A stretch of DNA of 64,000 nucleotides from Macrostomum lignano (lineage: Eukaryota): the NCBI GenBank assembly GCA_002269645.1, contig NIVC01003985.1, positions 2,372-66,371 on the forward strand. Reading direction: 5' to 3'. Below are positions 1 to 64,000 of this stretch, piece after piece (the stretch's first letter is position 1; every line of letters starts with the position of its first letter). A program made the position numbers and the translations under genes. The notes beneath the pieces were generated by a model, which saw nothing but the letters and a program-made list of their open reading frames with translations, was not told the origin of the DNA and made no database searches.

Positions 1-220
1 GTTGCAAATATTTATTAAGTGATCTGTGCGATTACTGAAAGGGTTGTGATGTATGAATTTAATGAACTTTACAAATTCGGGTCGCTTTCACAAGACGAAA
101 CTAAACTTCATAACACAGAAATTTCACAACGACGAAAAATACCGCGCGCACTTCATGAGACCGAAATTTCACATCATAGAAAACCTAATAAAACAAGGAC
201 CATGCAGAATTTTGGCCGTT

Positions 221-365
221 GTGAAGCTTCGGTCTTGTGAAGTTTCAGTCTTGTGAAGCTTCGGTCTTGTGAAGTTTCGGTCTTGTGAAGCTTCGGTCTT
301 GTGAAGCTTCGGTCTTGTGAAGTTTCGGTCTTGTGAAGCTTCGGTCTTGTGAAGTTTCTTGTGAA
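221..365. repeat. 16-bp tandem repeat (GTGAAG[C/T]TTC[G/A]GTCTT), about 8.5 units
   Basis: Units start every 16 nt from 221. Degenerate reverse-complement copies (TTCACAAGACGAAACT, CTTCATGAGACCGAAATTTCAC) lie at about 85-172. Confidence 0.9.
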
Positions 366-617
366 TTTTACTTGATTGTGGCGATTGCCAGAAGTGATCA
401 CCAGGTACATGTATGTCATCAACAAGGCATGCATGTTTGGTCTCGCAGTTTTGCTCATTTTTATTTTGTTAGTGTGATAACGCTGATACCTTCATTACCT
501 AGTGTTTTCTAGAACTTTCCAGACTTTCCAACAGTGCCTTCAAAACCGAAACAAAACTAAACAAACTTGATGAAGGTCTATTTTAGCCACTGTATAAACA
601 AAGGCATCAGCATACTA

Positions 618-3600
618 ACCGAGAGACAGTGGCGCACACCGAGAGACAGTGGCGCAAACCGAGAGACAGTGGCGCACACCTAGAGACAGTGGCGCACACC
701 GAGAGACAGTGGCGCACACCGAGAGACAGTGGCGCACACCGAGAGACAGTGCCGCACACCAAGAGACAGTGCCGCACACCGAGAGACAGTGCCGCACACC
801 GAGAGACAGTGGCGCACGTGGCGCACACCGAGAGACAGTGGCGCACACCGAGAGACAGTGGCGCACACCTAGAGACAGTGACGCACACCGAGAGACAGTG
901 GCGCACACCGAGAGACAGTGGCGCACACCGAGAGACAGTGGCGCACACCGAGAGACAGTGGCGCACACCGAGAGACAGTGCCGCACACCGAGAGACAGTG
1001 GCGCACACCAAGAGACAGTGGGCACACCAAGAGACAGTGGTGCACACCAAGAGACAGTGGTGCACACCAAGAGACAGTGACGCACACCGAGAGACAGTGC
1101 CGCACACCAAGAGACAGTGGCGCACACCGAGAGACAGTGGCGCACACCGAAAGACAGTGACGCACACCGAGAGACAGTGCCGCACACCGAGAGACAGTGC
1201 CGCACACCAAGAGACAGTGGTGCACACCAAGAGACAGTGGTGCACACCAAGAGACAGTGGCGCACACCGAGAGACAGTGATGCACACCGAGAGACAGTGC
1301 CGCACACCAAGAGACAGTGGTGCACACCAAGAGACAGTGGCGCACACCGAGAGACAGTGGCGCACACCGAGAGACATTGGCACACACCAAGAGACAGTGG
1401 CGCACACCGAGAGACAGTGGCGCACACCGAGAGACAGTGCCGCACACCGAGAGACAGTGCCGCACACCTAGAGACAGTGCCGCACACCAAGAGACAGTGG
1501 TGCACACCAAAAGACAGTGGTGCACACCAAGAGACAGTGGCGCACACCGAGAGACAGTGGTGCACACCAAGAGACAGTGGCGCACACCGAGAGACAGTGG
1601 TGCACACCAAGAGACAGTGGCGCACACCGAGAGACAGTGGCGCACACCTAGAGACAGTGACGAACACCGAGAGACAGTGGCGCACACCGAGAGACATTGG
1701 AACACACCAAGAGACAGTGGTGCACACCAAGAGACAGTGATCCACACCGAGAGACAGTGGCGCACACCTAGAGACAGTGGCGCACACCGAGAGACATTGG
1801 CACACACCAAGAGACAGTGGTGCACACCAAGAGACAGTGATCCACACCGAGAGACAGTGGCGCACACCTAGAGACAGTGGCGCATACCGAGAGACAGTGG
1901 TGCACACCTAGAGACAGTGGCGCACACCAAGAGACAGTGCCGCACACCTAGAGACAGTGCCGCACACCAAGAGACAGTGGTGCACACCAAGAGACAGTGA
2001 CGAACACCGAGAGACAGTGGTGCACACCAAGAGACAGTGCCGCACACCGAGAGACAGTGGTGCACACCAAGAGACAGTGGTGCACACCAAGAGACAGTGA
2101 CGCACACCGAGAGACAGTGCCGCACACCAAGAGACAGTGGCGCACACCGAGAGACAGTGGCGCACACCGAGAGACAGTGGCGCACACCGAGAGACAGTGC
2201 CGCACACCGAGATACAGTGATGCACACCGAGAGACAGTGCGCACACCAAGAGACAGTGGTGCACACCAAGAGACAGTGGCGCACACCGAGAGACAGTGGC
2301 GCACACCAAGAGACAGTGGCGCACACCGAGAGACAGTGGCGCACACCGAGAGACAGTGCCGCACACCGAGAGACAGTGGCGCACACCGAGAGACAGTGCC
2401 GCACACCGAGAGACAGTGGCGCACACCAAGAGACAGTGGCGCACACCGAGAGACAGTGGCGCACACCGAGAGACAGTGCCGCACACCGAGAGACAGTGGC
2501 GCACACCGAGAGACAGTGCCGCACACCGAGAGACAGTGGCGCACACCAAGAGACAGTGGCGCACACCGAGAGACAGTGGCGCACACCGAGAGACAGTGCC
2601 GCACACCGAGAGACAGTGGGCACACCAAGAGACAGTGGTGCACACCAAGAGACAGTGGTGCACACCAAGAGACAGTGACGCACACCGAGAGACAGTGCCG
2701 CACACCAAGAGACAGTGGCGCACACCGAGAGACAGTGGCGCACACCGAAAGACAGTGACGCACACCGAGAGACAGTGCCGCACACCGAGAGACAGTGCCG
2801 CACACCAAGAGACAGTGGTGCACACCAAGAGACAGTGGTGCACACCAAGAGACAGTGGCGCACACCGAGAGACAGTGATGCACACCGAGAGACAGTGCCG
2901 CACACCAAGAGACAGTGGTGCACACCAAGAGACAGTGGCGCACACCGAGAGACAGTGGCGCACACCGAGAGACATTGGCACACACCAAGAGACAGTGGCG
3001 CACACCGAGAGACAGTGGCGCACACCGAGAGACAGTGCCGCACACCGAGAGACAGTGCCGCACACCTAGAGACAGTGCCGCACACCAAGAGACAGTGGTG
3101 CACACCAAAAGACAGTGGTGCACACCAAGAGACAGTGGCGCACACGAGAGACAGTGGTGCACACCAAGAGACAGTGGCGCACACCGAGAGACAGTGGTGC
3201 ACACCAAGAGACAGTGGCGCACACCGAGAGACAGTGGCGCACACCTAGAGACAGTGACGAACACCGAGAGACAGTGGCGCACACCGAGAGACATTGGAAC
3301 ACACCAAGAGACAGTGGTGCACACCAAGAGACAGTGATCCACACCGAGAGACAGTGGCGCACACCTAGAGACAGTGGCGCACACCGAGAGACATTGGCAC
3401 ACACCAAGAGACAGTGGTGCACACCAAGAGACAGTGATCCACACCGAGAGACAGTGGCGCACACCTAGAGACAGTGGCGCATACCGAGAGACAGTGGTGC
3501 ACACCTAGAGACAGTGGCGCACACCAAGAGACAGTGCCGCACACCTAGAGACAGTGCCGCACACCAAGAGACAGTGGTGCACACCAAGAGACAGTGACGA

Positions 3601-4243
3601 ACACCGAGAGACAGTGGTGCACACCAAGAGACAGTGCCGCACACCGAGAGACAGTGGTGCACACCAAGAGACAGTGGTGCACACCAAGAGACAGTGACGC
3701 ACACCGAGAGACAGTGCCGCACACCAAGAGACAGTGGCGCACACCGAGAGACAGTGGCGCACACCGAGAGACAGTGGCGCACACCGAGAGACAGTGCCGC
3801 ACACCGAGATACAGTGATGCACACCGAGAGACAGTGCCGCACACCAAGAGACAGTGGTGCACACCAAGAGACAGTGGCGCACACCGAGAGACAGTGGCGC
3901 ACACCAAGAGACAGTGGCGCACACCGAGAGACAGTGGCGCACACCGAGAGACAGTGCCGCACACCGAGAGACAGTGGCGCACACCGAGAGACAGTGCCGC
4001 ACACCGAGAGACAGTGGCGCACACCAGAGACAGTGGCGCACACCGAGAGACAGTGGCGCACACCGAGAGACAGTGGCGCACACCGAGAGACAGTGGCGCA
4101 CACCGAGAGACAGTGCCGCACACCGAGAGACAGTGGCGCACACCAAGAGACAGTGGCGCACACCGAGAGACAGTGGCGCACACCGAGAGACAGTGGCGCA
4201 CACAAGAGACAGTGCCGCACACCGAGAGACAGTGCCGCACACC
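618..4243. repeat. 20-bp minisatellite (ACCGAGAGACAGTGGCGCAC), about 180 units, with an about 1.6-kb higher-order duplication
   Basis: Continuous 20-nt period. Rare variants recur at offsets of 1597-1598 nt (GAAAG at 1149/2747; GATACAG at 2211/3808; the 19-nt GTGGGCAC unit at 1018/2616). Confidence 0.97.
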
Positions 4244-4767
4244 TAAATACACGCGACTGAATTCGTTGTAAAGAAGAGATGTGCCGCTTTAGAATGACAC
4301 CAAAGTTGTGCTTGCAACTGCTACTGATTTTGCTCTGTGATTAAAAGTGTCAGGACTTTGCGGAGACCCCTCTTATATTTAAATTCGATCCACATAACTA
4401 AAATTTATCGCGCGCGCCATACCTAGTGTAATGTTACAGTTTGGTATAATTCGCAGAAGCTTCTAGAAAGTTCCGGTTGGACTATTTTCTATGTACGACG
4501 TATAAGTATACGGTACGTGTCTTCACGATTTTCAAGTTACTTTTCTCTTACGGGAGACTCAACAATAAAACAAAAACCACTGCCTCGCTCTGCTTTATTC
4601 TCTTCATCGCTGCTATACCAGCACTGCTGATCCAGGAAACCGAGCTGCCATTGTTGATAGGGGAGACTGTTCTACGTGACCAGGGGGCACATTACAAGTT
4701 AGGTAGTTAGATTCCAAGATAAAATTAACATTTTACACTTTCTACTTTTTAAAAGTAGACTTTAGAA

Positions 4768-5239
4768 CAGGGTTCGGCAAACTCCGGCTCGAGGACCGCA
4801 TGCAGCCTGCGAAGCATCCGGCCCTCGGGTCCTTTGAAACTTGACAAGCAATTCGGTCCCGCTCAAGGTTTGTGTCGCTTTGCAGCTCTCCTCTCTCTAA
4901 TAATCTCTTCTCTCTAATAATCTCTTCTCTCTAATAATCTCTTCTCTCTAATAATCTCTTCTCTCTAATAATCTCTTCTCTCTAATAATCTCTTCTCTCT
5001 AATAATCTCTTCTCTCTAATAATCTCTTCTCTCTAATAATCTCTTCTCTCTAATAATCTCTTCTCTCTAATAATCTCTTCTCTCTAATAATCTCTTCTCT
5101 CTAATAATCTCTTCTCTCTAATAATCTCTTCTTTCTAATACTCTGACCCTCTTCCCTATTCCCTCCTCTATCCGGCAGTCATGCACTATGACTAAATTCT
5201 CTATCTAGCCCTTGAGGCAAAAAAGTTTTCCAACCCCTG
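4768..5239. mobile_element. Non-autonomous hAT-type element (MITE) carrying an internal minisatellite
   Basis: 16-nt imperfect TIRs: CAGGGTTCGGCAAACT, and AGTTTTCCAACCCCTG (reverse complement CAGGGGTTGGAAAACT). Perfect 8-bp TSD CTTTAGAA at 4760-4767 and 5240-5247. An 8-bp TSD with CAG termini is typical of hAT elements. Confidence 0.88.
4893..5140. repeat. 17-bp tandem repeat (CTCTCTAATAATCTCTT), about 14.5 units
   Basis: Near-perfect 17-nt period; lies inside the hAT MITE. Confidence 0.95.
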
Positions 5240-5925
5240 CTTTAGAAAATATGATTTCTTTAAAATCAGCTAAAATCGTACAAAAATTGAAATCATACCT
5301 GACTCGCGGTGTGTCCGACTCCGGACGGCTAAAGTAACTCCGTTATCTGCCTAGAAAAATACACACAGGAGCAGCACAGCTGTTAAGTAAACAGCAAATT
5401 CGACTCAGTATAAGAGTTAAATGTATTAGCAATGTCCACACCAGAAAGTCACGTCTTACTGTCACACGCAGGTGCACAATGCATGTAGGACAACATGTAT
5501 GCACATGTGCGAGTAGTTTGAACAGATATGTTTACTCGTAGCGTCCAAAGCACACAAAAGACCCGGGGAGGGAACCTAGCTGCATATCAGATATATGGAT
5601 ATGTATTCACCGCGACTCCATTTCTATCTACCTAATAAAGCACTGTTTAATTCTTGCAAACAAAAGCTGCCAAAGCAGTCGCCTTGTCATTCGATACAAT
5701 CATCACGGTGATGATCACGGTTGATCACGGTAACTACATTAAGTCTCTTGTAAACAATTTCGTCCCTATACCCGCTGCTTGGATTGGTTCGGGATGAAAT
5801 TCTGCGAAAAGATTTATTACCAGCTAATATTAAACGCTGGTGGACGATGCACAACAGTAGGTGAAAAGCCCTGACTATCTAGACAGCTTATCAAAACTCC
5901 AAGACGCAAAAAGCACAATATCCAA

Positions 5926-7257
5926 ATGAATACGCCCTGGCAACTACGGCCTGCCGCGCTCCTTCTGCTGACGTTTGCGTTTGGCGGAATCCAACAGGCT
6001 CATTCGAGAGGCTTTGAAGCTGAACTGCTCAAGTATCTGAAAAACAACATCACCGATTTCAGCCGAACACTTCGACCAAACATCAATCCCGAGAAGGTAG
6101 TTGAAGTGTCAATAATGGCGTTTCCTTTCCAAATTGTGTCAGTGAACAGCGTCAAACAAAGCATGACAATAAACATCATTCTGCAACTCAGCTGGTTCAA
6201 TGAGCATCTGGTTTGGGATCCTGCGAAATTCGGACGTCTGTCTGTCATAGAATGGGAAAACCAGCAGATTTGGACTCCTCCGATTGTGATTTTTAATGGA
6301 ATCGGTCAAAACCAGTTCCCCGTGCTTCGGTTCCCTTTGCACTTATCATCAACTACTAGAAACCTTTCAATAGTGGCCACCTCCTGGAGAGATGAAGTGG
6401 AATTCTCTTGCAAGCTCGACATGCGCCGTTTTCCTTTTGACCGACACAGCTGCGATATGGAGCTGTACATGGAGGACCAAGCCCACATGTACAATTCAAT
6501 AGTTCCTACAGTTAAAAATCTGTGGAATGAATCAAAAGAATTCAATGAAAAAAGTGCCTACCAAGAGAGCAGTGAGTGGAGAATGTTGAACTTGAGCACA
6601 AGTGTACACACGCGACAGTTTCAAACATTCAAAAACTCGCCGCCGACTCTTTTACCGATCTACACGGTTCACATGGAGATCGAGCGGGTGTCCACTTACT
6701 ATGTGTTGAATGTATTGACTCCCCTGCTGCTGCTTACGCTGCTCCAGGTGCTCGTCTTCTTCGTGCCCGTCGAGTCCGGAGAGAAGCTGGGCTTCGGCAT
6801 CACCATCATGCTGAGCTACACGGTGTTCCTGCTGCTGCTGGACGGCCTGCTGCCCAAGTCGCAGTCGATGCCGGCCGTGGCGTCGTTCATCACGGCGGCC
6901 ATGGTGCTGTCGACGTCGTCTCTGCTGCTGACGTCGGTGTCGATTCGGTTCCACTTCGCTGCGGAGTCTCAGCCGATGCCGTCGTGTCTCCGGGTCGTGT
7001 TCGTGAGCTGCCTGGGCCGCGTGATGCTGTGCGGTGAGCGGCGAGGCGGCAGCAGGACGGCGCCTGAGGAAGACGCCGACGACGCCGCGGTGAGCAAAGC
7101 GGGCCATGAAGACGAGAGGCCCGTAGAGACCTCCGGAGACCCGAGGCGCTCGGAGTGGCAGGTCGCAGCGGTCGCTGTGGAACGGCTGATGATTTTCTTG
7201 GGCTGTCCGACTGCAGGGGCCATTTTGGTTGCATTCGTCATTGTTCCTCTGCTGTGA
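5926..7257 (+). CDS. Intronless Cys-loop ligand-gated ion channel subunit (nAChR-like, non-alpha, cation-type), copy 1, 443 aa
   Basis: Signal peptide; Cys-loop CKLDMRRFPFDRHSC; TM1 YYVLNVLTP; TM2 preceded by GEK; TM3; amphipathic EWQ..A..VERL before TM4. No vicinal Cys pair in loop C. ATG at 5926, TGA at 7255-7257. Confidence 0.95.
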   Translation: MNTPWQLRPAALLLLTFAFGGIQQAHSRGFEAELLKYLKNNITDFSRTLRPNINPEKVVEVSIMAFPFQIVSVNSVKQSMTINIILQLSWFNEHLVWDPAKFGRLSVIEWENQQIWTPPIVIFNGIGQNQFPVLRFPLHLSSTTRNLSIVATSWRDEVEFSCKLDMRRFPFDRHSCDMELYMEDQAHMYNSIVPTVKNLWNESKEFNEKSAYQESSEWRMLNLSTSVHTRQFQTFKNSPPTLLPIYTVHMEIERVSTYYVLNVLTPLLLLTLLQVLVFFVPVESGEKLGFGITIMLSYTVFLLLLDGLLPKSQSMPAVASFITAAMVLSTSSLLLTSVSIRFHFAAESQPMPSCLRVVFVSCLGRVMLCGERRGGSRTAPEEDADDAAVSKAGHEDERPVETSGDPRRSEWQVAAVAVERLMIFLGCPTAGAILVAFVIVPLL

Positions 7258-8412
7258 TCAGCTGGCACCGATATGAAATTGTTAAACAAATGATCCGCGT
7301 CAGTATAATTCAATTTTGGCTTAGGCACAATGCTTTAGTCTGACTGCTCGCGTTTCCTGCAACCCATTTTTTGGCCTCTCTGGACGGAAAGCCATGGAGC
7401 GGTGCGTGCGCGTGAAGTGTCTGGTCACAGCGCGAATATCAACTTCTACTGAAATCAATTTCGTCAGTAGTATCTGCAGTGCATGCATCGGTCTTAGTTT
7501 TTTTGAGTAGCTTTTTTAATTCGTGAGAAGTTCTATCATTTACTCAAAAAATAGCGTCTATGTCCCTAAGCTACTGAACTCAAAATTTAAGCAACCCATG
7601 TCGGCTTTTTTTCTCACAAGTGGCGAAAATCAGCAGTCCCACTTTTCCTGTTGCCGCCATACAAAGTGGCCTATCTAGGCAAGACATGTGGCCTAGAACA
7701 CGACTGCGCGTTAGCCCTCCATAATTTTATGACTAAACTCAGACGCTTTTAGGGGAAAAAAGCCTCTTTGTTCTCTTTGGGTGAGCAAGCTAAGTCTAAA
7801 AAATCGATGGGAATTCTTTTAGTGTCCCTACCTGAGGACCAAAGCAAACACAGAGACTTCTCTGTCTCTTGGCTCAAATTCCTTGCAAAATGTAATATTT
7901 TTCTCAGCTATAGCTGATCTATAATAAATAATTGATGCAATTTAGTCAACAGTCAGTATCATTTGCTTACCAAGTACATTGGTGCATTCATATACATCCA
8001 TTTAGTTTAGTTAATTGATTTTTAAGCAGTTAAAACACTTGAAAGAGGTAATTATTTTAATCGCAAGTGAAAAGTACTTGGACTTCTTGGATAAGCGAAT
8101 TTTATAAGGAATATATCGTGTAGCTACAAGAAAGTTGTCACGTGTTACGACAGAGAAATTAGAACACTAAGCTTGGCTGGGGATAAAGACAAGGTTGGTG
8201 GGGGTTAAAAAAGTGACGCGCAAAGAAATCAATAAACACGTAAAACAGATGAAAAGAAAAGTTATTCTGCATAAAAAAAGGATCTGAATTTCGCGAGATA
8301 ATCCGACGATTTTCAGAATCAAAAAATTTTCATTGCTGTTACTTAACAGTAGTAAAATGTCACATGCGTATCTAAAAAACAGCAAAACAAAAGTCGGGCA
8401 ATCGGAAAGCAG

Positions 8413-9717
8413 TTATTCGACGAAGGGCGGAACCAGAAACGCAAACAAAATGGCGACAATCGCCACGCAGCCCACGACGGCCATCAGCCGCTCCACGGCG
8501 GTTGAAGCTGTTTTCCAGTCCGAGCGCCTCTCGCCGTCGTCACCCGCCTTTCTCACCACAGCGTCGTCGGCGTCTTCCTCAGGCGCCGTCCTGCCGCCGC
8601 CTCGCCTCTCACCGCACAGCATCACGCGGCCCAGGCAGCTCACGAACACGAACCGAAGACACAACGGCATCGGCTGAGACTCCGCAGCGAAGTGGAACCG
8701 AATCGCCACCGACGTCAGCAGCAGAGACGACGTCGACAGCACCATGGCCGCCGTGATGAACGACGCCACGGCCGGCATCGACTGCGACTTGGGCAGCAGG
8801 CCGTCCAGCAGCAGCAGAAACACCGTGTAGCTCAGCATGATGGTGATGCCGAAGCCCAGCTTCTCTCCGGACTCGACGGGCACGAAGAAGACAAGCACCT
8901 GGAGCAGCGTGAGCAGCAGTAGTGGAGTCACCACATTCAACACATAGTAAGTGGACACCCGCTCGATCTCCAGTCGTACCACGTAGGTCGGCAGTTTCAT
9001 CTTCGGTTGTCCCTTGAAAACCGCATATTCTTTGTAGCGCACGAACGTGCTCAAGTTCAGCAGATTCCATTCGCTGTTCCTAACATAGGCCCCCACTTCA
9101 TTGAATTCCACTGATGGCCCATACTGAAGGCTGCCCTTTTTTACAGCAGGTTGTCCTTTTCCCCGCCCCTGGTCGTTAGCGAACAGCTCCAAGTCGCAGG
9201 TGTGCCGATCGAACGGGAACCGACGCATGTCGAATTCGCAGGAGAACTCCCACTCACGCCTCCAGATGGCTGATACCACTGACTTGTCTGGTGCCACGGA
9301 TGTGATGAACGGCGGAAACTGTGGACTTAGCAGCTGGTTGTCTCCGATGCCATTGTACACAAATATCACAGGAAAGTAGATTTTGCCGATCTCCCAATCC
9401 ATCACGGTGATGTTGCCAAACTCCTTAGGATCCCAGACCAGTCTTTCCTCATACCAAGTTGCAAACATCAGGGCAGTAATTTTAATACTCTGCTGTGCGC
9501 TGTCCACCATCACAATCTGACCCATCACGGTGGACAAGTAGACGCTCATTGACTGACTGTCCAAGGCTGGTCGCAGAGTCGGACTGTAGTCCGTGATGTT
9601 GTTTTCCAGATACTTCAGCAAAGCCGCTTCGAAATCTTGCTTAGGCATCTTGGGGTAGCAGCTGGTCAGCTGGGTTGCGATGGCAACAAAAAATAATAAT
9701 TTGCTGAGTCCTAACAT
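8413..9717 (-). CDS. Intronless Cys-loop ligand-gated ion channel subunit, copy 2 (alternative upstream ATG at 9759)
   Basis: Signal peptide MLGLSKLLFFVAIATQLTSC; Cys-loop CEFDMRRFPFDRHTC; same TM1-TM3 module; TM4. The ORF track start at 9768 is GTG, so the ATGs at 9759 or 9717 are more likely. Confidence 0.93.
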   Translation of the reverse strand: MLGLSKLLFFVAIATQLTSCYPKMPKQDFEAALLKYLENNITDYSPTLRPALDSQSMSVYLSTVMGQIVMVDSAQQSIKITALMFATWYEERLVWDPKEFGNITVMDWEIGKIYFPVIFVYNGIGDNQLLSPQFPPFITSVAPDKSVVSAIWRREWEFSCEFDMRRFPFDRHTCDLELFANDQGRGKGQPAVKKGSLQYGPSVEFNEVGAYVRNSEWNLLNLSTFVRYKEYAVFKGQPKMKLPTYVVRLEIERVSTYYVLNVVTPLLLLTLLQVLVFFVPVESGEKLGFGITIMLSYTVFLLLLDGLLPKSQSMPAVASFITAAMVLSTSSLLLTSVAIRFHFAAESQPMPLCLRFVFVSCLGRVMLCGERRGGGRTAPEEDADDAVVRKAGDDGERRSDWKTASTAVERLMAVVGCVAIVAILFAFLVPPFVE

Positions 9718-10357
9718 TTCGGCAAAACTATTAGTCAAAGGCTCGCGTGACGAGTGCATTAATTCCACGAGAGTGAATGTCTTTTATGCTGCATCTCGAC
9801 AGTCTCAACTGTTTCTACACAGCCAATGGAAGTGCAGTTTAACAAAAGCTTTTCCCACCGAACAGGTTTGGCAAACATAAGGTTCAGTTGGGTTGAGAGG
9901 GTTGGCTGCATATCGAGTTTCTGGATTGCAAAAGCTACAATTTGGAGCGTTCTACCAGTGCGTTTTACCTTAGGCAAATTTTACAAATGTAACTACAACT
10001 CAATGCCACTCAAACAATCACACATCGTTGCTGGGAGCTTCCAGTAAGCTTGAAGACAAGAAATTTTACACTCCAAGAGCCCATTGCTGAGCCTAGCTGC
10101 ACATGCCTCTACCACAATGAATCTCTCGAGATCTCTCTCCCATCCCGCGCCGGTAGCTTCAGTCCCAATTATTTCTGTTTTGCTAATTCAACAGCTGGAA
10201 AATCCGTTGTCATGGACGCTAGCGCAAGCTATTTATGGAAGGCAAGTGATATTTATTATTCATGCAGCTGAGTCCACTTCTCAACAGTGAATTGGAGGGA
10301 GGACAATTTTGCATTTCTTCTGAGGCAGTAAAACACAGGTTCTCGCCGTGCGAGTCA

Positions 10358-10958
10358 CACCCATTAGGGCCTAACACCCATTAGGGCCTAACACCCATTA
10401 GGGCCTAACACCCATTAGGGCCTAGCACCCATTAGGGCCTAACACCCATTAGGGCCTAGCACCCATTAGGGCCTAACACCCATTAGGGCCTAGCACCCAT
10501 TAGGGCCTAACACCCATTAGGGCCTAACACCCAATAGGGCCTAGCACCCATTAGGGCCAAACACCCATTAGGGCCTAACTCCCATTAGGGCCTAACACCC
10601 ATAAGGGCAGCTAACACCCATTAGGGCCAAACACCCATTAGGGCCTAACACCCATTAGGGCCTAACACCCATTAGGGCCTAGCACCCATTAGGGCCTAAC
10701 ACTCATTAGGGCCTAGCACCCATTAGGGCCTAACACCCATTAGGGCCTAACATCCATTAGGGCCTAACACCCATAGGGCCTAACACCCATTAGGGCCTAA
10801 CACCCAATAGGGCCTAGCACCCATTAGGGCCAAACATCCATTAGGGCCTAACACCCATTAGGGCCAAACACCCATTAGGGCCTAACACCCATTAGGGCCT
10901 AACACCCATTAGGGTCTAACACCCATTAGGGCCAAACACCCATTAGGGCCTAACACCC
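10358..10958. repeat. 17-bp tandem repeat (CACCCATTAGGGCCTAA), about 35 units, each containing TTAGGG
   Basis: 17-nt period with CCTAA/CCTAG/CCAAA variants. The array is absent from the paralogous spacer at about 22730-22860. Confidence 0.95.
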
Positions 10959-11153
10959 AGAGTACATGTCTGACGATTAGAAAGTCTGTGCCGCTGTACA
11001 CGAGCCTAACATAAAGGCTAACTAAGCCGCTCTAACAATAGGAAAAACTTGAAAATGTACATTTAGTTACGTTTAAATAAAGTAAAAAGTACAATTTAAC
11101 AGAAGCGTTGACTATCTGTACGACTGCAAATATTATTGCTTGTTAGTAATGTA

Positions 11154-11489
11154 CGAGGGGTGTCCCAGAAGTAGTATCACTTTTGCTTGCTTCCACAAGT
11201 ATTAATGTGTGTTTAAAAAATCATATGCATTAAAAGTTAGCAGCTTATTTTAGCTTTCATGCCACGAAAGTCCGATATTTATAAGTGCTTCCTGCTGTAA
11301 GCAGCATACATTTGTTTGCATACCCTCAGCCATAGAAATGCACACCGCATAGTACTTCTATGCTCACTCAGAACAAAGCCACAAGTACAGCTGATCAAGT
11401 GCACTTATAAATATCGGACTTTCGTGGCATGAAAGCTAAAATAAGCCGCTAACTTTTAGGGCATATGATTTTTTAACACAAATTAATAC
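11154..11489. mobile_element. Foldback/MITE with an about 90-bp inverted repeat; Tc1/mariner-like left end
   Basis: About 11200-11288 is the reverse complement of about 11401-11489 with few mismatches. Begins TA|CGAGGGGTGTCC, resembling mariner termini. A matching right terminus was not found. Confidence 0.65.
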
Positions 11490-11528
11490 ACCTTTTCACG
11501 TTCAATTTTGATCAATGTCCAGTTCTAA

Positions 11529-11664
11529 AAAAACTAGCGGAAATTCAATTCAGACTGAAGATGATATTGTGTATGGCTAAACCTTACTTCGGTTAGAATG
11601 TTTTGAGCTGGGGTTAGACTGGGCCCCAGTCTAAATTGTCTGAATTGAATTTCCGCTAGTTTTT
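11529..11664. mobile_element. Small foldback element (27-bp perfect inverted repeat) with an internal 10-bp-stem palindrome
   Basis: AAAAACTAGCGGAAATTCAATTCAGAC (11529-11555) is the reverse complement of 11638-11664. TTAGACTGGG-C-CCCAGTCTAA lies at 11614-11634. Confidence 0.65.
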
Positions 11665-11828
11665 CCGCTAGAAGCCACAACAGCACAAGATTTCCTACCG
11701 AAAGAAGGTTGCGAGGGGTACAAGAGGCGAGTTAAAGACCTAGGAACAGAGGAGAGAACGTTACCAATCTTAGTTTTTATGTCAAGTTCGATCAGCAGCA
11801 GCAACTTATTGAAAAACCTGTTGCAAAT

Positions 11829-13154
11829 TCAGTCAACGAAAGGCCGAACCAGGAACACGCAGAAGATGGCGACGGTGGCCACGCAACCCACGACGGCCAT
11901 CAGCCGCTCCACAGCGACCGCTGCGACCTGCCACTCCGAGCGCCTCGGGTCTCCGGAGGTCTCTACGGGCCTCTCGCCGTCATCCCCGCTCGCCTTGCTC
12001 ACGTTGTCAGCGTCTCCCTCTGGCGCCGTCCTGCTGCCGCCTCGCCTCTCACCGCACAGCATCACGCGGCCCAGGCAGCTCACGAACACGACCCGGAGAC
12101 ACAACGGCATCGGCTGAGACTCCGCAGCAAAGTGGAACCGAATCGCCACCGACGTCAGCAGCAGAGACGACGTCGACAGCACCATGGCCGCCGTGATGAA
12201 CGACGCCACGGCCGGCATCGACTGCGACTTGGGCAGCAGGCCGTCCAGCAGCAGCAGGAACACCGTGTAGCTCAGCATGATGGTGATGCCGAAGCCCAGC
12301 TTCTCTCCAGACTCGACGGGCACGAAGAAGACGAGCACCTGGAGCAGCGTGAGCAGCAGTAGTGGAGTCACCACGTTGAGCATGTAGTAAGTGGACACTC
12401 GCTCAATCTCCAGTCGCATCACAAAGGTCGGCAGCGGCATTTTCGGTAGTTCTTTGAAAACTTTATAAAAGCGGAAGTGCACGAAGGTGCTCACATTTAG
12501 TATTCGCCATTCACTGTTTTCTCTATAGGCAGACAACTCATTGTATTCCAGACCCGATGCGAGCATGTTGCCCTTGTGCGGCATCACCAGCTCGTTGCCG
12601 CGGCCCATGTCGTACATGTAGAGCTCCAAGTCACAGGTGTGCTGATCGAACGGGAACTGCCTCATGTCGAACTCGCAGGAAAACTCCCAGTTCCGTTTCC
12701 AACTAGCGCTTACTACGGTGGAATTTGGCGACACTGAAGTCAGGAATGTGGGAATCTGGGGCTTCATCAGCTGATTGTCGCCGATACCATTGTACACAAA
12801 AATGATGGGGAACCAGATCTGGCTGGTGCCCCAGTCCACGACCGACACTCCCCCGAACTCGGACGGGTCCCACACCAGGCGCTGCTCCTCCCAGGTGGCC
12901 AGGAGCAATGCAGAAATCTTGAAGCTCTGGCTAGCGCTGTCAACGGACACGATTTGATTTACCATGACGGCCACAGAGATGTTCACAACCTCTGTGTGGT
13001 TAAGTCTTGGTCTGACCATCGGATGATAGTCGGTGATGTTGTTCTTCAAGTACTTCATGAGCTCGATTTGTGGATCAGAAGCGTTGCACAGTGGCAGAGC
13101 TGCAACGAGAGCCACTGCTGGCAAAAGCAGCAGGTCCACTCTTGGATGAAGCAT
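11829..13154 (-). CDS. Intronless Cys-loop ligand-gated ion channel subunit, copy 3, 441 aa
   Basis: ATG at 13154 (the track start is TTG); signal peptide; Cys-loop CEFDMRQFPFDQHTC; GEK-TM2; TM4. Confidence 0.95.
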   Translation of the reverse strand: MLHPRVDLLLLPAVALVAALPLCNASDPQIELMKYLKNNITDYHPMVRPRLNHTEVVNISVAVMVNQIVSVDSASQSFKISALLLATWEEQRLVWDPSEFGGVSVVDWGTSQIWFPIIFVYNGIGDNQLMKPQIPTFLTSVSPNSTVVSASWKRNWEFSCEFDMRQFPFDQHTCDLELYMYDMGRGNELVMPHKGNMLASGLEYNELSAYRENSEWRILNVSTFVHFRFYKVFKELPKMPLPTFVMRLEIERVSTYYMLNVVTPLLLLTLLQVLVFFVPVESGEKLGFGITIMLSYTVFLLLLDGLLPKSQSMPAVASFITAAMVLSTSSLLLTSVAIRFHFAAESQPMPLCLRVVFVSCLGRVMLCGERRGGSRTAPEGDADNVSKASGDDGERPVETSGDPRRSEWQVAAVAVERLMAVVGCVATVAIFCVFLVRPFVD

Positions 13155-13664
13155 TGCCAAACTCAAAATAAGAAAGTGTTTGCCGAAACTCAGCCCCTCT
13201 CTGGATAAATATCAGCTTTTGCAGGATCTTTTTCCTTAGTTCAACACAATTTATTTTAACATCGGTCGATTTTTATCGATCGGCCTTAAATTTAACGAAC
13301 CAACAGAAAAAATTTCTCAAATTGATTTCTCAACCACCACTATGTAGTTGCCAGAATTCTTCCCGCTAATTGGCTAGGCACCTAGATACCAATTAAAAAG
13401 AGCATGGGATGTGGCACAAGCAATGATTGACACTTGTAGTAAAATCCACTCTCGACAAAAATTTAGCATTCAGCCAAAAGAGCGAAGCGTGGAAATTGAT
13501 TCTCAAGATCTGTTTAGCAACTATGTTAACAATTACGTTTTGTATTTGGCAAGGATTCTGTTTACCTCAGAGGATAATATTCAGCATTACTTTTAGTAGA
13601 AGAGACGATATTTTAATCTCAAAAATGCTTTACGCGAGCAATCTACGTTTTATAATCGTCTCAT

Positions 13665-15842
13665 TGATGTAACCGTCCCTGTCGCCTGTCCGCTCCGTAG
13701 AGAGACGAACGCATGACTAGAGGGGGCAATGATCGTAGGCTGCCTATGACCGGGCAATGACCTGACGAACCTCCAGCACCAGACTGTCCCGCCCACATGA
13801 CTAGTAGCTTTGGTAGCGCTTCGTGACCAGAGGGCCAAGGACCCACATGGACCCCACCTGTAGCCAAGGTGCAATAGTTGGTCACTCGGTCATGGTATGA
13901 CCGAGTGGCTGCCACCACTCTATGTGACCTGGCGCACCTGGATCTTGCTACCAGACCTCTCGAGGTTAGAGCCCCGCCTGGGATGGTTACCAGGAGATTT
14001 AGGCTAACAGGGGAGACACATGCAGCCGAGTACAGGGACTCTGCTTGGGGCATGATCGGGAACTCTGGGCTCAATCTGGAGGATTTCTTAGCAGGGGATC
14101 CTTTGTGGCTGTGAGCGAGGCTGACTTGCGACTTTGATTACTAAGAGTAGTATGAGGCGAACATGTACTGTCTCTAGTTTAGATTGCTCAGGGCGAAGGG
14201 ACGCGTCAGCATGGGGTTGCAACCCTCCTACTGCCAATTTGTGCCAAGACTCGCCAATACCCTCTACTGCACGCACTCACGGACCCGCGGCACGCACTCA
14301 CACAGGCGGGCTTTGCACGGGGAGAAGCCATTAGCTTACCCAGACTTCCTTATGCTTTGCCACCCCGGGAGAAAGGCTTAGCAAGCCATGAGTGAAATGA
14401 TGGTGAAAGAGTGAATAATGATGAGGTTAGTTAATAGTTAATAATTAGGCCCTAAGGCAAATAATCAGGCAATTAGGCGGCTTCACTATTGAGTAAAAAT
14501 ACAGCAAAAGGTACGGTATCACAACTGGCTCAGCTCTCTAACCAGACAATGGAAAAATAGGCAAACCCCGGATAAGCAAGGGCAATTAGAGCACAAATTA
14601 GTAATAGGAACTTACCGGCAGCTGCACAGAGAGAGAGAGGCGGAGTGACCGGTGGCGGCTGTAGGCTGCAGTCAGGCAGGCGCTGATGTAGATCAGGCAA
14701 AGCTGATGATGCTGGGCGGTATCAGACCGCTGGCCAATAGGCGAGCTCACTTGGGGAGCTGAAGATAACTTGGCGGTAACAGACCGCGGACCGGCAGGGA
14801 TTCGTCTTATAGACGAATGGGTCAGAAGTCAGTCTGACGGCAAGTCTAAAGAAAGACTAGGAGCCCGAAGGTTGAGGATTCTCATTCCGAAAACCGCTTC
14901 CTTTTATAGCCTTCCCAGCCGCCGCTCCAAGGTCGTTTCCATGACTCCCTCTCTCTGATTTGCTGCCGGCCGAATGACGTCAGAATGAGTCATGATGAGA
15001 AACATGAGACCGGCATAGCAACATGAGAAATAGGGAAATTGCGCAATCCGGAGGTGGGTTGGGGGGATAATTGGCGCAGCGGGTGGTCGCGAAAGTGTTG
15101 CGCAAGCAAACATTGAGAACAATAGGGCTGGGGTCGAGAACAAAGGAATTCGAAATCGGGGATAATTGGGGAGAATTGAGAACAATAGAAAAGCAAACAT
15201 TGGAGAAAAGGTGATAATTAGGTGCGAAAACGAGAACAAAAGAAAGAGAAAATCGGAGAAAATGTGATAATTGGTGGGGGTCGAGAGAACAAAAGAATCA
15301 AAAACGAGAACAATAGAAGCGGAGGTGGGGTGGGTGCCGCATGAGAAATTTGGGGAGAAGAACAATAGCATGAGAAAAGGTTGCGCAAGAGAGGGGGATG
15401 AGTCATCGATGAGTCATCGAGGGGAAGAAGGGGTCACACGACTTGCGTCACCGTTTGGGAGCTTGGGAAGGGATGGGGAGACGGTGAGCACACAAAATAC
15501 TGTAAGTAGACGCAGAGAAAGAGGGGACAGCGCAAGAAAAGAGTGCAGAGAGAGACAAAAAGAGGGGGGATAGGGAAAGTACAAGAAGAATAGGGTGGAG
15601 CGCAGAGGAGATAAGGTAGAGGGGGAGCTACAGAGAGGGATAGGGAGCTCCGGAAAGGCAGGTGTGACGGCAGGGGAGACGGAGCCAAGGCAGCAGGGGG
15701 GTGCAGCAGAGCGGGAGTCTCTAGGCCTGGTCGGAGACCTGGCCGAGTCTCGACAGCTCTGTGCAGGGGAGGTGCACGGGATAGGAGGCACTTTCGAAAA
15801 AGTTCCCATGCCCTATCCCGCGACCAGAGCGTGGTTACATCA
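13665..15842. mobile_element. 2,178-bp TG..CA element with 10-bp terminal inverted repeats and a 4-bp TSD (large solo LTR or non-autonomous integrase-mobilised element)
   Basis: Termini TGATGTAACC and GGTTACATCA. TSD TCAT at 13661-13664 and 15843-15846. No recognisable coding domain inside. Confidence 0.75.
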
Positions 15843-16327
15843 TCATCTGATACTTATGTCTTAAACAAGGACGACTTAAGTAGAATGACGGGAAACCTCG
15901 TTTCTTGGAAAACTTTTGAAGGCAGTCTTTTCCGAAAAAATACACAACGGAAAAATCTGAATATAATAAGGTTGACGTCATTAATTTTGACGGTTTATTT
16001 TGTAAAATTGTTTACCCGAGACTGATCAGAAGTGATATTTTTATTTATATAATATGACGAAATTGTCGGGCATTAAAAACTGCCTAACCATGCACTTAAA
16101 TTCTGTGGGACAACTAAAGACTCGGACAATCGAACATGTAGTCGTCATGTTGCCGTCGAAAGCCATTGAAAAAAGAATGAAAGTTGCTTAGCTTAGCTTA
16201 GTAGCTTGAGTAGCTTAGCTCTGTCTGTAGGATAGCAGCTAGGCTTGTCATTCTCGTCCAGGACCTCTGGACCTCGTCACGCTGCAGGAGGTTTCTATCG
16301 TGGCTAAGTGTCTATGGCTACTCTTTC

Positions 16328-16460
16328 TCCTAATTTGTCAATTAAGGACCATAGACATTATAGGCATACGTCATTAGATGATGGGTCATAGGTCATAGGG
16401 CATATATGTCATAGATGACCTATGCCTATACGTCTATGATCCTAAATTGACAAATTAGGA
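16328..16460. mobile_element. Small foldback/MITE (about 45-bp imperfect inverted repeat)
   Basis: TCCTAATTTGTCAATTAAGGACCATAGAC..TATAGGCATA is mirrored by TATGCCTATACGTCTATGATCCTAAATTGACAAATTAGGA. Confidence 0.55.
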
Positions 16461-16975
16461 AAGCACATGTGGCTCACATGTGGCTCAGTAGAACAGCAGA
16501 AACCGACCTAGATTTTGTTGACTCAGTCCAGTGGCTCGCATTGCCTCCTGCACTGTTCGGACGAACCTTTCTGCGAGCCCGTTGCTTTTCGGATGGTACG
16601 GCGGTGTTGTTACATGCTGGCAACCAACACTCTTGAGCCAATTGGTTGTGTCGCGACTTTCCTAGTCATTTCTTTAGTTCACTTTTACTTGTCCGTGTTT
16701 ACTCCCTTTTCTCTCTCTCTGTCTAGCTCAATCTTGTTATTCTCATCTCTCTCTCCCTCGCCGCCTTCTGATTGGCTCTCCATTCTAGCCTCCCTCTTTA
16801 GTCGCGCACACCACCCCTCCTTTTATTAAATTGGAGTCAACCCCCTCTAAGATAGTCGGATAAATATACTGGTTTGGGCCCTGCGCCCACTTACTTCCTC
16901 TCTGCTCTTCTGTCTCTGCAATTTAATTATAGTTTATACTCTTATTTTCTCGATAGGTTGTAACCAACTGCGTCT

Positions 16976-19900
16976 ATTGTCAGTCACCAGAGTCCTAGGA
17001 ATTCCGAGCTGCGAAAAAGTTCGTCGTAGCCGAGACACCCTGTGGCTGATTCCCTGTCGTTAGTCAGATGGACTTCTGGGTAGCTTGAGAAAGACTCTAC
17101 CAACACCAATAAGTACAGCCAATTGATTGGTCCCGCAGTCGGGACGATTCCATGACTCTGTAGTCTGTGGCCAGGAACTGAGGTGATTCCGGTTGCTCGA
17201 TTTGACCATCTTGTACATTGTACACCTGCTGATGTAGTCCATGACTTTGTAGCGTATTCACTAATATTATAAAAGTATTGCAGCTAGCGTATTATAATTA
17301 CTGTATTCTAGAAACTTCCGCGTAAACACGCACTTTCCATATTTGGCGTTTTGAATTCCCGCGCACCCCCTTTCTAGAAACTGCTTCTCGAACTTTCCGG
17401 ATTCCGGAATGTTCCATCAACACGAATATAAATATACAGCACCCTAGCACGCAATTACTCAAGCCCATTCTCTCTATTCTTTTCCACACGGAAACAATCA
17501 AAGAAAAATTAAAGCAAACGAACCACCGCTTTCCACGCCTCAATTATTTTCGCTATTCTACAACTGGTCCGGTGAGGCGTCCAAAATTCATCTGAGTCCC
17601 CAGCAAGGGGCTAGGCCGTCGAAGTGCGTGTAAATATCCGTGTAAATACTGCCTGAATGTAGCATAACGCCATCATCGACATTGCCATCAACGCCATGCC
17701 TCATCGTCGTCTGCACGCGCCCGTCGTCCACGCCACTACTGGATATAGCTACCGGATGCATCATACGTGTACGACACGATATTAACCTGATCGACGTAAT
17801 TCTACAAACGTGGTATCGAAGTTGACACGGAACTCATCGACGACAGACAGACAAATGCCTACACGGGTATTACCAGGCCGTTCGATAGAGTCTTCCGTGA
17901 ACCCCACCAAATTCTACGCCAAAATAAGCCGAAATATCACCAGTCAACCAAGCTGCTATTGACCAAGGAACGCGCGGCTGAAACCTTCGGCGATCGTCTT
18001 TATATGACACCTTCCACGAGGTGATCGACATCCCGAGGGGCAACCCAGCCTGTCAATCGGTTCGCCTTGTGCGCTCCATCAGCCATGCCCAGCAATATTC
18101 AGCGACCGCCCGCCGTCGTCCTCATATTAGTCTCGGGAGTCTGTCTGCAATTCGAAAGGTCGTCCTGCCTGACGATCCGTCGTCCTGGAGTGTGGCTGAG
18201 CGTGCCACAAGCATCCCAAGTTCTCCTACCAGAAGCGCGTTGCGTGTACACCTGCTACGAGATGCCTACCGGAGCAGAGCGACAGCCCGCCTCGACTCAC
18301 GGTGCACCGATCTTGTTCCGGGTGTCGTCTGTCTGCATCCTGGCACATTCCGTCTATGTACATTGCTATTCGGCCAACCGGGGGCATCGCAGTAAGGTCT
18401 GATTTGCGAAATGACTAATTAATCAAGCAGCTTGACTTCACCAGTAATAACGTTTCACTTATTATTGAATATGTACATCATCGCCCCTATGCTGTAACAG
18501 TTTGAAATCTGCATGTACAAACGTACATGTCCACGCCCCCCCCCAATTCATCATCTAATGTATATATTTTTTTCCGGTACTTCTCCAGGTGACTCCGTCT
18601 CCGGCGGGGGAACTGTTGTAGCGTATTCACTAATATTATAAAAGTATTGCAGCTAGCGTATTATAATTACTGTATTCTAGAAACTTCCGCGTAAACACGC
18701 ACTTTCCATATTTGGCGTTTTGAATTCCCGCGCACCCCCTTTCTAGAAACTGCTTCTCGAACTTTCCGGATTCCGGAATGTTCCATCAACACGAATATAA
18801 ATATACAGCACCCTAGCACGCAATTACTCAAGCCCATTCTCTCTATTCTTTTCCACACGGAAACAATCAAAGAAAAATTAAAGCAAACGAACCACCGCGT
18901 TCCACGCCTCAATTATTTTCGCTATTCTACAACTTCCTTGTCCAAAGCTGGCCACCAGTATTGTGAGCGTATTAAAGACTTAGTCCTTTCCATGCTCAGG
19001 TGCGTCGAATGAGCTTTCTCCATGATCGTTTGTCTCAACGCACGCGGTGGAACTACTCTCAATCCTCTAATAACCATTCCGTGTCCCATAGTTAGTTCGC
19101 TGGACACCATCTTGTAAGGCCGTAGGTCCTGGTGGTTGAAATTTCCAGTTCGGATCGTTTCTTGGAGTCGTTGTAACTCCGGACATTGCTCGGACTGAAT
19201 CCGCAACTGCTCAATAGTTGAAGTCGGGTGAGCCAGCTCAACACTGCCAATGCTGAGTGTTTGCCCCTGTCAAAAAATGCAAGAAGTCGAGACAATGCAT
19301 CGGATTTCATCAGGCCAGACCTCTGATACCTCTGCGGATCAGGCCGTCCTCCAGTACGAAGCCTAGAAATCGCATCTTTCGCTGAGAGATTTGGCACTTC
19401 CTGTCGTTAATTTTGAGATTGTGCTGCTGAAGCCTCGCTCTGACCAGCGCTTCCCTTTGTTTCAACTGCTCCTTAGTCTGGTCGCCAATTAGTATGTCAT
19501 CAATAATAGGCTACGGCTCTTTCAATTCCCTGCACGAGCTGTGTGTTCTCTTTGAAATATGTTGGGCGCTTTAGTGATACCAAAAATCAGCCGATTATAT
19601 TGAAAATTTCCAAATGGAGTCGACATAACAGTCAATGGTTTCGAGTCGTCCTCCAACTCGATCTGATTATAAGCTGGCTCTAGATCCAGGATAGTATACC
19701 AGTGACACCCTGAAACTGCACTGAAGGCTTCTTCGGCCGTTGGCATAGGATGGCTGTCCCTTACCATCTGGGGGTTTAATGTCTTTTTATAATCGACACA
19801 GAGTCTGATGTGTCCATCCGGCTTTGGCCGGAAAATATGAAATGGTAGTTCGTGAAGCTTGTCTTGAAACTGGACTGTTCCTTTGAACTGACCAAGCGTC

Positions 19901-21080
19901 TGGAACTCGTATGTGTCCACGTAACCTGTCAGTTTCAGTTCACTGGTCTGTAGCCGTGGCCTGCCGATTAGTCCAGACTGCATCCGACATCACGGACCCC
20001 CCGTGTCCAGTTGACACTGAATCGGGATTTTCTTGTCTTCGTGCACAAACTGTAGGGTGACGCAGATGGCATCCTGAGTCGGGCCTGTAATTGCTCCAAT
20101 TGTGAACTGGTCTCCATTCATCGCTAGGGACTTGCTGGACACAAACTGCACTGAGTCGACACGGCCTGCAGCGTCTATCTTCGTCTGGCACGCCTTTTGA
20201 AAGTGGTTCAGCTTGCCGCACTTGCGACAAGCCTTCCCAGTTGCCGGTCACTGCATTTTTCCATGCGGTGGCCCACATCGAGGACAGGTGGTGCTAGTGC
20301 TACGTTTGAACTTGCCTCGACTTTGTCCTTTCGACGATTGTCCTTTGGACTTGAGCACGCCGATCTTCATGACGGCCGTACTCTCTCCTTTCGGTGCGCT
20401 CTTCATGATCTCCGTGGCTATTAAGGTGGAATGAGCCTTAGTCTCGGCAACCGCATCCTTGAAGGCCAAGATATGATGGTCCTTGACCAAAAGCTTGCCT
20501 ATGATCTGTTGATCCATCCGAACGAAGATGAGTTAGTCCCGCAGGCGCTCATCCTTGTTATCAAATTTGCATTTCTCCGCCCCCCGCAGAAGCCGTTCAG
20601 CGAACGCCCGCACTGACTCTCCAGGTGTGCGCGTGCACTGTTGGAACGGGTACCGTTTAGCCAATACAAAGGTTGCCGGTACCAACAGTTCCTTTTAGGC
20701 AGCCTCCAACACCACAGCTGACAATTGACTCGGCTTTGCTAGAGCCACCCGATCGGCTACTCGGTCATATAGGGCCGGAGACAGTTTTATGAGCAGCATC
20801 TGCGCCTTAGTCTCAGCATCCCAGCGGTAAAATTTGCCGCAACTTCAAAGCGGTCCAACCATCGGGCGAAATTATTTCCGACGTCCAGCCGCTCGATCTC
20901 CATGGAGCCTCCTTCGGTGCGCCTTGCTGCACCAGCAGCTTCATAGACTGGAGTCTTGACAACAGAGACTGCTGCCTTGGTCGACTCGGTTGGTGGACCT
21001 GCTCCTGTTTTTTGTAGGAGAGCCGAGTGTTTTCTCGCCTTGCTTACTCATGCCTGTAGCTGATCATGCTTGCGACGCCA
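16976..21080 (-). mobile_element. Decayed Ty3/Gypsy retrotransposon (gag, RT, integrase), interrupted by a nested element
   Basis: Gag knuckles CPRCGPPHGKMQ*PATGKACRKCGKLNHFQKAC. RT: IRLCVDYKKTLN..HPMP..LDLEPAYNQI..TPFGNFQYNRLIFG..AP..FQR and IIDDILI. Integrase: HSTH..YWWPALDKEVMDYISRC and FSQLGIPRTLVTDN. PBS-like TGGCGTCGC at 21080-21072. Contains stops, frameshifts and deletions. Confidence 0.9.
17248..18931 (+). mobile_element. Complete non-autonomous LTR retroelement (TRIM/LARD-like): 315-bp LTRs and a 1,054-bp internal region
   Basis: LTRs 17248-17562 and 18617-18931 (TGTAG..CTACA), one mismatch seen. TGG PBS-like site just after the 5' LTR; PPT GGCGGGGGAA before the 3' LTR; 4-bp TSD ACTT at 17244-17247 and 18932-18935. 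Confidence 0.93.
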
Positions 21081-21081
21081 C

Positions 21082-21280
21082 TGTACATGTATATTGTGGT
21101 CTTTACCAGGGGAGTATTAGCTCCTAAGTACTGTTTATTCTCTTTTTATTTAACAGCCAGCTTTTCGTTTCAACATAAGCCAAGCGTTCCTTTTACGTAC
21201 AGTCCAGAGACACTTCCGCTAAGCCATAGACAAAAGTCTGCTGTGGCTGATTAGACTGAATATTATATAATTTACAAAAA
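21082..21280 (-). mobile_element. Probable 5' LTR of the decayed Gypsy element (right boundary uncertain)
   Basis: TGT begins at 21082 on +, adjacent to the PBS-like motif; AATAAA on the minus strand. No partner LTR found. Confidence 0.4.
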
Positions 21281-21889
21281 TAAAATAAGTCGACCCACAG
21301 CAGTTGAGCTGCAACATTTCGCTGAAACTGACAGTTCTGTGGGTAAAGTCAGTTGATGCAGCTCGCGTGACCAGCAGTAATTCTACGATAGTCAATGATT
21401 CATTCAAGGAATTCTAAATCTAGGATGAAGCAGGCGCATAAAATCCACCATCAATCTTGAGTAAGCGTAGAAGAGCGCAGAAGATGCTCAATCCAGTGAC
21501 TGGATGTTGAATATCGGCTGTCGCCGGATCGCAGGAGTAGCTCTTGCTTTGACAGAACCTCGCTAAACATACGAAGCACCAATTTTCTTGCACTAGAACA
21601 GACCGGCGTATTGTCCAATTGCATAATATCCATTTCATTGATCTCAGAGCTGAGAAGCTTCAACTTCATCATCGGCGTCCAATTGAATGAGATCGCCAAG
21701 CATTCATTGAATTGCGGTTGTTGAATCCAAAATGAAAGCCATTTGCCTTTGGTAGGAGTCGCGCGTTTAGCTTAAGCTAGCTATGAACCTTCTGCTATTT
21801 GACTTACAACTTCATGTCTACACTTTCTATTTTGGACATTAGATACTTCAAGCGTGCAGCAATGGTATATTCCTGAACGTGAAGGAATC

Positions 21890-22050
21890 CCATTGTCGGA
21901 TGATTCATCGTGCAGGAATGCACAAAACCGTGCAGGAATGCATTTCTGCGCCTAATGCTTTTTCAGTGAGATTTTACCATAGATATCCATTCCTGCACGC
22001 AAAAGAGTGCAAGAATGCCATTCCTGCATGGAAAATCAGCCGACAATGCC
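21890..22050. repeat. Degenerate inverted repeat built from TGCAGGAATG motifs (MITE-like)
   Basis: CATTGTCGGATGATTCATCGTGCAGGAATG is mirrored by CATTCCTGCATGGAAAATCAGCCGACAATG. Confidence 0.5.
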
Positions 22051-22174
22051 TTTTATACTGCATTTCGACGCTTTCAAATATGCATCTGCACAGCACAGAT
22101 ATCATTAAGTTTAGGCAATTCATAGTCGCCCAACGCTGAGCTAGATGTAAAAGCATTCTCAAAAGCAGTTTTTT

Positions 22175-25150
22175 TATTTAACAAAAGCTTTTACCAGTGA
22201 ACAGGTTCAAGTAAACAAGAAGGTTCAGTGCAGAGAGGGTTGGCTGCATCGATTTTCTGGATTGCAAAGAATACAATTTGGAATGCTTGAAGCTACGCGT
22301 CAGTTGACTAAGTTAAGTTAAGCTAAGTTAGACAATGGGAGCAGTGCACGCGTTTTACTAAGGCTATAATTTTAACTAGAATTTAATTCTTCTTAAACAG
22401 TACACACATCTTTTCTGGGAAACTGTCATCACGTTAGCTTGAAAAACAAAAAATACTCTTTAAGAGCCCATTGTTGAGCCAACTTTTACATGCCTCTACC
22501 ATACTACATCGCTATCTCCCTCTTTTCATCCCATCACGCACCGGGAGCTTAAGCCCAATTAATTACTTCTTGTTTGCCACATTTCAATAGCAGGAAAATC
22601 CGTTGTCATAGACGCTAGCACTAGCTCTTCATTGGACAGCAAGTGATATCTATAATTCATAGGGCCGAGCCCACTTCTCAACAGTGAATTGGAGGGAGAA
22701 TGATTTCGCATTTCTTCTGAGGCAGCGCGATGCAGATGAGAACTAAAAATTGCAACCCGTTTTTGCAAATTTACGGCAAACACACAAGCCATAAACACTT
22801 GCGCAGTCATATGAGTGATGTCGTGCGACTTACATCATGACAGCCGACACCCAAGTCACAGAGAGTGTACATGCCTGCCGATTAGAGAAAGTCAAATTGG
22901 CGCTGTACACCTTGTGGCGAGCGTGTGTGTGACTGCGTGCCTGCGTACAGTTTGGTGCTCTTCTTAGTTAGCACTGGTTGTGACATGATGTCACTGAAGG
23001 CCTTCGGTCCTGGATGCCCATAATCCACTTGCAACTACGAGCTATTTATAGGTCATTTAAGCAGTTTTAAAAAAGCGTTTCACATGCCGCAAATTCCAAA
23101 GATAAAGACCAGTCTCACTGCGATTGAAAACTTTTATTGAGAAGTCACCTCTTACCAATCGAAGGACAGAAAGGACGTAGTACATTTAGAGTCTAACTTA
23201 AAGGCTAAGACCTTTGCTCTAACTAAAGAAAAAGTAAAACAATTTTTTTTTGTATTCCACGGCTTGTACAAGCATTTTTTCACTTTTAAGTATGAATTTA
23301 TAATTAATTTGATGACAGAATAAACAAGCCGCAACGGCACAAGATTTCCTACCAAAAAAGGTTACAAAAGGCAAAACAGCGTATTAAAACGTAGGAACAG
23401 AATAGAGAACGTTGCGAATTTTTGTTTCAATGTTTACGAGCTCGTACTACTACGATCAATGAGTCAGCAGCTGCAACTATTCAAAATTCATTGCACGAAG
23501 GGCCGAACGAGGAACACGCAGAAGATGGCGACGGTGGCCACGCAGCCTATGATGGCCATCAGCCGCTCCACAGCGACCGCTGCAACCTGCCAGTCCGAGC
23601 GCCTTGGCTGTCCAGAGGTCTCTCCAAGGCTCTCATCTTCGTCGCCCACCTTGCTCACAACAGAGTCGTCGGCGTCTCTCTCCGGCGCCGTCCTGCCGCC
23701 GCCTCGCCTCTCACCGCACAGCATTGCGCGGCCCAGGCAGCTCACGAACACGAACCGAAGACACGACGGCATCGGCTGAGACTCCGCAGCGAAGTGGAAC
23801 CGAATCGACACCGACGTCAGCAGCAGAGACGACGTCGACAGCACCATGGCCGCCGTGATGAACGACGCCACGGCCGGCATCGACTGCGACTTGGGCAGCA
23901 GGCCGTCCAGCAGCAGCAGGAACACCGTGTAGCTCAGCATGATGGTGATGCCGAAGCCCAGCTTCTCTCCAGACTCAACGGGCACGAAGAAGACGAGCAC
24001 CTGGAGCAGCGTGAGCAGCAGCAGGGGAGTCACCACGTTGAGCATGTAGTAGGTGGACTCGCGCTCGATCTCCAGTCGTACCACGTAGTTCGGCAGCGGA
24101 ATTTTCGGTAGTCGTTTGAAAATTTTATAATAGCGGAAGTGCACAAAGGTGCTCACATTTAGTATTCGCCATTCGCTATTTTCGACATAAGTAAAAAGCT
24201 CATTGTATTGCAGACCCTGTGCGAGCATGTCGCCTGTATGCGGCATGACCAGCTTATTGCCGCGGCCCATGTCGTACATGTAGAGCTCCATATCGCAGGT
24301 GTGCCGATCGAACGGGAACTGCCTCATGTCGAACTCGCAGGAGAACTCAAAGTTTCGTTTCCAGTTAGTGCTTACTATGGTTGAATTCGGTGACACGGAA
24401 GTCAGGAATACGGGAAGCTGGGGCTTCATCAGCTGATCATCGCCGATGCCGTTGTACAGGAATATGATGGGGAACCAGATCAGACTGCTGTCCCAGTCCA
24501 CGACCGACACTCCTCCGAACTTGGAGGGGTCCCACACCAGGCGCTGCTCCTCCCAGGTGGCATATAACAATCCGGAAATCTTGAAGCTCTGGCTAGCGCT
24601 TTCAACGGACACAATTTGATTAACTATGGCGGCTACAGAGACGTTCACAACTTCTGTGTGGTTGAGTCTCGGCCAGACCATCGGGTGATAGTCGGTGATG
24701 TTGTTCTTCAAGTACTTCATGAGCTCGATTTGTGGATCAGATGCGTTGCACAGTGGCAGAGCTGCAACGAGAGCCACTGCTGGCAGAAGCAGCAGGTCCA
24801 CTCTTGGATGAAGCATTGCCAAACTCAAAATAAGAAAGTGTTTGCCGAAACTCAGCCTTTCTCTGGATGAACGTCAGTCGATACGCTTTTTCAGTTTGCC
24901 TCCAATTTAACGAGCCAACAGGAAAAAAAGAATTTTTCAACTACCCACTTTGCAGTTGCCAGACTTCTTTCCGCTAATTGGCTAGGCTCCTACTAGATAC
25001 CAAATCAAAAAGGGATGTGGCACAAAAAATGATTGACACTTTGACACAAAATTTCACTTTTGACCAAAATTTTAGCAATTCGTCAAACTTCTCAAGATCT
25101 GCTTAGCAACTCTGGGAACAATTATATTTTCGAATTCGGCAAGAATTCTG
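22175..25150. repeat. Segmental duplicate of about 9835-13560 (channel gene plus flanks)
   Basis: Collinear matches: 9839 TTAACAAAAGCTTTT = 22179; about 9870-10330 = about 22220-22730; about 10960-11000 = about 22860-22910; 3' flank 11680-11829 = 23330-23488; 5' flank 13167-13560 = 24829-25150. Confidence 0.85.
23488..24816 (-). CDS. Intronless Cys-loop ligand-gated ion channel subunit, copy 4, 442 aa (closest to copy 3)
   Basis: ATG at 24816; signal peptide identical to copy 3; Cys-loop CEFDMRQFPFDRHTC; GEK-TM2; TM4. Confidence 0.95.
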   Translation of the reverse strand: MLHPRVDLLLLPAVALVAALPLCNASDPQIELMKYLKNNITDYHPMVWPRLNHTEVVNVSVAAIVNQIVSVESASQSFKISGLLYATWEEQRLVWDPSKFGGVSVVDWDSSLIWFPIIFLYNGIGDDQLMKPQLPVFLTSVSPNSTIVSTNWKRNFEFSCEFDMRQFPFDRHTCDMELYMYDMGRGNKLVMPHTGDMLAQGLQYNELFTYVENSEWRILNVSTFVHFRYYKIFKRLPKIPLPNYVVRLEIERESTYYMLNVVTPLLLLTLLQVLVFFVPVESGEKLGFGITIMLSYTVFLLLLDGLLPKSQSMPAVASFITAAMVLSTSSLLLTSVSIRFHFAAESQPMPSCLRFVFVSCLGRAMLCGERRGGGRTAPERDADDSVVSKVGDEDESLGETSGQPRRSDWQVAAVAVERLMAIIGCVATVAIFCVFLVRPFVQ

Positions 25151-25869
25151 GCATATTATGTAGAATTGGCTCTTTGTATCTTTGTTAGTTAAAATAATAT
25201 TCTCAGTAAGCGATGCCTTACTTATAGTAGGGAAAACCGTATTTTTAGTATAAAAATTTACTCTAGGCGAGTAACCTACGTTTTCTAACTGTCTTATCTG
25301 ACACTTAATCAAACTTTAATCGAGTTTTCAAGCTAGAATTCGTCGTACAAAAAAGCATGAAAAAATCGGAAGTGCCATATTCGACAGATATCGCACGAGA
25401 GTCAGAGGTGTTAAAAAACTTCAATATTCTCAGGAAGGCTGTTGTGGGCACCATGTGGTAAAGCCTTCAGCAACACGGTCCCACAACCAGCCCATTCCAC
25501 TGACAACAGAATTATGAATTGACCCATTAGTCGTGGCGTGAAAGACAGACTTATCTTATTTATAATAAATCTGTGCGTTTTGTATGTAATTCTTAGTGTT
25601 CAGCACCGAATGTACGTAGCTTAGCTCGTATATGATACACAATGTCTAATATTATGAATTTCTTATAGGCATAGGAAAGTTGAATTTTCATGTAAAATAT
25701 GATTTTTGTTTAACCAAAAGACAAAGTCTGGTTAACACATTCTGACTACGCGGATATTGTGAAAGGAAGAGTCACCAAATATACGATGATTCGAAAAAAG
25801 TAAGTCTCAGGAACGTGGTATAAAGTAAGTATATTTGTGCTGTATCACTTTTTATTTGCATTTTAAAGA

Positions 25870-26210
25870 CAACAATAAACAAACAACAAAATACGCGAAC
25901 CCGCATGCAAAGTCACAGTTAGAGCAGGGCGCGTCAAATGGCGCGCCGCAGAGCCTGGGAACGAACGAAATCCGCTCCGTTGGCAGTGTCGGGCGCCCCA
26001 GCGTCGCACAGCAGGCAGTCCACGTATCGACGGGTTCGGGCCTGACCCCGCCTGAACAGGGTGAGCAACAGGACGTCCTGAACAGGTAGGGGGCAGTAGC
26101 CCTCGGCCCGGATCACGTGGCCTGCCATTTGAAGTCGCCGCCGGCGCAGGATGATGAACGGGCGCTGCAGTTTGGCCCGATCGTACAGGGCCTCGGTCTT
26201 GACACTCTCG
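25870..26210 (-). mobile_element. 3' fragment of an RTE-like non-LTR retrotransposon
   Basis: Post-RT motif RRRLQMAGHVIRAEGYCPLPVQDVLLLTL..RRGQARTRRYVDCLL, with a short TTG-rich tail. Same family as 44290-44760. Confidence 0.7.
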
Positions 26211-26994
26211 CCAGCTCAAAAGGCCGCACGGAGCAGCCATGAGTGCGCCGAGTATTGTTGTTGCAGTAGCTGGAACTGGAGTGGCTTTACTGCAGAGCAG
26301 AGCAACTGACAGGACATTGAAAGCACCATTAAGTTCTTCAGAGTGCCATTTAAGTAGGAAGCCCGAAGAAAAACGTTTGGAGTAAGGGAATAAAATTGTT
26401 GAATCGCAAGCGATTAGCGACGTCGGACTCCATGTCATGCCTGACGATTAGATAGTCAAAGGGCCGCTGTGCAACCCTGTGTGAGCGCTTGTATGAGTGC
26501 GTGTCTGTGTACATACATACTGTGTATTGAATCCGTGATTTTTTATAATTGTCCGCTTTGTATCTGTGGAAACAATTTTTTGCGGAGGCAAAATCTCGAA
26601 TCCCTTTAAACGCAATCAATTGGCTGATGAGTACGCGTACGCATGCAATAAGCTGAGGTGCCGCTTCTTCTCATTGGGCGAGTGGTTCGCGATTTGCAGA
26701 CAGCTGGGCTTGCACAGTGACCGGGCGATGGCGCAGGGAGAGGAAGGCGTATCCAAGACGGGAAGGGAGGTAAAACGGTCTCTGACTGGGAGAGACAGGT
26801 GCACAGGAAAATATTTTAGTAGCTAGGTGGGTGAGAGGAGAATTAAATAACAGGACGGCTTCGGCGGAGCTTCTGATCTCTTCATAGCCATTACAGGAAG
26901 CCCATTTGATTTCTAACCCAGCTGACGCTCCAGCATCCGTCCGTACAAGCACGCCGCAACTTCCACATCAAAGCCAAACAGCACAGATCTGGCA

Positions 26995-29900
26995 ATGTCT
27001 GCAGGCAAAGCCGAATTTAGCTCGTCTGGCAGAAGCAATGGAATCACAACTGCAAGTGCTACAGTTGGTAGGCACATCGCTAGGACCACCCGGGTTGGTC
27101 CCGAGCCTGCGGCGAGTCTTAGCAACCAGCATCAGTGGGAGGAGCAGACAGTTGTGAGTTCGATCTGATGGTTCAAAGTTGTTTCATTTTAATCGAAATG
27201 AGAAGCATCCATTTTACACAGCGTTAAAATTTTGAAGAATTTCGTGCACGAGATTCAAATGATCAGAATGACCCTATAATCGAACCAGCTGGGATTGATT
27301 GAAAACCTCATAAACACCTACTTTTACAGAGCAGAGCTGAGGAATTTCAGCTAAGACTTTCAAATTTGCCTCATCAAAACATTATCGATTTGTTTAAATG
27401 CGGCGTTCGAACTTCTGGCTCCCGACCGTGTCTTGGCTGGCGCAAAGACGTTCGGTCACCGTTCATCTGGCTGAGCTATCAAGAGGTGAGAGAAGAGTGG
27501 GTGCTGTGAATTGTGCTATTTTTCGTTTTAATAAAAAAAAATTGACCTTCATAAAAGCTTCAGGAAACGCTGTAAAAGCCTGAGCGAACTCAACCTGTGG
27601 GTGGCATGTTTAGCAAATCAAACAGGTGAATTTATCGTGCACAAAAAGGACTGCGCAGCCGCTTTGAATTTTGAGCATGCTGAGCTTCCAGGAGAGTCAG
27701 TCGTTTGCGAATATTCTCAATAGAAATTAGTTCTAAGATTAGGTTTCTATGGCTATGGCTAGTCGCATTAGAAAATTTCCTGCTCAACATTGCACGCAAC
27801 GGCTGCATGCAACTTGAGTAGCCAGGTATAGTTAGACAATCATCTGATCAACGGCTTGCCCAGGTGCCATGAAGCTAAAGGATATTTAATCCAAGACTAA
27901 AGATTGTTGATGAATTCAAAGCTGCAAAGCTCTGAGCATAAGATCAAAGGCTCACTCAATTCAGTACAAAGTAGCTTAGTTTATAAATCTCGCAGAATCT
28001 ACAAAAGCGCTGTTGACCAGATTTACGCAAATGGTGGATATTCAGCATGGCTACATTTGGATAAAGCTGTTTCAAAGCATTACTTGCATGTTTAAAGCGC
28101 TTCAAGCTAGAATTCCTATTTCAGCTCATCGCTTCTCGTCCGCCTCATAAACCTTCTGGGCGCAGTTTCATAGCCTCAAACTAACAAATTCAAATAGAGG
28201 TGAAAATCATCCGTCAGTTTAATTAAATTAAATTAAATTAAATTAATTAATATAAAAGCAGCAACGCTTCAAGACTCCTGAACTCCTGTCATGCTTTTCT
28301 GCGGCAATTCGTGAAAAATATTTACAGCCGAATGCCTGCATGCGGACACGAGTCCAAGGCCAAGTGAGTGAGCAGGTGCGAATAGATGTACTTATATAGC
28401 CAAAAATATGGGCAAATCAGTCATAATGCTAATCTAAGAGAAACAGCACAAGGTCTGTAGGAAATACCGTTGGGCTTTCAAATATGAGACCAAGCAGTTG
28501 AAAACAATTTAAATACTTAATATCCTCGAATTTAACCACAATAATTAATAAATGAAAACGCTTGCTATTTCAGTATTGCTTTCGAAATGATATTGTAATA
28601 TAAACTGAAGTTGCTATTCCACTAGGAGTGCCAAATATTAAATTTTGTTAAAGCGTTGTGACTGCATTTATCATTGTCGGCAAGATTTGTTCATTTGGAA
28701 AGTTAAGTAGTTTGTTATATAAAAAGACAAAGTTAGTGAAATATTAAAAGATATATATTTATGTACACATAAATAGATAACAAATATAAACTATTTATTG
28801 ATATTAAATTAACTGATCGACTAGCTAATTATTTAAAAATCTATTAAGGATAACGCTCGTATTCAATATTATTCCAAATAAACAAATGGCCCCAACGATG
28901 ACTAATGCCGTGCAGTCGACTTGTATCGGAATATTATCATTACTATTTCTATTGCTTCATTGTTCCCTGGAGTATTCGATGTTGCGACAAGTCTCAATTT
29001 TGCTGCAATCAAAGGTTACAGCTGATCCCAGAGATGAGGCCACTCCCATCTAAATTTTCCCCAGGTGCTGACCCAGTCGCACAGCCTCGGGTCTTACCTG
29101 TGTGGCGGTCGGGTGCGCCTGACCTCCGGCGACCGAGTGGCCATCCTGTCCAACCGCGGCAGGCCAGAGTGGTCCATCGCGGAGCTCGGCTGCTGCTTCT
29201 TCAGCCTCGTTCCCGTGGCCATCGACGATGTCAGCCAGGCCAACCAGTCAGAGGACTCCGGCCAGCAGAATCTCTCAGAGCTGCACCGAGCCCTGCTGGC
29301 TGTTGGCGGCGTTGCGGTCGTTCTGCTGCTGTGCGACACCCAGTCCGAGGTGCAGCTGAGGCGGCTGGCCGCCATCAAAGCACCGCTGCTTCGCCAACAC
29401 CTCCGATGCGTCATCGTGGCCGCGGACGACGACGAAGTGCTCAGCAATGGTGAGCGTCGAGGAAGCTTGGGCGAGGCGGGCGGAGTTGCCGACGATGTTG
29501 AGATCGATGGTCTGCCCGTGGTCACCTGGCAGACGGCGCTGCGACACGGCCGAAGGGAGCCGCTCACGCCGGAATTACCGGGTCGGGATGACACTGCTGT
29601 CATCTGCTTCACCGGGGGCACCTGCGGTGAGTGGCGCTTGAGTTTTGACCGCCGAGATTGAGTCAATTTTTCGTGACTTCACTGACTCTCCTAACGTGAC
29701 TTCACTGACTCTCCTAACGTGACTTCACTGACTCTCCTACGTGACTTCACTGACTCTCCTAACGTGACTTCACTGACTCTCCTAACGTGACTTCACTGAC
29801 TCTCCTAACGTGACTTCACTGACTCTCCTAACGTGACTTCACTGACTCTCCTAACGTGACTTCACTGACTCTCCTAACGTGACTTCACTGACTCTCCTAA

Positions 29901-32900
29901 CGTGACTTCACTGACTCTCCTAACGTGACTTCACTGACTCTCCTAACGTGACTTCACTGACTCTCCTAACGTGACTTCACTGACTCTCCTAACGTGACTT
30001 CACTGACTCTCCTAACGTGACTTCACTGACTCTCCTAACGTGACTTCACTGACTCTCATGCCGTGACTTCGCTGATTCTTATGCCGTGAAATCAAAAAAT
30101 GCTGGCTCAACGCCTTCGAGTATGTTTTTTGTGTGATCATACGGCTATTATATATTTTTTCATCGCTTTGTACATCCTTGACATGATTCCATGGCGTTGT
30201 GAAGAAGCCTTAAAGTTAAAAATTAAGTCATTTGACCTTTCGGTTGTTTTAAAATTCTATACATATACTAGAGAATTGGGTAACAGAAATGGACAAGACA
30301 CTTCTTTACCTCAGTTGATTACTTTTCTTCTTCCTCACACAGTATTTTAGTTCAAGAGAAACCTTCAACATTGAAGCGAAAAGTTTTTACGGATGCTACC
30401 ATATCCATAAGTTCACCAGGGCTTTTGACTAAAGACGGAAAGGCACTTATGAAAGCGTTCGGAAGAACGCATTAGACTTAGGCGCATTAGAAGGTAAAAT
30501 TCACAGCTGCTCGACTCATGCAGCGGCAGGAGTGAAACTGATCCCCATCAGAAAGGTCACCCAAGTAACCGCAAAGGCCAGAGTTCTAATTGGCTAACTC
30601 ACCCCTCTGCACTTCCTGACTACGATGGACAAAAGAAAACCTTTGGAAATTGTTTATTGAATACTCGTAATTCGATTTCAGAGACTAATTTAGCTTTGCC
30701 TGCTCAGGGGGCGCCACTCAGTAGTAACACACCTGCAGTCTTTTCAGCAGCGAGGTGTGAGACAGCAAAAGGTCAAACTCGCATTATACAGCTCTGCTCT
30801 GGCCAAGTCAGATTGGTCTGCAATCGCATGTAAATCTGTTGCGCTTTTTGGCTTCTGGGCTGTGCGAAATGTAGCAGATTATAGAATTAATGCTTTCCAG
30901 GCCATGGGTTAATTTTACCGCATGCCCCCAAAGAGGGTCCGGGGTGCTAGTCTGCATATACTAAAAATTTAGCATACTTTAATTTATAATTTAGGCTACG
31001 GGTTGTAGCCTAGTGCAGGTTAGAGCGTCGAACTCACGACTGAAAGGTCGGAGGTTCGATTCTCGACCCATTAGAAACAATTTGTGTTCTTGAGCAAGAC
31101 ATTCAACTCTGCATTGCTTCAGTTCACCAAGCTGTAAAATGGGTGCCAGTATTGGCTGCGGTAATTGAGGGTGTGTGTGGCGACCCCTCAGTCTTTGGAC
31201 TGAACAGCCGTACGCAGCCTTCAGATGCGCCGCGCAAATAGCTGCGACTGAGCTGTCGGTTGCATATCTGCCTATTAGAACAGGTGCAATCTATTAGCCT
31301 ACTGAAAGCTATGCTCGAATGTCCAGATTAATTCTAAAATATCTGGAGTCTCTCAATGTTTGCAAAGGGATGAATTTTCTGTGATGTGGCACATTGTGAA
31401 GCGGGGGATTTTCCTTTCTGAGCATCCGTTTAGTAATCCAAATAATTTCCATAAGAGCAGATTCCAAATTGCACCATTTGTCTAACAATCCATGCCAACC
31501 TCAAAGCGCCTATATTTGATCCCGAGTACATTTTTTTCCTTTTCAATTAATCGACGCGGTTATCTGTTCCTCCGCAGGTGCTCAAAGGGCGGTGCGCCTG
31601 ACTCATGGCAACCTCATCGCTCAGTGGATGGCCATGTGCGACTTCCTCTCGGCTGGCAGGGGAAATGTGAGTCCTCTCTCTTTTTACAGCTTCTCTTTCT
31701 CTCTAGCTAGCTACCGGTCTCCCAGGTAGGAGATTAGATTTGCTTTTTTCTTGATTAAAAAGCCTACAGGTATTATTAATTGCATTTCCTTGCAAAAGCA
31801 AAGGCCTGTCATTTTTATTTAATAGATTTGCAGGAGAATGTTACCCACCGATCAGCTATAAAAAGCAGCCATAAGTATTGTACTGGTACCTGCTCTGTGA
31901 ACTCTTCATTTTTGAATAATCGGAAAATTATGATAAATTGCTGCTACAAATTGCAATAAAGATGTTTGACAGGTGTTTCACAAAGTATCCTGATACAAAC
32001 TGGCAGGTGGCATTGCCTCAGAAATATGTGGGCGGCAGTGTGCTTGTGCCAGAAGGAAAATTGTCTGAAAATGAAGACGCGGCAACAAGAAAATGTCAAA
32101 ACAGATCTGCATCAAAATTCAAAGGTTTCAAAGGAATTAGCAGATTTCCACATAGCTTCAAATGTAAACGCCTGAAATGTGACTGTCTAATCGGTCAGGC
32201 ATGCACTCTGTGTGCCTCGGGGGTTGGGGGTTATTATGACTCATCACTAATTGCCACAGAACTCCCTGACCCAACCCCGCCAGTGCTCGCTGCTCCCATC
32301 CAGCGAGGACGCCCACCTGAGCCACCTGCCGCTGTCTCAAGCATTCGAACGCAGCCACCAGCTGCTCTGCTTCTCCCAAGGCGTTCGCGTCGCGTTCTGC
32401 CACAGCGCGGCCGGGGACACCGCCGCGCAGGTGCAGTCGCTGCTGCAGGACATGCGCGAATTGCGGCCAACGCTGCTTTTTACAAGACCAGCCGTGCTCA
32501 ACGGTTTCCAGAGCTGGTCGGCCGAGACAGCCCGATCCAGAGGCTGTTTGAGAGGCCTAGTCTACAATATCGCTTTGGGCAGACAGCTGGCTCGAGAAAG
32601 TCGAGAGCGTCCGCCAAACGAATTGAATGGGTCGTGCGACGCCGGCTTCTGGGACCGGTTCGTCTTTGGCGAGCTGCGAGCGGCCACGGGCGATCGGCTA
32701 CGGCTGGCCTTGGTGGTTGCCGACCCGTTGCCAAGCGGGCTGAGGCTGTTCTCCGAGGCGGCCCTGGCCTGCCCAGTGCTTCCGGTCTACGGGCTGGCGG
32801 AAACGTCCGGGCCATGTCTGGTGGACGGCCGACCCTTGGGTCATCTGGCTGTCCGACTGACTGTGGCGTCCAGTTCGCGGACAGACAATGAAGCTGAAGA

Positions 32901-35900
32901 CGTCAGTGAGTCGCCCCAGGAGCTCTGGCTGAGCGGACCGTCGGTAGCCACTGTCACGAGTGTCGCCGCAAACGCCGACCAAGGAGAAGCCGAGACAGTC
33001 GATCTTCAATTCGATGAAGTGCGCGACATCAACGCTGACGAGCAGGACAGGTGGCTGGACACCGGCGACGTTGCGGACTGGCTGTCGGACGGCCGACTGG
33101 CCATAGTGGACCGGAGGAGGCACATGTTCCGTCTGGCCAGCGGGGAGTGGATCTCGCCTGAAAAATTGGAACAGGTGAGTTTGTTGTGCTGTTGCAAAAG
33201 TTGGTAAGAATTTTGACTGTATACACTATTGACGACTTGCTATTTATAGATCTATGGACCAAGAAGGGGATCTGTAGGGCAGCCAGTTTAAGAATTTGGT
33301 TGCGGAAGTTGTGCACACAGCTAGATTGATTAGTATCTAGTGTGTCACCCGAGCATTTTCGGCTGATTTTCCGAGCATGAATGGATGTCTGTGGTAAAAT
33401 CTCACCGAAAAGCATTAGGCCCAGAAATTCACTCATGCACGGTTTTGTGCATTGCTGAGAACGATGACTCATCCGGCAAAGGCCATCAGCGAAGCCCCAA
33501 AATCCCCTGGGTTAGAGCCACAGACACCAGCTGCTGCTGCTAATGCTTGAGAGCAGCAGAAGCTATAGTCTATGGTCTGAACCCGGGGCTTTCGCGGCTG
33601 GATCAGCAGAAAACATCAGATTTCATGAGACGATAAAACATAGATATGGGTCACAGACGAACAAGCTAGCGAGCAGAGCAGTGACAAAAGAATCCTGCCG
33701 GACAAGAAGCTGCATGGCAGTGGCCCGCGAAGCTCTTCTACGCCTTTTTCCCCCAATCATCATCATCGCTTCCTTGCCAGTTCTGTACAGTTTCAATTCC
33801 AATGAAATTCGCATTTTAATTTCTAGAAGCAGAGGCTCTAAGCTGATTAGGGCCGAATAAAGGCACTGGGATTAATATTTCTCCTGCAAAGCTACTTAGC
33901 AGGAGAGATACTGGTAATTATTAAAGATTTCATCAGCATGACTGATTAATCTTGTTGTTTTTTAGACGTGGCTAAGCTTATTGACTCCAGAGCTTGAAGC
34001 TGCGCAAATCAATGCTTTCGTTCGAACTTCCTGTACTTTGAAGACATTATTTTCGATTGCCAAACGCTATCAGACAATCAGCTATGACAATAACCTCGGC
34101 CCCATTATTCGGGGGGGGGGGGAGGGTTGAAACGGACCAGCTAAAAAATCCAAAACTACACGTAACTCAACAAGATAGTCGGAGAAAGGGCGCGGCTCAG
34201 CCAGTGGACCGTGTCTAACTAGCTCTCGCGCCGCGACCCCGTGGTTTGATTCCGTGTCATGGCCACATTCATTTGGGGCTTGTGTACATGCTTGAGGATT
34301 AAAAAGTCTGTGTGAGCGTGTGCACGAGTGCGTGCGTGTGTACAGTATCGGCGCGCTTGTACATGCTCAGGAATCAGCGGAACGAGCAGACTTGTAGGAT
34401 AAGGTAGCCGGTTGTGGGACGATGTCACCGCGAAGTTGCGCCAGGGGTGCCCACAACAGCCGCGGCCTACCTGCTTCATCGAAAGCAGAGCAAAAGTTTT
34501 TTTCTTTTTTGTATTTGATATTTCAAACGAAGGATTAAATTTGTGTCAGTTTCAAAACCGGATTTGAAAGAGTTTTACTCACTTTTGTCACGGCAAAATG
34601 CATCATAGAAGACAAAGCTGATTAACTAATCGAACACTAAGTCCCCCATCAAAACAATAATCAAAATCCTTTACCATACTCAGGTGTACTCAACCTGCAG
34701 CTTAGTCAGTCAAGTCTACGTCGATGGCGACGCAGAAGAACGCGGCACCCTGGCAGTTGTGGTGCCCCAGAGAAGCGCCATCATAGCTTGGTTCAGCGCT
34801 CGGAGACATTCGGCAGCAATGAATAGCGTAGCAAATCTCCAACACTGTGCGTCAGCTACATCTGTTGCTGCTGTCGATGCACTCAGCATGGAGGCCGTCT
34901 GTTGCAATGAAGACTTCAAAGCAGCCGTTCTGAGGCAGATGCTTGATGCTGGGAGAGCTGCCAGGCTGAGACCGTTCGAGCAGGTGCAGTGCTTTGCATG
35001 GAATATACTGGCTTGTGATTTGGGTTTTAAGTGGCACATGTACCACTGCTGTGTACATGTATGTGTAAGCAGGGTGCTTCACAAGCTCGAAATATCACAA
35101 TTACCAGTCTCTTGGTGGGTGCCCCTGTCTCTTGGTGGGCGCCCCTGTCTTTTGGTGGGCGCCCCTGTCTCTTGGTGGGCGCCCCTGTCTCTTAGTCGGG
35201 CGCCACTGTCTCTTGGTTGGTGCCCCTGTAACTTAGTAGGGCGCCCCTGTGTCTTGGTTGGTGCCCCTGTCTCTTGGTGGGCGCCCCTGTCTTTTGGTGG
35301 GCGCCCCTGTCTCTTAGTAGGGCGCCCCTGTGTCTTGGTTGGTGCCCCTACATCTTAGTCGGGCGCCCCTGTGTCTTGGTTGGTGCTCCTGTATCTTAGT
35401 CGGGCGCCACTGTCTCTTGGTGGGCGCCCCTGTATCTTAGTCGGGTGCCAGTCTCTTGGTGGGCGCCCCTGTATCTTAGTCGGGCGCCACTGTCTCTTGG
35501 TGGGCGCCCCTGTATCTTAGTCGGGCGCCACTGTCTCTTGGTGGGCGCCCCTGTATCTTAGTCGGGCGCCACTGTCTCTTGGTGGGCGCCCCTGTATCTT
35601 AGTCGGGCGCCACTATCCCTTAGCGGGCGCCCCTGTATCTTAGTCGGGCGCCACTATCCCTTAGCGGGCGCCCAGCTGTCTCGTGGTCAATTGATCGACT
35701 TGACCAACTCAACCATCGACTCAACGAAGACATCAATCAGTCACTTTATGCGATACCGGCTACTTAATAATCTATGTAAAAGTAGAGAGAGCCAATAGAA
35801 TTCTACGCAAAAGAAGACACTTCTAACCCCGGATTCTCCAGGTGAAAGACATTCTGCTCTATCCGACGCCATTCTCCTCCGACAACAGCCTGCTGACCTC

Positions 35901-35994
35901 CTCTGGCAAACTGCGCCGTTTCGAGCTGCGCAAGCTGTTCTGGGAGCAGTTCAACAGGATGTACTTCGATCTGAGGCACGCCTCCAGGTGTTAA
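26995..35994 (+). CDS. Long-chain acyl-CoA synthetase (ACSL1/5/6-like), 7 coding exons: 26995-27153, 27330-27485, 29065-29626, 31578-31666, 32260-33174, 34684-34983, 35842-35994 (about 777 aa)
   Basis: All introns GT-AG and phase-compatible. Motifs: SGSRPCLGWRK..FIWLSYQEV; CFTGGTCGAQRAVRLTHGN; HLSHLPLSQAFER; YGLAET; WLDTGDV; IVDRRRHMFRLASGEWISPEKLE; LLTSSGKLRR. Exon 1 and the exon 2 acceptor are less certain. Confidence 0.88.
29672..30075. repeat. 23-bp tandem repeat (CGTGACTTCACTGACTCTCCTAA), about 17 units, intronic
   Basis: Near-perfect 23-nt period starting about 45 nt after the donor at 29627. Confidence 0.95.
31000..31250 (+). mobile_element. tRNA-derived SINE with a CORE-like central domain
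   Basis: A box TAGCCTAGTGCAGG; B box GGTTCGATTC; then TTGAGCAAGACA..CAGTTCACCAAGCTGTAAAATGGG. A second copy lies at 36605-36816. Confidence 0.75.
35105..35680. repeat. 20/21-bp minisatellite (GGCGCCCCTGTCTCTTGGTG), with 41-bp dimers in the distal part; intronic
   Basis: Reverse complement resembles the 618-4243 unit; related arrays at 50507-50810 and 54690-55090. Confidence 0.9.
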
Positions 35995-36604
35995 TTACTA
36001 GTACGTACCATGGCTGCTAAATTGTAGTGAAATCTTATTTTTAAATGTGACTTTTTGATACTGTGGGCTGCTACATTGCCGACGGAACACAGTCCAATAT
36101 TGATAACACCTGAACTATATCACCAGCGCGAATCTGTTGTTTGTCATGCATTTGATGCATAAATAATCGTCCTTTCATAAACTAATTTTGCTTATAAAAA
36201 CGATGAAAAAAATAAACTGACAAAACATTATTCAATAAGCGAGTTTAGTGCTCTGCAGGATAAAAGTGGCTGACAATGTTTACAGGTTGCTGAATGCAAT
36301 ATAAATTTTAGAAACATATATAATTGGTGTACCGTATTACTGTAATCATCTTTGTACATAGACAAACAAATAAGATTTTAAAATTTACTTACATTCAATC
36401 AAAATACATTAACAAACGAAGCTGATAAGTGAGAAAAGTCAAGGCAGTAGCAGGTAACTTCAAACACGCAATGCACCAATAGAGCGTTTCAATGACTACT
36501 CATAGTATTAGTTATTGAACTGAATATAATATACAAGGGCTGTCAAAAAGTAGCTGATACTTTTGCCAATACATTTTCAATAGTCTAAATTGTATTGATT
36601 ACAA

Positions 36605-36816
36605 CTGCCCCAATTGCGCGGCGCACCTGAAGACTGCGTACGGCTGTTCAGTCCAAGGAATTAGGGGGGGGGGCATTTTACAGCTGGGTGAACTGAAGCC
36701 ATGCAGAGTCAAGTGTCTTGCTCAAGGACATGTCTAAATTGTTCCCTAATGGGTCCAGAATCGAACCCCCAACCTTTCAGTTGTAAGTCCTACGCTTTAA
36801 CTACTAGGCTCCAACC
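36605..36816 (-). mobile_element. tRNA-derived CORE-like SINE, second copy
   Basis: Reverse complement reads GGTTGGAGCCTAGTAGTTAAAGCG..GGTTCGATTC..CCTTGAGCAAGACACTTGACTCTGCATGGCTTCAGTTCACCCAGCTGTAAAATG. It shares the 3' part (GGACTGAACAGCCGTACGCAG) with 31000-31250. Confidence 0.75.
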
Positions 36817-37249
36817 TTCTCTGTGCAATCTAAGGAGGGACAGGGAACTCTTTTAGTGTACGCTTTTCAATGACTTCCGAACCTGTTGAATTTCAGGTGC
36901 GAATTCAAAACTATCACTGCTTTTTAGACGCCCGCCGTATACTTGTAATAATGCATGCACAGTTACAGATTCAAGTAATAAAAATAAACTAGAATTATGA
37001 TAACAAACTCCACAGAGTAGGCCAAAATGGAGCTATCATGAAAAAATTACAAATGTTTAATAAGATTCCTAAAATTTGTACATGGAAATATTCAATGCGA
37101 GTTTCAGCAACCTCAGGTTTAGCCAGGTGCCTGTCTGTCAGATCAGAGACCCGAGAGGTCCACCTTCCACAGTCAAGGGGGGTTTGAGACCGTCTTAAAT
37201 CTGATTCAATAGTCACACTTGTGACTCCCCAACTGCCACATGTGTGAGG

Positions 37250-37881
37250 GTCAAGGGTCACAATGGTCACACTTGACACAGTCCAAGGGTCACACCTGAC
37301 ACAGTCCCAGGGTCACACCTGACACAGTTCAAGGGCACAACTGACAGTCCAAGGGTCACACCTGACACAGTCAAGGGTCACACCTGACACAGTCCAAGGG
37401 TCACACCTGACACAGTCAAAGGGTCACACCTGACACAGTCCCAGGGTCACACCTGACACAGTCCCAGGGTCACACCTGACACAGTTCAAGGGCACAACTG
37501 ACAGTCCAAGGGTCACACCTGACACAGTCCAAGGGTCACACCTGACACAGTCCAAGGGTCACACCTGACACAGTCCAAGGGTCACACCTGACACAGTCAA
37601 GGGTCACACCTGACACAGTCAAGGGTCACACCTGACACAGTCAAGGGTCACACCTGACACAGTCAAGGGTCACACCTGACACAGTCAAGGGTCACACCTG
37701 ACACAGTCCAAGGGTCACACCTAACACAGTCAAGGGTCACACCTGACACAGTCAAGGGTCACACCTGACACAGTCAAGGGTCACACCTGACACAGTCCAA
37801 GGGTCACACCTGAAAGTCCAAGGGTCACACCTGACACAGTCAAGGGTCACACCTGGCAGTCAAGGGTCACACCTGACACAG
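37250..37881. repeat. 22/23-bp tandem repeat (AAGGGTCACACCTGACACAGTC[C]), about 28 units
   Basis: Clear period with single-C length variants. Confidence 0.93.
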
Positions 37882-37927
37882 ATTTACTAACAAGAATGCA
37901 GGCACCTGGCAATCAGGCACAGAGGTG

Positions 37928-39480
37928 CTACCTACGCTTGCTGTGCTTCACCACTCGGTCAATCAGCAGTGACACAAGCAGGGAGGCACCGGGAGATGAT
38001 CTGGAATCGTCAGTGAGCATGGCAGATTGCAGACAGTCGGGCAGCTGTAGCTGCGGCAGCAACAGTCTCAATAATCGAAGGATCCTTCGCCTCAAGCCAG
38101 CCGCACATCCGGCCGGATGCGAACACAGCGACACGATTGGAAGTCGGCGACTTCGCTTTCTCAATAGTTTGCGCCGGATTCGCTTGTCGAACTCGGCACG
38201 GCACCGATCGACTGCGGAGCGGCTGTCGTCCAGAATTGAGCACAGGGCCAGCAGCAGGCGGTCGGTCGATCTGGTTGAGCAGTCGAACTCAGAGCGCAGC
38301 TCCAGCTGAGGCAGCAGGGCGCACACCAGACGGAAGGCGGCCCGTCGTAGGTAGGCGATGTCAGCGTCAGCGCGGGCCGCCTCTGCTGCCCAGGCCGACA
38401 GACAGGCGGTGCTCCGGGCTGAGGACTCCGGCTGCTGCTGCTGCTGTGCACGCTTGGAGATGGTGAAGTTCTGATCGCTGATGTCGAAGATGTCGCCGCA
38501 GTCTTGGTCTAGCAGCTTTGGGGCGAAGTCGACGGGCACGTCGATAAAACCGTTCTCGTCTACGCTGGCCTGGTAGGATGAGGGCGAGTTTGAGGATCTG
38601 GGAGGCTGGCCCAGCAACTGAGGATCTGGGAGGCTGGCCCAGCAACTGACACTCTGGGAGGCTGGCCCAGCAACTGAGGATCTGGGAGGCAGGCCCAGCA
38701 ACTGAGGATCTGGGAGGCTGGCCCAGCAACTGAGAATCTGGGAGGCTGGCCCAGCAACTGACACTCTGGAAGGCTGGCCTAAAAACTCAAGATCTAGGAG
38801 TTTGGCCCAGCAACTGAGGATCTTGGGAGGCTGGCCCAGCAACTGAGGATCTTGGGAGGCTGGCCCAGCAACTGACACTCTTGGAGGCTGGCCCAGCAAC
38901 TGAGGATCTGGGAGGCTGGCCCAACAACTGAGGATCTGGGAGGCAGGCCCAGCAACTGAGGATTTGAGGCACTCAAACAGAACCGGCCTACCTGGATATC
39001 ATAGGACGCCTCGTACTGGTCTTCCCCATCATCAATAACGATAGTGTTGGCATTGGTCAGCAATCCAGACTGGTAGGTCTCAGTCACGTGCAGCACAGTC
39101 CTGGTCACGGCGGTGGCTGCTGTATCAGCTGAGGACGGAGCCAAGCCGGAGAAGTACTCAAAGATGTTGTTATGCAAAGAGGACTCAGAGGAGACCTCAG
39201 AGCAGCGACTGTCGGGTCCGCCGCGTACGTCGTTACCGACGGCTGGCAGATCTTTGCGAAACCGCTTGCTGGCACCGCCGCTAACTGGACAGCCCAGAGT
39301 TGAGTCCACCTCGTCGCTACTGGCAACGCACCCGGCGGTTGCTAAGGGGGCATCGTCTGTGTCTGGTACATCAATTAATAACGGCTCTGGGTCATCTATA
39401 GAGCCTATTGTCAGGCCGCAGCCATTGATGGTGGCATGGTTGTGACATGGCTGCGGTTGGGAGCGCAGCTGAGATGACAT
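37928..39480 (-). CDS. Two-exon gene of unknown function (exons 39480-38992 and 38569-37928, about 376 aa): acidic N-half with SIM-like motifs, helical C-half
   Basis: Donor CAG|GTAGGC at 38992/38991 and acceptor CCTACCAG|GCC at 38570/38569, both phase 0. GC-rich coding-like composition. Start and end are uncertain; more exons are possible. Confidence 0.6.
38592..38960. repeat. 28-bp tandem repeat (GAGGATCTGGGAGGCTGGCCCAGCAACT), about 13 units, fills the intron
   Basis: 28-nt period (38592, 38620, ...). Confidence 0.92.
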
Positions 39481-39879
39481 GATGAGGTTAGGTGAAATCT
39501 AAGCGGACAGGTTGTGAGAAATTGTGCAGTCAGTGCTAGCGCATTGTTGAATAGCTGCAATAAGAAAATTGTAGTAAACAAACTAAACTTTATACACATA
39601 ATATATCCATGCAGCTTATTGTTGTCTTTTATTTGCCCTTTAAGCAAGTATGTTTTAATGGCTCAAGCCAAATTTAAAGAAATCTAGTCTAGATCAAGGA
39701 CACTAGAACAACTAGATACGCCACTCAGGCATAATTCTAAAACAGCTTTCTACTTTATGTTCAGTAGCAAAGAAGAATACATAAGCTATTTTATAAAAAT
39801 AGACTAAAATTAAATAGAATAATAATTGCCAAGAATGTAAACTACGAGTATATAAGCTTGACTTCTTTTTATTTTATTA

Positions 39880-40228
39880 GAGGTAGGGGGGTTGTGTGCA
39901 CCCTGGTGCACTTAAAATGACATAGGCACACAACCGGCAAGAGGCATTACTGCCCATTCCGCCGACTCCCCTGAGCAGGCATACAAGCGCGCGGATACGT
40001 ACGCAGGCACACACTCACACAGGAGTGTACAGCAGCCCTAACATTATATTATTGTTAGGCATGTACACTTCACTGCACATTGGGGGGTTGGCTCTTAAGG
40101 CTGTTAATTGCACAAGCAGAGCCAAGCCAAGATTCCAATTTAGCCCCAAATTAATGTGACTGCACTTGGAATCGAGCCTGGGTTGCTGGCACACCAGAGC
40201 AGCTGCGCTACCACTGGGCTACGGCCCC
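39880..40228 (-). mobile_element. tRNA-derived SINE of a second family
   Basis: Reverse complement begins GGGGCCGTAGCCCAGTGGTAGCGC (A box), then GGCTCGATTCC (B box). Body differs from the CORE-like family. Confidence 0.6.
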
Positions 40229-40240
40229 CTCTAACATATA

Positions 40241-40398
40241 TGCGCAACCTTGAGAATCACTCAGCCATTTCTATTGGCAACACACACATGTAAGTTGTTA
40301 TTGGACGGAATAGTACTATGTGACTGCTCTCCACCAATAGCGACTTACATGTGTGTGTTGCCAATAGAAACAGCCAGGTGAATCCCTAGGTTGCGCCC
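40241..40398. mobile_element. Foldback MITE with a 37-bp core inverted repeat
   Basis: TTTCTATTGGCAACACACACATGTAAGTTGTTATTGG (from 40268) versus the reverse complement of 40334-40370, 2 mismatches; extends outward imperfectly to GCGCAACC/GGTTGCGC. Confidence 0.7.
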
Positions 40399-41829
40399 AA
40401 GCATGCCCTCTAAGCTTGACTTTACTACTAGCAAATTTGTTACTATTTGAATTAAGTTTGGCTTAAAAATCTAAGCTTTTATAAGATTCAATTCTGCATT
40501 TCTCCTATTACATCAAGTATAGAAAGCTACTAGTCTTGCTAGTACAAGAACAAAGCTCTGCAAATAATAAAGTATTTTACATTAAATATTTATTCTATAA
40601 AATTGCTGCAGCAATCTTTTGGATAATTATCACGAAGTGAAATGATCAAAGATTTTAACTTTTCTAGCATTCATAGAATAACTGATTTTAGCACTTTTAT
40701 AATTTAGCATCTTGTATATATTAAATTAATTTTAGATAACAATCATTTGAATATGAAAATGGCCTTAAAATGATTAGGCCCTATGTTATGAAACTAAAGT
40801 CACTTCTTATCAATTTAGCTTTCAAGCACACATAATACTATATTCTATAGCATATTTTTTATAAATGAGCATTTTCTATGTTATTTCAATTTCAGATGAC
40901 AACCATTTAAATACTAAAGTTGCCTTAAATGATCCCATTCCCAGGCTAAAGCACTTCTTGTCTTTGGTGTCTGAGTCTTAAATCACTTGCATATAATGTT
41001 TCAATTGAAATAACCAATTTGCACAGAGGTCTTAGCTTCAATTTGTTATAAAATCTGAAGAGAACTGATACTCTGATAATTTGAACAGCATGAATATATT
41101 ACCTTTTTCCCATTTTGGAAGATAACCATTTTTTATGTTATTAGTAAATACAAAATATGATTATTAACCAAGTCTATAATACTGATTAAAGGAAGTTAGC
41201 AATGTGGAAAAAAATTACAATGGAACTGCAAATACAAAAACTAAATTAATGTTCCTATTAAAAAAGTATTTATTGTTTTTTTTAAATAGAATAAAATTGT
41301 TCTATATGAAGAAACAATTTAGTAAAAGTTTTAAAAAGTAACAAATTTAACTTTATTGAGTTTAGTTTAACAGTTTACTATGAACTGACTTTGTCTTTGA
41401 TATTATATTTGATAAATACAAAAAGGTTGTTTATTGCTACAATGCCTCACGCCATAGACCCCATATAGAAAACATGATTATTGGCTGTCTACCATGTGTA
41501 ACTTCTATAATAGCCAAAAATGTTCTTGCATAGATGGCACCTCCCTAAGGCTATGGTGTCTAGCAAATATTTATATATTATGGCAAGTCTATAGTCTGGA
41601 TCATGCTAGGTGCACATCTGAACAAAAATTAAAAAATGATAAATACATACCAAAAAAAATTAATTATGCACCTATTTCTAATGGCTAAAACTATGTTGTG
41701 ACAAAATGACCTTTTTATATTGTCAAAAATAAATGACCTTTTTGAATTGCATAAGAGAACCTTTTTGGTAGATAATTTAGTTAATTTTTGTTTTTTAGCC
41801 ATACTGCATATAGTAGAAAATTGGGCAAA

Positions 41830-42375
41830 AGTGCATTTTTGTTCGCGAAATTATTTTTTGTTTAAATTTGAAAGTTAGAAACCAGAAAACAATAACAACA
41901 ATAAAATTTGATGTTTTAAACCATTCTAAAGATTGTGGCAGAGACCATGGCAGCCATCAAGTTGCGCGCATTTAGCTCTAGTTGCTGTAGAGTATTTGCT
42001 GGCAGCACTTCATTTGGCGGAATTATCCACGAGGGTCTTGGTAGTTGTCTAGCCATGATACAATATGTTGTCCAAAAGAAAAAGCAGATATTAGCAGCTT
42101 CTCAGCTAAAGGGAAACAGTTCAAGCCCTCCCCCTTACTTGAGCCCCTTTCAATTTTTTAAACTATTTTTTTCCATAGACAAATTGCGTTTTAAGTAGCA
42201 TTTGAACATGGCACAGAGATTTAATGAAAAAAGTATATTAATAGAGCACCCATTTGCTTTAAAGTTCCATGACCAGTGAGCTCTGACACAGTTGCTAAAA
42301 TAGTTTAAAACATTGTTGTTATTGTTTTCTGGTTTCAAACTTTAAAATTTAAACAAAAAATTATTTCGCAAACCA
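41830..42375. mobile_element. AT-rich MITE-like element with an about 70-bp inverted repeat
   Basis: CGAAATTATTTTTTGTTTAAATTTGAAAGTTAGAAACCAGAAAACAATAACAACAAT is mirrored at about 42300-42372. Confidence 0.55.
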
Positions 42376-44289
42376 AACTATACTATTGCCAAAAATTGAT
42401 ATATAAAAACTTTATTAAAAAGATTTGTTTAAGATTTGTTTTTATCTTAAAGCAAAGATTTGCTTTATTATTAGGCTAAGCCTAAGCTTAAAAAACTAGA
42501 AAGCTTGAAATTTAGGCTTAAACAGATTTTTTTTACTCTTTGTCTACTTAACACTTACTTTTCTATCTGATTCTATAAAGTAAATGCAAGGTGTACACAT
42601 ACACTATTTTGACATAGTTCTAGTTTACTTCATTATATTCCAACCCCCTACCCTTGAATAGAGGGCAAAATAATTTAACGCAGTAAACTAAAACTATGCC
42701 AATATTTTCTTAGGACAGGAGTAATACATACATACCAATTATGGCTATGCACATCTACTTTTTGCATGCAAGGCCAATACATACCCAAATTTTTGGGCAT
42801 ATACTAAGGCCTATATGATCCAGAGTATAGTGGTAAGTATATCATAATGAGTTTACTATTACTTAATTTACTTGTTAGAGTTAGAAGTATGTTAACCATT
42901 AAATCTCCCAATTTATTTAAACATTTAAAAGGTCAAGATAATAAGTGATAGACATAGAGGCCAGCAAATTTTATATTTTGAATATTTTTGCTTAATAAGC
43001 CAAGGCCTATTTTGAATTGATTCCTTCACTATAATTTTAATTTTAAAAAATTAGTCAGATTTTAGAATGATACTTTTTCTAAAAAAAAATACAAAAATTT
43101 AATATTGTTAATAAATAGCCCTGCCTGCACAGATAGCGCATTGATCGTCTCAAAAAATTCAGTTCAGCACATGCTGTACCTAGTTTTTGACTAGGGCCTG
43201 GGGGGTCCTGGCGTCCATCTTTAAGCCTAGGCTTTAGGCTATACCTATAATAGAGAAAAAGGACAGATAGGGGCCAATTAGTGCAGGCAATTTCTGACGT
43301 ACACTAGAATTGCCTGTCAAGCATCATAAACAGAGAAAAGGGCCTAAAGTCCTTGTTATAGGCCCTACACTATTGTGCATTAAATTACAATGGTGTTGTG
43401 TTGACGGACACCAATATTTAGCCGTGGTCGAATGATACGGATACGGTAAACCTTGAGAAAATAGAATGACATGAAATTTTAAATACATGCCACCTTTCTC
43501 TGAAAAAGTTTTCTGCTACAGCTTGTTTACTAAACGCCTCAAGCTTTCCTTTTTATATTTTTATACGTTTTTTTATTCGTAACAAAGTAAAATAACTTAT
43601 TTAGATTTTGTACCTATTTTAGAATTATCTTTTGTTTTACTATATGAAGAATAAAATTCATTAACTCAAACCGGCAACTGAATTTTAGGTCTTAAGTAGG
43701 ACGGAATACCTCGTTTTTTGGAAAAATTTAGGAGGCAGTTTTTCCAAAAGAATGCACTACGGAGATAGGAAGTATTCATTTTTCAGCACAAAATTGTTCT
43801 TGCTTTCGATAGGAGGCAGACCCAATGCCCATAGTTATAAATGATGTACATGTACAGTATGTTGTTGTAATTCTCTAGCTTCTTACATGTGTATTTTTTG
43901 TATTGATATTCATAAATCTTTTCGTTCTAAAAATTAAGATTTCATGTTGACTTTTTATTTTACGTACAATAATTCACTTGTAGTGCATGTCATGCCTAAA
44001 AAAATAAACCTAATTAAAATGGGATGACTCGATCGGTTCATTTGATTTTATGGATCCGTTTTATCATTCTAGGCTAAACGTTTAAGAATATGTGTAACAG
44101 CGAGAGGATGACTAATTTCCTAAACTGACATACAACTAGTGCAGTGTCATGAGCTTTGGATTCCAAGCCCGGCTGTACATTTCAATTTGTTTTTCTGTTT
44201 CCCTGTTTCCGCAGCCCCCTATCCCCAGTGCCCCACTAGTTCTCGAAAGAACTAGTTTATTTAGCTTTGTTAGCAAAATTTCTAACTTG

Positions 44290-44760
44290 TCACAACAACA
44301 AAAAATACGCAGTTAGCGTCACAGGGCGCGCTTCTCAAGGCCAGGTCGCGAATGAACGCCACACGCCCCCGGCCGAATCCGGGGCGCCGGCGTCAGCCGT
44401 TAGGGTGCCTGCAGGCGTAGCGTTAGCAGCAGCACCTCCTGCATCGGCTGTGGGCAGTACGACTCGTCGCGGATGATTTGGCCTGCCAGCTGGAGTCTCC
44501 GACGGCGCAGCAGGTCGCTTGGACGGTACCAGGCCAGCGCGGCGATACAAAGCCGCGTTGGTCACTCGCTCGTAGCCGAACTTGCCGAAGCAGGCCAGCG
44601 TGCGCCGCGTCAACTTGCTGCTCGAGCGACTCCGTCAGCGTCCAGGTCTCGACATTGTACAGCAGGACGGTCTCGATCACCGCCTGGAAAAACGCCGCCC
44701 TCTGGTGGTCAGGTAAGGCCTCGGACCTTGCCACACTAGCGTAAAATGGGGGGAGCATTT
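44290..44760 (-). mobile_element. 3' fragment of an RTE-like LINE
   Basis: FFQAVIETVLLYNVETWTLT..VDAAHAGLLR; YERVTNAALYRRAGL; RRRLQLAGQIIRDESYCPQPMQEVLLLTL. Frameshifted. Confidence 0.8.
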
Positions 44761-45919
44761 TATTCTGGCTTCCAGGCCAGTGGTGCTAGCTCTAGAAGTC
44801 CCTGGCTAGTAGCATTGCGCGTAAACATAAGGGAGCAAATTGGGGGGCTCCTTACTAAAATTCATATGGAGCAAAATCGATAAATCGAAATACGAGCATA
44901 GTTAGATGGAACTATATAGGAGGTCAAAGGGCACTGGGAGTGGTTCTAGCAAGTTCCAACACTATTTTGGTTTTCGTAGTTATGATATTTCAGGTTTGTG
45001 ATATTTTGGGTTTCTGATGGGCGTTGCTATTTTGTTTTTCAGAGTTATGCTATTGCTATTTTGGGTTTATGATGGGAAGTGCTTTCGGGATTGTGATTTT
45101 TCAGGTTTATGATGGCGACCCAATTTTGAGAAAAAGATACCTTCAGCTCGTTAATTCTGAACTGAGAAGGTTTTAAATTGTCGTTGCTTTTGACGAAAGC
45201 ATAATTAGGCAGAGATAGGGGACTTTCAGCACTTTGGATGCAGAGAAATTTTACGGTTAAATTTGGAGTTTTCGCAGAAACAAAGAAACAAATACAGAAT
45301 GAATTGAGAAATAAGTTTGGGACGCAATTCGCAATTTCGACTACTTGTTGTTAAACCATTGGTCAAAGTTTTAACCTCGGATCAGCCCAGGAAGGCTCTG
45401 CCGATGTATGATGTAATAAAAGCGAGTTATTTGTTATACGAAATTAAGATGTATTCGAAATTAGAAATTCAAATATTTGCATTTGGGAAGTAAAACAATT
45501 CAGCATTGCACTTAAAAAAAAGGGGGGGACAATCTTAATAGTGGGGATCCTCACAAAGATATGGACCGGTTACAATACAGGGAAAGTGCAGTCAATGTTT
45601 GGCAGTTTAAAAGAGAAATTAAAAATATTGGCGATGTTTAAGTTGATTTGATTAAATATATTGGGAGCATATACGAATAAAAAGAGCTACTATAAGTATA
45701 GCAGCCTTAAGGCAAAGTGATTTGTTTTAGGGTAGACAACAGTTTAGAAGTAAAAATTGTAAGTAAAAGCATATTGGTCAGTAAAAGTGCTTATTTTTTG
45801 TATAAAAAAGGCAAAAGCCGAGTAAAAAAGAACACATTCTGCCAAGATGTTAAAAGGCGAGCGTGTAAATTTCGACTACTTATAGTAACGCGCCTAGAAA
45901 CTGGCAGTTAGCTACTCTA

Positions 45920-47720
45920 TGCACTCAGTTAATTCGTGGTTAACTACCTTAAATTTCGATCTCGCCTCCGATCTCGGGCGGACCTAGGGGTCTCCTTCTG
46001 GCAGAACTTCTGGGTGTCACAGGCTCGGCTCGAACAGCTGCATGGCTGCCCCGCAGGTCAGGTTGAGCTGCGGCTGCATGGTTGTTCCGGAGCTTTCGAG
46101 CCATTGATTTGATTTCGAGCCACTGTCTTTGCTGGACTCGTAGGGCAACATTCTTCATGACGAAGGCGAAGGGGTACTTCGACGTTGTGTTGACATAGGT
46201 TAGGATGTACTTTCTTCATCCGTCCGTCGGTTCTCCATTGGGGCCTAGGATGTCGATCGTGCATCTCCCAGAGAATTCATAGACCGGAAAGGATTGTACA
46301 TGCGCCGGAATTTGTCGTCGGCCTTTGCTCTGAGCGCAAATCTGGCAAGAGGCGACATACATGTGGTCGGACACTGCTAGGCAGGTCGCCAGAACCTTTT
46401 GCGCATTTTGGCTGTCGTAACGTCTGTTTGTGGACCGTTTGTGTCCGATCACCATCGTCTACGATTACCAGTTGGTCGTAAAACGCTAATACATTTCGCT
46501 CATCTTGAGCAACCCCATTGAGCAAGCGGGGGGTTTCGGTTGTCCATTTTCGAGTAAATTGATCACCATGGCTGAGTCAGCGCGTTGATGAATCTGAAGC
46601 TCCTCGCGGGTGCCTGGCCTCGGGATGTGATCTGTTAAGTTCATTGGTCGGCTTCTTTCGGTCTGAAGCTCCCTCATTAAGAAATTTCTCGAGTCACGAA
46701 GGAAGAGAAGAGAGAAGCTCGCTTATTTAGATACATACAATAATCCTTGCAATATGTCCGGGAAAGTGATCGATTAAATCCCGCAAAATAAAATCTATGT
46801 CAATAACCTCCCTAACTACTTCAACTGGTTTCCGCGATGCTGACGTGCCCGCGAAGGTCGATTATCCTCGGTTGGGCTTTCATCGATGGCTTCGGCGTCA
46901 CTGTCGCTAGACTTGGACTCCTCAATTGATGATGACGAGGAACAGGAGCTGTCTGCGTCGCTGCTGAAGCTCACTTTCTTCTTGAATTTTTGACTGCGAG
47001 CAGGTCGGCAGGGGCCATCTTTTTGACGTAGTGCTGCACTGCTGGCGCTGTGCACGTCGTCTTCTTCAGTTAGTAGGCAGCGGCTCCGTGTAGGGCAACA
47101 TGTCGGGCTACTGAACCTGCTAGGTGACACTTGAGAGTCATAAGAACGGCAAGCTGGTGGCCTCGGTTTAGCTGTCGGCGGGTGCAGCTCTGTCAGCGGC
47201 TTGCTGTCGGCTGTCGGTGTTGCTGGCGGCGTTGCCTCGTCGTTGGACTTTTTATTCTTCGGCTGCTTCCTTTTCTTTCGGCAGTCTGACGTCTTCTTGC
47301 TCGGTGGAGGGCCAAGGTTGTCGCTGTCGTGGATCTTCGGCGCCGGTGGCGCAGGTTGTCGATGCTGGCTGCTACTTTGGTCCTCGTCAGCCTCCTCCAG
47401 GCAGTCGGCGTCGTCTTCTGGCCTTCTTGAGAGACTGTCGGCATTCTGATGCTGTCCTGATTTGCGATGCTGGATCTCAAACAAACTCAAATTCGCTCAG
47501 TATCTTGAGCCATCGTCCGAAGATGGCCATTCGTTGAGTTCTCCTCAGGATCCCAGGTCAGCGCGGAATGGTCGGTCTTGGCCAACAGGTAGAAGTGGAA
47601 ATGTCGCATTCCGTCTACGACTGCCAATAGTTCTTGTGAGGGGAATTCCTGAAATGTCAAGGCTTACGGGGGGAATTACTGAGATGGCAAGGCTTGGGGG
47701 AATTGCTAAGGTATAAAGGC
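45920..47720 (-). mobile_element. Decayed Ty3/Gypsy pol fragment (RNase H end, S/P/K-rich linker, integrase start)
   Basis: FEIQHRKSGQHQNADSLSR motif; YVASCQICAQSK..RCTIDILGP integrase N-terminus. Multiple stops. Confidence 0.75.
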
Positions 47721-48420
47721 TGGAGGTCAGAAGCTGCATGTAGTTTATCTAAAAAAAATTGATTACATTCTTTTTTAGCTTTAAAAAGTTAAATGCTAGG
47801 CTTTCCAACAAAATCTGCCTCTGCATCTTGAAGCAAAAATGCATGTTTTCTTCAAATGCTACTTTACACAACTCTTTTAATTAATGCAATTTAGCAATTC
47901 CAGGTGATAAATCAATTGAATTGCATCACTAATTCATAAAGAGCCTTCTCGTAAAATATACGGATTACTGAAGTGCATTTTTATGATGCATGTATTTTCT
48001 GCATACACTGTGCAATTGTAATCAAATAAAGAGAGCTTTTTATACGAATTTAGCTAAAAAACTTATCTTATTTACATGTAGACAGCGACATTCTAATAAA
48101 GAATTCGGAATCAATTATGATGCACGACGGCTTACAATTTATGCATATCGCGACAGTGTGCAATGGAGAGGATACATATACGCTTAGAATAGCGTTCGCG
48201 ATTCATAAAAGCGACGTAGGACAACCGCTAGAGACAATTTAGATGCCAAACAAATGAGCTCATCGCGTAGTACAACCGCAGATTGCGTGTCCTTATAGAT
48301 GAATAATCGCTTAAATTGCACATCTGCACAAACATATACTCAATTCATAATACATTCGTGCTGTACGTGTCTGATCCAATCATTACACAAGTTAATATGT
48401 TAAGTCTAAAGTCCAGAATA

Positions 48421-50139
48421 TTATCTGCCAGATGGCAGAAATTCAACTCCATCAAACAGGACATTCCCAGATGCGACATACTCGCGCAATCCAGTCTTGG
48501 TCACCTTGCCGGTCGGTCCAGTTGGAAAATGATCCAGAACAGCCCAGTAGCGCGGCACATACGAGACACCGCTTCGGCTTTCACCAATGCTCTGGTCGAT
48601 GCACCACCTAGCCAGCATACCGGAGGTCTCTTCGGGACTCCTGAGCTTGTTGTACGCTGTCTTCAAAATGACACAGGCGGCAATTTCTTCTCCGACTCGC
48701 TCGTCGGGAACGCCGAACACCTGAGCGGCGTGAACTTCGGGATGGCCGAGTAGCACGCGTTCGACGCTGGTTGGTGCAACCTTCTCCGTAGCCAGTATGA
48801 TTAAATCCTTGATACGATTAGTCACTGTTATGTTCCCGAACTCGTCCATGCTGCCGATGTCTCCGGTGCGATACCAACCGGAATCTGTTAGGGCGGCTCT
48901 GATCAGCTCCGGATCGTCCAGGTAGCCGCGCATCACGGAGAAACCGCGAACAAGCACCTCGCCGTCGGTGCCAATCGGCAGGGGCAGCCAACTTCCACGA
49001 TCCGGATCTGCAATCATCACCTCCATGTGGGGAGCTGCCCTGCCCACCGTGTTCTGTCGAATGGTCGGGTTATTATCCGGACCCCAAGGCGGGCAAATTT
49101 CCGAGATCATTAGCGTCTCCGTGCTGCCGTAGTAGTTCACCAGGCACGGTAGAACAGTCATAGCGCGCTCCATCTGCTCGCTGGTCGTTGGCGCTCCCGA
49201 CAGCAGAGCGCTTCGTAGAGTTGCAGGCGGTTTCCCGCCCTTTTGCAGAATGTCGTGCACCAAATGACCGAAAAAGTCACCGCTGGTCACCTGCTCCTCA
49301 GCCAGCGTGTCCAGCAGCCAGACGGCGTTCTCAGCTCCGCGATTTCCTGCAAACGTGTTGGCTGGCGTGGCAACCAGAGTCAGGCCGTCCAATATTGCCA
49401 TTAAAAAGCCGAATGTGCCAACCACGTGGCTTGTTGGTCGATCAGAAAAGAAAATGTCCTCACTGTTTAGCAGGGCGCCTCGAGTTCGGAAGCGAATCGA
49501 ATTAACTAAGGAATGATGCGAATGCGGCACCATCTTCGGCTTGCCTGTGGTACCGGAAGTCAGGTAGATAACAGCTGTCTGATCTGCCGAAATCACTGAC
49601 TGTCTGTCACGCAGCAGCTTCCGCAGCTCGTCATCCAGCTTGTCCGCAGTTTCTTTCCCCCGCTGCACTAGCGAGTCGAAGTCGATTCTCACGGCAAACT
49701 TGTCAACCAGCCACTCTGCCCCAGTCTTGTATATGCCGGAGTTCATGTAGAACAGGGCCTTGCAGTCGGTTCCGTCAGCCAGTCGAATCAAGTCGCTCTG
49801 CTGGCTCGGATGCGCGGACACGATCACCAGGCCGGCCTTGTGCAATCCGGCCAACGTGGCGCAGAACTCCAAACAGTTGGTGCCTAAAACCATCACCAGG
49901 CTGCCCGCGCCCAGCTCCGGTTGGTCCTGTACAATGCGACACGCAATCCCGTCGGCGACCCGATGAAAATCCGCAAAGGTGATCGACTGTCTCGGAGCGT
50001 CGGGTCGGCGGAACACGATCATCTCTTTGTTGGGCGTTTCAGAGGCCCATTTCGGCAGACGGTCGAAGCTTCGCCAGAACTGCAGCGGCTCCTCGGTACT
50101 GCCGTGGCAGTAGCTTTGAGTCAGCTTTGGTATCGGCAT
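48421..50139 (-). CDS. Intronless acyl-CoA synthetase, ACSF2-like (ANL adenylate-forming family), 572 aa
   Basis: N-terminal LTQSYCHG; A3 YLTSGTTGKPK; A5 YYGSTET; WYRTGDIG; RIKDLII; A10 TGKVTK. ATG at 50139 (the track start is TTG). Confidence 0.92.
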   Translation of the reverse strand: MPIPKLTQSYCHGSTEEPLQFWRSFDRLPKWASETPNKEMIVFRRPDAPRQSITFADFHRVADGIACRIVQDQPELGAGSLVMVLGTNCLEFCATLAGLHKAGLVIVSAHPSQQSDLIRLADGTDCKALFYMNSGIYKTGAEWLVDKFAVRIDFDSLVQRGKETADKLDDELRKLLRDRQSVISADQTAVIYLTSGTTGKPKMVPHSHHSLVNSIRFRTRGALLNSEDIFFSDRPTSHVVGTFGFLMAILDGLTLVATPANTFAGNRGAENAVWLLDTLAEEQVTSGDFFGHLVHDILQKGGKPPATLRSALLSGAPTTSEQMERAMTVLPCLVNYYGSTETLMISEICPPWGPDNNPTIRQNTVGRAAPHMEVMIADPDRGSWLPLPIGTDGEVLVRGFSVMRGYLDDPELIRAALTDSGWYRTGDIGSMDEFGNITVTNRIKDLIILATEKVAPTSVERVLLGHPEVHAAQVFGVPDERVGEEIAACVILKTAYNKLRSPEETSGMLARWCIDQSIGESRSGVSYVPRYWAVLDHFPTGPTGKVTKTGLREYVASGNVLFDGVEFLPSGR

Positions 50140-50506
50140 TGTTGATTGTTGGATCAACTGGATTTCTGAGCAAAGATCTGTTTACTTTTGAGGCTGGCTA
50201 GTGCTAAGAACAATGGTTTAATAAGGGTGTACAAACACTCGCAAGCGCTGCACTCGGTAGTTCACACTAAACAAATTGGCACACCGAGTACGCCATATAC
50301 TATCGCAGCTGTCTCTCTTCCTTTCTTTCCATTCTGCTTATCAAGTATTATACTGTACAAGATCTCTTGTTAGCCTCTCTTGCTGCCTCAATGTACAATC
50401 TATTCAACTTTGTGCTAAGAATTGAGAACGAGGCGAGCTGTGAAGGAGAGATCTGTCTGTCACTTATCTGTCAGTCAAGTGAGTTGAACTGAACTGCACA
50501 AAATTT

Positions 50507-50810
50507 TGTCTCTTTGGTGTGTGCCCTGTCTTTTTCGTTGGCGCCTTTAGTCATGGTTGGCGCCCCTGTCTCTTTGGTGGGCGCCCTTGTCTCTTGTTTG
50601 GCGCCCCCGTCACTTGGTTGGCGCCCCTGTATTTTGGTTGGCGCCCCTGTCTCTTTGGTGGGCGCCCCTTGTCTCTTGGTGGGCGCCCCTGTCTCTTGGT
50701 TGGTTGGCGCCCCTGTCTCTTGGTGGGCGCCCCTGTCTCTTTGGTTGGCGCCCCTGTCTCTTGGTTGGCGCCCCTGTCTCTTGGTTGGCGCCCCTGCCTC
50801 TTTGTTGGGT
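50507..50810. repeat. 20-bp GGCGCCCCTGTCTCTTGGT[T/G] minisatellite, about 370 nt upstream of the ACSF2-like gene
   Basis: Same family as 35105-35680 and 54690-55090; shares the tail CTTTGTTGGGTTACCTA[C/G]ATGT with the latter. Confidence 0.88.
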
Positions 50811-51559
50811 TACCTACATGTACTGTATATAAAATTTACCTACTGTATCTTGTATAGTTCCCAAAATCCTAAATGCATGTACAGGTACTTTTGGTCTCAC
50901 ACAAGCTTGTTAATATACTAATATAGATAATTTTAGTGATTTTACACAGATTATAAATGCCGGAGTAAATAGCGGCTTGTTCTAAGAAACCAATCTCACA
51001 AGCTGCCAAGAATGTCGCGACTCCGTGTACAGTATGATTGCAGTGTTACATGAATATGTTAGAGTCTGCTTTGTATTTTCCTTTTCGTTTATTTTTATCA
51101 GCAGCGCATGTGTACCCAGCTTGTACCCGAATTGTATCCTTCATGCAGTGTTTTTAGTTTTATTAATAGCAGTAGATTACGTCATAGATCTTTGTTCCAT
51201 ACAAATTTTATTTGACTACTTTATGATTTTGTAGGTGGTACATCTGCAAAGAGCAGTCTCTTGCACTCTCAGCCAATCACAGCACCGGCCTAGTGGTTGA
51301 TGCGACTGGTTGCTTAGAAAGTTCGTTTGTCAAGGTCGCTTAAATACAACGAGCCTTTAATATTTGCAAACTTATGATATATTTGCAACGAGGGGAGGTG
51401 ACGTCGGAGGGCCACGCTCAACTGCTGCAGCGGCGAACTGCGAGACCAAGCGAGTTCAGCAAAGCGAGCGCCGGCGAGTTGAACGTTGGCCTGAGTGAAA
51501 CTGGCGAGGTCGGCAACGAGGTTCCGCCCGTCGAGCTGCTGCCATCTTTGGCCAATCGG

Positions 51560-52790
51560 ATTTTTCGGAGACCATGAGGCTCACTGACATCTCATCGAGC
51601 CCCAGCCGTTCCACAAGGCACGCTTCGGGTCGGGACGCTGAACTGCCGCACTCTCAAGGACGCCTGTCGGGAGGACTGCTGGCGCATCTAGCGCCCGACC
51701 TTAGATGCAATGTCATCTTGCTGCAATAGGGAATTCATTTGAAGGACCTCGACGCCAGCTCTGGTACATACCAGCGGACCAACTTATCGGACCGCTAATC
51801 GGATCGAGGCTGCAGATGGAGCTGTCGCTACATCTCCCTGTCTGACCGGCTGCTTCGGGTTGACGTCCTGTTTCAACAAATTCGCGGCCGGAACGCTCGC
51901 CTGTTCTGCGCGTACGCACCTCCTGCCACCCGGCCGGATGAGCTCAAGTCTTCTTCGAGCAGCTCTCGACGCGGATGGAGATCACTCAGTGGTTTCCTTG
52001 GAGACCTGAACGCGGTTTTTCATAGGTCCGAGCGTCGTTGTTTGTACATCGGGCGAGAACGGCAACAGCGGAGCGCTGGAGAACTTCCTGGAAAGGCAGG
52101 AAATGGTGTCGGCCAATACATGCTTCCGCGAGCCACCCGGCAGGATCGCGACCTTCGTGGGTTGCAAGCTTGTGCGTCTTCGTGAGTGCCGCAGGCTCTG
52201 CGTCTGCAACCTGCGTGTACGCGATCCGTTTTACCGTCCGCCGAAGCGTCAGTACGCCGAGTACACCGGGATAATTGTGCTGTGGTTAGAGCCGCGGCAG
52301 AGCAAGCAGTCCCGCTCACGCGACTGACCGAAGAGCTGGATCGAGATCGAGAGGATCCGTCTGAGCAGGCGGCCAACTCGCGAGGCGGAGGATCGGCTCT
52401 GGAGGCTGTCCTGTCCACCTGCAGCGTCAGCAGACCTGATGCCAAAGGGAACGTGGCCTCGTCCGCCATCAACGCGACACCGCCAAACGATCTGAGATGC
52501 CATTACCGGCAGATGAGAGTTTCTTCGCGCGGGAAAGCGCTGGGTCCAGCGAGGTCGCAAGTGTGATGAATCACGTGCTTTTCGGTGAGGCGGCACCCAA
52601 CAAATGGACTCACGAGACGTACATGTACATCGTCGCTATTCCGAAGAAGCCGGACACCACACGGCTAGAAGCACATTTGAAAAATCCTCTGGGTTGCTTC
52701 ATGGAGACGCTAACGTCGCTTCTGTTTCTCCTGGTGCTTGACTGGGTGCTGCGGACTGCTTTGCCGGACGCCTAGCTGCTCTGTGGACGC
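51560..52790 (+). mobile_element. Internally deleted non-LTR (RTE-like) retrotransposon: APE endonuclease and RT fragments
   Basis: RVGTLNCRTLK (APE start); FLGDLNAV; MVSANTCFREP; IVAIPKK; LLFLLVLDWVLR (RT). Frameshifts and stops. Confidence 0.8.
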
Positions 52791-54192
52791 TGATCCTATC
52801 AAGGTTTTACAAATTTTGTGCTGAAAAAATGAAAAAGCGCTATAATAGCTCCTTCATTCTCCGTAAAACGTATTTTTTCGCTAAAAATATGTATTCTTAA
52901 AAGTTCCAAGCAGCGTCGTTTCCTGTCCTTCTACTGGGTAGTCCCGTGCAATGATTGTATATGTATAGTCTAAAATTTTATTGTTACATGTATACTGTAT
53001 ATACATGTAATAAATTATATGCATGTTATTTTATAAGCAAATGTATGCGTATTTAAAAATAATTGTACAGTCATTTAAATCAAAGAACGTATCTCAAAGC
53101 AGAACTAAGCTCAATAGCTCATATTATTAGCTTTGCATCGTCACCAGACGCCACATGTAAGTGTTATACTTAATTAGTTGTTAAATGGCTTTAAACGGCT
53201 TAAAACGTTTTCATTACAGTTTCAAACCTAAAATGTTTATTAACATTGTCCGTAATATTCACAGACATGCAAAGAACTCAAAATTTATTTATTAAATCTG
53301 CAGACTAATTGCCCTCTGTTGAGAAAACTTGGCTGATAATTTGTTATACTGATTCAATGAAAAGCTTCTTTAACTACGAATCAAAGCACTCATTCAAAGG
53401 TGGATGAGGCAGGAAAATTGACTTTAATTGCCGCATAGAGAAAAAGCATGTAATTCCCTTTTAATCCTCTTTTAATCCTCCTTTTTAAGGCTCTTTAAAA
53501 AAAGTTATAACTCTAGCTCCTTTTTAGGAAAATTGATTCTGCATTACTTTGAAAAATGAATAGCAAAAAATGTAGCATATCTGTTTCAATAATTAACACT
53601 AATTAAAGTTTTACCAGTAAAAATTATCTACATACTGAGCGAATACGCTCGTACTAGTAGCACAAACAAAACTAAATTGCATACAGCTGTACCTGACTCT
53701 GACTTGTGTTGCTGTTGCTTCCTGTGGACCCTCGGCCTGAATGAGCCAGTGACCTGTGTGGTCTAGCGGTGTGAGTCAAGTTTATTATATTTTAATATTT
53801 TTTGTTCATAATTATTGTATCAGAACATTGTTAAATTGTTATAATTAAAAAATGAAAGTTTTTTAAAGGATTAAAAATATTAAGATTATTTTGTATATAT
53901 CATCAGATCATATATGTTATATGCAATTAAACCATATATTATTATACCACAAAAATTTTCTTAATCTTTAAATTTTATAAAATGTTTCTTGATAAAGAAT
54001 GAATAACAAAAGTTTTATCTCACAGGATTGAAAATATATTTTGTATTTTCACAATCAGAAGAAAGAAAACTTCATGTTTTCTGTAATTTCAATTTCAGAG
54101 TAGTTTATATAATAATTTCCATTAGTATTTGCAAATATTACTCAACAGGAACAAAGTCCAACAATCGCTCCAAAGAAGTTGCACACCGGGAA

Positions 54193-55470
54193 ATGCTGGC
54201 CAACTGCGCTTCTGCAGCTCTGGTTGCCATAGTAACCTGCGTCTCCGCACGTCGCATAGATGGAATGGCAGCGGCGGATCAGCTGTTCCTCTCGGCATCC
54301 TCAGCCACCCGCTGGCACGCAACCCTGTGCGGAGCGGCCGTTGCTGGCCTCCTGAGCTTCGGCGTGCGGGCCCTGCGGCCTCGGGAAGGTCGAACTGGTC
54401 AGGCGGAGACGATGGCGCACTCCCAGCTGGTCAGGCACGCCCTGCTGAACGGTGCGGCGGCGGCGCAGACTTTGGCGGGTGTGGGACTGGCCTGGCTGGC
54501 AGCTCGGTCCGAGGTGAGTCACCTTCTGCTGTAGCAGCAGAAACGGCTAGTGGAGGCAGCGGTTTTGGGAAATTGATCGATAAGAAAGAAAGTTTTCTGT
54601 TACTTTCAGCACTCTAACCTTCAGGACTAGACAAGATTGCGTTTTTGGCATAGCGATATATGAGGTTTGGCCACAGACAAAACCGTGGTGGTGTTGGTGT
54701 GCGCCCCTGTCTGTTGGTTTGCGCCGTGTCTCTTTGGTGGGCGCCCCTGTCTCTTGGTTGGCGCCCCTGTCTCTTGCATGGTTGGCGCCCCTGTCTCTTG
54801 GTTGGCGCCCCTGTCTCTTGCATGGTTGGCGCCCCTGTCGTTTGGTTGGCGCCCCTGTCTCTTGGTGGGCGCCCCTGTCTCTTGGTGAGGGCCCCTGTCT
54901 CTTGGTGAGGGCCCCTGTCTCTTGGTGAGGGCCCCTGTCTCTTGGTGAGGGCCCCTGTCTCTTGGTGAGGGCCCCTGTCTCTTGGTGAGGGCCCCCGTCT
55001 CTTGGTGAGGGCCCCTGTCTCTTGGTGAGGGCCCCTGTCTCTTGGTGAGGGCCCCTGTCTCTTGGTGAGGGCCCCTGTCTCTTTGTTGGGTTACCTAGAT
55101 GTCCTGTCCGAAGAGTTGACTTAAATGTGTCTCCCGCATGATTTGCTCGCAGCCGCCGCACCGTCACGTGACCAGCTGGCACGGCTGCATCGGCATGGCA
55201 GCTTCTCTAGCCCTACTCTGGCAACTGGCTGTCGGCCTGTTCCTCCGCTACTGCCTTCCGGAAGCTTCCAAACGTCGACTTGCAGTGGAATTTCTGCACG
55301 CCATGGGCGGCGGAGCGACGTTCGGTTTGGCGTCAGTTGCGCTTGGTAGCGGCCTCTTCACCGATTGGTTCCTGCGGAGATGCCCGCCTAGCCTGCTATT
55401 GGCTGGCCTGATCTGTCTGTATCTAATTGGCCTGCGGGTTTTCGCGCAAATCTGGGAGCACTATTTTTAG
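54193..55470 (+). CDS. Cytochrome b561 domain protein (CYB561D1/D2-like), exons 54193-54513 and 55153-55470, about 212 aa
   Basis: Donor GAG|GTGAGT at 54514 and acceptor GCAG|CCG at 55152, phase 0. Four heme-ligand His in TM context: RWHATL, VRHALL, TSWHG, FLHAMGG. The start may instead be the later ATG (MAAADQ). Confidence 0.82.
54690..55090. repeat. 20-bp minisatellite in the cytochrome b561 intron, switching from GGCGCCC to GAGGGCCC variant units at about 54885
   Basis: About ten homogeneous CTTGGTGAGGGCCCCTGTCT units at the 3' end. Confidence 0.9.
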
Positions 55471-55924
55471 ATACACGGAATTTCGGTGGCTTGATCTGTT
55501 TTCTTTTTAGAGTGTTAAATCTCCCGATCATTTTTACATAGATTCATTCTTCTGAACTGTACATTTATCGTTCAATTTATTTAACTGAATCTAACAAATT
55601 TTCCGGTGTTAGTTGTTAATCGCATATTTAAATCAAATTAGATAACCTACTTTTGGAAATATTTTAACATTACAAAAAATACAATAAGAAATACATAAAA
55701 ATAAATTTTGTGTTCCTGAAGTTATCGAGTAGTTTCCAATCTAAAAATGTATTATTGGTTAATATAAACAGTCTTTATCATTGCTACACGTATAAAACAT
55801 GTTTATTGACAAATGAATTTAAGCCATAGGCATAATTAAGTTATTAGGTTATAGTTATTACGTTTCTTTTGCACTTTGTCTCTGCTTTAATGGCTTTTTG
55901 AAAATTAACTGCTCTGTTTGTTAG

Positions 55925-55950
55925 TCTCTGTCTGTCTATTTGTTTGTCCA

Positions 55951-56041
<91 letters not shown>

Positions 56042-56052
56042 GCCTGACTGAC

Positions 56053-56125
<73 letters not shown>

Positions 56126-56174
56126 GCCTGACTGACTGTCTGTCTGTCTGTCTGTCTTTCTGTCTGTCTGTCTT

Positions 56175-56209
<35 letters not shown>

Positions 56210-56342
56210 GCCTGTCTGTCTGTCTGCCTGACTGACTGTCTGTATGTCTGTCTGTCTGTCTTTCTGTCTGTCTGTCTGTCCATCTGTCTGTCTGTCTGCC
56301 TGTCTGCCTGACTGACTGTCTGTCTGTCTGTCTGTCTGTCTT

Positions 56343-56383
<41 letters not shown>

Positions 56384-56468
56384 ATTAGAGTCTGTTGGTC
56401 TGTCTGTATTTGTCTGTCCATCTGTCTGTCTGTCTGCCTGACTGACTGTCTGTCTGTCTGTCTGTCTT

Positions 56469-56509
<41 letters not shown>

Positions 56510-56616
56510 ATTAAAGTCTGTTGGTCTGTCTGTATTTGTCTGTCCATCTGTCTGTCTGTCTGCCTGCCTGTCTGGCTGTCTGCCTGTCTGTCTGTCTGTC
56601 TGTCTGTCTGTCTGCC

Positions 56617-56660
<44 letters not shown>
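55925..56660. repeat. (TGTC)n / (GACA)n microsatellite, about 735 bp, with interruptions
   Basis: Tetranucleotide period with recurrent interruption blocks. Confidence 0.97.
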
Positions 56661-57258
56661 AGTTGCTGTAAAAAATTGCTGAAAAAATGAAACAAACTAA
56701 CTTACTCCTATTTTAGTTGAATAACAGTTTCGCGATAATGTGAAATTCCATGTGATCATCTGAAGGTGACATGGTGGTCAAATTCCATTTATACATATAT
56801 TTTGGTAAATATTGTGGTCCCGAGAGTGCTACCATAACTGTTAGCTGACTGAAATGTAATCATGCGTTTCAAATTATTATTTATGCAAATATCATTCCCA
56901 ATAAGTATGAGCCGCTGTCCGCCACACTAAACAACACCCACTGTCATCTGCTACTCTGACCGCGAGCTCCGGATCAATCTGGAAATATCCGCGTCCTTTG
57001 GGATATTCAACCGCCGCCCCCATAATGAGGATCCCATGCGCTATGCGGGGATTAAGCAACACAAGACTGAGATCGTATGCCATGCCATATAAAAGCCTGC
57101 ATGATCCGGAACGCTCCAGTTTAGACTTTGCTCTCTACTGTAGTATAAGCTGTCTGACTCTAACAGTTTACAACCTGAAAGCTTTGGGCCAGAGTCAGTA
57201 GTCTTCATTAAGCGCTATACTCACTTTAGAAGCTGAACAAACCCATTCTCATAAAACT

Positions 57259-58944
57259 ATGATTATCTTCTGCAAGATTTTCAGTCTGCTTTGGTTGGTC
57301 GTATTGAGTTTTGCAATCAAAAGTTGTGTCGCTGGTAGCGTCACCATCGTGGCTGTGCAACATCCAGGCGAACTATCGATTCCAAATTGCTACTCAAGCA
57401 CTGAGCACTGCTCCAGTTATCAGGACTGCTGCGATCAAGATCGAAAAGTTCAACCGAGCAACGCTGGAATAACTTGTGAGGGCGTGTTCTTCTGTACCAA
57501 TGGTACGTGTGACAGGTTGGGAGGTCGGTACTCTGTCTACATGGTGACAGCATGTCCAATTGGAAGCAATTCCAGCTCTGAGTGGCACTCACGATGTCAG
57601 TCCGCACACGAACCGGTTGCCAGTGATCGAATGGCGCTGCCTGTTTACTCAAACCGCACGGGCTTGCTTTACCGCAGTGCCTACTGCGGTCTGTGCCACG
57701 GAGAGGCCGCTGCGTCAACAACTGCCCAGGTCGCTGTGTTCTGCAACGATTCCACCGCTACAGCCTCAAACTGCCAGTCCGTAGCTGTTATTGCAGCCCA
57801 TCAAACACACGCGTGCTATCCGGACTTGGCTGATGTCACCGTGTGCAATGGCGCCTACCCGTCGCTAACCGACTCCTGCGAACGGGTGCCAACTAATTAC
57901 GAGGTGTGCGAAGGCAGGGCCTACAGGAATTCCTACTGCCGCATGTGCCAGCTGGGCTGGTACACCCCGCAGTGCCAGCGCACCGACTATCCGTTGTGGC
58001 AGCTTCGAGACAGTCTTGACCACGGCCTATTGGGCGTCTACGTCGGTTTTCGCAATTTAGCCGCCAACCTACCGGGTAGGGATTTTGGTCGACCAGGCAA
58101 CAGAACGACGTCTGACAATTGGAGGCTGTCAGTAAGCGTCTGCGCGACTCACGCAGCCTCCATCGTGGCACTGTTAGTTCTCATCGCAGTGTACTTTAGC
58201 GTTCGGAGTCTGCGCAACCGGCCAGGTCTGTGCCTGTGCTGCCATTCGACCTGCGTTCTCATCTGGGAGGCTCTGGCCGTTACCATGCGATTGACAAAGC
58301 CAACAGAGACAGCCTGTCTCAGCCTCCTGTTGCTGAGCTACTTCAGCCTGATCTCCACCTTCTCCTGGGCCGCCGTGTTTGGCTGCGACCTGCTGCGCAG
58401 TTTGGTCTCAAACCTTCCAGCTCCTGGCCGTCTGTCGAAGCGGCTGATGCTGATGGTCTGGCTGGCACCGGCCGGTCTCACCGCCTGCGCTGGATGCCTG
58501 CACGTTCGACTGGGTCTGTTTGACTTGGCAGTTTGCCAGTTCGCTCCCTGTCACAAGTGGCTGATGCTGCTTCTGTCTCTGGCGCCGCTGGCAGCGGTTC
58601 TGTTTGTCAACCTGGCAGTGGCGGCTGCGGTCTGCATCGTGCTGCATCGTCGGGCCAGCAACGCACAGCAGCTGTTGACAATGTCTACAGCGCGCAGACA
58701 TGTTGGCGCAACTGTGCGAGTGTCGGTGGCCGCGGGCGCTGCCTGGATGCCGCAGTTCATCTTGGCCAACCTCGCCGAGTCGGCTGCCATCAATCATCGA
58801 GCCGCTTCAGCGGTCGGCGAGCATCTGGCAGCCCTGCATGGCGTTCTGCTGGCCGTCTGCTTCGGGTGTGCCAGTCATCGAGTGCGTCAGCTGATGGTGA
58901 GGCAGCCGAGGCAGCGGCCGCAAGCACCAAGCGCCGTCGTCTGA
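57259..58944 (+). CDS. Intronless class-B/Methuselah-like GPCR with a Cys-rich (somatomedin-B-like) ectodomain, 561 aa
   Basis: Signal peptide; CSSYQDCCD; VYMVTACP..PV...GLLYRSAYCGLCH and YRNSYCRMC Cys modules; seven hydrophobic segments; LRNRPG after TM1; FSWAAVFGCDL in TM3; LHGVLLAVCF in TM7. Confidence 0.8.
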   Translation: MIIFCKIFSLLWLVVLSFAIKSCVAGSVTIVAVQHPGELSIPNCYSSTEHCSSYQDCCDQDRKVQPSNAGITCEGVFFCTNGTCDRLGGRYSVYMVTACPIGSNSSSEWHSRCQSAHEPVASDRMALPVYSNRTGLLYRSAYCGLCHGEAAASTTAQVAVFCNDSTATASNCQSVAVIAAHQTHACYPDLADVTVCNGAYPSLTDSCERVPTNYEVCEGRAYRNSYCRMCQLGWYTPQCQRTDYPLWQLRDSLDHGLLGVYVGFRNLAANLPGRDFGRPGNRTTSDNWRLSVSVCATHAASIVALLVLIAVYFSVRSLRNRPGLCLCCHSTCVLIWEALAVTMRLTKPTETACLSLLLLSYFSLISTFSWAAVFGCDLLRSLVSNLPAPGRLSKRLMLMVWLAPAGLTACAGCLHVRLGLFDLAVCQFAPCHKWLMLLLSLAPLAAVLFVNLAVAAAVCIVLHRRASNAQQLLTMSTARRHVGATVRVSVAAGAAWMPQFILANLAESAAINHRAASAVGEHLAALHGVLLAVCFGCASHRVRQLMVRQPRQRPQAPSAVV

Positions 58945-59119
58945 AGAAGAACCTAAGTGTATACTAAGTGTAACCTCAAGTCTTGGAATCGCGACAAGTA
59001 CTCGTAAACGTAATGAGGACCCAAAAGCTTAAGAGTGTTATCTAGAACTTATTCTTGCGCTTATTGATTTTTTTTTTGGGTAAAATTTATGTAAGGGTGC
59101 TATTTACCAACACTCTTTC

Positions 59120-59123
59120 TCTT

Positions 59124-59158
<35 letters not shown>
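59120..59158. repeat. (CT)n microsatellite
   Basis: Direct reading. Confidence 0.9.
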
Positions 59159-59160
<2 letters not shown>

Positions 59161-60299
59161 CTTTCTCTAATTTTTGCACTGATAAAGATTTTAATTTTCA
59201 AAATAACAACACTTCTTAGCTTTTTTGTCTCGAAATCTCAAGAGAAAATCTTGATTTTACTTTCACAATTATATGCGAAGAAGAAACCCTCGATTTCTGG
59301 CAAGAAAAGTTCTTTTTTCATGCCGCCCAATAGTTTGCTTCTTCCACGCTAAGTGAATAACAGAAATGAGTGAATAGCAAATTAGAGACAGCAAATTGTA
59401 AACATTGTCAATAGTACAAGTGGCATCGTTTTTATTGTTAAAATACAAGAACGTTGTCTATAGGAACTATAGCTGTTTAGATAGCTAAGTAGAACTTGAG
59501 TAAAAACTGTGAATGCTAAAAACAACTTGTGTTTATAAAATGACTGAAGCGAGGTTTCGGAAATACAAAAAATCGATTAGTGCTTACAAGTATGAGTATA
59601 AGTAGCTAGAGCAAATTTGCTTTAAAATATTGTGGAGCGGATTCAATCGAAAAGCAACAACCAATAGCTAAGATTAATTCATTACGAGTATAAATCGTAC
59701 GATTAGCAAAGTCAAGAGTCAAGACTTTTCCCCTATTTAGCGAAAGCAGCGGAAAAGTTATAGGGAGCAAAAATATCCACTTACAAAAACAGGGAAAAGT
59801 TTCTTGTTACTTGTAGTAACTTGCAGTTACTTGTAGTAAGCTACATAAACACAGCAATTAAGAAAAGTTTATCGCATTCTACCAGTAGATACACTAATAC
59901 ATTTAATTGAAATATAATTAGTGTAGTTCATAATAAAACAAATTTAGCTTTACGAAGTCAAATTTTCAACTTTCATTCAACATTCATGATTTCATTTCAA
60001 TCGAAATTAACGAATCAACTTAGTCTAGTGTTCGGTTTGTTCTTTTTGACTCATTTAATTATTTAGCTAGCTATTGCTTATTATTCGTCAAAACGTAGGA
60101 AAGCTTGCCTTTTAAAATGTCGTTTTTAAGTGCTTTTCAAGAGGAAAAAAGTTGTAAAACTCGAAATTAGTCAGGGAACTAAAGGATTTCAGACCTACCT
60201 AAAATCGATTGAAAGTTTGAATTATACTTGAACAATAAAATCATACTAGCATGTGTATGGCAAAATAATCCAGAAAGTCCTTGATTTTTAGTGTTGAGC

Positions 60300-63172
60300 T
60301 CATCCGAATCCCAAAGTGCACGAGAATACTTTTTTAACATAGGCAAGCGACAACGAAGTCTGCTTAGCAAAAACTTCGAAGATACCATTGATTTGCTTCG
60401 CCATTGTTTGGGCGCTGGAGACAACAGTGCAATAGCATTTCTGCACATTTGATTTAACCTGCTCCACTAGTCCGCCGACGAGAACAGCGAAGTCGAACTG
60501 ATTCAGATATCTAAGAAGAGCGGGCAAAACATTTACACTGACGCTTGTGCATAGTGTCCTAGTAGATGATGCACCAATGCAGAACCTCCAGGCAACTAAT
60601 TGCGATACGGAAGAAATCAACAGCTTAAACCACTCCGTTTTGGAAGTATTCTTACTTGATGCCAAACGATACGTATCGAAGAGAATCAGAGCTACTACGA
60701 TAGCAAGGCCAATCTGATCGACAGTAGAAAGGCTAGAAAACTTTTTCATCAACGACTCAACAACTTTAGAGTTTTGTCCAGTCAAGCCAGACAACTGTTC
60801 CAAAAGCGGCTTAATATGCGATGCAACAACTTCATGCAAGCCAGGCAACTGTTCCAAAAGCGGCTTAATAGGCGATGCAACAGCTTCATGCAAGCGTGAC
60901 AACTGTTCTGAAAGCGGCTTAAAATGCGATGCAACAGCTTCATGCAAGCCAGGCAACTGTTCCAAAAGCGGCTTAATAGGCGATGCAACAACTTCATGCA
61001 AGCCAGACAACTGTTCTGAAAGCGGCTTAATAGGCGATGCAACAACTTCATGCAAGCGTGACAACTGTTCCAAAAGCGGCTTAATAGGCGATGCAACAAC
61101 TTCATGCAAGCCAGACAACTGTTCCGAAAGCGGCTTAATAGGCGATGCAACAACTTCATGCAAGCCAGACAACTGTTCCAAAAGCGGCTTAATAGGCGAT
61201 GCAACAACTTCATGCAAGCGTGACAACTGTTCCAAAAGCGGCTTAATAGGCGATGCAACAACTTCATGCAAGCGTGACAACTGTTCCAAAAGCGGCTTAA
61301 TAGGCGATGCAACAACTTCATGCAAGCCAGACAACTGTTCCAAAAGCGGCTTAATAGGCGATGCAACAACTTCATGCAAGCCAGACAACTGTTCCAAAAG
61401 CGGCTTAATAGGCGATGCAACAACTTCATGCACCAACTGCTGTGTGGACCGTTGATATTGACTGGTAGCGTGTTTGACAATGTTGTTAAACGAAACACAG
61501 ACTTTAGTTAATTCTCGTCGCAAAAGCAATTCCGCAAGTTTAAAAAATAATTTGTGATTGTCCAACAAATATTCAAGACCCATATGAAACTTTATTGACT
61601 GAATCGATTTCAAAGCTTGAGTCGATCTATGTTTAATCGTCTCTGCAATGCTGGCAGTACATTTCAAAAGTGCGGGAGCAACTTTAGCTAATTGAAAACT
61701 CCAGAATTCGATTTGCGGACTCCTTGGTTCACCGTAAATTAAATAATAAACAAAGTTCTCGCAGTTGTTTGTACAAAGACAGTAATTTGTTTCTCCTTCC
61801 CGAGCTTTGAACCTTTCATCAACTTCACTCGGGTTGATCGGATTTTTGTGCTCAACCTTCATTAGCTGATTTGGGCCACTCACTCGAAGGAACACCTTTA
61901 CCTTATTGACTCTCGGCGATGCACATTCTGCTGGGTTCTCAAACGTAACGCCAACTCCTTTCCGAGAGTCGCTGTCCCACTCGGTCAGTACAAAATGGAC
62001 TTTAGAAGTTTCACCTTTCACGCCTGTTCGCTCAAGGATGATGTGATCGTATCTCTTTAGATTGCGAATTTCTTCCATACATATACATGTATTTTCAACC
62101 TTTTGCTGATTTTGCTTGATCTCACCAGGACTGGTTGGGAATAGACAAGCGACATTTTCAAGTTCCTGGTCACTAATTGCATTAGTCTTCAGAAAATAGC
62201 AGAAGTCGGAGCTCTGTACCTTAAACTTGCTGTCGTCTAAGAATGAAGCTAGCGAACCATTTACGTCGGCATTGGCTTCTAGAAATGTATAGCCCAACAA
62301 CGTTTCGACTGAGGAGTCTATTGGGTTTTCGCAAGTCTGTTCTGTGTCCGACAACGTTTCGACTGAGGAGTCTATTGGGTTTTCGCAAGTCTGTTCTGTG
62401 TCCGACAACGTTTCGACTGAGGAGTCTATTGGGTTTTCGCAATTCGTTCCTGGTACTCCACTCTCTGAACTTTTTCACGGGCGGAAAGATCCAATGACTC
62501 TTTTCTCACTGTCTTATGCTGGTGATTGTACTCGTAAATTGTAGCCTGCAGGATATCACTTCTTTTAGATAGAACGCGGCTGTCTCGAAGAAACGCTTCG
62601 TGATAGTATGGTAGTATTTTCAGAAACGATATGTGACAAGGACAGGCGTCGTTCAGTTCTTTCGCAGAACGTATCGCAACTCGATTGCTGGCATCCTGGC
62701 ATTTGGGCGGGAATGTTGCGTGACATTATTCAGAAGAAAAAATTATAGTTTTCGATAACATAAAAAACTCTGTTTTTACACTAAAATGCACATAAAATGT
62801 TTATAGTGCATTGCAGGGTTAATGAATTGATTCTTGATGACTTGAAAGCGCAATAGCTAGAAAGTTCTGGATTATCTTTGGTGTTACGAGCGACTTAAAA
62901 AGAAATACAGTTCAACTGCCTACACTGATTCTTGTGAGTTTCCACGCGTCATCACCTTGAAACAGATCGACGATAAAATTTCGAGAAATATCTGAAATAA
63001 GCTTGAATTTAGCCCCACTTGTAAGAGTTTAAAGTGGGGCATTTGCAGCAAATTGTCTTTTTTTCGAGTCGCCTGTTATATTCTATAAAATATAGTTTAA
63101 AAAAATGAAAATAAGCATTGCAATAGTCTTCTGAAAAGCAATTCAAAATAGCATTCCTAGATAACTCACCAT
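60300..63172 (-). CDS. LRAT/PLAAT (HRASLS, permuted NlpC/P60-like) protein: two tandem LRAT-like domains, 12 x 18-aa repeats, C-terminal hydrophobic segments. Model: ATG 63172-63170, intron, exon 62695-60300, with a 1-nt frameshift at 62445/62446
   Basis: KRYDHIILER..KVHFVL..NYCLCTNNCENFVYYLIYGEPRSPQI matches the PLAAT pattern (Y.L...NCEHFV..LRYG...S.Q). The upstream frame (62695-62446) encodes PYYHEAFL..VRKESLDL..KVQRVEY. ATG|GTGAGT donor. The upstream model is less certain than the 60300-62408 ORF. Confidence 0.72.
60781..61428 (-). repeat. Coding 54-bp tandem repeat, 12 units (HEVVASPIKPLLEQLSGL)
   Basis: 54-nt period (TTAATA at 61081 and 61135); 12 units counted in the translation. Confidence 0.95.
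62297..62450 (-). repeat. Coding 54-bp tandem repeat, about 2.8 units (SDTEQTCENPIDSSVETL)
   Basis: ACAACGTTTC at 62297, 62351 and 62405. The outermost copy lacks one base relative to the others. Confidence 0.92.
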
Positions 63173-64000
63173 GTTTGCACAGCACCTGACACCATGGGGC
63201 TGTTTTTCAGCGTCTTCAAATGCTCGAAATTGCTTTTTATTAGCTATTTCAAGTCTTTTCGAATTGTAAAGCTACTCGTAGTTGAATTTGTTCGCCTAAT
63301 GCTAAGTGGATGCTAGCTAGCCGTCTAGAGGCACTACTCTAGTAAAGCATCTTATAGACTGTCAGATATTGTGTTTGCTTTGGTTTCTCAGCCTTGGAAA
63401 CCGCAAAAAAACAGTCTGCGCTGCTATTTTGCCCGGGGCAGTAGGCAGAATTGTTGATGAGAGCGTAAAATTGCTGCATATCAAAATACAAGCTATTGTA
63501 CAGCTGTGATGGCGTAGAATTCAACTCTGTACAACAATTTAGAAACAGTCTGCATATTTGCTAGACCTTCTCATTAGGGGCGCACTCGGGGGGGGGGGGC
63601 AGCCTCTTCGTTGCGCTGGGCCCTGAAGATTTTTTATGCGAGGCTTGGGTGCGGAGAGGAGCCAAAAATTCCGTTGCCTATTTTTGTTTTTCTTGTTCAT
63701 TTGTTATCAACGTCAAACCACTGGCCCACCCCCCTTAAGAAATTTCTGGGTGCGCCACTGATTCAAATTCACTGTGTAGGCCAAGTACTCTTCTGGCACA
63801 AGTAAAGTCACTTTTCAGTCTCATATTAGGGGCATTTGTTTAAGGACTGTGCAAAACTGCTTATAGACAAGCACTACACTGCTAAGGAGCCACCCAGAGG
63901 GGGGGGGCAAAATGGCTACCATATACTAAAATGAGTTTTCGGCATCTATGTGATCGATTTCAGAACAAAAATGGCTCAACCGATTTTCTTCAAACTTGCA

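What the first reader, a model, noticed from the sequence alone, without database searches (positions are those of the whole stretch)
6676..7190. Pore module is homogenised at synonymous sites and shows patchwork sharing, indicating gene conversion or exon-free domain shuffling
Seen: copy 1 (6754-6981) differs from the copy 2 reverse complement at only 2 of about 230 nt, although their ECDs are very divergent. Variant sites group the genes incompatibly. SVSIRF/QPMPS pairs copies 1+4 against SVAIRF/QPMPL in 2+3. CLRV/GGSRT pairs 1+3 against CLRF/GGGRT in 2+4. GAGATCGAGCGGGTGTCCACTTACTATGTGTTGAATGT is shared by 1+2, and the ERPVETSGDPRRSEWQVAAVAV coding tract is identical in 1+3. Yet ECDs and flanks pair 3+4. 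GC content rises abruptly at the ECD/TM1 junction. Inference: recurrent, possibly GC-biased, gene conversion confined to the TM module. Protein selection cannot explain the synonymous identity.
Basis: partly seen in the sequence, partly recalled or inferred. Interest (0 to 1): 0.8.

Follow-up and report, generated by a model that had tools for sequence, protein, structure and literature searches.

The report
Gene conversion homogenises channel-pore module
Four neighbouring acetylcholine-receptor-like channel genes of the flatworm Macrostomum lignano have very different ligand-binding halves but share an almost identical, GC-enriched ~0.5 kb pore-coding segment, a clean but ordinary case of domain-limited gene conversion between paralogs.

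Summary
The window is Macrostomum lignano contig NIVC01003985.1. It holds four intact, intronless nAChR-like pLGIC genes: c1 5926-7257(+), c2 8413-9768(-), c3 11829-13166(-), c4 23488-24828(-). Their extracellular domains are 45-70% identical in nucleotides, with dS about 2 or saturated (c3-c4: 88%, dS 0.35). A ~515-nt segment (c1 6676-7190: pre-M1, M1-M3 and most of the intracellular loop) is 92-95% identical. Its core is 97-100% identical in all six pairs, with dS 0.05-0.08. Max-chi-square breakpoints fall at 6676/7191. All three possible 2+2 groupings occur among 18 informative sites (7/6/5), which no tree without recombination reproduces. A second M. lignano cluster of the same family serves as control: similar protein conservation, but TM dS 0.9-1.2 and GC3 0.56-0.79, against GC3 0.9 here. 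So neither protein nor codon constraint explains the identity. The GC3 excess is confined to the tract (31 vs 6 sites; 11 vs 11 in the ECD). Best reading: recurrent, probably GC-biased, interlocus gene conversion limited to the pore module, as in TLR1/TLR6. Caveat: the assembly was Pilon-polished, so the fine SNP patchwork needs long-read confirmation. This is a new member of a known kind, of moderate interest.

The parts
5926..7257 (+). c1: intact intronless nAChR-like pLGIC gene (443 aa, ATG start)
   Evidence: ORF. Pfam Neur_chan_LBD 1.2e-27 and Neur_chan_memb 1.4e-18. Cys-loop C-x13-C and the ESGEK M2 motif are read directly from the translation.
6676..7190 (+). c1 copy of the homogenised module: pre-M1 (EIERVSTYY), M1, M2, M3 and the intracellular loop up to just before M4. 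The core 6714-7083 is 97-100% identical to all other copies.
   Evidence: Sliding identity, max-chi-square breakpoints 6676/7191, self-BLAST 6655-7191, dS 0.05-0.08.
8413..9768 (-). c2: intact intronless pLGIC gene. The ORF starts at a GTG; the first ATG is at 9759. It lies tail-to-tail with c1.
8483..8970 (-). c2 copy of the module (core 8563-8932). It carries a 27-nt deletion in the loop relative to c1, c3 and c4. With the c1 module it forms an inverted repeat about 1.3 kb apart.
   Evidence: Coordinate map, BLAST 95% over 445 nt, 2 mismatches in 228 nt against c1.
11829..13166 (-). c3: intact intronless pLGIC gene (first ATG at 13154)
11899..12410 (-). c3 copy of the module (core 12003-12372). 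Its loop segment is identical to c1 7117-7181.
23488..24828 (-). c4: intact intronless pLGIC gene (first ATG at 24816), a recent duplicate of c3 (ECD dS 0.35, dN/dS about 0.27)
23558..24072 (-). c4 copy of the module (core 23665-24034). It shares a 212-nt exact match with c1.
13055..13206 (-). Second, separate high-identity tract between c3 and c4 (partner about 24717-24868): about 52 nt of 5' leader plus the signal-peptide coding region at 96-98%. The rest of the ECD is 83-93% identical.
   Evidence: (run of 35 polymorphic sites, p 0.01).

Best explanation
The four genes are paralogous subunits of a cation-selective, nAChR-like pentameric ligand-gated channel in Macrostomum lignano. Three are in tandem and one is inverted.

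Proposed mechanism: DNA breaks in the pore-coding segment of one paralog are repaired using the same segment of a neighbouring paralog as template. This is non-allelic (interlocus) gene conversion, probably by synthesis-dependent strand annealing. It works equally between direct and inverted copies. Repeated events keep about 515 nt nearly identical in all four genes: pre-M1, M1-M3 and most of the intracellular loop. The extracellular ligand-binding domain and M4 with the C-terminus keep diverging.

Why the tract stops at the ECD/M1 junction:
- The flanks are too diverged to sustain heteroduplex. Exact matches of 111-212 nt exist only inside the tract.
- Conversions that overwrite ligand-binding specificity are probably removed by selection.
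- The highly conserved M2 codons, 86-90% identical in nucleotides even between unconverted clusters, are the likely nucleation island.
- Each conversion restores the homology needed for the next one.

Mismatch repair biased toward G/C in the heteroduplex has pushed GC3 of the tract to about 0.9.

Shown: the identity profile, the dS contrast, the breakpoints, the incompatible site patterns, the tract-specific GC3 excess, and the absence of all of these in a sister cluster. Inferred: the repair mechanism, the GC bias of repair, the homology-threshold and selection limits on the tract, and any benefit of a shared pore or assembly domain.
For: - Domain architecture: Pfam LBD and memb domains in all four genes; the best solved-structure matches are nAChR alpha1 and alpha7 at about 1e-44.
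- Identity profile: ECD 45-70% against TM core 97-100% for all pairs.
- NG86 dS: ECD 1.7 to saturated (0.34 for c3-c4) against TM 0.06-0.08.
- Four-fold-site identity of about 93-95% in the TM core; Fisher p down to 1e-14.
- Breakpoints at 6676/7191.
- c1 resembles the other copies only within 6655-7191.
- Even the normally fast-evolving intracellular loop is 92% identical among the c copies, against 45% among m1-m3.
- All three 2+2 partitions occur (7/6/5), spatially clustered, p 0.01-0.04. This is incompatible with a no-recombination null: at most 8 minority-partition sites in 3000 simulations against 11 observed.
- Sister cluster L001 in the same genome: TM dS 0.93-1.24 and GC3 0.56-0.79.
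- Tract-specific GC3 excess: 31 vs 6 sites (p 4e-5) against 11 vs 11 in the ECD.
- Other intronless genes in the window have GC3 0.44-0.65, and at most 0.80 in any 100-codon window.
- Precedent: TLR1/TLR6 (PMC2077338).
Against: - No raw reads and no second assembly of this cluster could be examined. Mlig_3_7 was Pilon-polished with short reads and RNA-seq, which could redistribute SNPs among near-identical copies and inflate the patchwork.
- The classical test could not be done. That test asks whether paralogs are more alike than orthologs inside the tract only. No second species was available, and in the ECD tree the window cluster and the L001 cluster are reciprocally monophyletic (99.8%).
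- GC bias is inferred from composition, not from polarised substitutions.
- Four-fold sites favour G over C (0.67 against 0.24). Strand-symmetric gBGC alone does not predict this.
- The sister cluster is also tandem and closely spaced, yet it is not homogenised. Why is unexplained.
Confidence: 0.8

Rival explanations
1. Assembly or polishing artefact. The TM segments were collapsed, or were over-written by Pilon using mis-mapped Illumina or RNA-seq reads from an expressed paralog or from the two other about 97-98% identical copies of the locus.
For: - Mlig_3_7 is Canu on PacBio plus Pilon with Bowtie2-mapped Illumina and STAR-mapped RNA-seq reads (PMC5730564).
- The assembly holds three near-identical copies of the neighbouring part of this locus, which gives up to 12 similar modules for reads to mis-map among.
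- The patchwork rests on only 18 informative sites.
Against: - Short reads cannot map onto, and so cannot overwrite, a segment 30-50% different. Polishing can only shuffle SNPs between copies that are already very similar.
- The module is about 0.5 kb inside unique flanks that long reads span.
- Each copy keeps private variants and c2 has a private 27-nt deletion.
- The assembler kept multi-kb copies only 2-3% apart as separate contigs.
- The GC3 shift is coherent across about 100 codons.
Confidence: 0.05
2. One or a few recent chimeric events, not ongoing conversion. An unequal crossover, a template switch or a retro-copy chimera pasted one TM cassette onto older, diverged ECDs.
For: - All copies are about equally similar in the core (dS 0.05-0.08), as expected from a single recent spread.
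- The genes are intronless, so an RNA intermediate is conceivable.
- The 5' boundary at 6676 is sharp and shared for c1 against the other three copies.
Against: - The tract is internal. c1 diverges again at 7192, so a single crossover cannot produce it.
- The pairs have different right-hand boundaries: 7089, 7158 and 7191.
- Three incompatible partitions occur in spatial blocks.
- GC3 of about 0.9 against 0.56-0.79 in the sister cluster implies a sustained biased process.
Confidence: 0.1
3. No exchange at all. Extreme purifying selection on the pore, including its synonymous sites (codon usage, mRNA structure, or an overlapping or antisense element), has frozen the sequence.
For: - M2 is invariant in amino acids even between clusters, and 86-90% identical in nucleotides.
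- Strong NNG/NNC codon preference in the tract.
Against: - The sister cluster encodes nearly the same M1-M3 protein with TM dS 0.93-1.24.
- The unconstrained intracellular loop is homogenised too (92% against 45%).
- The tract's own composition predicts only about 51% identity at four-fold sites, against 93-95% observed.
- No Rfam family matches the window.
- The antisense ORFs are those expected from a GC3-rich sense strand.
Confidence: 0.02

Closest known systems
TLR1/TLR6 domain-restricted gene conversion in mammals (Kruithof et al. 2007, PMC2077338)
   Same: Tandem paralogous receptor genes. The N-terminal ligand-recognition part diverges. The C-terminal part, with the transmembrane and intracellular signalling or assembly region, is kept identical in DNA by repeated gene conversion with reproducible boundaries.
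   Different: Here there are four genes, one of them inverted. The protein family differs (pLGIC). The tract is internal, with M4 and the C-terminus excluded. The GC3 shift is strong. The independent, per-species recurrence that proves the TLR case could not be tested.
Interlocus gene conversion producing 'mosaic divergence' in tandem paralogs (for example HMA4 in Arabidopsis halleri, bioRxiv 10.1101/2025.10.29.685298; ATP1A1 in Leptodactylus frogs, bioRxiv 10.1101/2020.08.04.234435; teleost opsins), listed
   Same: Conversion homogenises part of a gene, while selection or lack of homology preserves divergence elsewhere.
   Different: Those cases involve young duplicates that are similar along their whole length. 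Here the unconverted ECDs are saturated at synonymous sites, so the contrast is extreme.
GC-biased gene conversion raising GC3 in multigene families (mammalian histones, Hsp70, human segmental duplications). Cited from my own knowledge of Galtier 2003 and Kudla et al. 2004. PMC3790853 was only listed.
   Same: The converted tract is markedly GC3-richer than the unconverted parts and than unconverted relatives.
   Different: Here the signal is a sub-genic step of about 0.5 kb in a flatworm. A G-over-C excess at four-fold sites is not explained by gBGC alone.
Clustered protocadherin and UGT1A 'variable plus constant' loci
   Same: A family of receptors with diversified extracellular parts and one common membrane or intracellular part.
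   Different: In those loci the constant part is a single shared set of exons joined by splicing. Here every intronless gene carries its own copy, and sameness is maintained by recombination. This is a functional analogy only, and it was not tested.

Membership tests
Cys-loop / pentameric ligand-gated ion channel (nAChR-like, cationic) | N-terminal Neur_chan_LBD domain followed by a Neur_chan_memb domain | tested here: met
   All four proteins exceed the Pfam gathering scores for PF02931 (85-118 bits) and PF02932 (61-68 bits). The top solved-structure matches are nAChR alpha1 and alpha7 at E about 1e-44.
Cys-loop / pentameric ligand-gated ion channel (nAChR-like, cationic) | Signature disulfide loop C-x13-C in the ECD | tested here: met
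   Read directly from the translations: C-KLDMRRFPFDRHS-C in c1 and C-EFDMR(R/Q)FPFD(R/Q)HT-C in c2-c4.
Cys-loop / pentameric ligand-gated ion channel (nAChR-like, cationic) | Four membrane helices, and an M2 with the -1' Glu / 0' Lys (GEK) ring and 9' Leu typical of cation-selective members | tested here: met
   ESGEKLGFGITIMLSYTVFLLLLD is present in all copies, and a hydrophobic M4 follows the loop. The assignment of ring positions uses my own knowledge of alpha7 numbering. No electrophysiology was done.
nAChR alpha-type subunit | Vicinal Cys-Cys in loop C | tested here: not met
   There is no CC pair in the loop-C region (…SAY(Q/R/V)E(S/N)SEW…) of any copy. The subunits are therefore non-alpha-like, and the ligand is unknown.
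Interlocus (non-allelic) gene conversion / concerted evolution | Paralog identity inside the tract far above the flanks, including at synonymous sites, with definable breakpoints | tested here: met
   dS 0.05-0.08 against 1.7 to saturated. Four-fold-site Fisher p down to 1e-14. Breakpoints at 6676/7191.
Interlocus (non-allelic) gene conversion / concerted evolution | Phylogenetic incompatibility (four-gamete failure) or a mosaic of donor tracts | tested here: met
   Partitions 7/6/5, clustered (p 0.01-0.04). Simulation without recombination gave at most 8 against 11 observed. Caveat: Pilon polishing.
Interlocus (non-allelic) gene conversion / concerted evolution | Inside the tract, paralogs within a species are closer than orthologs between species; outside the tract they are not | not testable with these tools
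   No other Macrostomum genome was reachable. The only outgroup is a paralogous cluster of the same genome (L001), which shows that the family is not intrinsically frozen. Homeologous contigs could not be walked.
GC-biased gene conversion | Excess of W-to-S changes confined to the converted tract | tested here: inconclusive
   An unpolarised comparison fits: the window copies are GC3-richer than the L001 copies at 31 vs 6 invariant-amino-acid codons in the TM, and 11 vs 11 in the ECD. There is no outgroup close enough to polarise changes, and the G>C asymmetry is unexplained.

The most novel reading that the evidence does not exclude
The identical pore and loop module is not just a by-product of homology-dependent repair. 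On this reading it is a selected 'constant region': gene conversion does in intronless genes what shared constant exons do in protocadherin or UGT1A clusters. It would keep one common assembly, gating and trafficking domain, so that subunits with different ligand-binding domains can co-assemble freely. Pore-module-limited conversion would then be a recurrent feature of tandem pLGIC clusters across animals. A flounder 5-HT3A-like pair shows a 97.7% identical M1-M2 exon beside exons that are 76-84% identical.
Probability: 0.15. Interest if true: 0.6.

Novelty: new member of a known kind. Interest (0 to 1): 0.35.

Why it matters
- It is an unusually sharp natural example of sub-genic concerted evolution. 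Synonymous divergence steps roughly 20-fold or more (saturated for c1) within a few nucleotides of a domain boundary, and GC3 steps with it.
- It involves both direct and inverted paralogs, and an unconverted sister cluster in the same genome serves as an internal control.
- For annotation and phylogenetics of the large lophotrochozoan and flatworm pLGIC expansions, it warns that whole-gene trees and TM-based trees will mislead.
- For channel biology, it offers a natural set of chimeras: four different ligand-binding domains on one pore.
- It does not change what is known about how gene conversion works.

Tried and rejected
1. Independent copies of the cluster. The window contig has two colinear, about 97-98% identical sister contigs (NIVC01000305.1 and NIVC01001474.1). 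The 10-kb flanks stop about 14 kb short of c4. The intervening ACSL-like gene has no annotated protein to walk with (no hits).
2. c1-c4 themselves are not in the protein collections. The exact look-up of c1 failed. Homology searches found only M. lignano relatives at no more than 50% identity over the full length. P0001 and P0002 have no contig on record.
3. RNA-level explanations. There were no Rfam matches at gathering score and no tRNAs in the window.
4. Extra copies or pseudogene donors in the window. tblastn and blastn found only the four genes.
5. Codon-bias explanation. It is rejected by the sister-cluster control and by the expected-identity calculation.
6. CpG-depletion or methylation contrast. 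CpG o/e is 0.8-1.1 everywhere, so this is uninformative.
7. Literature. Full-text searches for gene conversion or concerted evolution together with nicotinic or ligand-gated channels returned nothing on pLGIC pore-module conversion.
Full report
**What is there.** The window carries four intact, intronless open reading frames of 443-451 codons: c1 5926-7257 (+), c2 8413-9768 (-), c3 11829-13166 (-) and c4 23488-24828 (-).
- All four have a Neur_chan_LBD domain followed by a Neur_chan_memb domain above Pfam's thresholds.
- Their best matches among solved structures are nicotinic receptor alpha1 and alpha7 subunits, at E about 1e-44.
- The translations show the C-x13-C Cys-loop, an ESGEK...L9' M2 typical of cation-selective members, and no vicinal cysteines in loop C.
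- They are therefore non-alpha, nAChR-like subunits with an unknown ligand.
- tblastn finds no further copies or fragments in the window.

**Where it comes from.** A neighbouring acyl-CoA-synthetase gene matches a database protein at 100%. That protein lies on Macrostomum lignano Mlig_3_7 contig NIVC01003985.1 (66,371 bp). Window coordinate equals record coordinate minus 2371.
- c1 is not on record. The homology searches returned none of c1-c4, so they appear unannotated.
- Their only full-length relatives above about 30% identity are other M. lignano proteins at no more than 50%.

**Check of the observation.**
- c1 6754-6981 against c2 has 2 mismatches in 228 nt, at 6828 and 6940.
- The 38-mer at 6676 occurs only in c1 and c2.
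- c1 7117-7181 is identical to c3.
- The amino-acid variants pair c1+c4 against c2+c3 at 6940 and 6983, and c1+c3 against c2+c4 at 6994 and 7051.

In a codon alignment, nucleotide identity differs sharply between domains:

| Region | Pairs | Nucleotide identity |
|---|---|---|
| ECD | c1 vs others | 45-60% |
| ECD | c2 vs c3/c4 | 60-70% |
| ECD | c3 vs c4 | about 88% |
| M1-M3 | all six pairs | 97-100% |

Identity falls again in the distal loop and M4.
Other pairs end at 7089 or 7158.
- BLAST of the window against itself finds c1 similar to the other genes only within 6655-7191.
- GC rises from 0.45-0.52 to 0.63-0.64, and GC3 from 0.5-0.75 to 0.92-0.99.

**Is it more than chance or constraint?**
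- Nei-Gojobori dS in the ECD is saturated for c1, about 1.7-2.2 for c2 and 0.34 for c3-c4. In the TM core it is 0.05-0.08 for every pair.
- At four-fold degenerate sites of codons with the same amino acid, 61-64 of 66-68 sites are identical in the TM core. In the ECD the figure is 7-23 of 32-47 for the five distant pairs (Fisher p 7e-8 to 1e-14).
- The tract's skewed composition (G 0.67, C 0.24) would by itself give only about 51% identity.

The decisive control is a second tandem cluster of the same family in the same genome. This is L001, contig NIVC01000059.1, with genes m1-m3.

| Measure | L001 cluster (m1-m3) | Window cluster (c1-c4) |
|---|---|---|
| ECD dN | 0.47-0.61 | comparable |
| M2 amino acids | same invariant sequence | same invariant sequence |
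| TM dS | 0.93-1.24 | 0.06-0.08 |
| TM nucleotide identity | 72-78% | 97-98% |
| TM GC3 | 0.56-0.79 | about 0.9 |
| Intracellular loop identity | 45% | 92% |

The first five rows come and the loop identity. The loop is normally the least constrained part of a pLGIC. Protein-level or codon-level constraint therefore cannot explain the pattern.

**Mosaic structure.** Within the 485 ungapped columns of the tract there are 64 variable and 18 parsimony-informative sites.
- They split 7/6/5 among the three possible groupings and lie in spatial blocks: 0011 at 6702-6711; 0110 at 6723-6726; 0110 at 6940-6983; 0101 at 6990-7051; and so on.
- Neighbouring sites are more compatible than shuffled ones (p 0.01-0.04).
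- Simulations on a tree without recombination used 120-485 mutable sites and a transition bias. They never gave more than 8 sites in the two minority groupings in 3000 runs each, against 11 observed.
- This indicates several exchanges with different end points, not one.
- Caveat: Mlig_3_7 was assembled with Canu from PacBio reads, then polished with Pilon using Bowtie2-mapped Illumina and STAR-mapped RNA-seq reads (PMC5730564). Inside a 97-99% identical 400-nt tract, short reads can mis-map. Two further copies of the locus exist in the assembly, about 97-98% identical. Part of the SNP patchwork could therefore be a polishing artefact.
- Polishing cannot create the homogenisation itself. Reads do not map onto a segment that differs by 30-50%. 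Each copy also keeps private variants, and c2 has a private 27-nt deletion.

**GC bias.**
- At codons with invariant amino acids, the window's copies have higher GC3 than the L001 copies at 31 sites and lower GC3 at 6 in the TM module (p 4e-5). In the ECD the counts are 11 and 11.
- Other intronless genes in the window have GC3 0.44-0.65 and never exceed 0.80 in any 100-codon window.
- The GC enrichment is thus specific to the converted tract, as GC-biased gene conversion predicts.
- The comparison is unpolarised. The G-over-C excess at four-fold sites is not predicted by gBGC alone.

**Mechanism proposed.** The best reading is recurrent non-allelic gene conversion among the four paralogs. It includes the inverted pair c1/c2, whose modules form a 0.5-kb inverted repeat about 1.3 kb apart.
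- The tract is probably limited by homology. Exact matches of 111-212 nt exist only inside it.
- The M2 codons are 86-90% identical even between unconverted clusters, which gives a natural nucleation island.
- Selection against overwriting the ligand-binding domain probably also limits the tract.
- Each conversion restores the homology needed for the next, and biased mismatch repair raises GC3.
- The identity profile, the dS contrast, the breakpoints and the composition are shown. The repair pathway, its bias and the role of selection are inferred.
- The residual divergence in the core (5-9 differences per 300 nt) is of the same order as the 2-3% divergence between the duplicated copies of the locus. 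This suggests, by inference only, that the last homogenisation is about as recent as that duplication.

**Rivals.**
1. An assembly or polishing artefact may affect the fine patchwork but not the main pattern (see above).
2. A single chimeric event or an unequal crossover does not fit. The tract is internal, the right-hand boundaries differ between pairs, and the site patterns are incompatible.
3. Frozen synonymous sites are refuted by the sister cluster.

**Comparison with what is known.** Domain-restricted gene conversion in tandem receptor paralogs is established. In mammalian TLR1/TLR6 the ligand-binding N-terminus diverges, while the C-terminal LRRs, the transmembrane helix and the TIR domain are repeatedly homogenised (PMC2077338). 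'Mosaic divergence' under interlocus conversion has been modelled and described for other tandem families (listing). GC enrichment of converted multigene families is also known (my own knowledge).
- Full-text searches found no description of this for pentameric ligand-gated channels.
- I therefore file it as a new member of a known kind.
- The classical membership test could not be run, because no other Macrostomum genome was reachable. That test asks whether paralogs are closer than orthologs only within the tract.
- In the ECD tree the two M. lignano clusters are reciprocally monophyletic (99.8%).

**A hint of generality.** Fourteen gene predictions that fuse two tandem pLGIC units were taken from the homology search. 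For ECD identities of 41-50%, most have TM amino-acid identity of 49-84%. One clear exception is a flounder 5-HT3A-like pair. Its M1-M2 exon is 97.7% identical in nucleotides over 222 nt, while its other exons are 76-84% identical (L005). This is a single case and was not analysed further.

**Verdict.** The phenomenon is real at the level of the assembly and mechanistically ordinary. It is a particularly clean example, with a built-in negative control. Interest is moderate (0.35).

Noticed in passing
L005 13037-13258 vs 18522-18743 (Paralichthys olivaceus CM045673.1:10427824-10457883): In a flounder tandem pair of 5-HT3A-like genes, the M1-M2 exon is 97.7% identical in nucleotides while the other exons of the pair are 76-84% identical. 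This looks like the same pore-limited homogenisation in a vertebrate, intron-containing pLGIC pair.
   Followed up: partly
window 13055-13206 and 24717-24868: c3 and c4 share a separate 96-98% identical tract covering about 52 nt of 5' leader plus the signal-peptide codons, with a sharp upstream edge. The rest of their ECD is 83-93% identical. This is possibly a second conversion tract or a shared promoter-proximal element.
   Followed up: partly
L002 (window contig), L003 (NIVC01000305.1), L004 (NIVC01001474.1): The cytochrome-b561 / acyl-CoA-synthetase / 377-aa-gene part of the locus is present three times in the Mlig_3_7 assembly at about 97-98% identity. This agrees with the extra large chromosomes of the DV1 line. 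The pLGIC cluster is presumably triplicated too, but it could not be reached.
   Followed up: partly
L001 7863-9188, 10001-11305, 12783-14105, fragment 16369-16671: This is a second tandem cluster of the same pLGIC family in M. lignano, with all genes on one strand, and it is not homogenised. Only the middle gene is annotated (PAA92206.1). m1, m3 and the window's c1-c4 appear to be unannotated, intact genes.
   Followed up: yes
window 6721-7020 and equivalents: At four-fold degenerate sites of the homogenised core, G is far commoner than C on the coding strand (0.65-0.68 against 0.22-0.26, with A+T below 0.1). This strand asymmetry is not explained by GC-biased conversion alone.
   Followed up: no
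window 618-4243; also 35107-35687, 50506-50810, 54694-55083: There is a 3.6-kb array of a 20-nt unit (ACCGAGAGACAGTGGCGCAC, 182 copies, 90% matches) at the contig end. Related 20/41-nt arrays lie elsewhere in the window, about 75-80% identical in inverted orientation. Several other minisatellites are present: 17-nt units at 4887 and 10357, 23-nt units at 29672 and 37261, a 54-nt coding repeat at 60783, and (TCTG)n at 55927.
   Followed up: no
window 29065-29661, 32251-33207, 34684-about 35000 (+): These are exons of a second AMP-binding (long-chain acyl-CoA-synthetase-like) gene (Pfam PF00501 4.5e-13). No protein for it is on record in the collections.
   Followed up: partly
window 17244-17565 vs 18612-18934; 19522-19983 (-): A 323-nt direct repeat at 99.4% identity, 1.4 kb apart, lies next to an ORF that, from its sequence read by eye (no domain search was run), looks like a reverse-transcriptase fragment. 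This is probably a retroelement remnant between c3 and c4.
   Followed up: no
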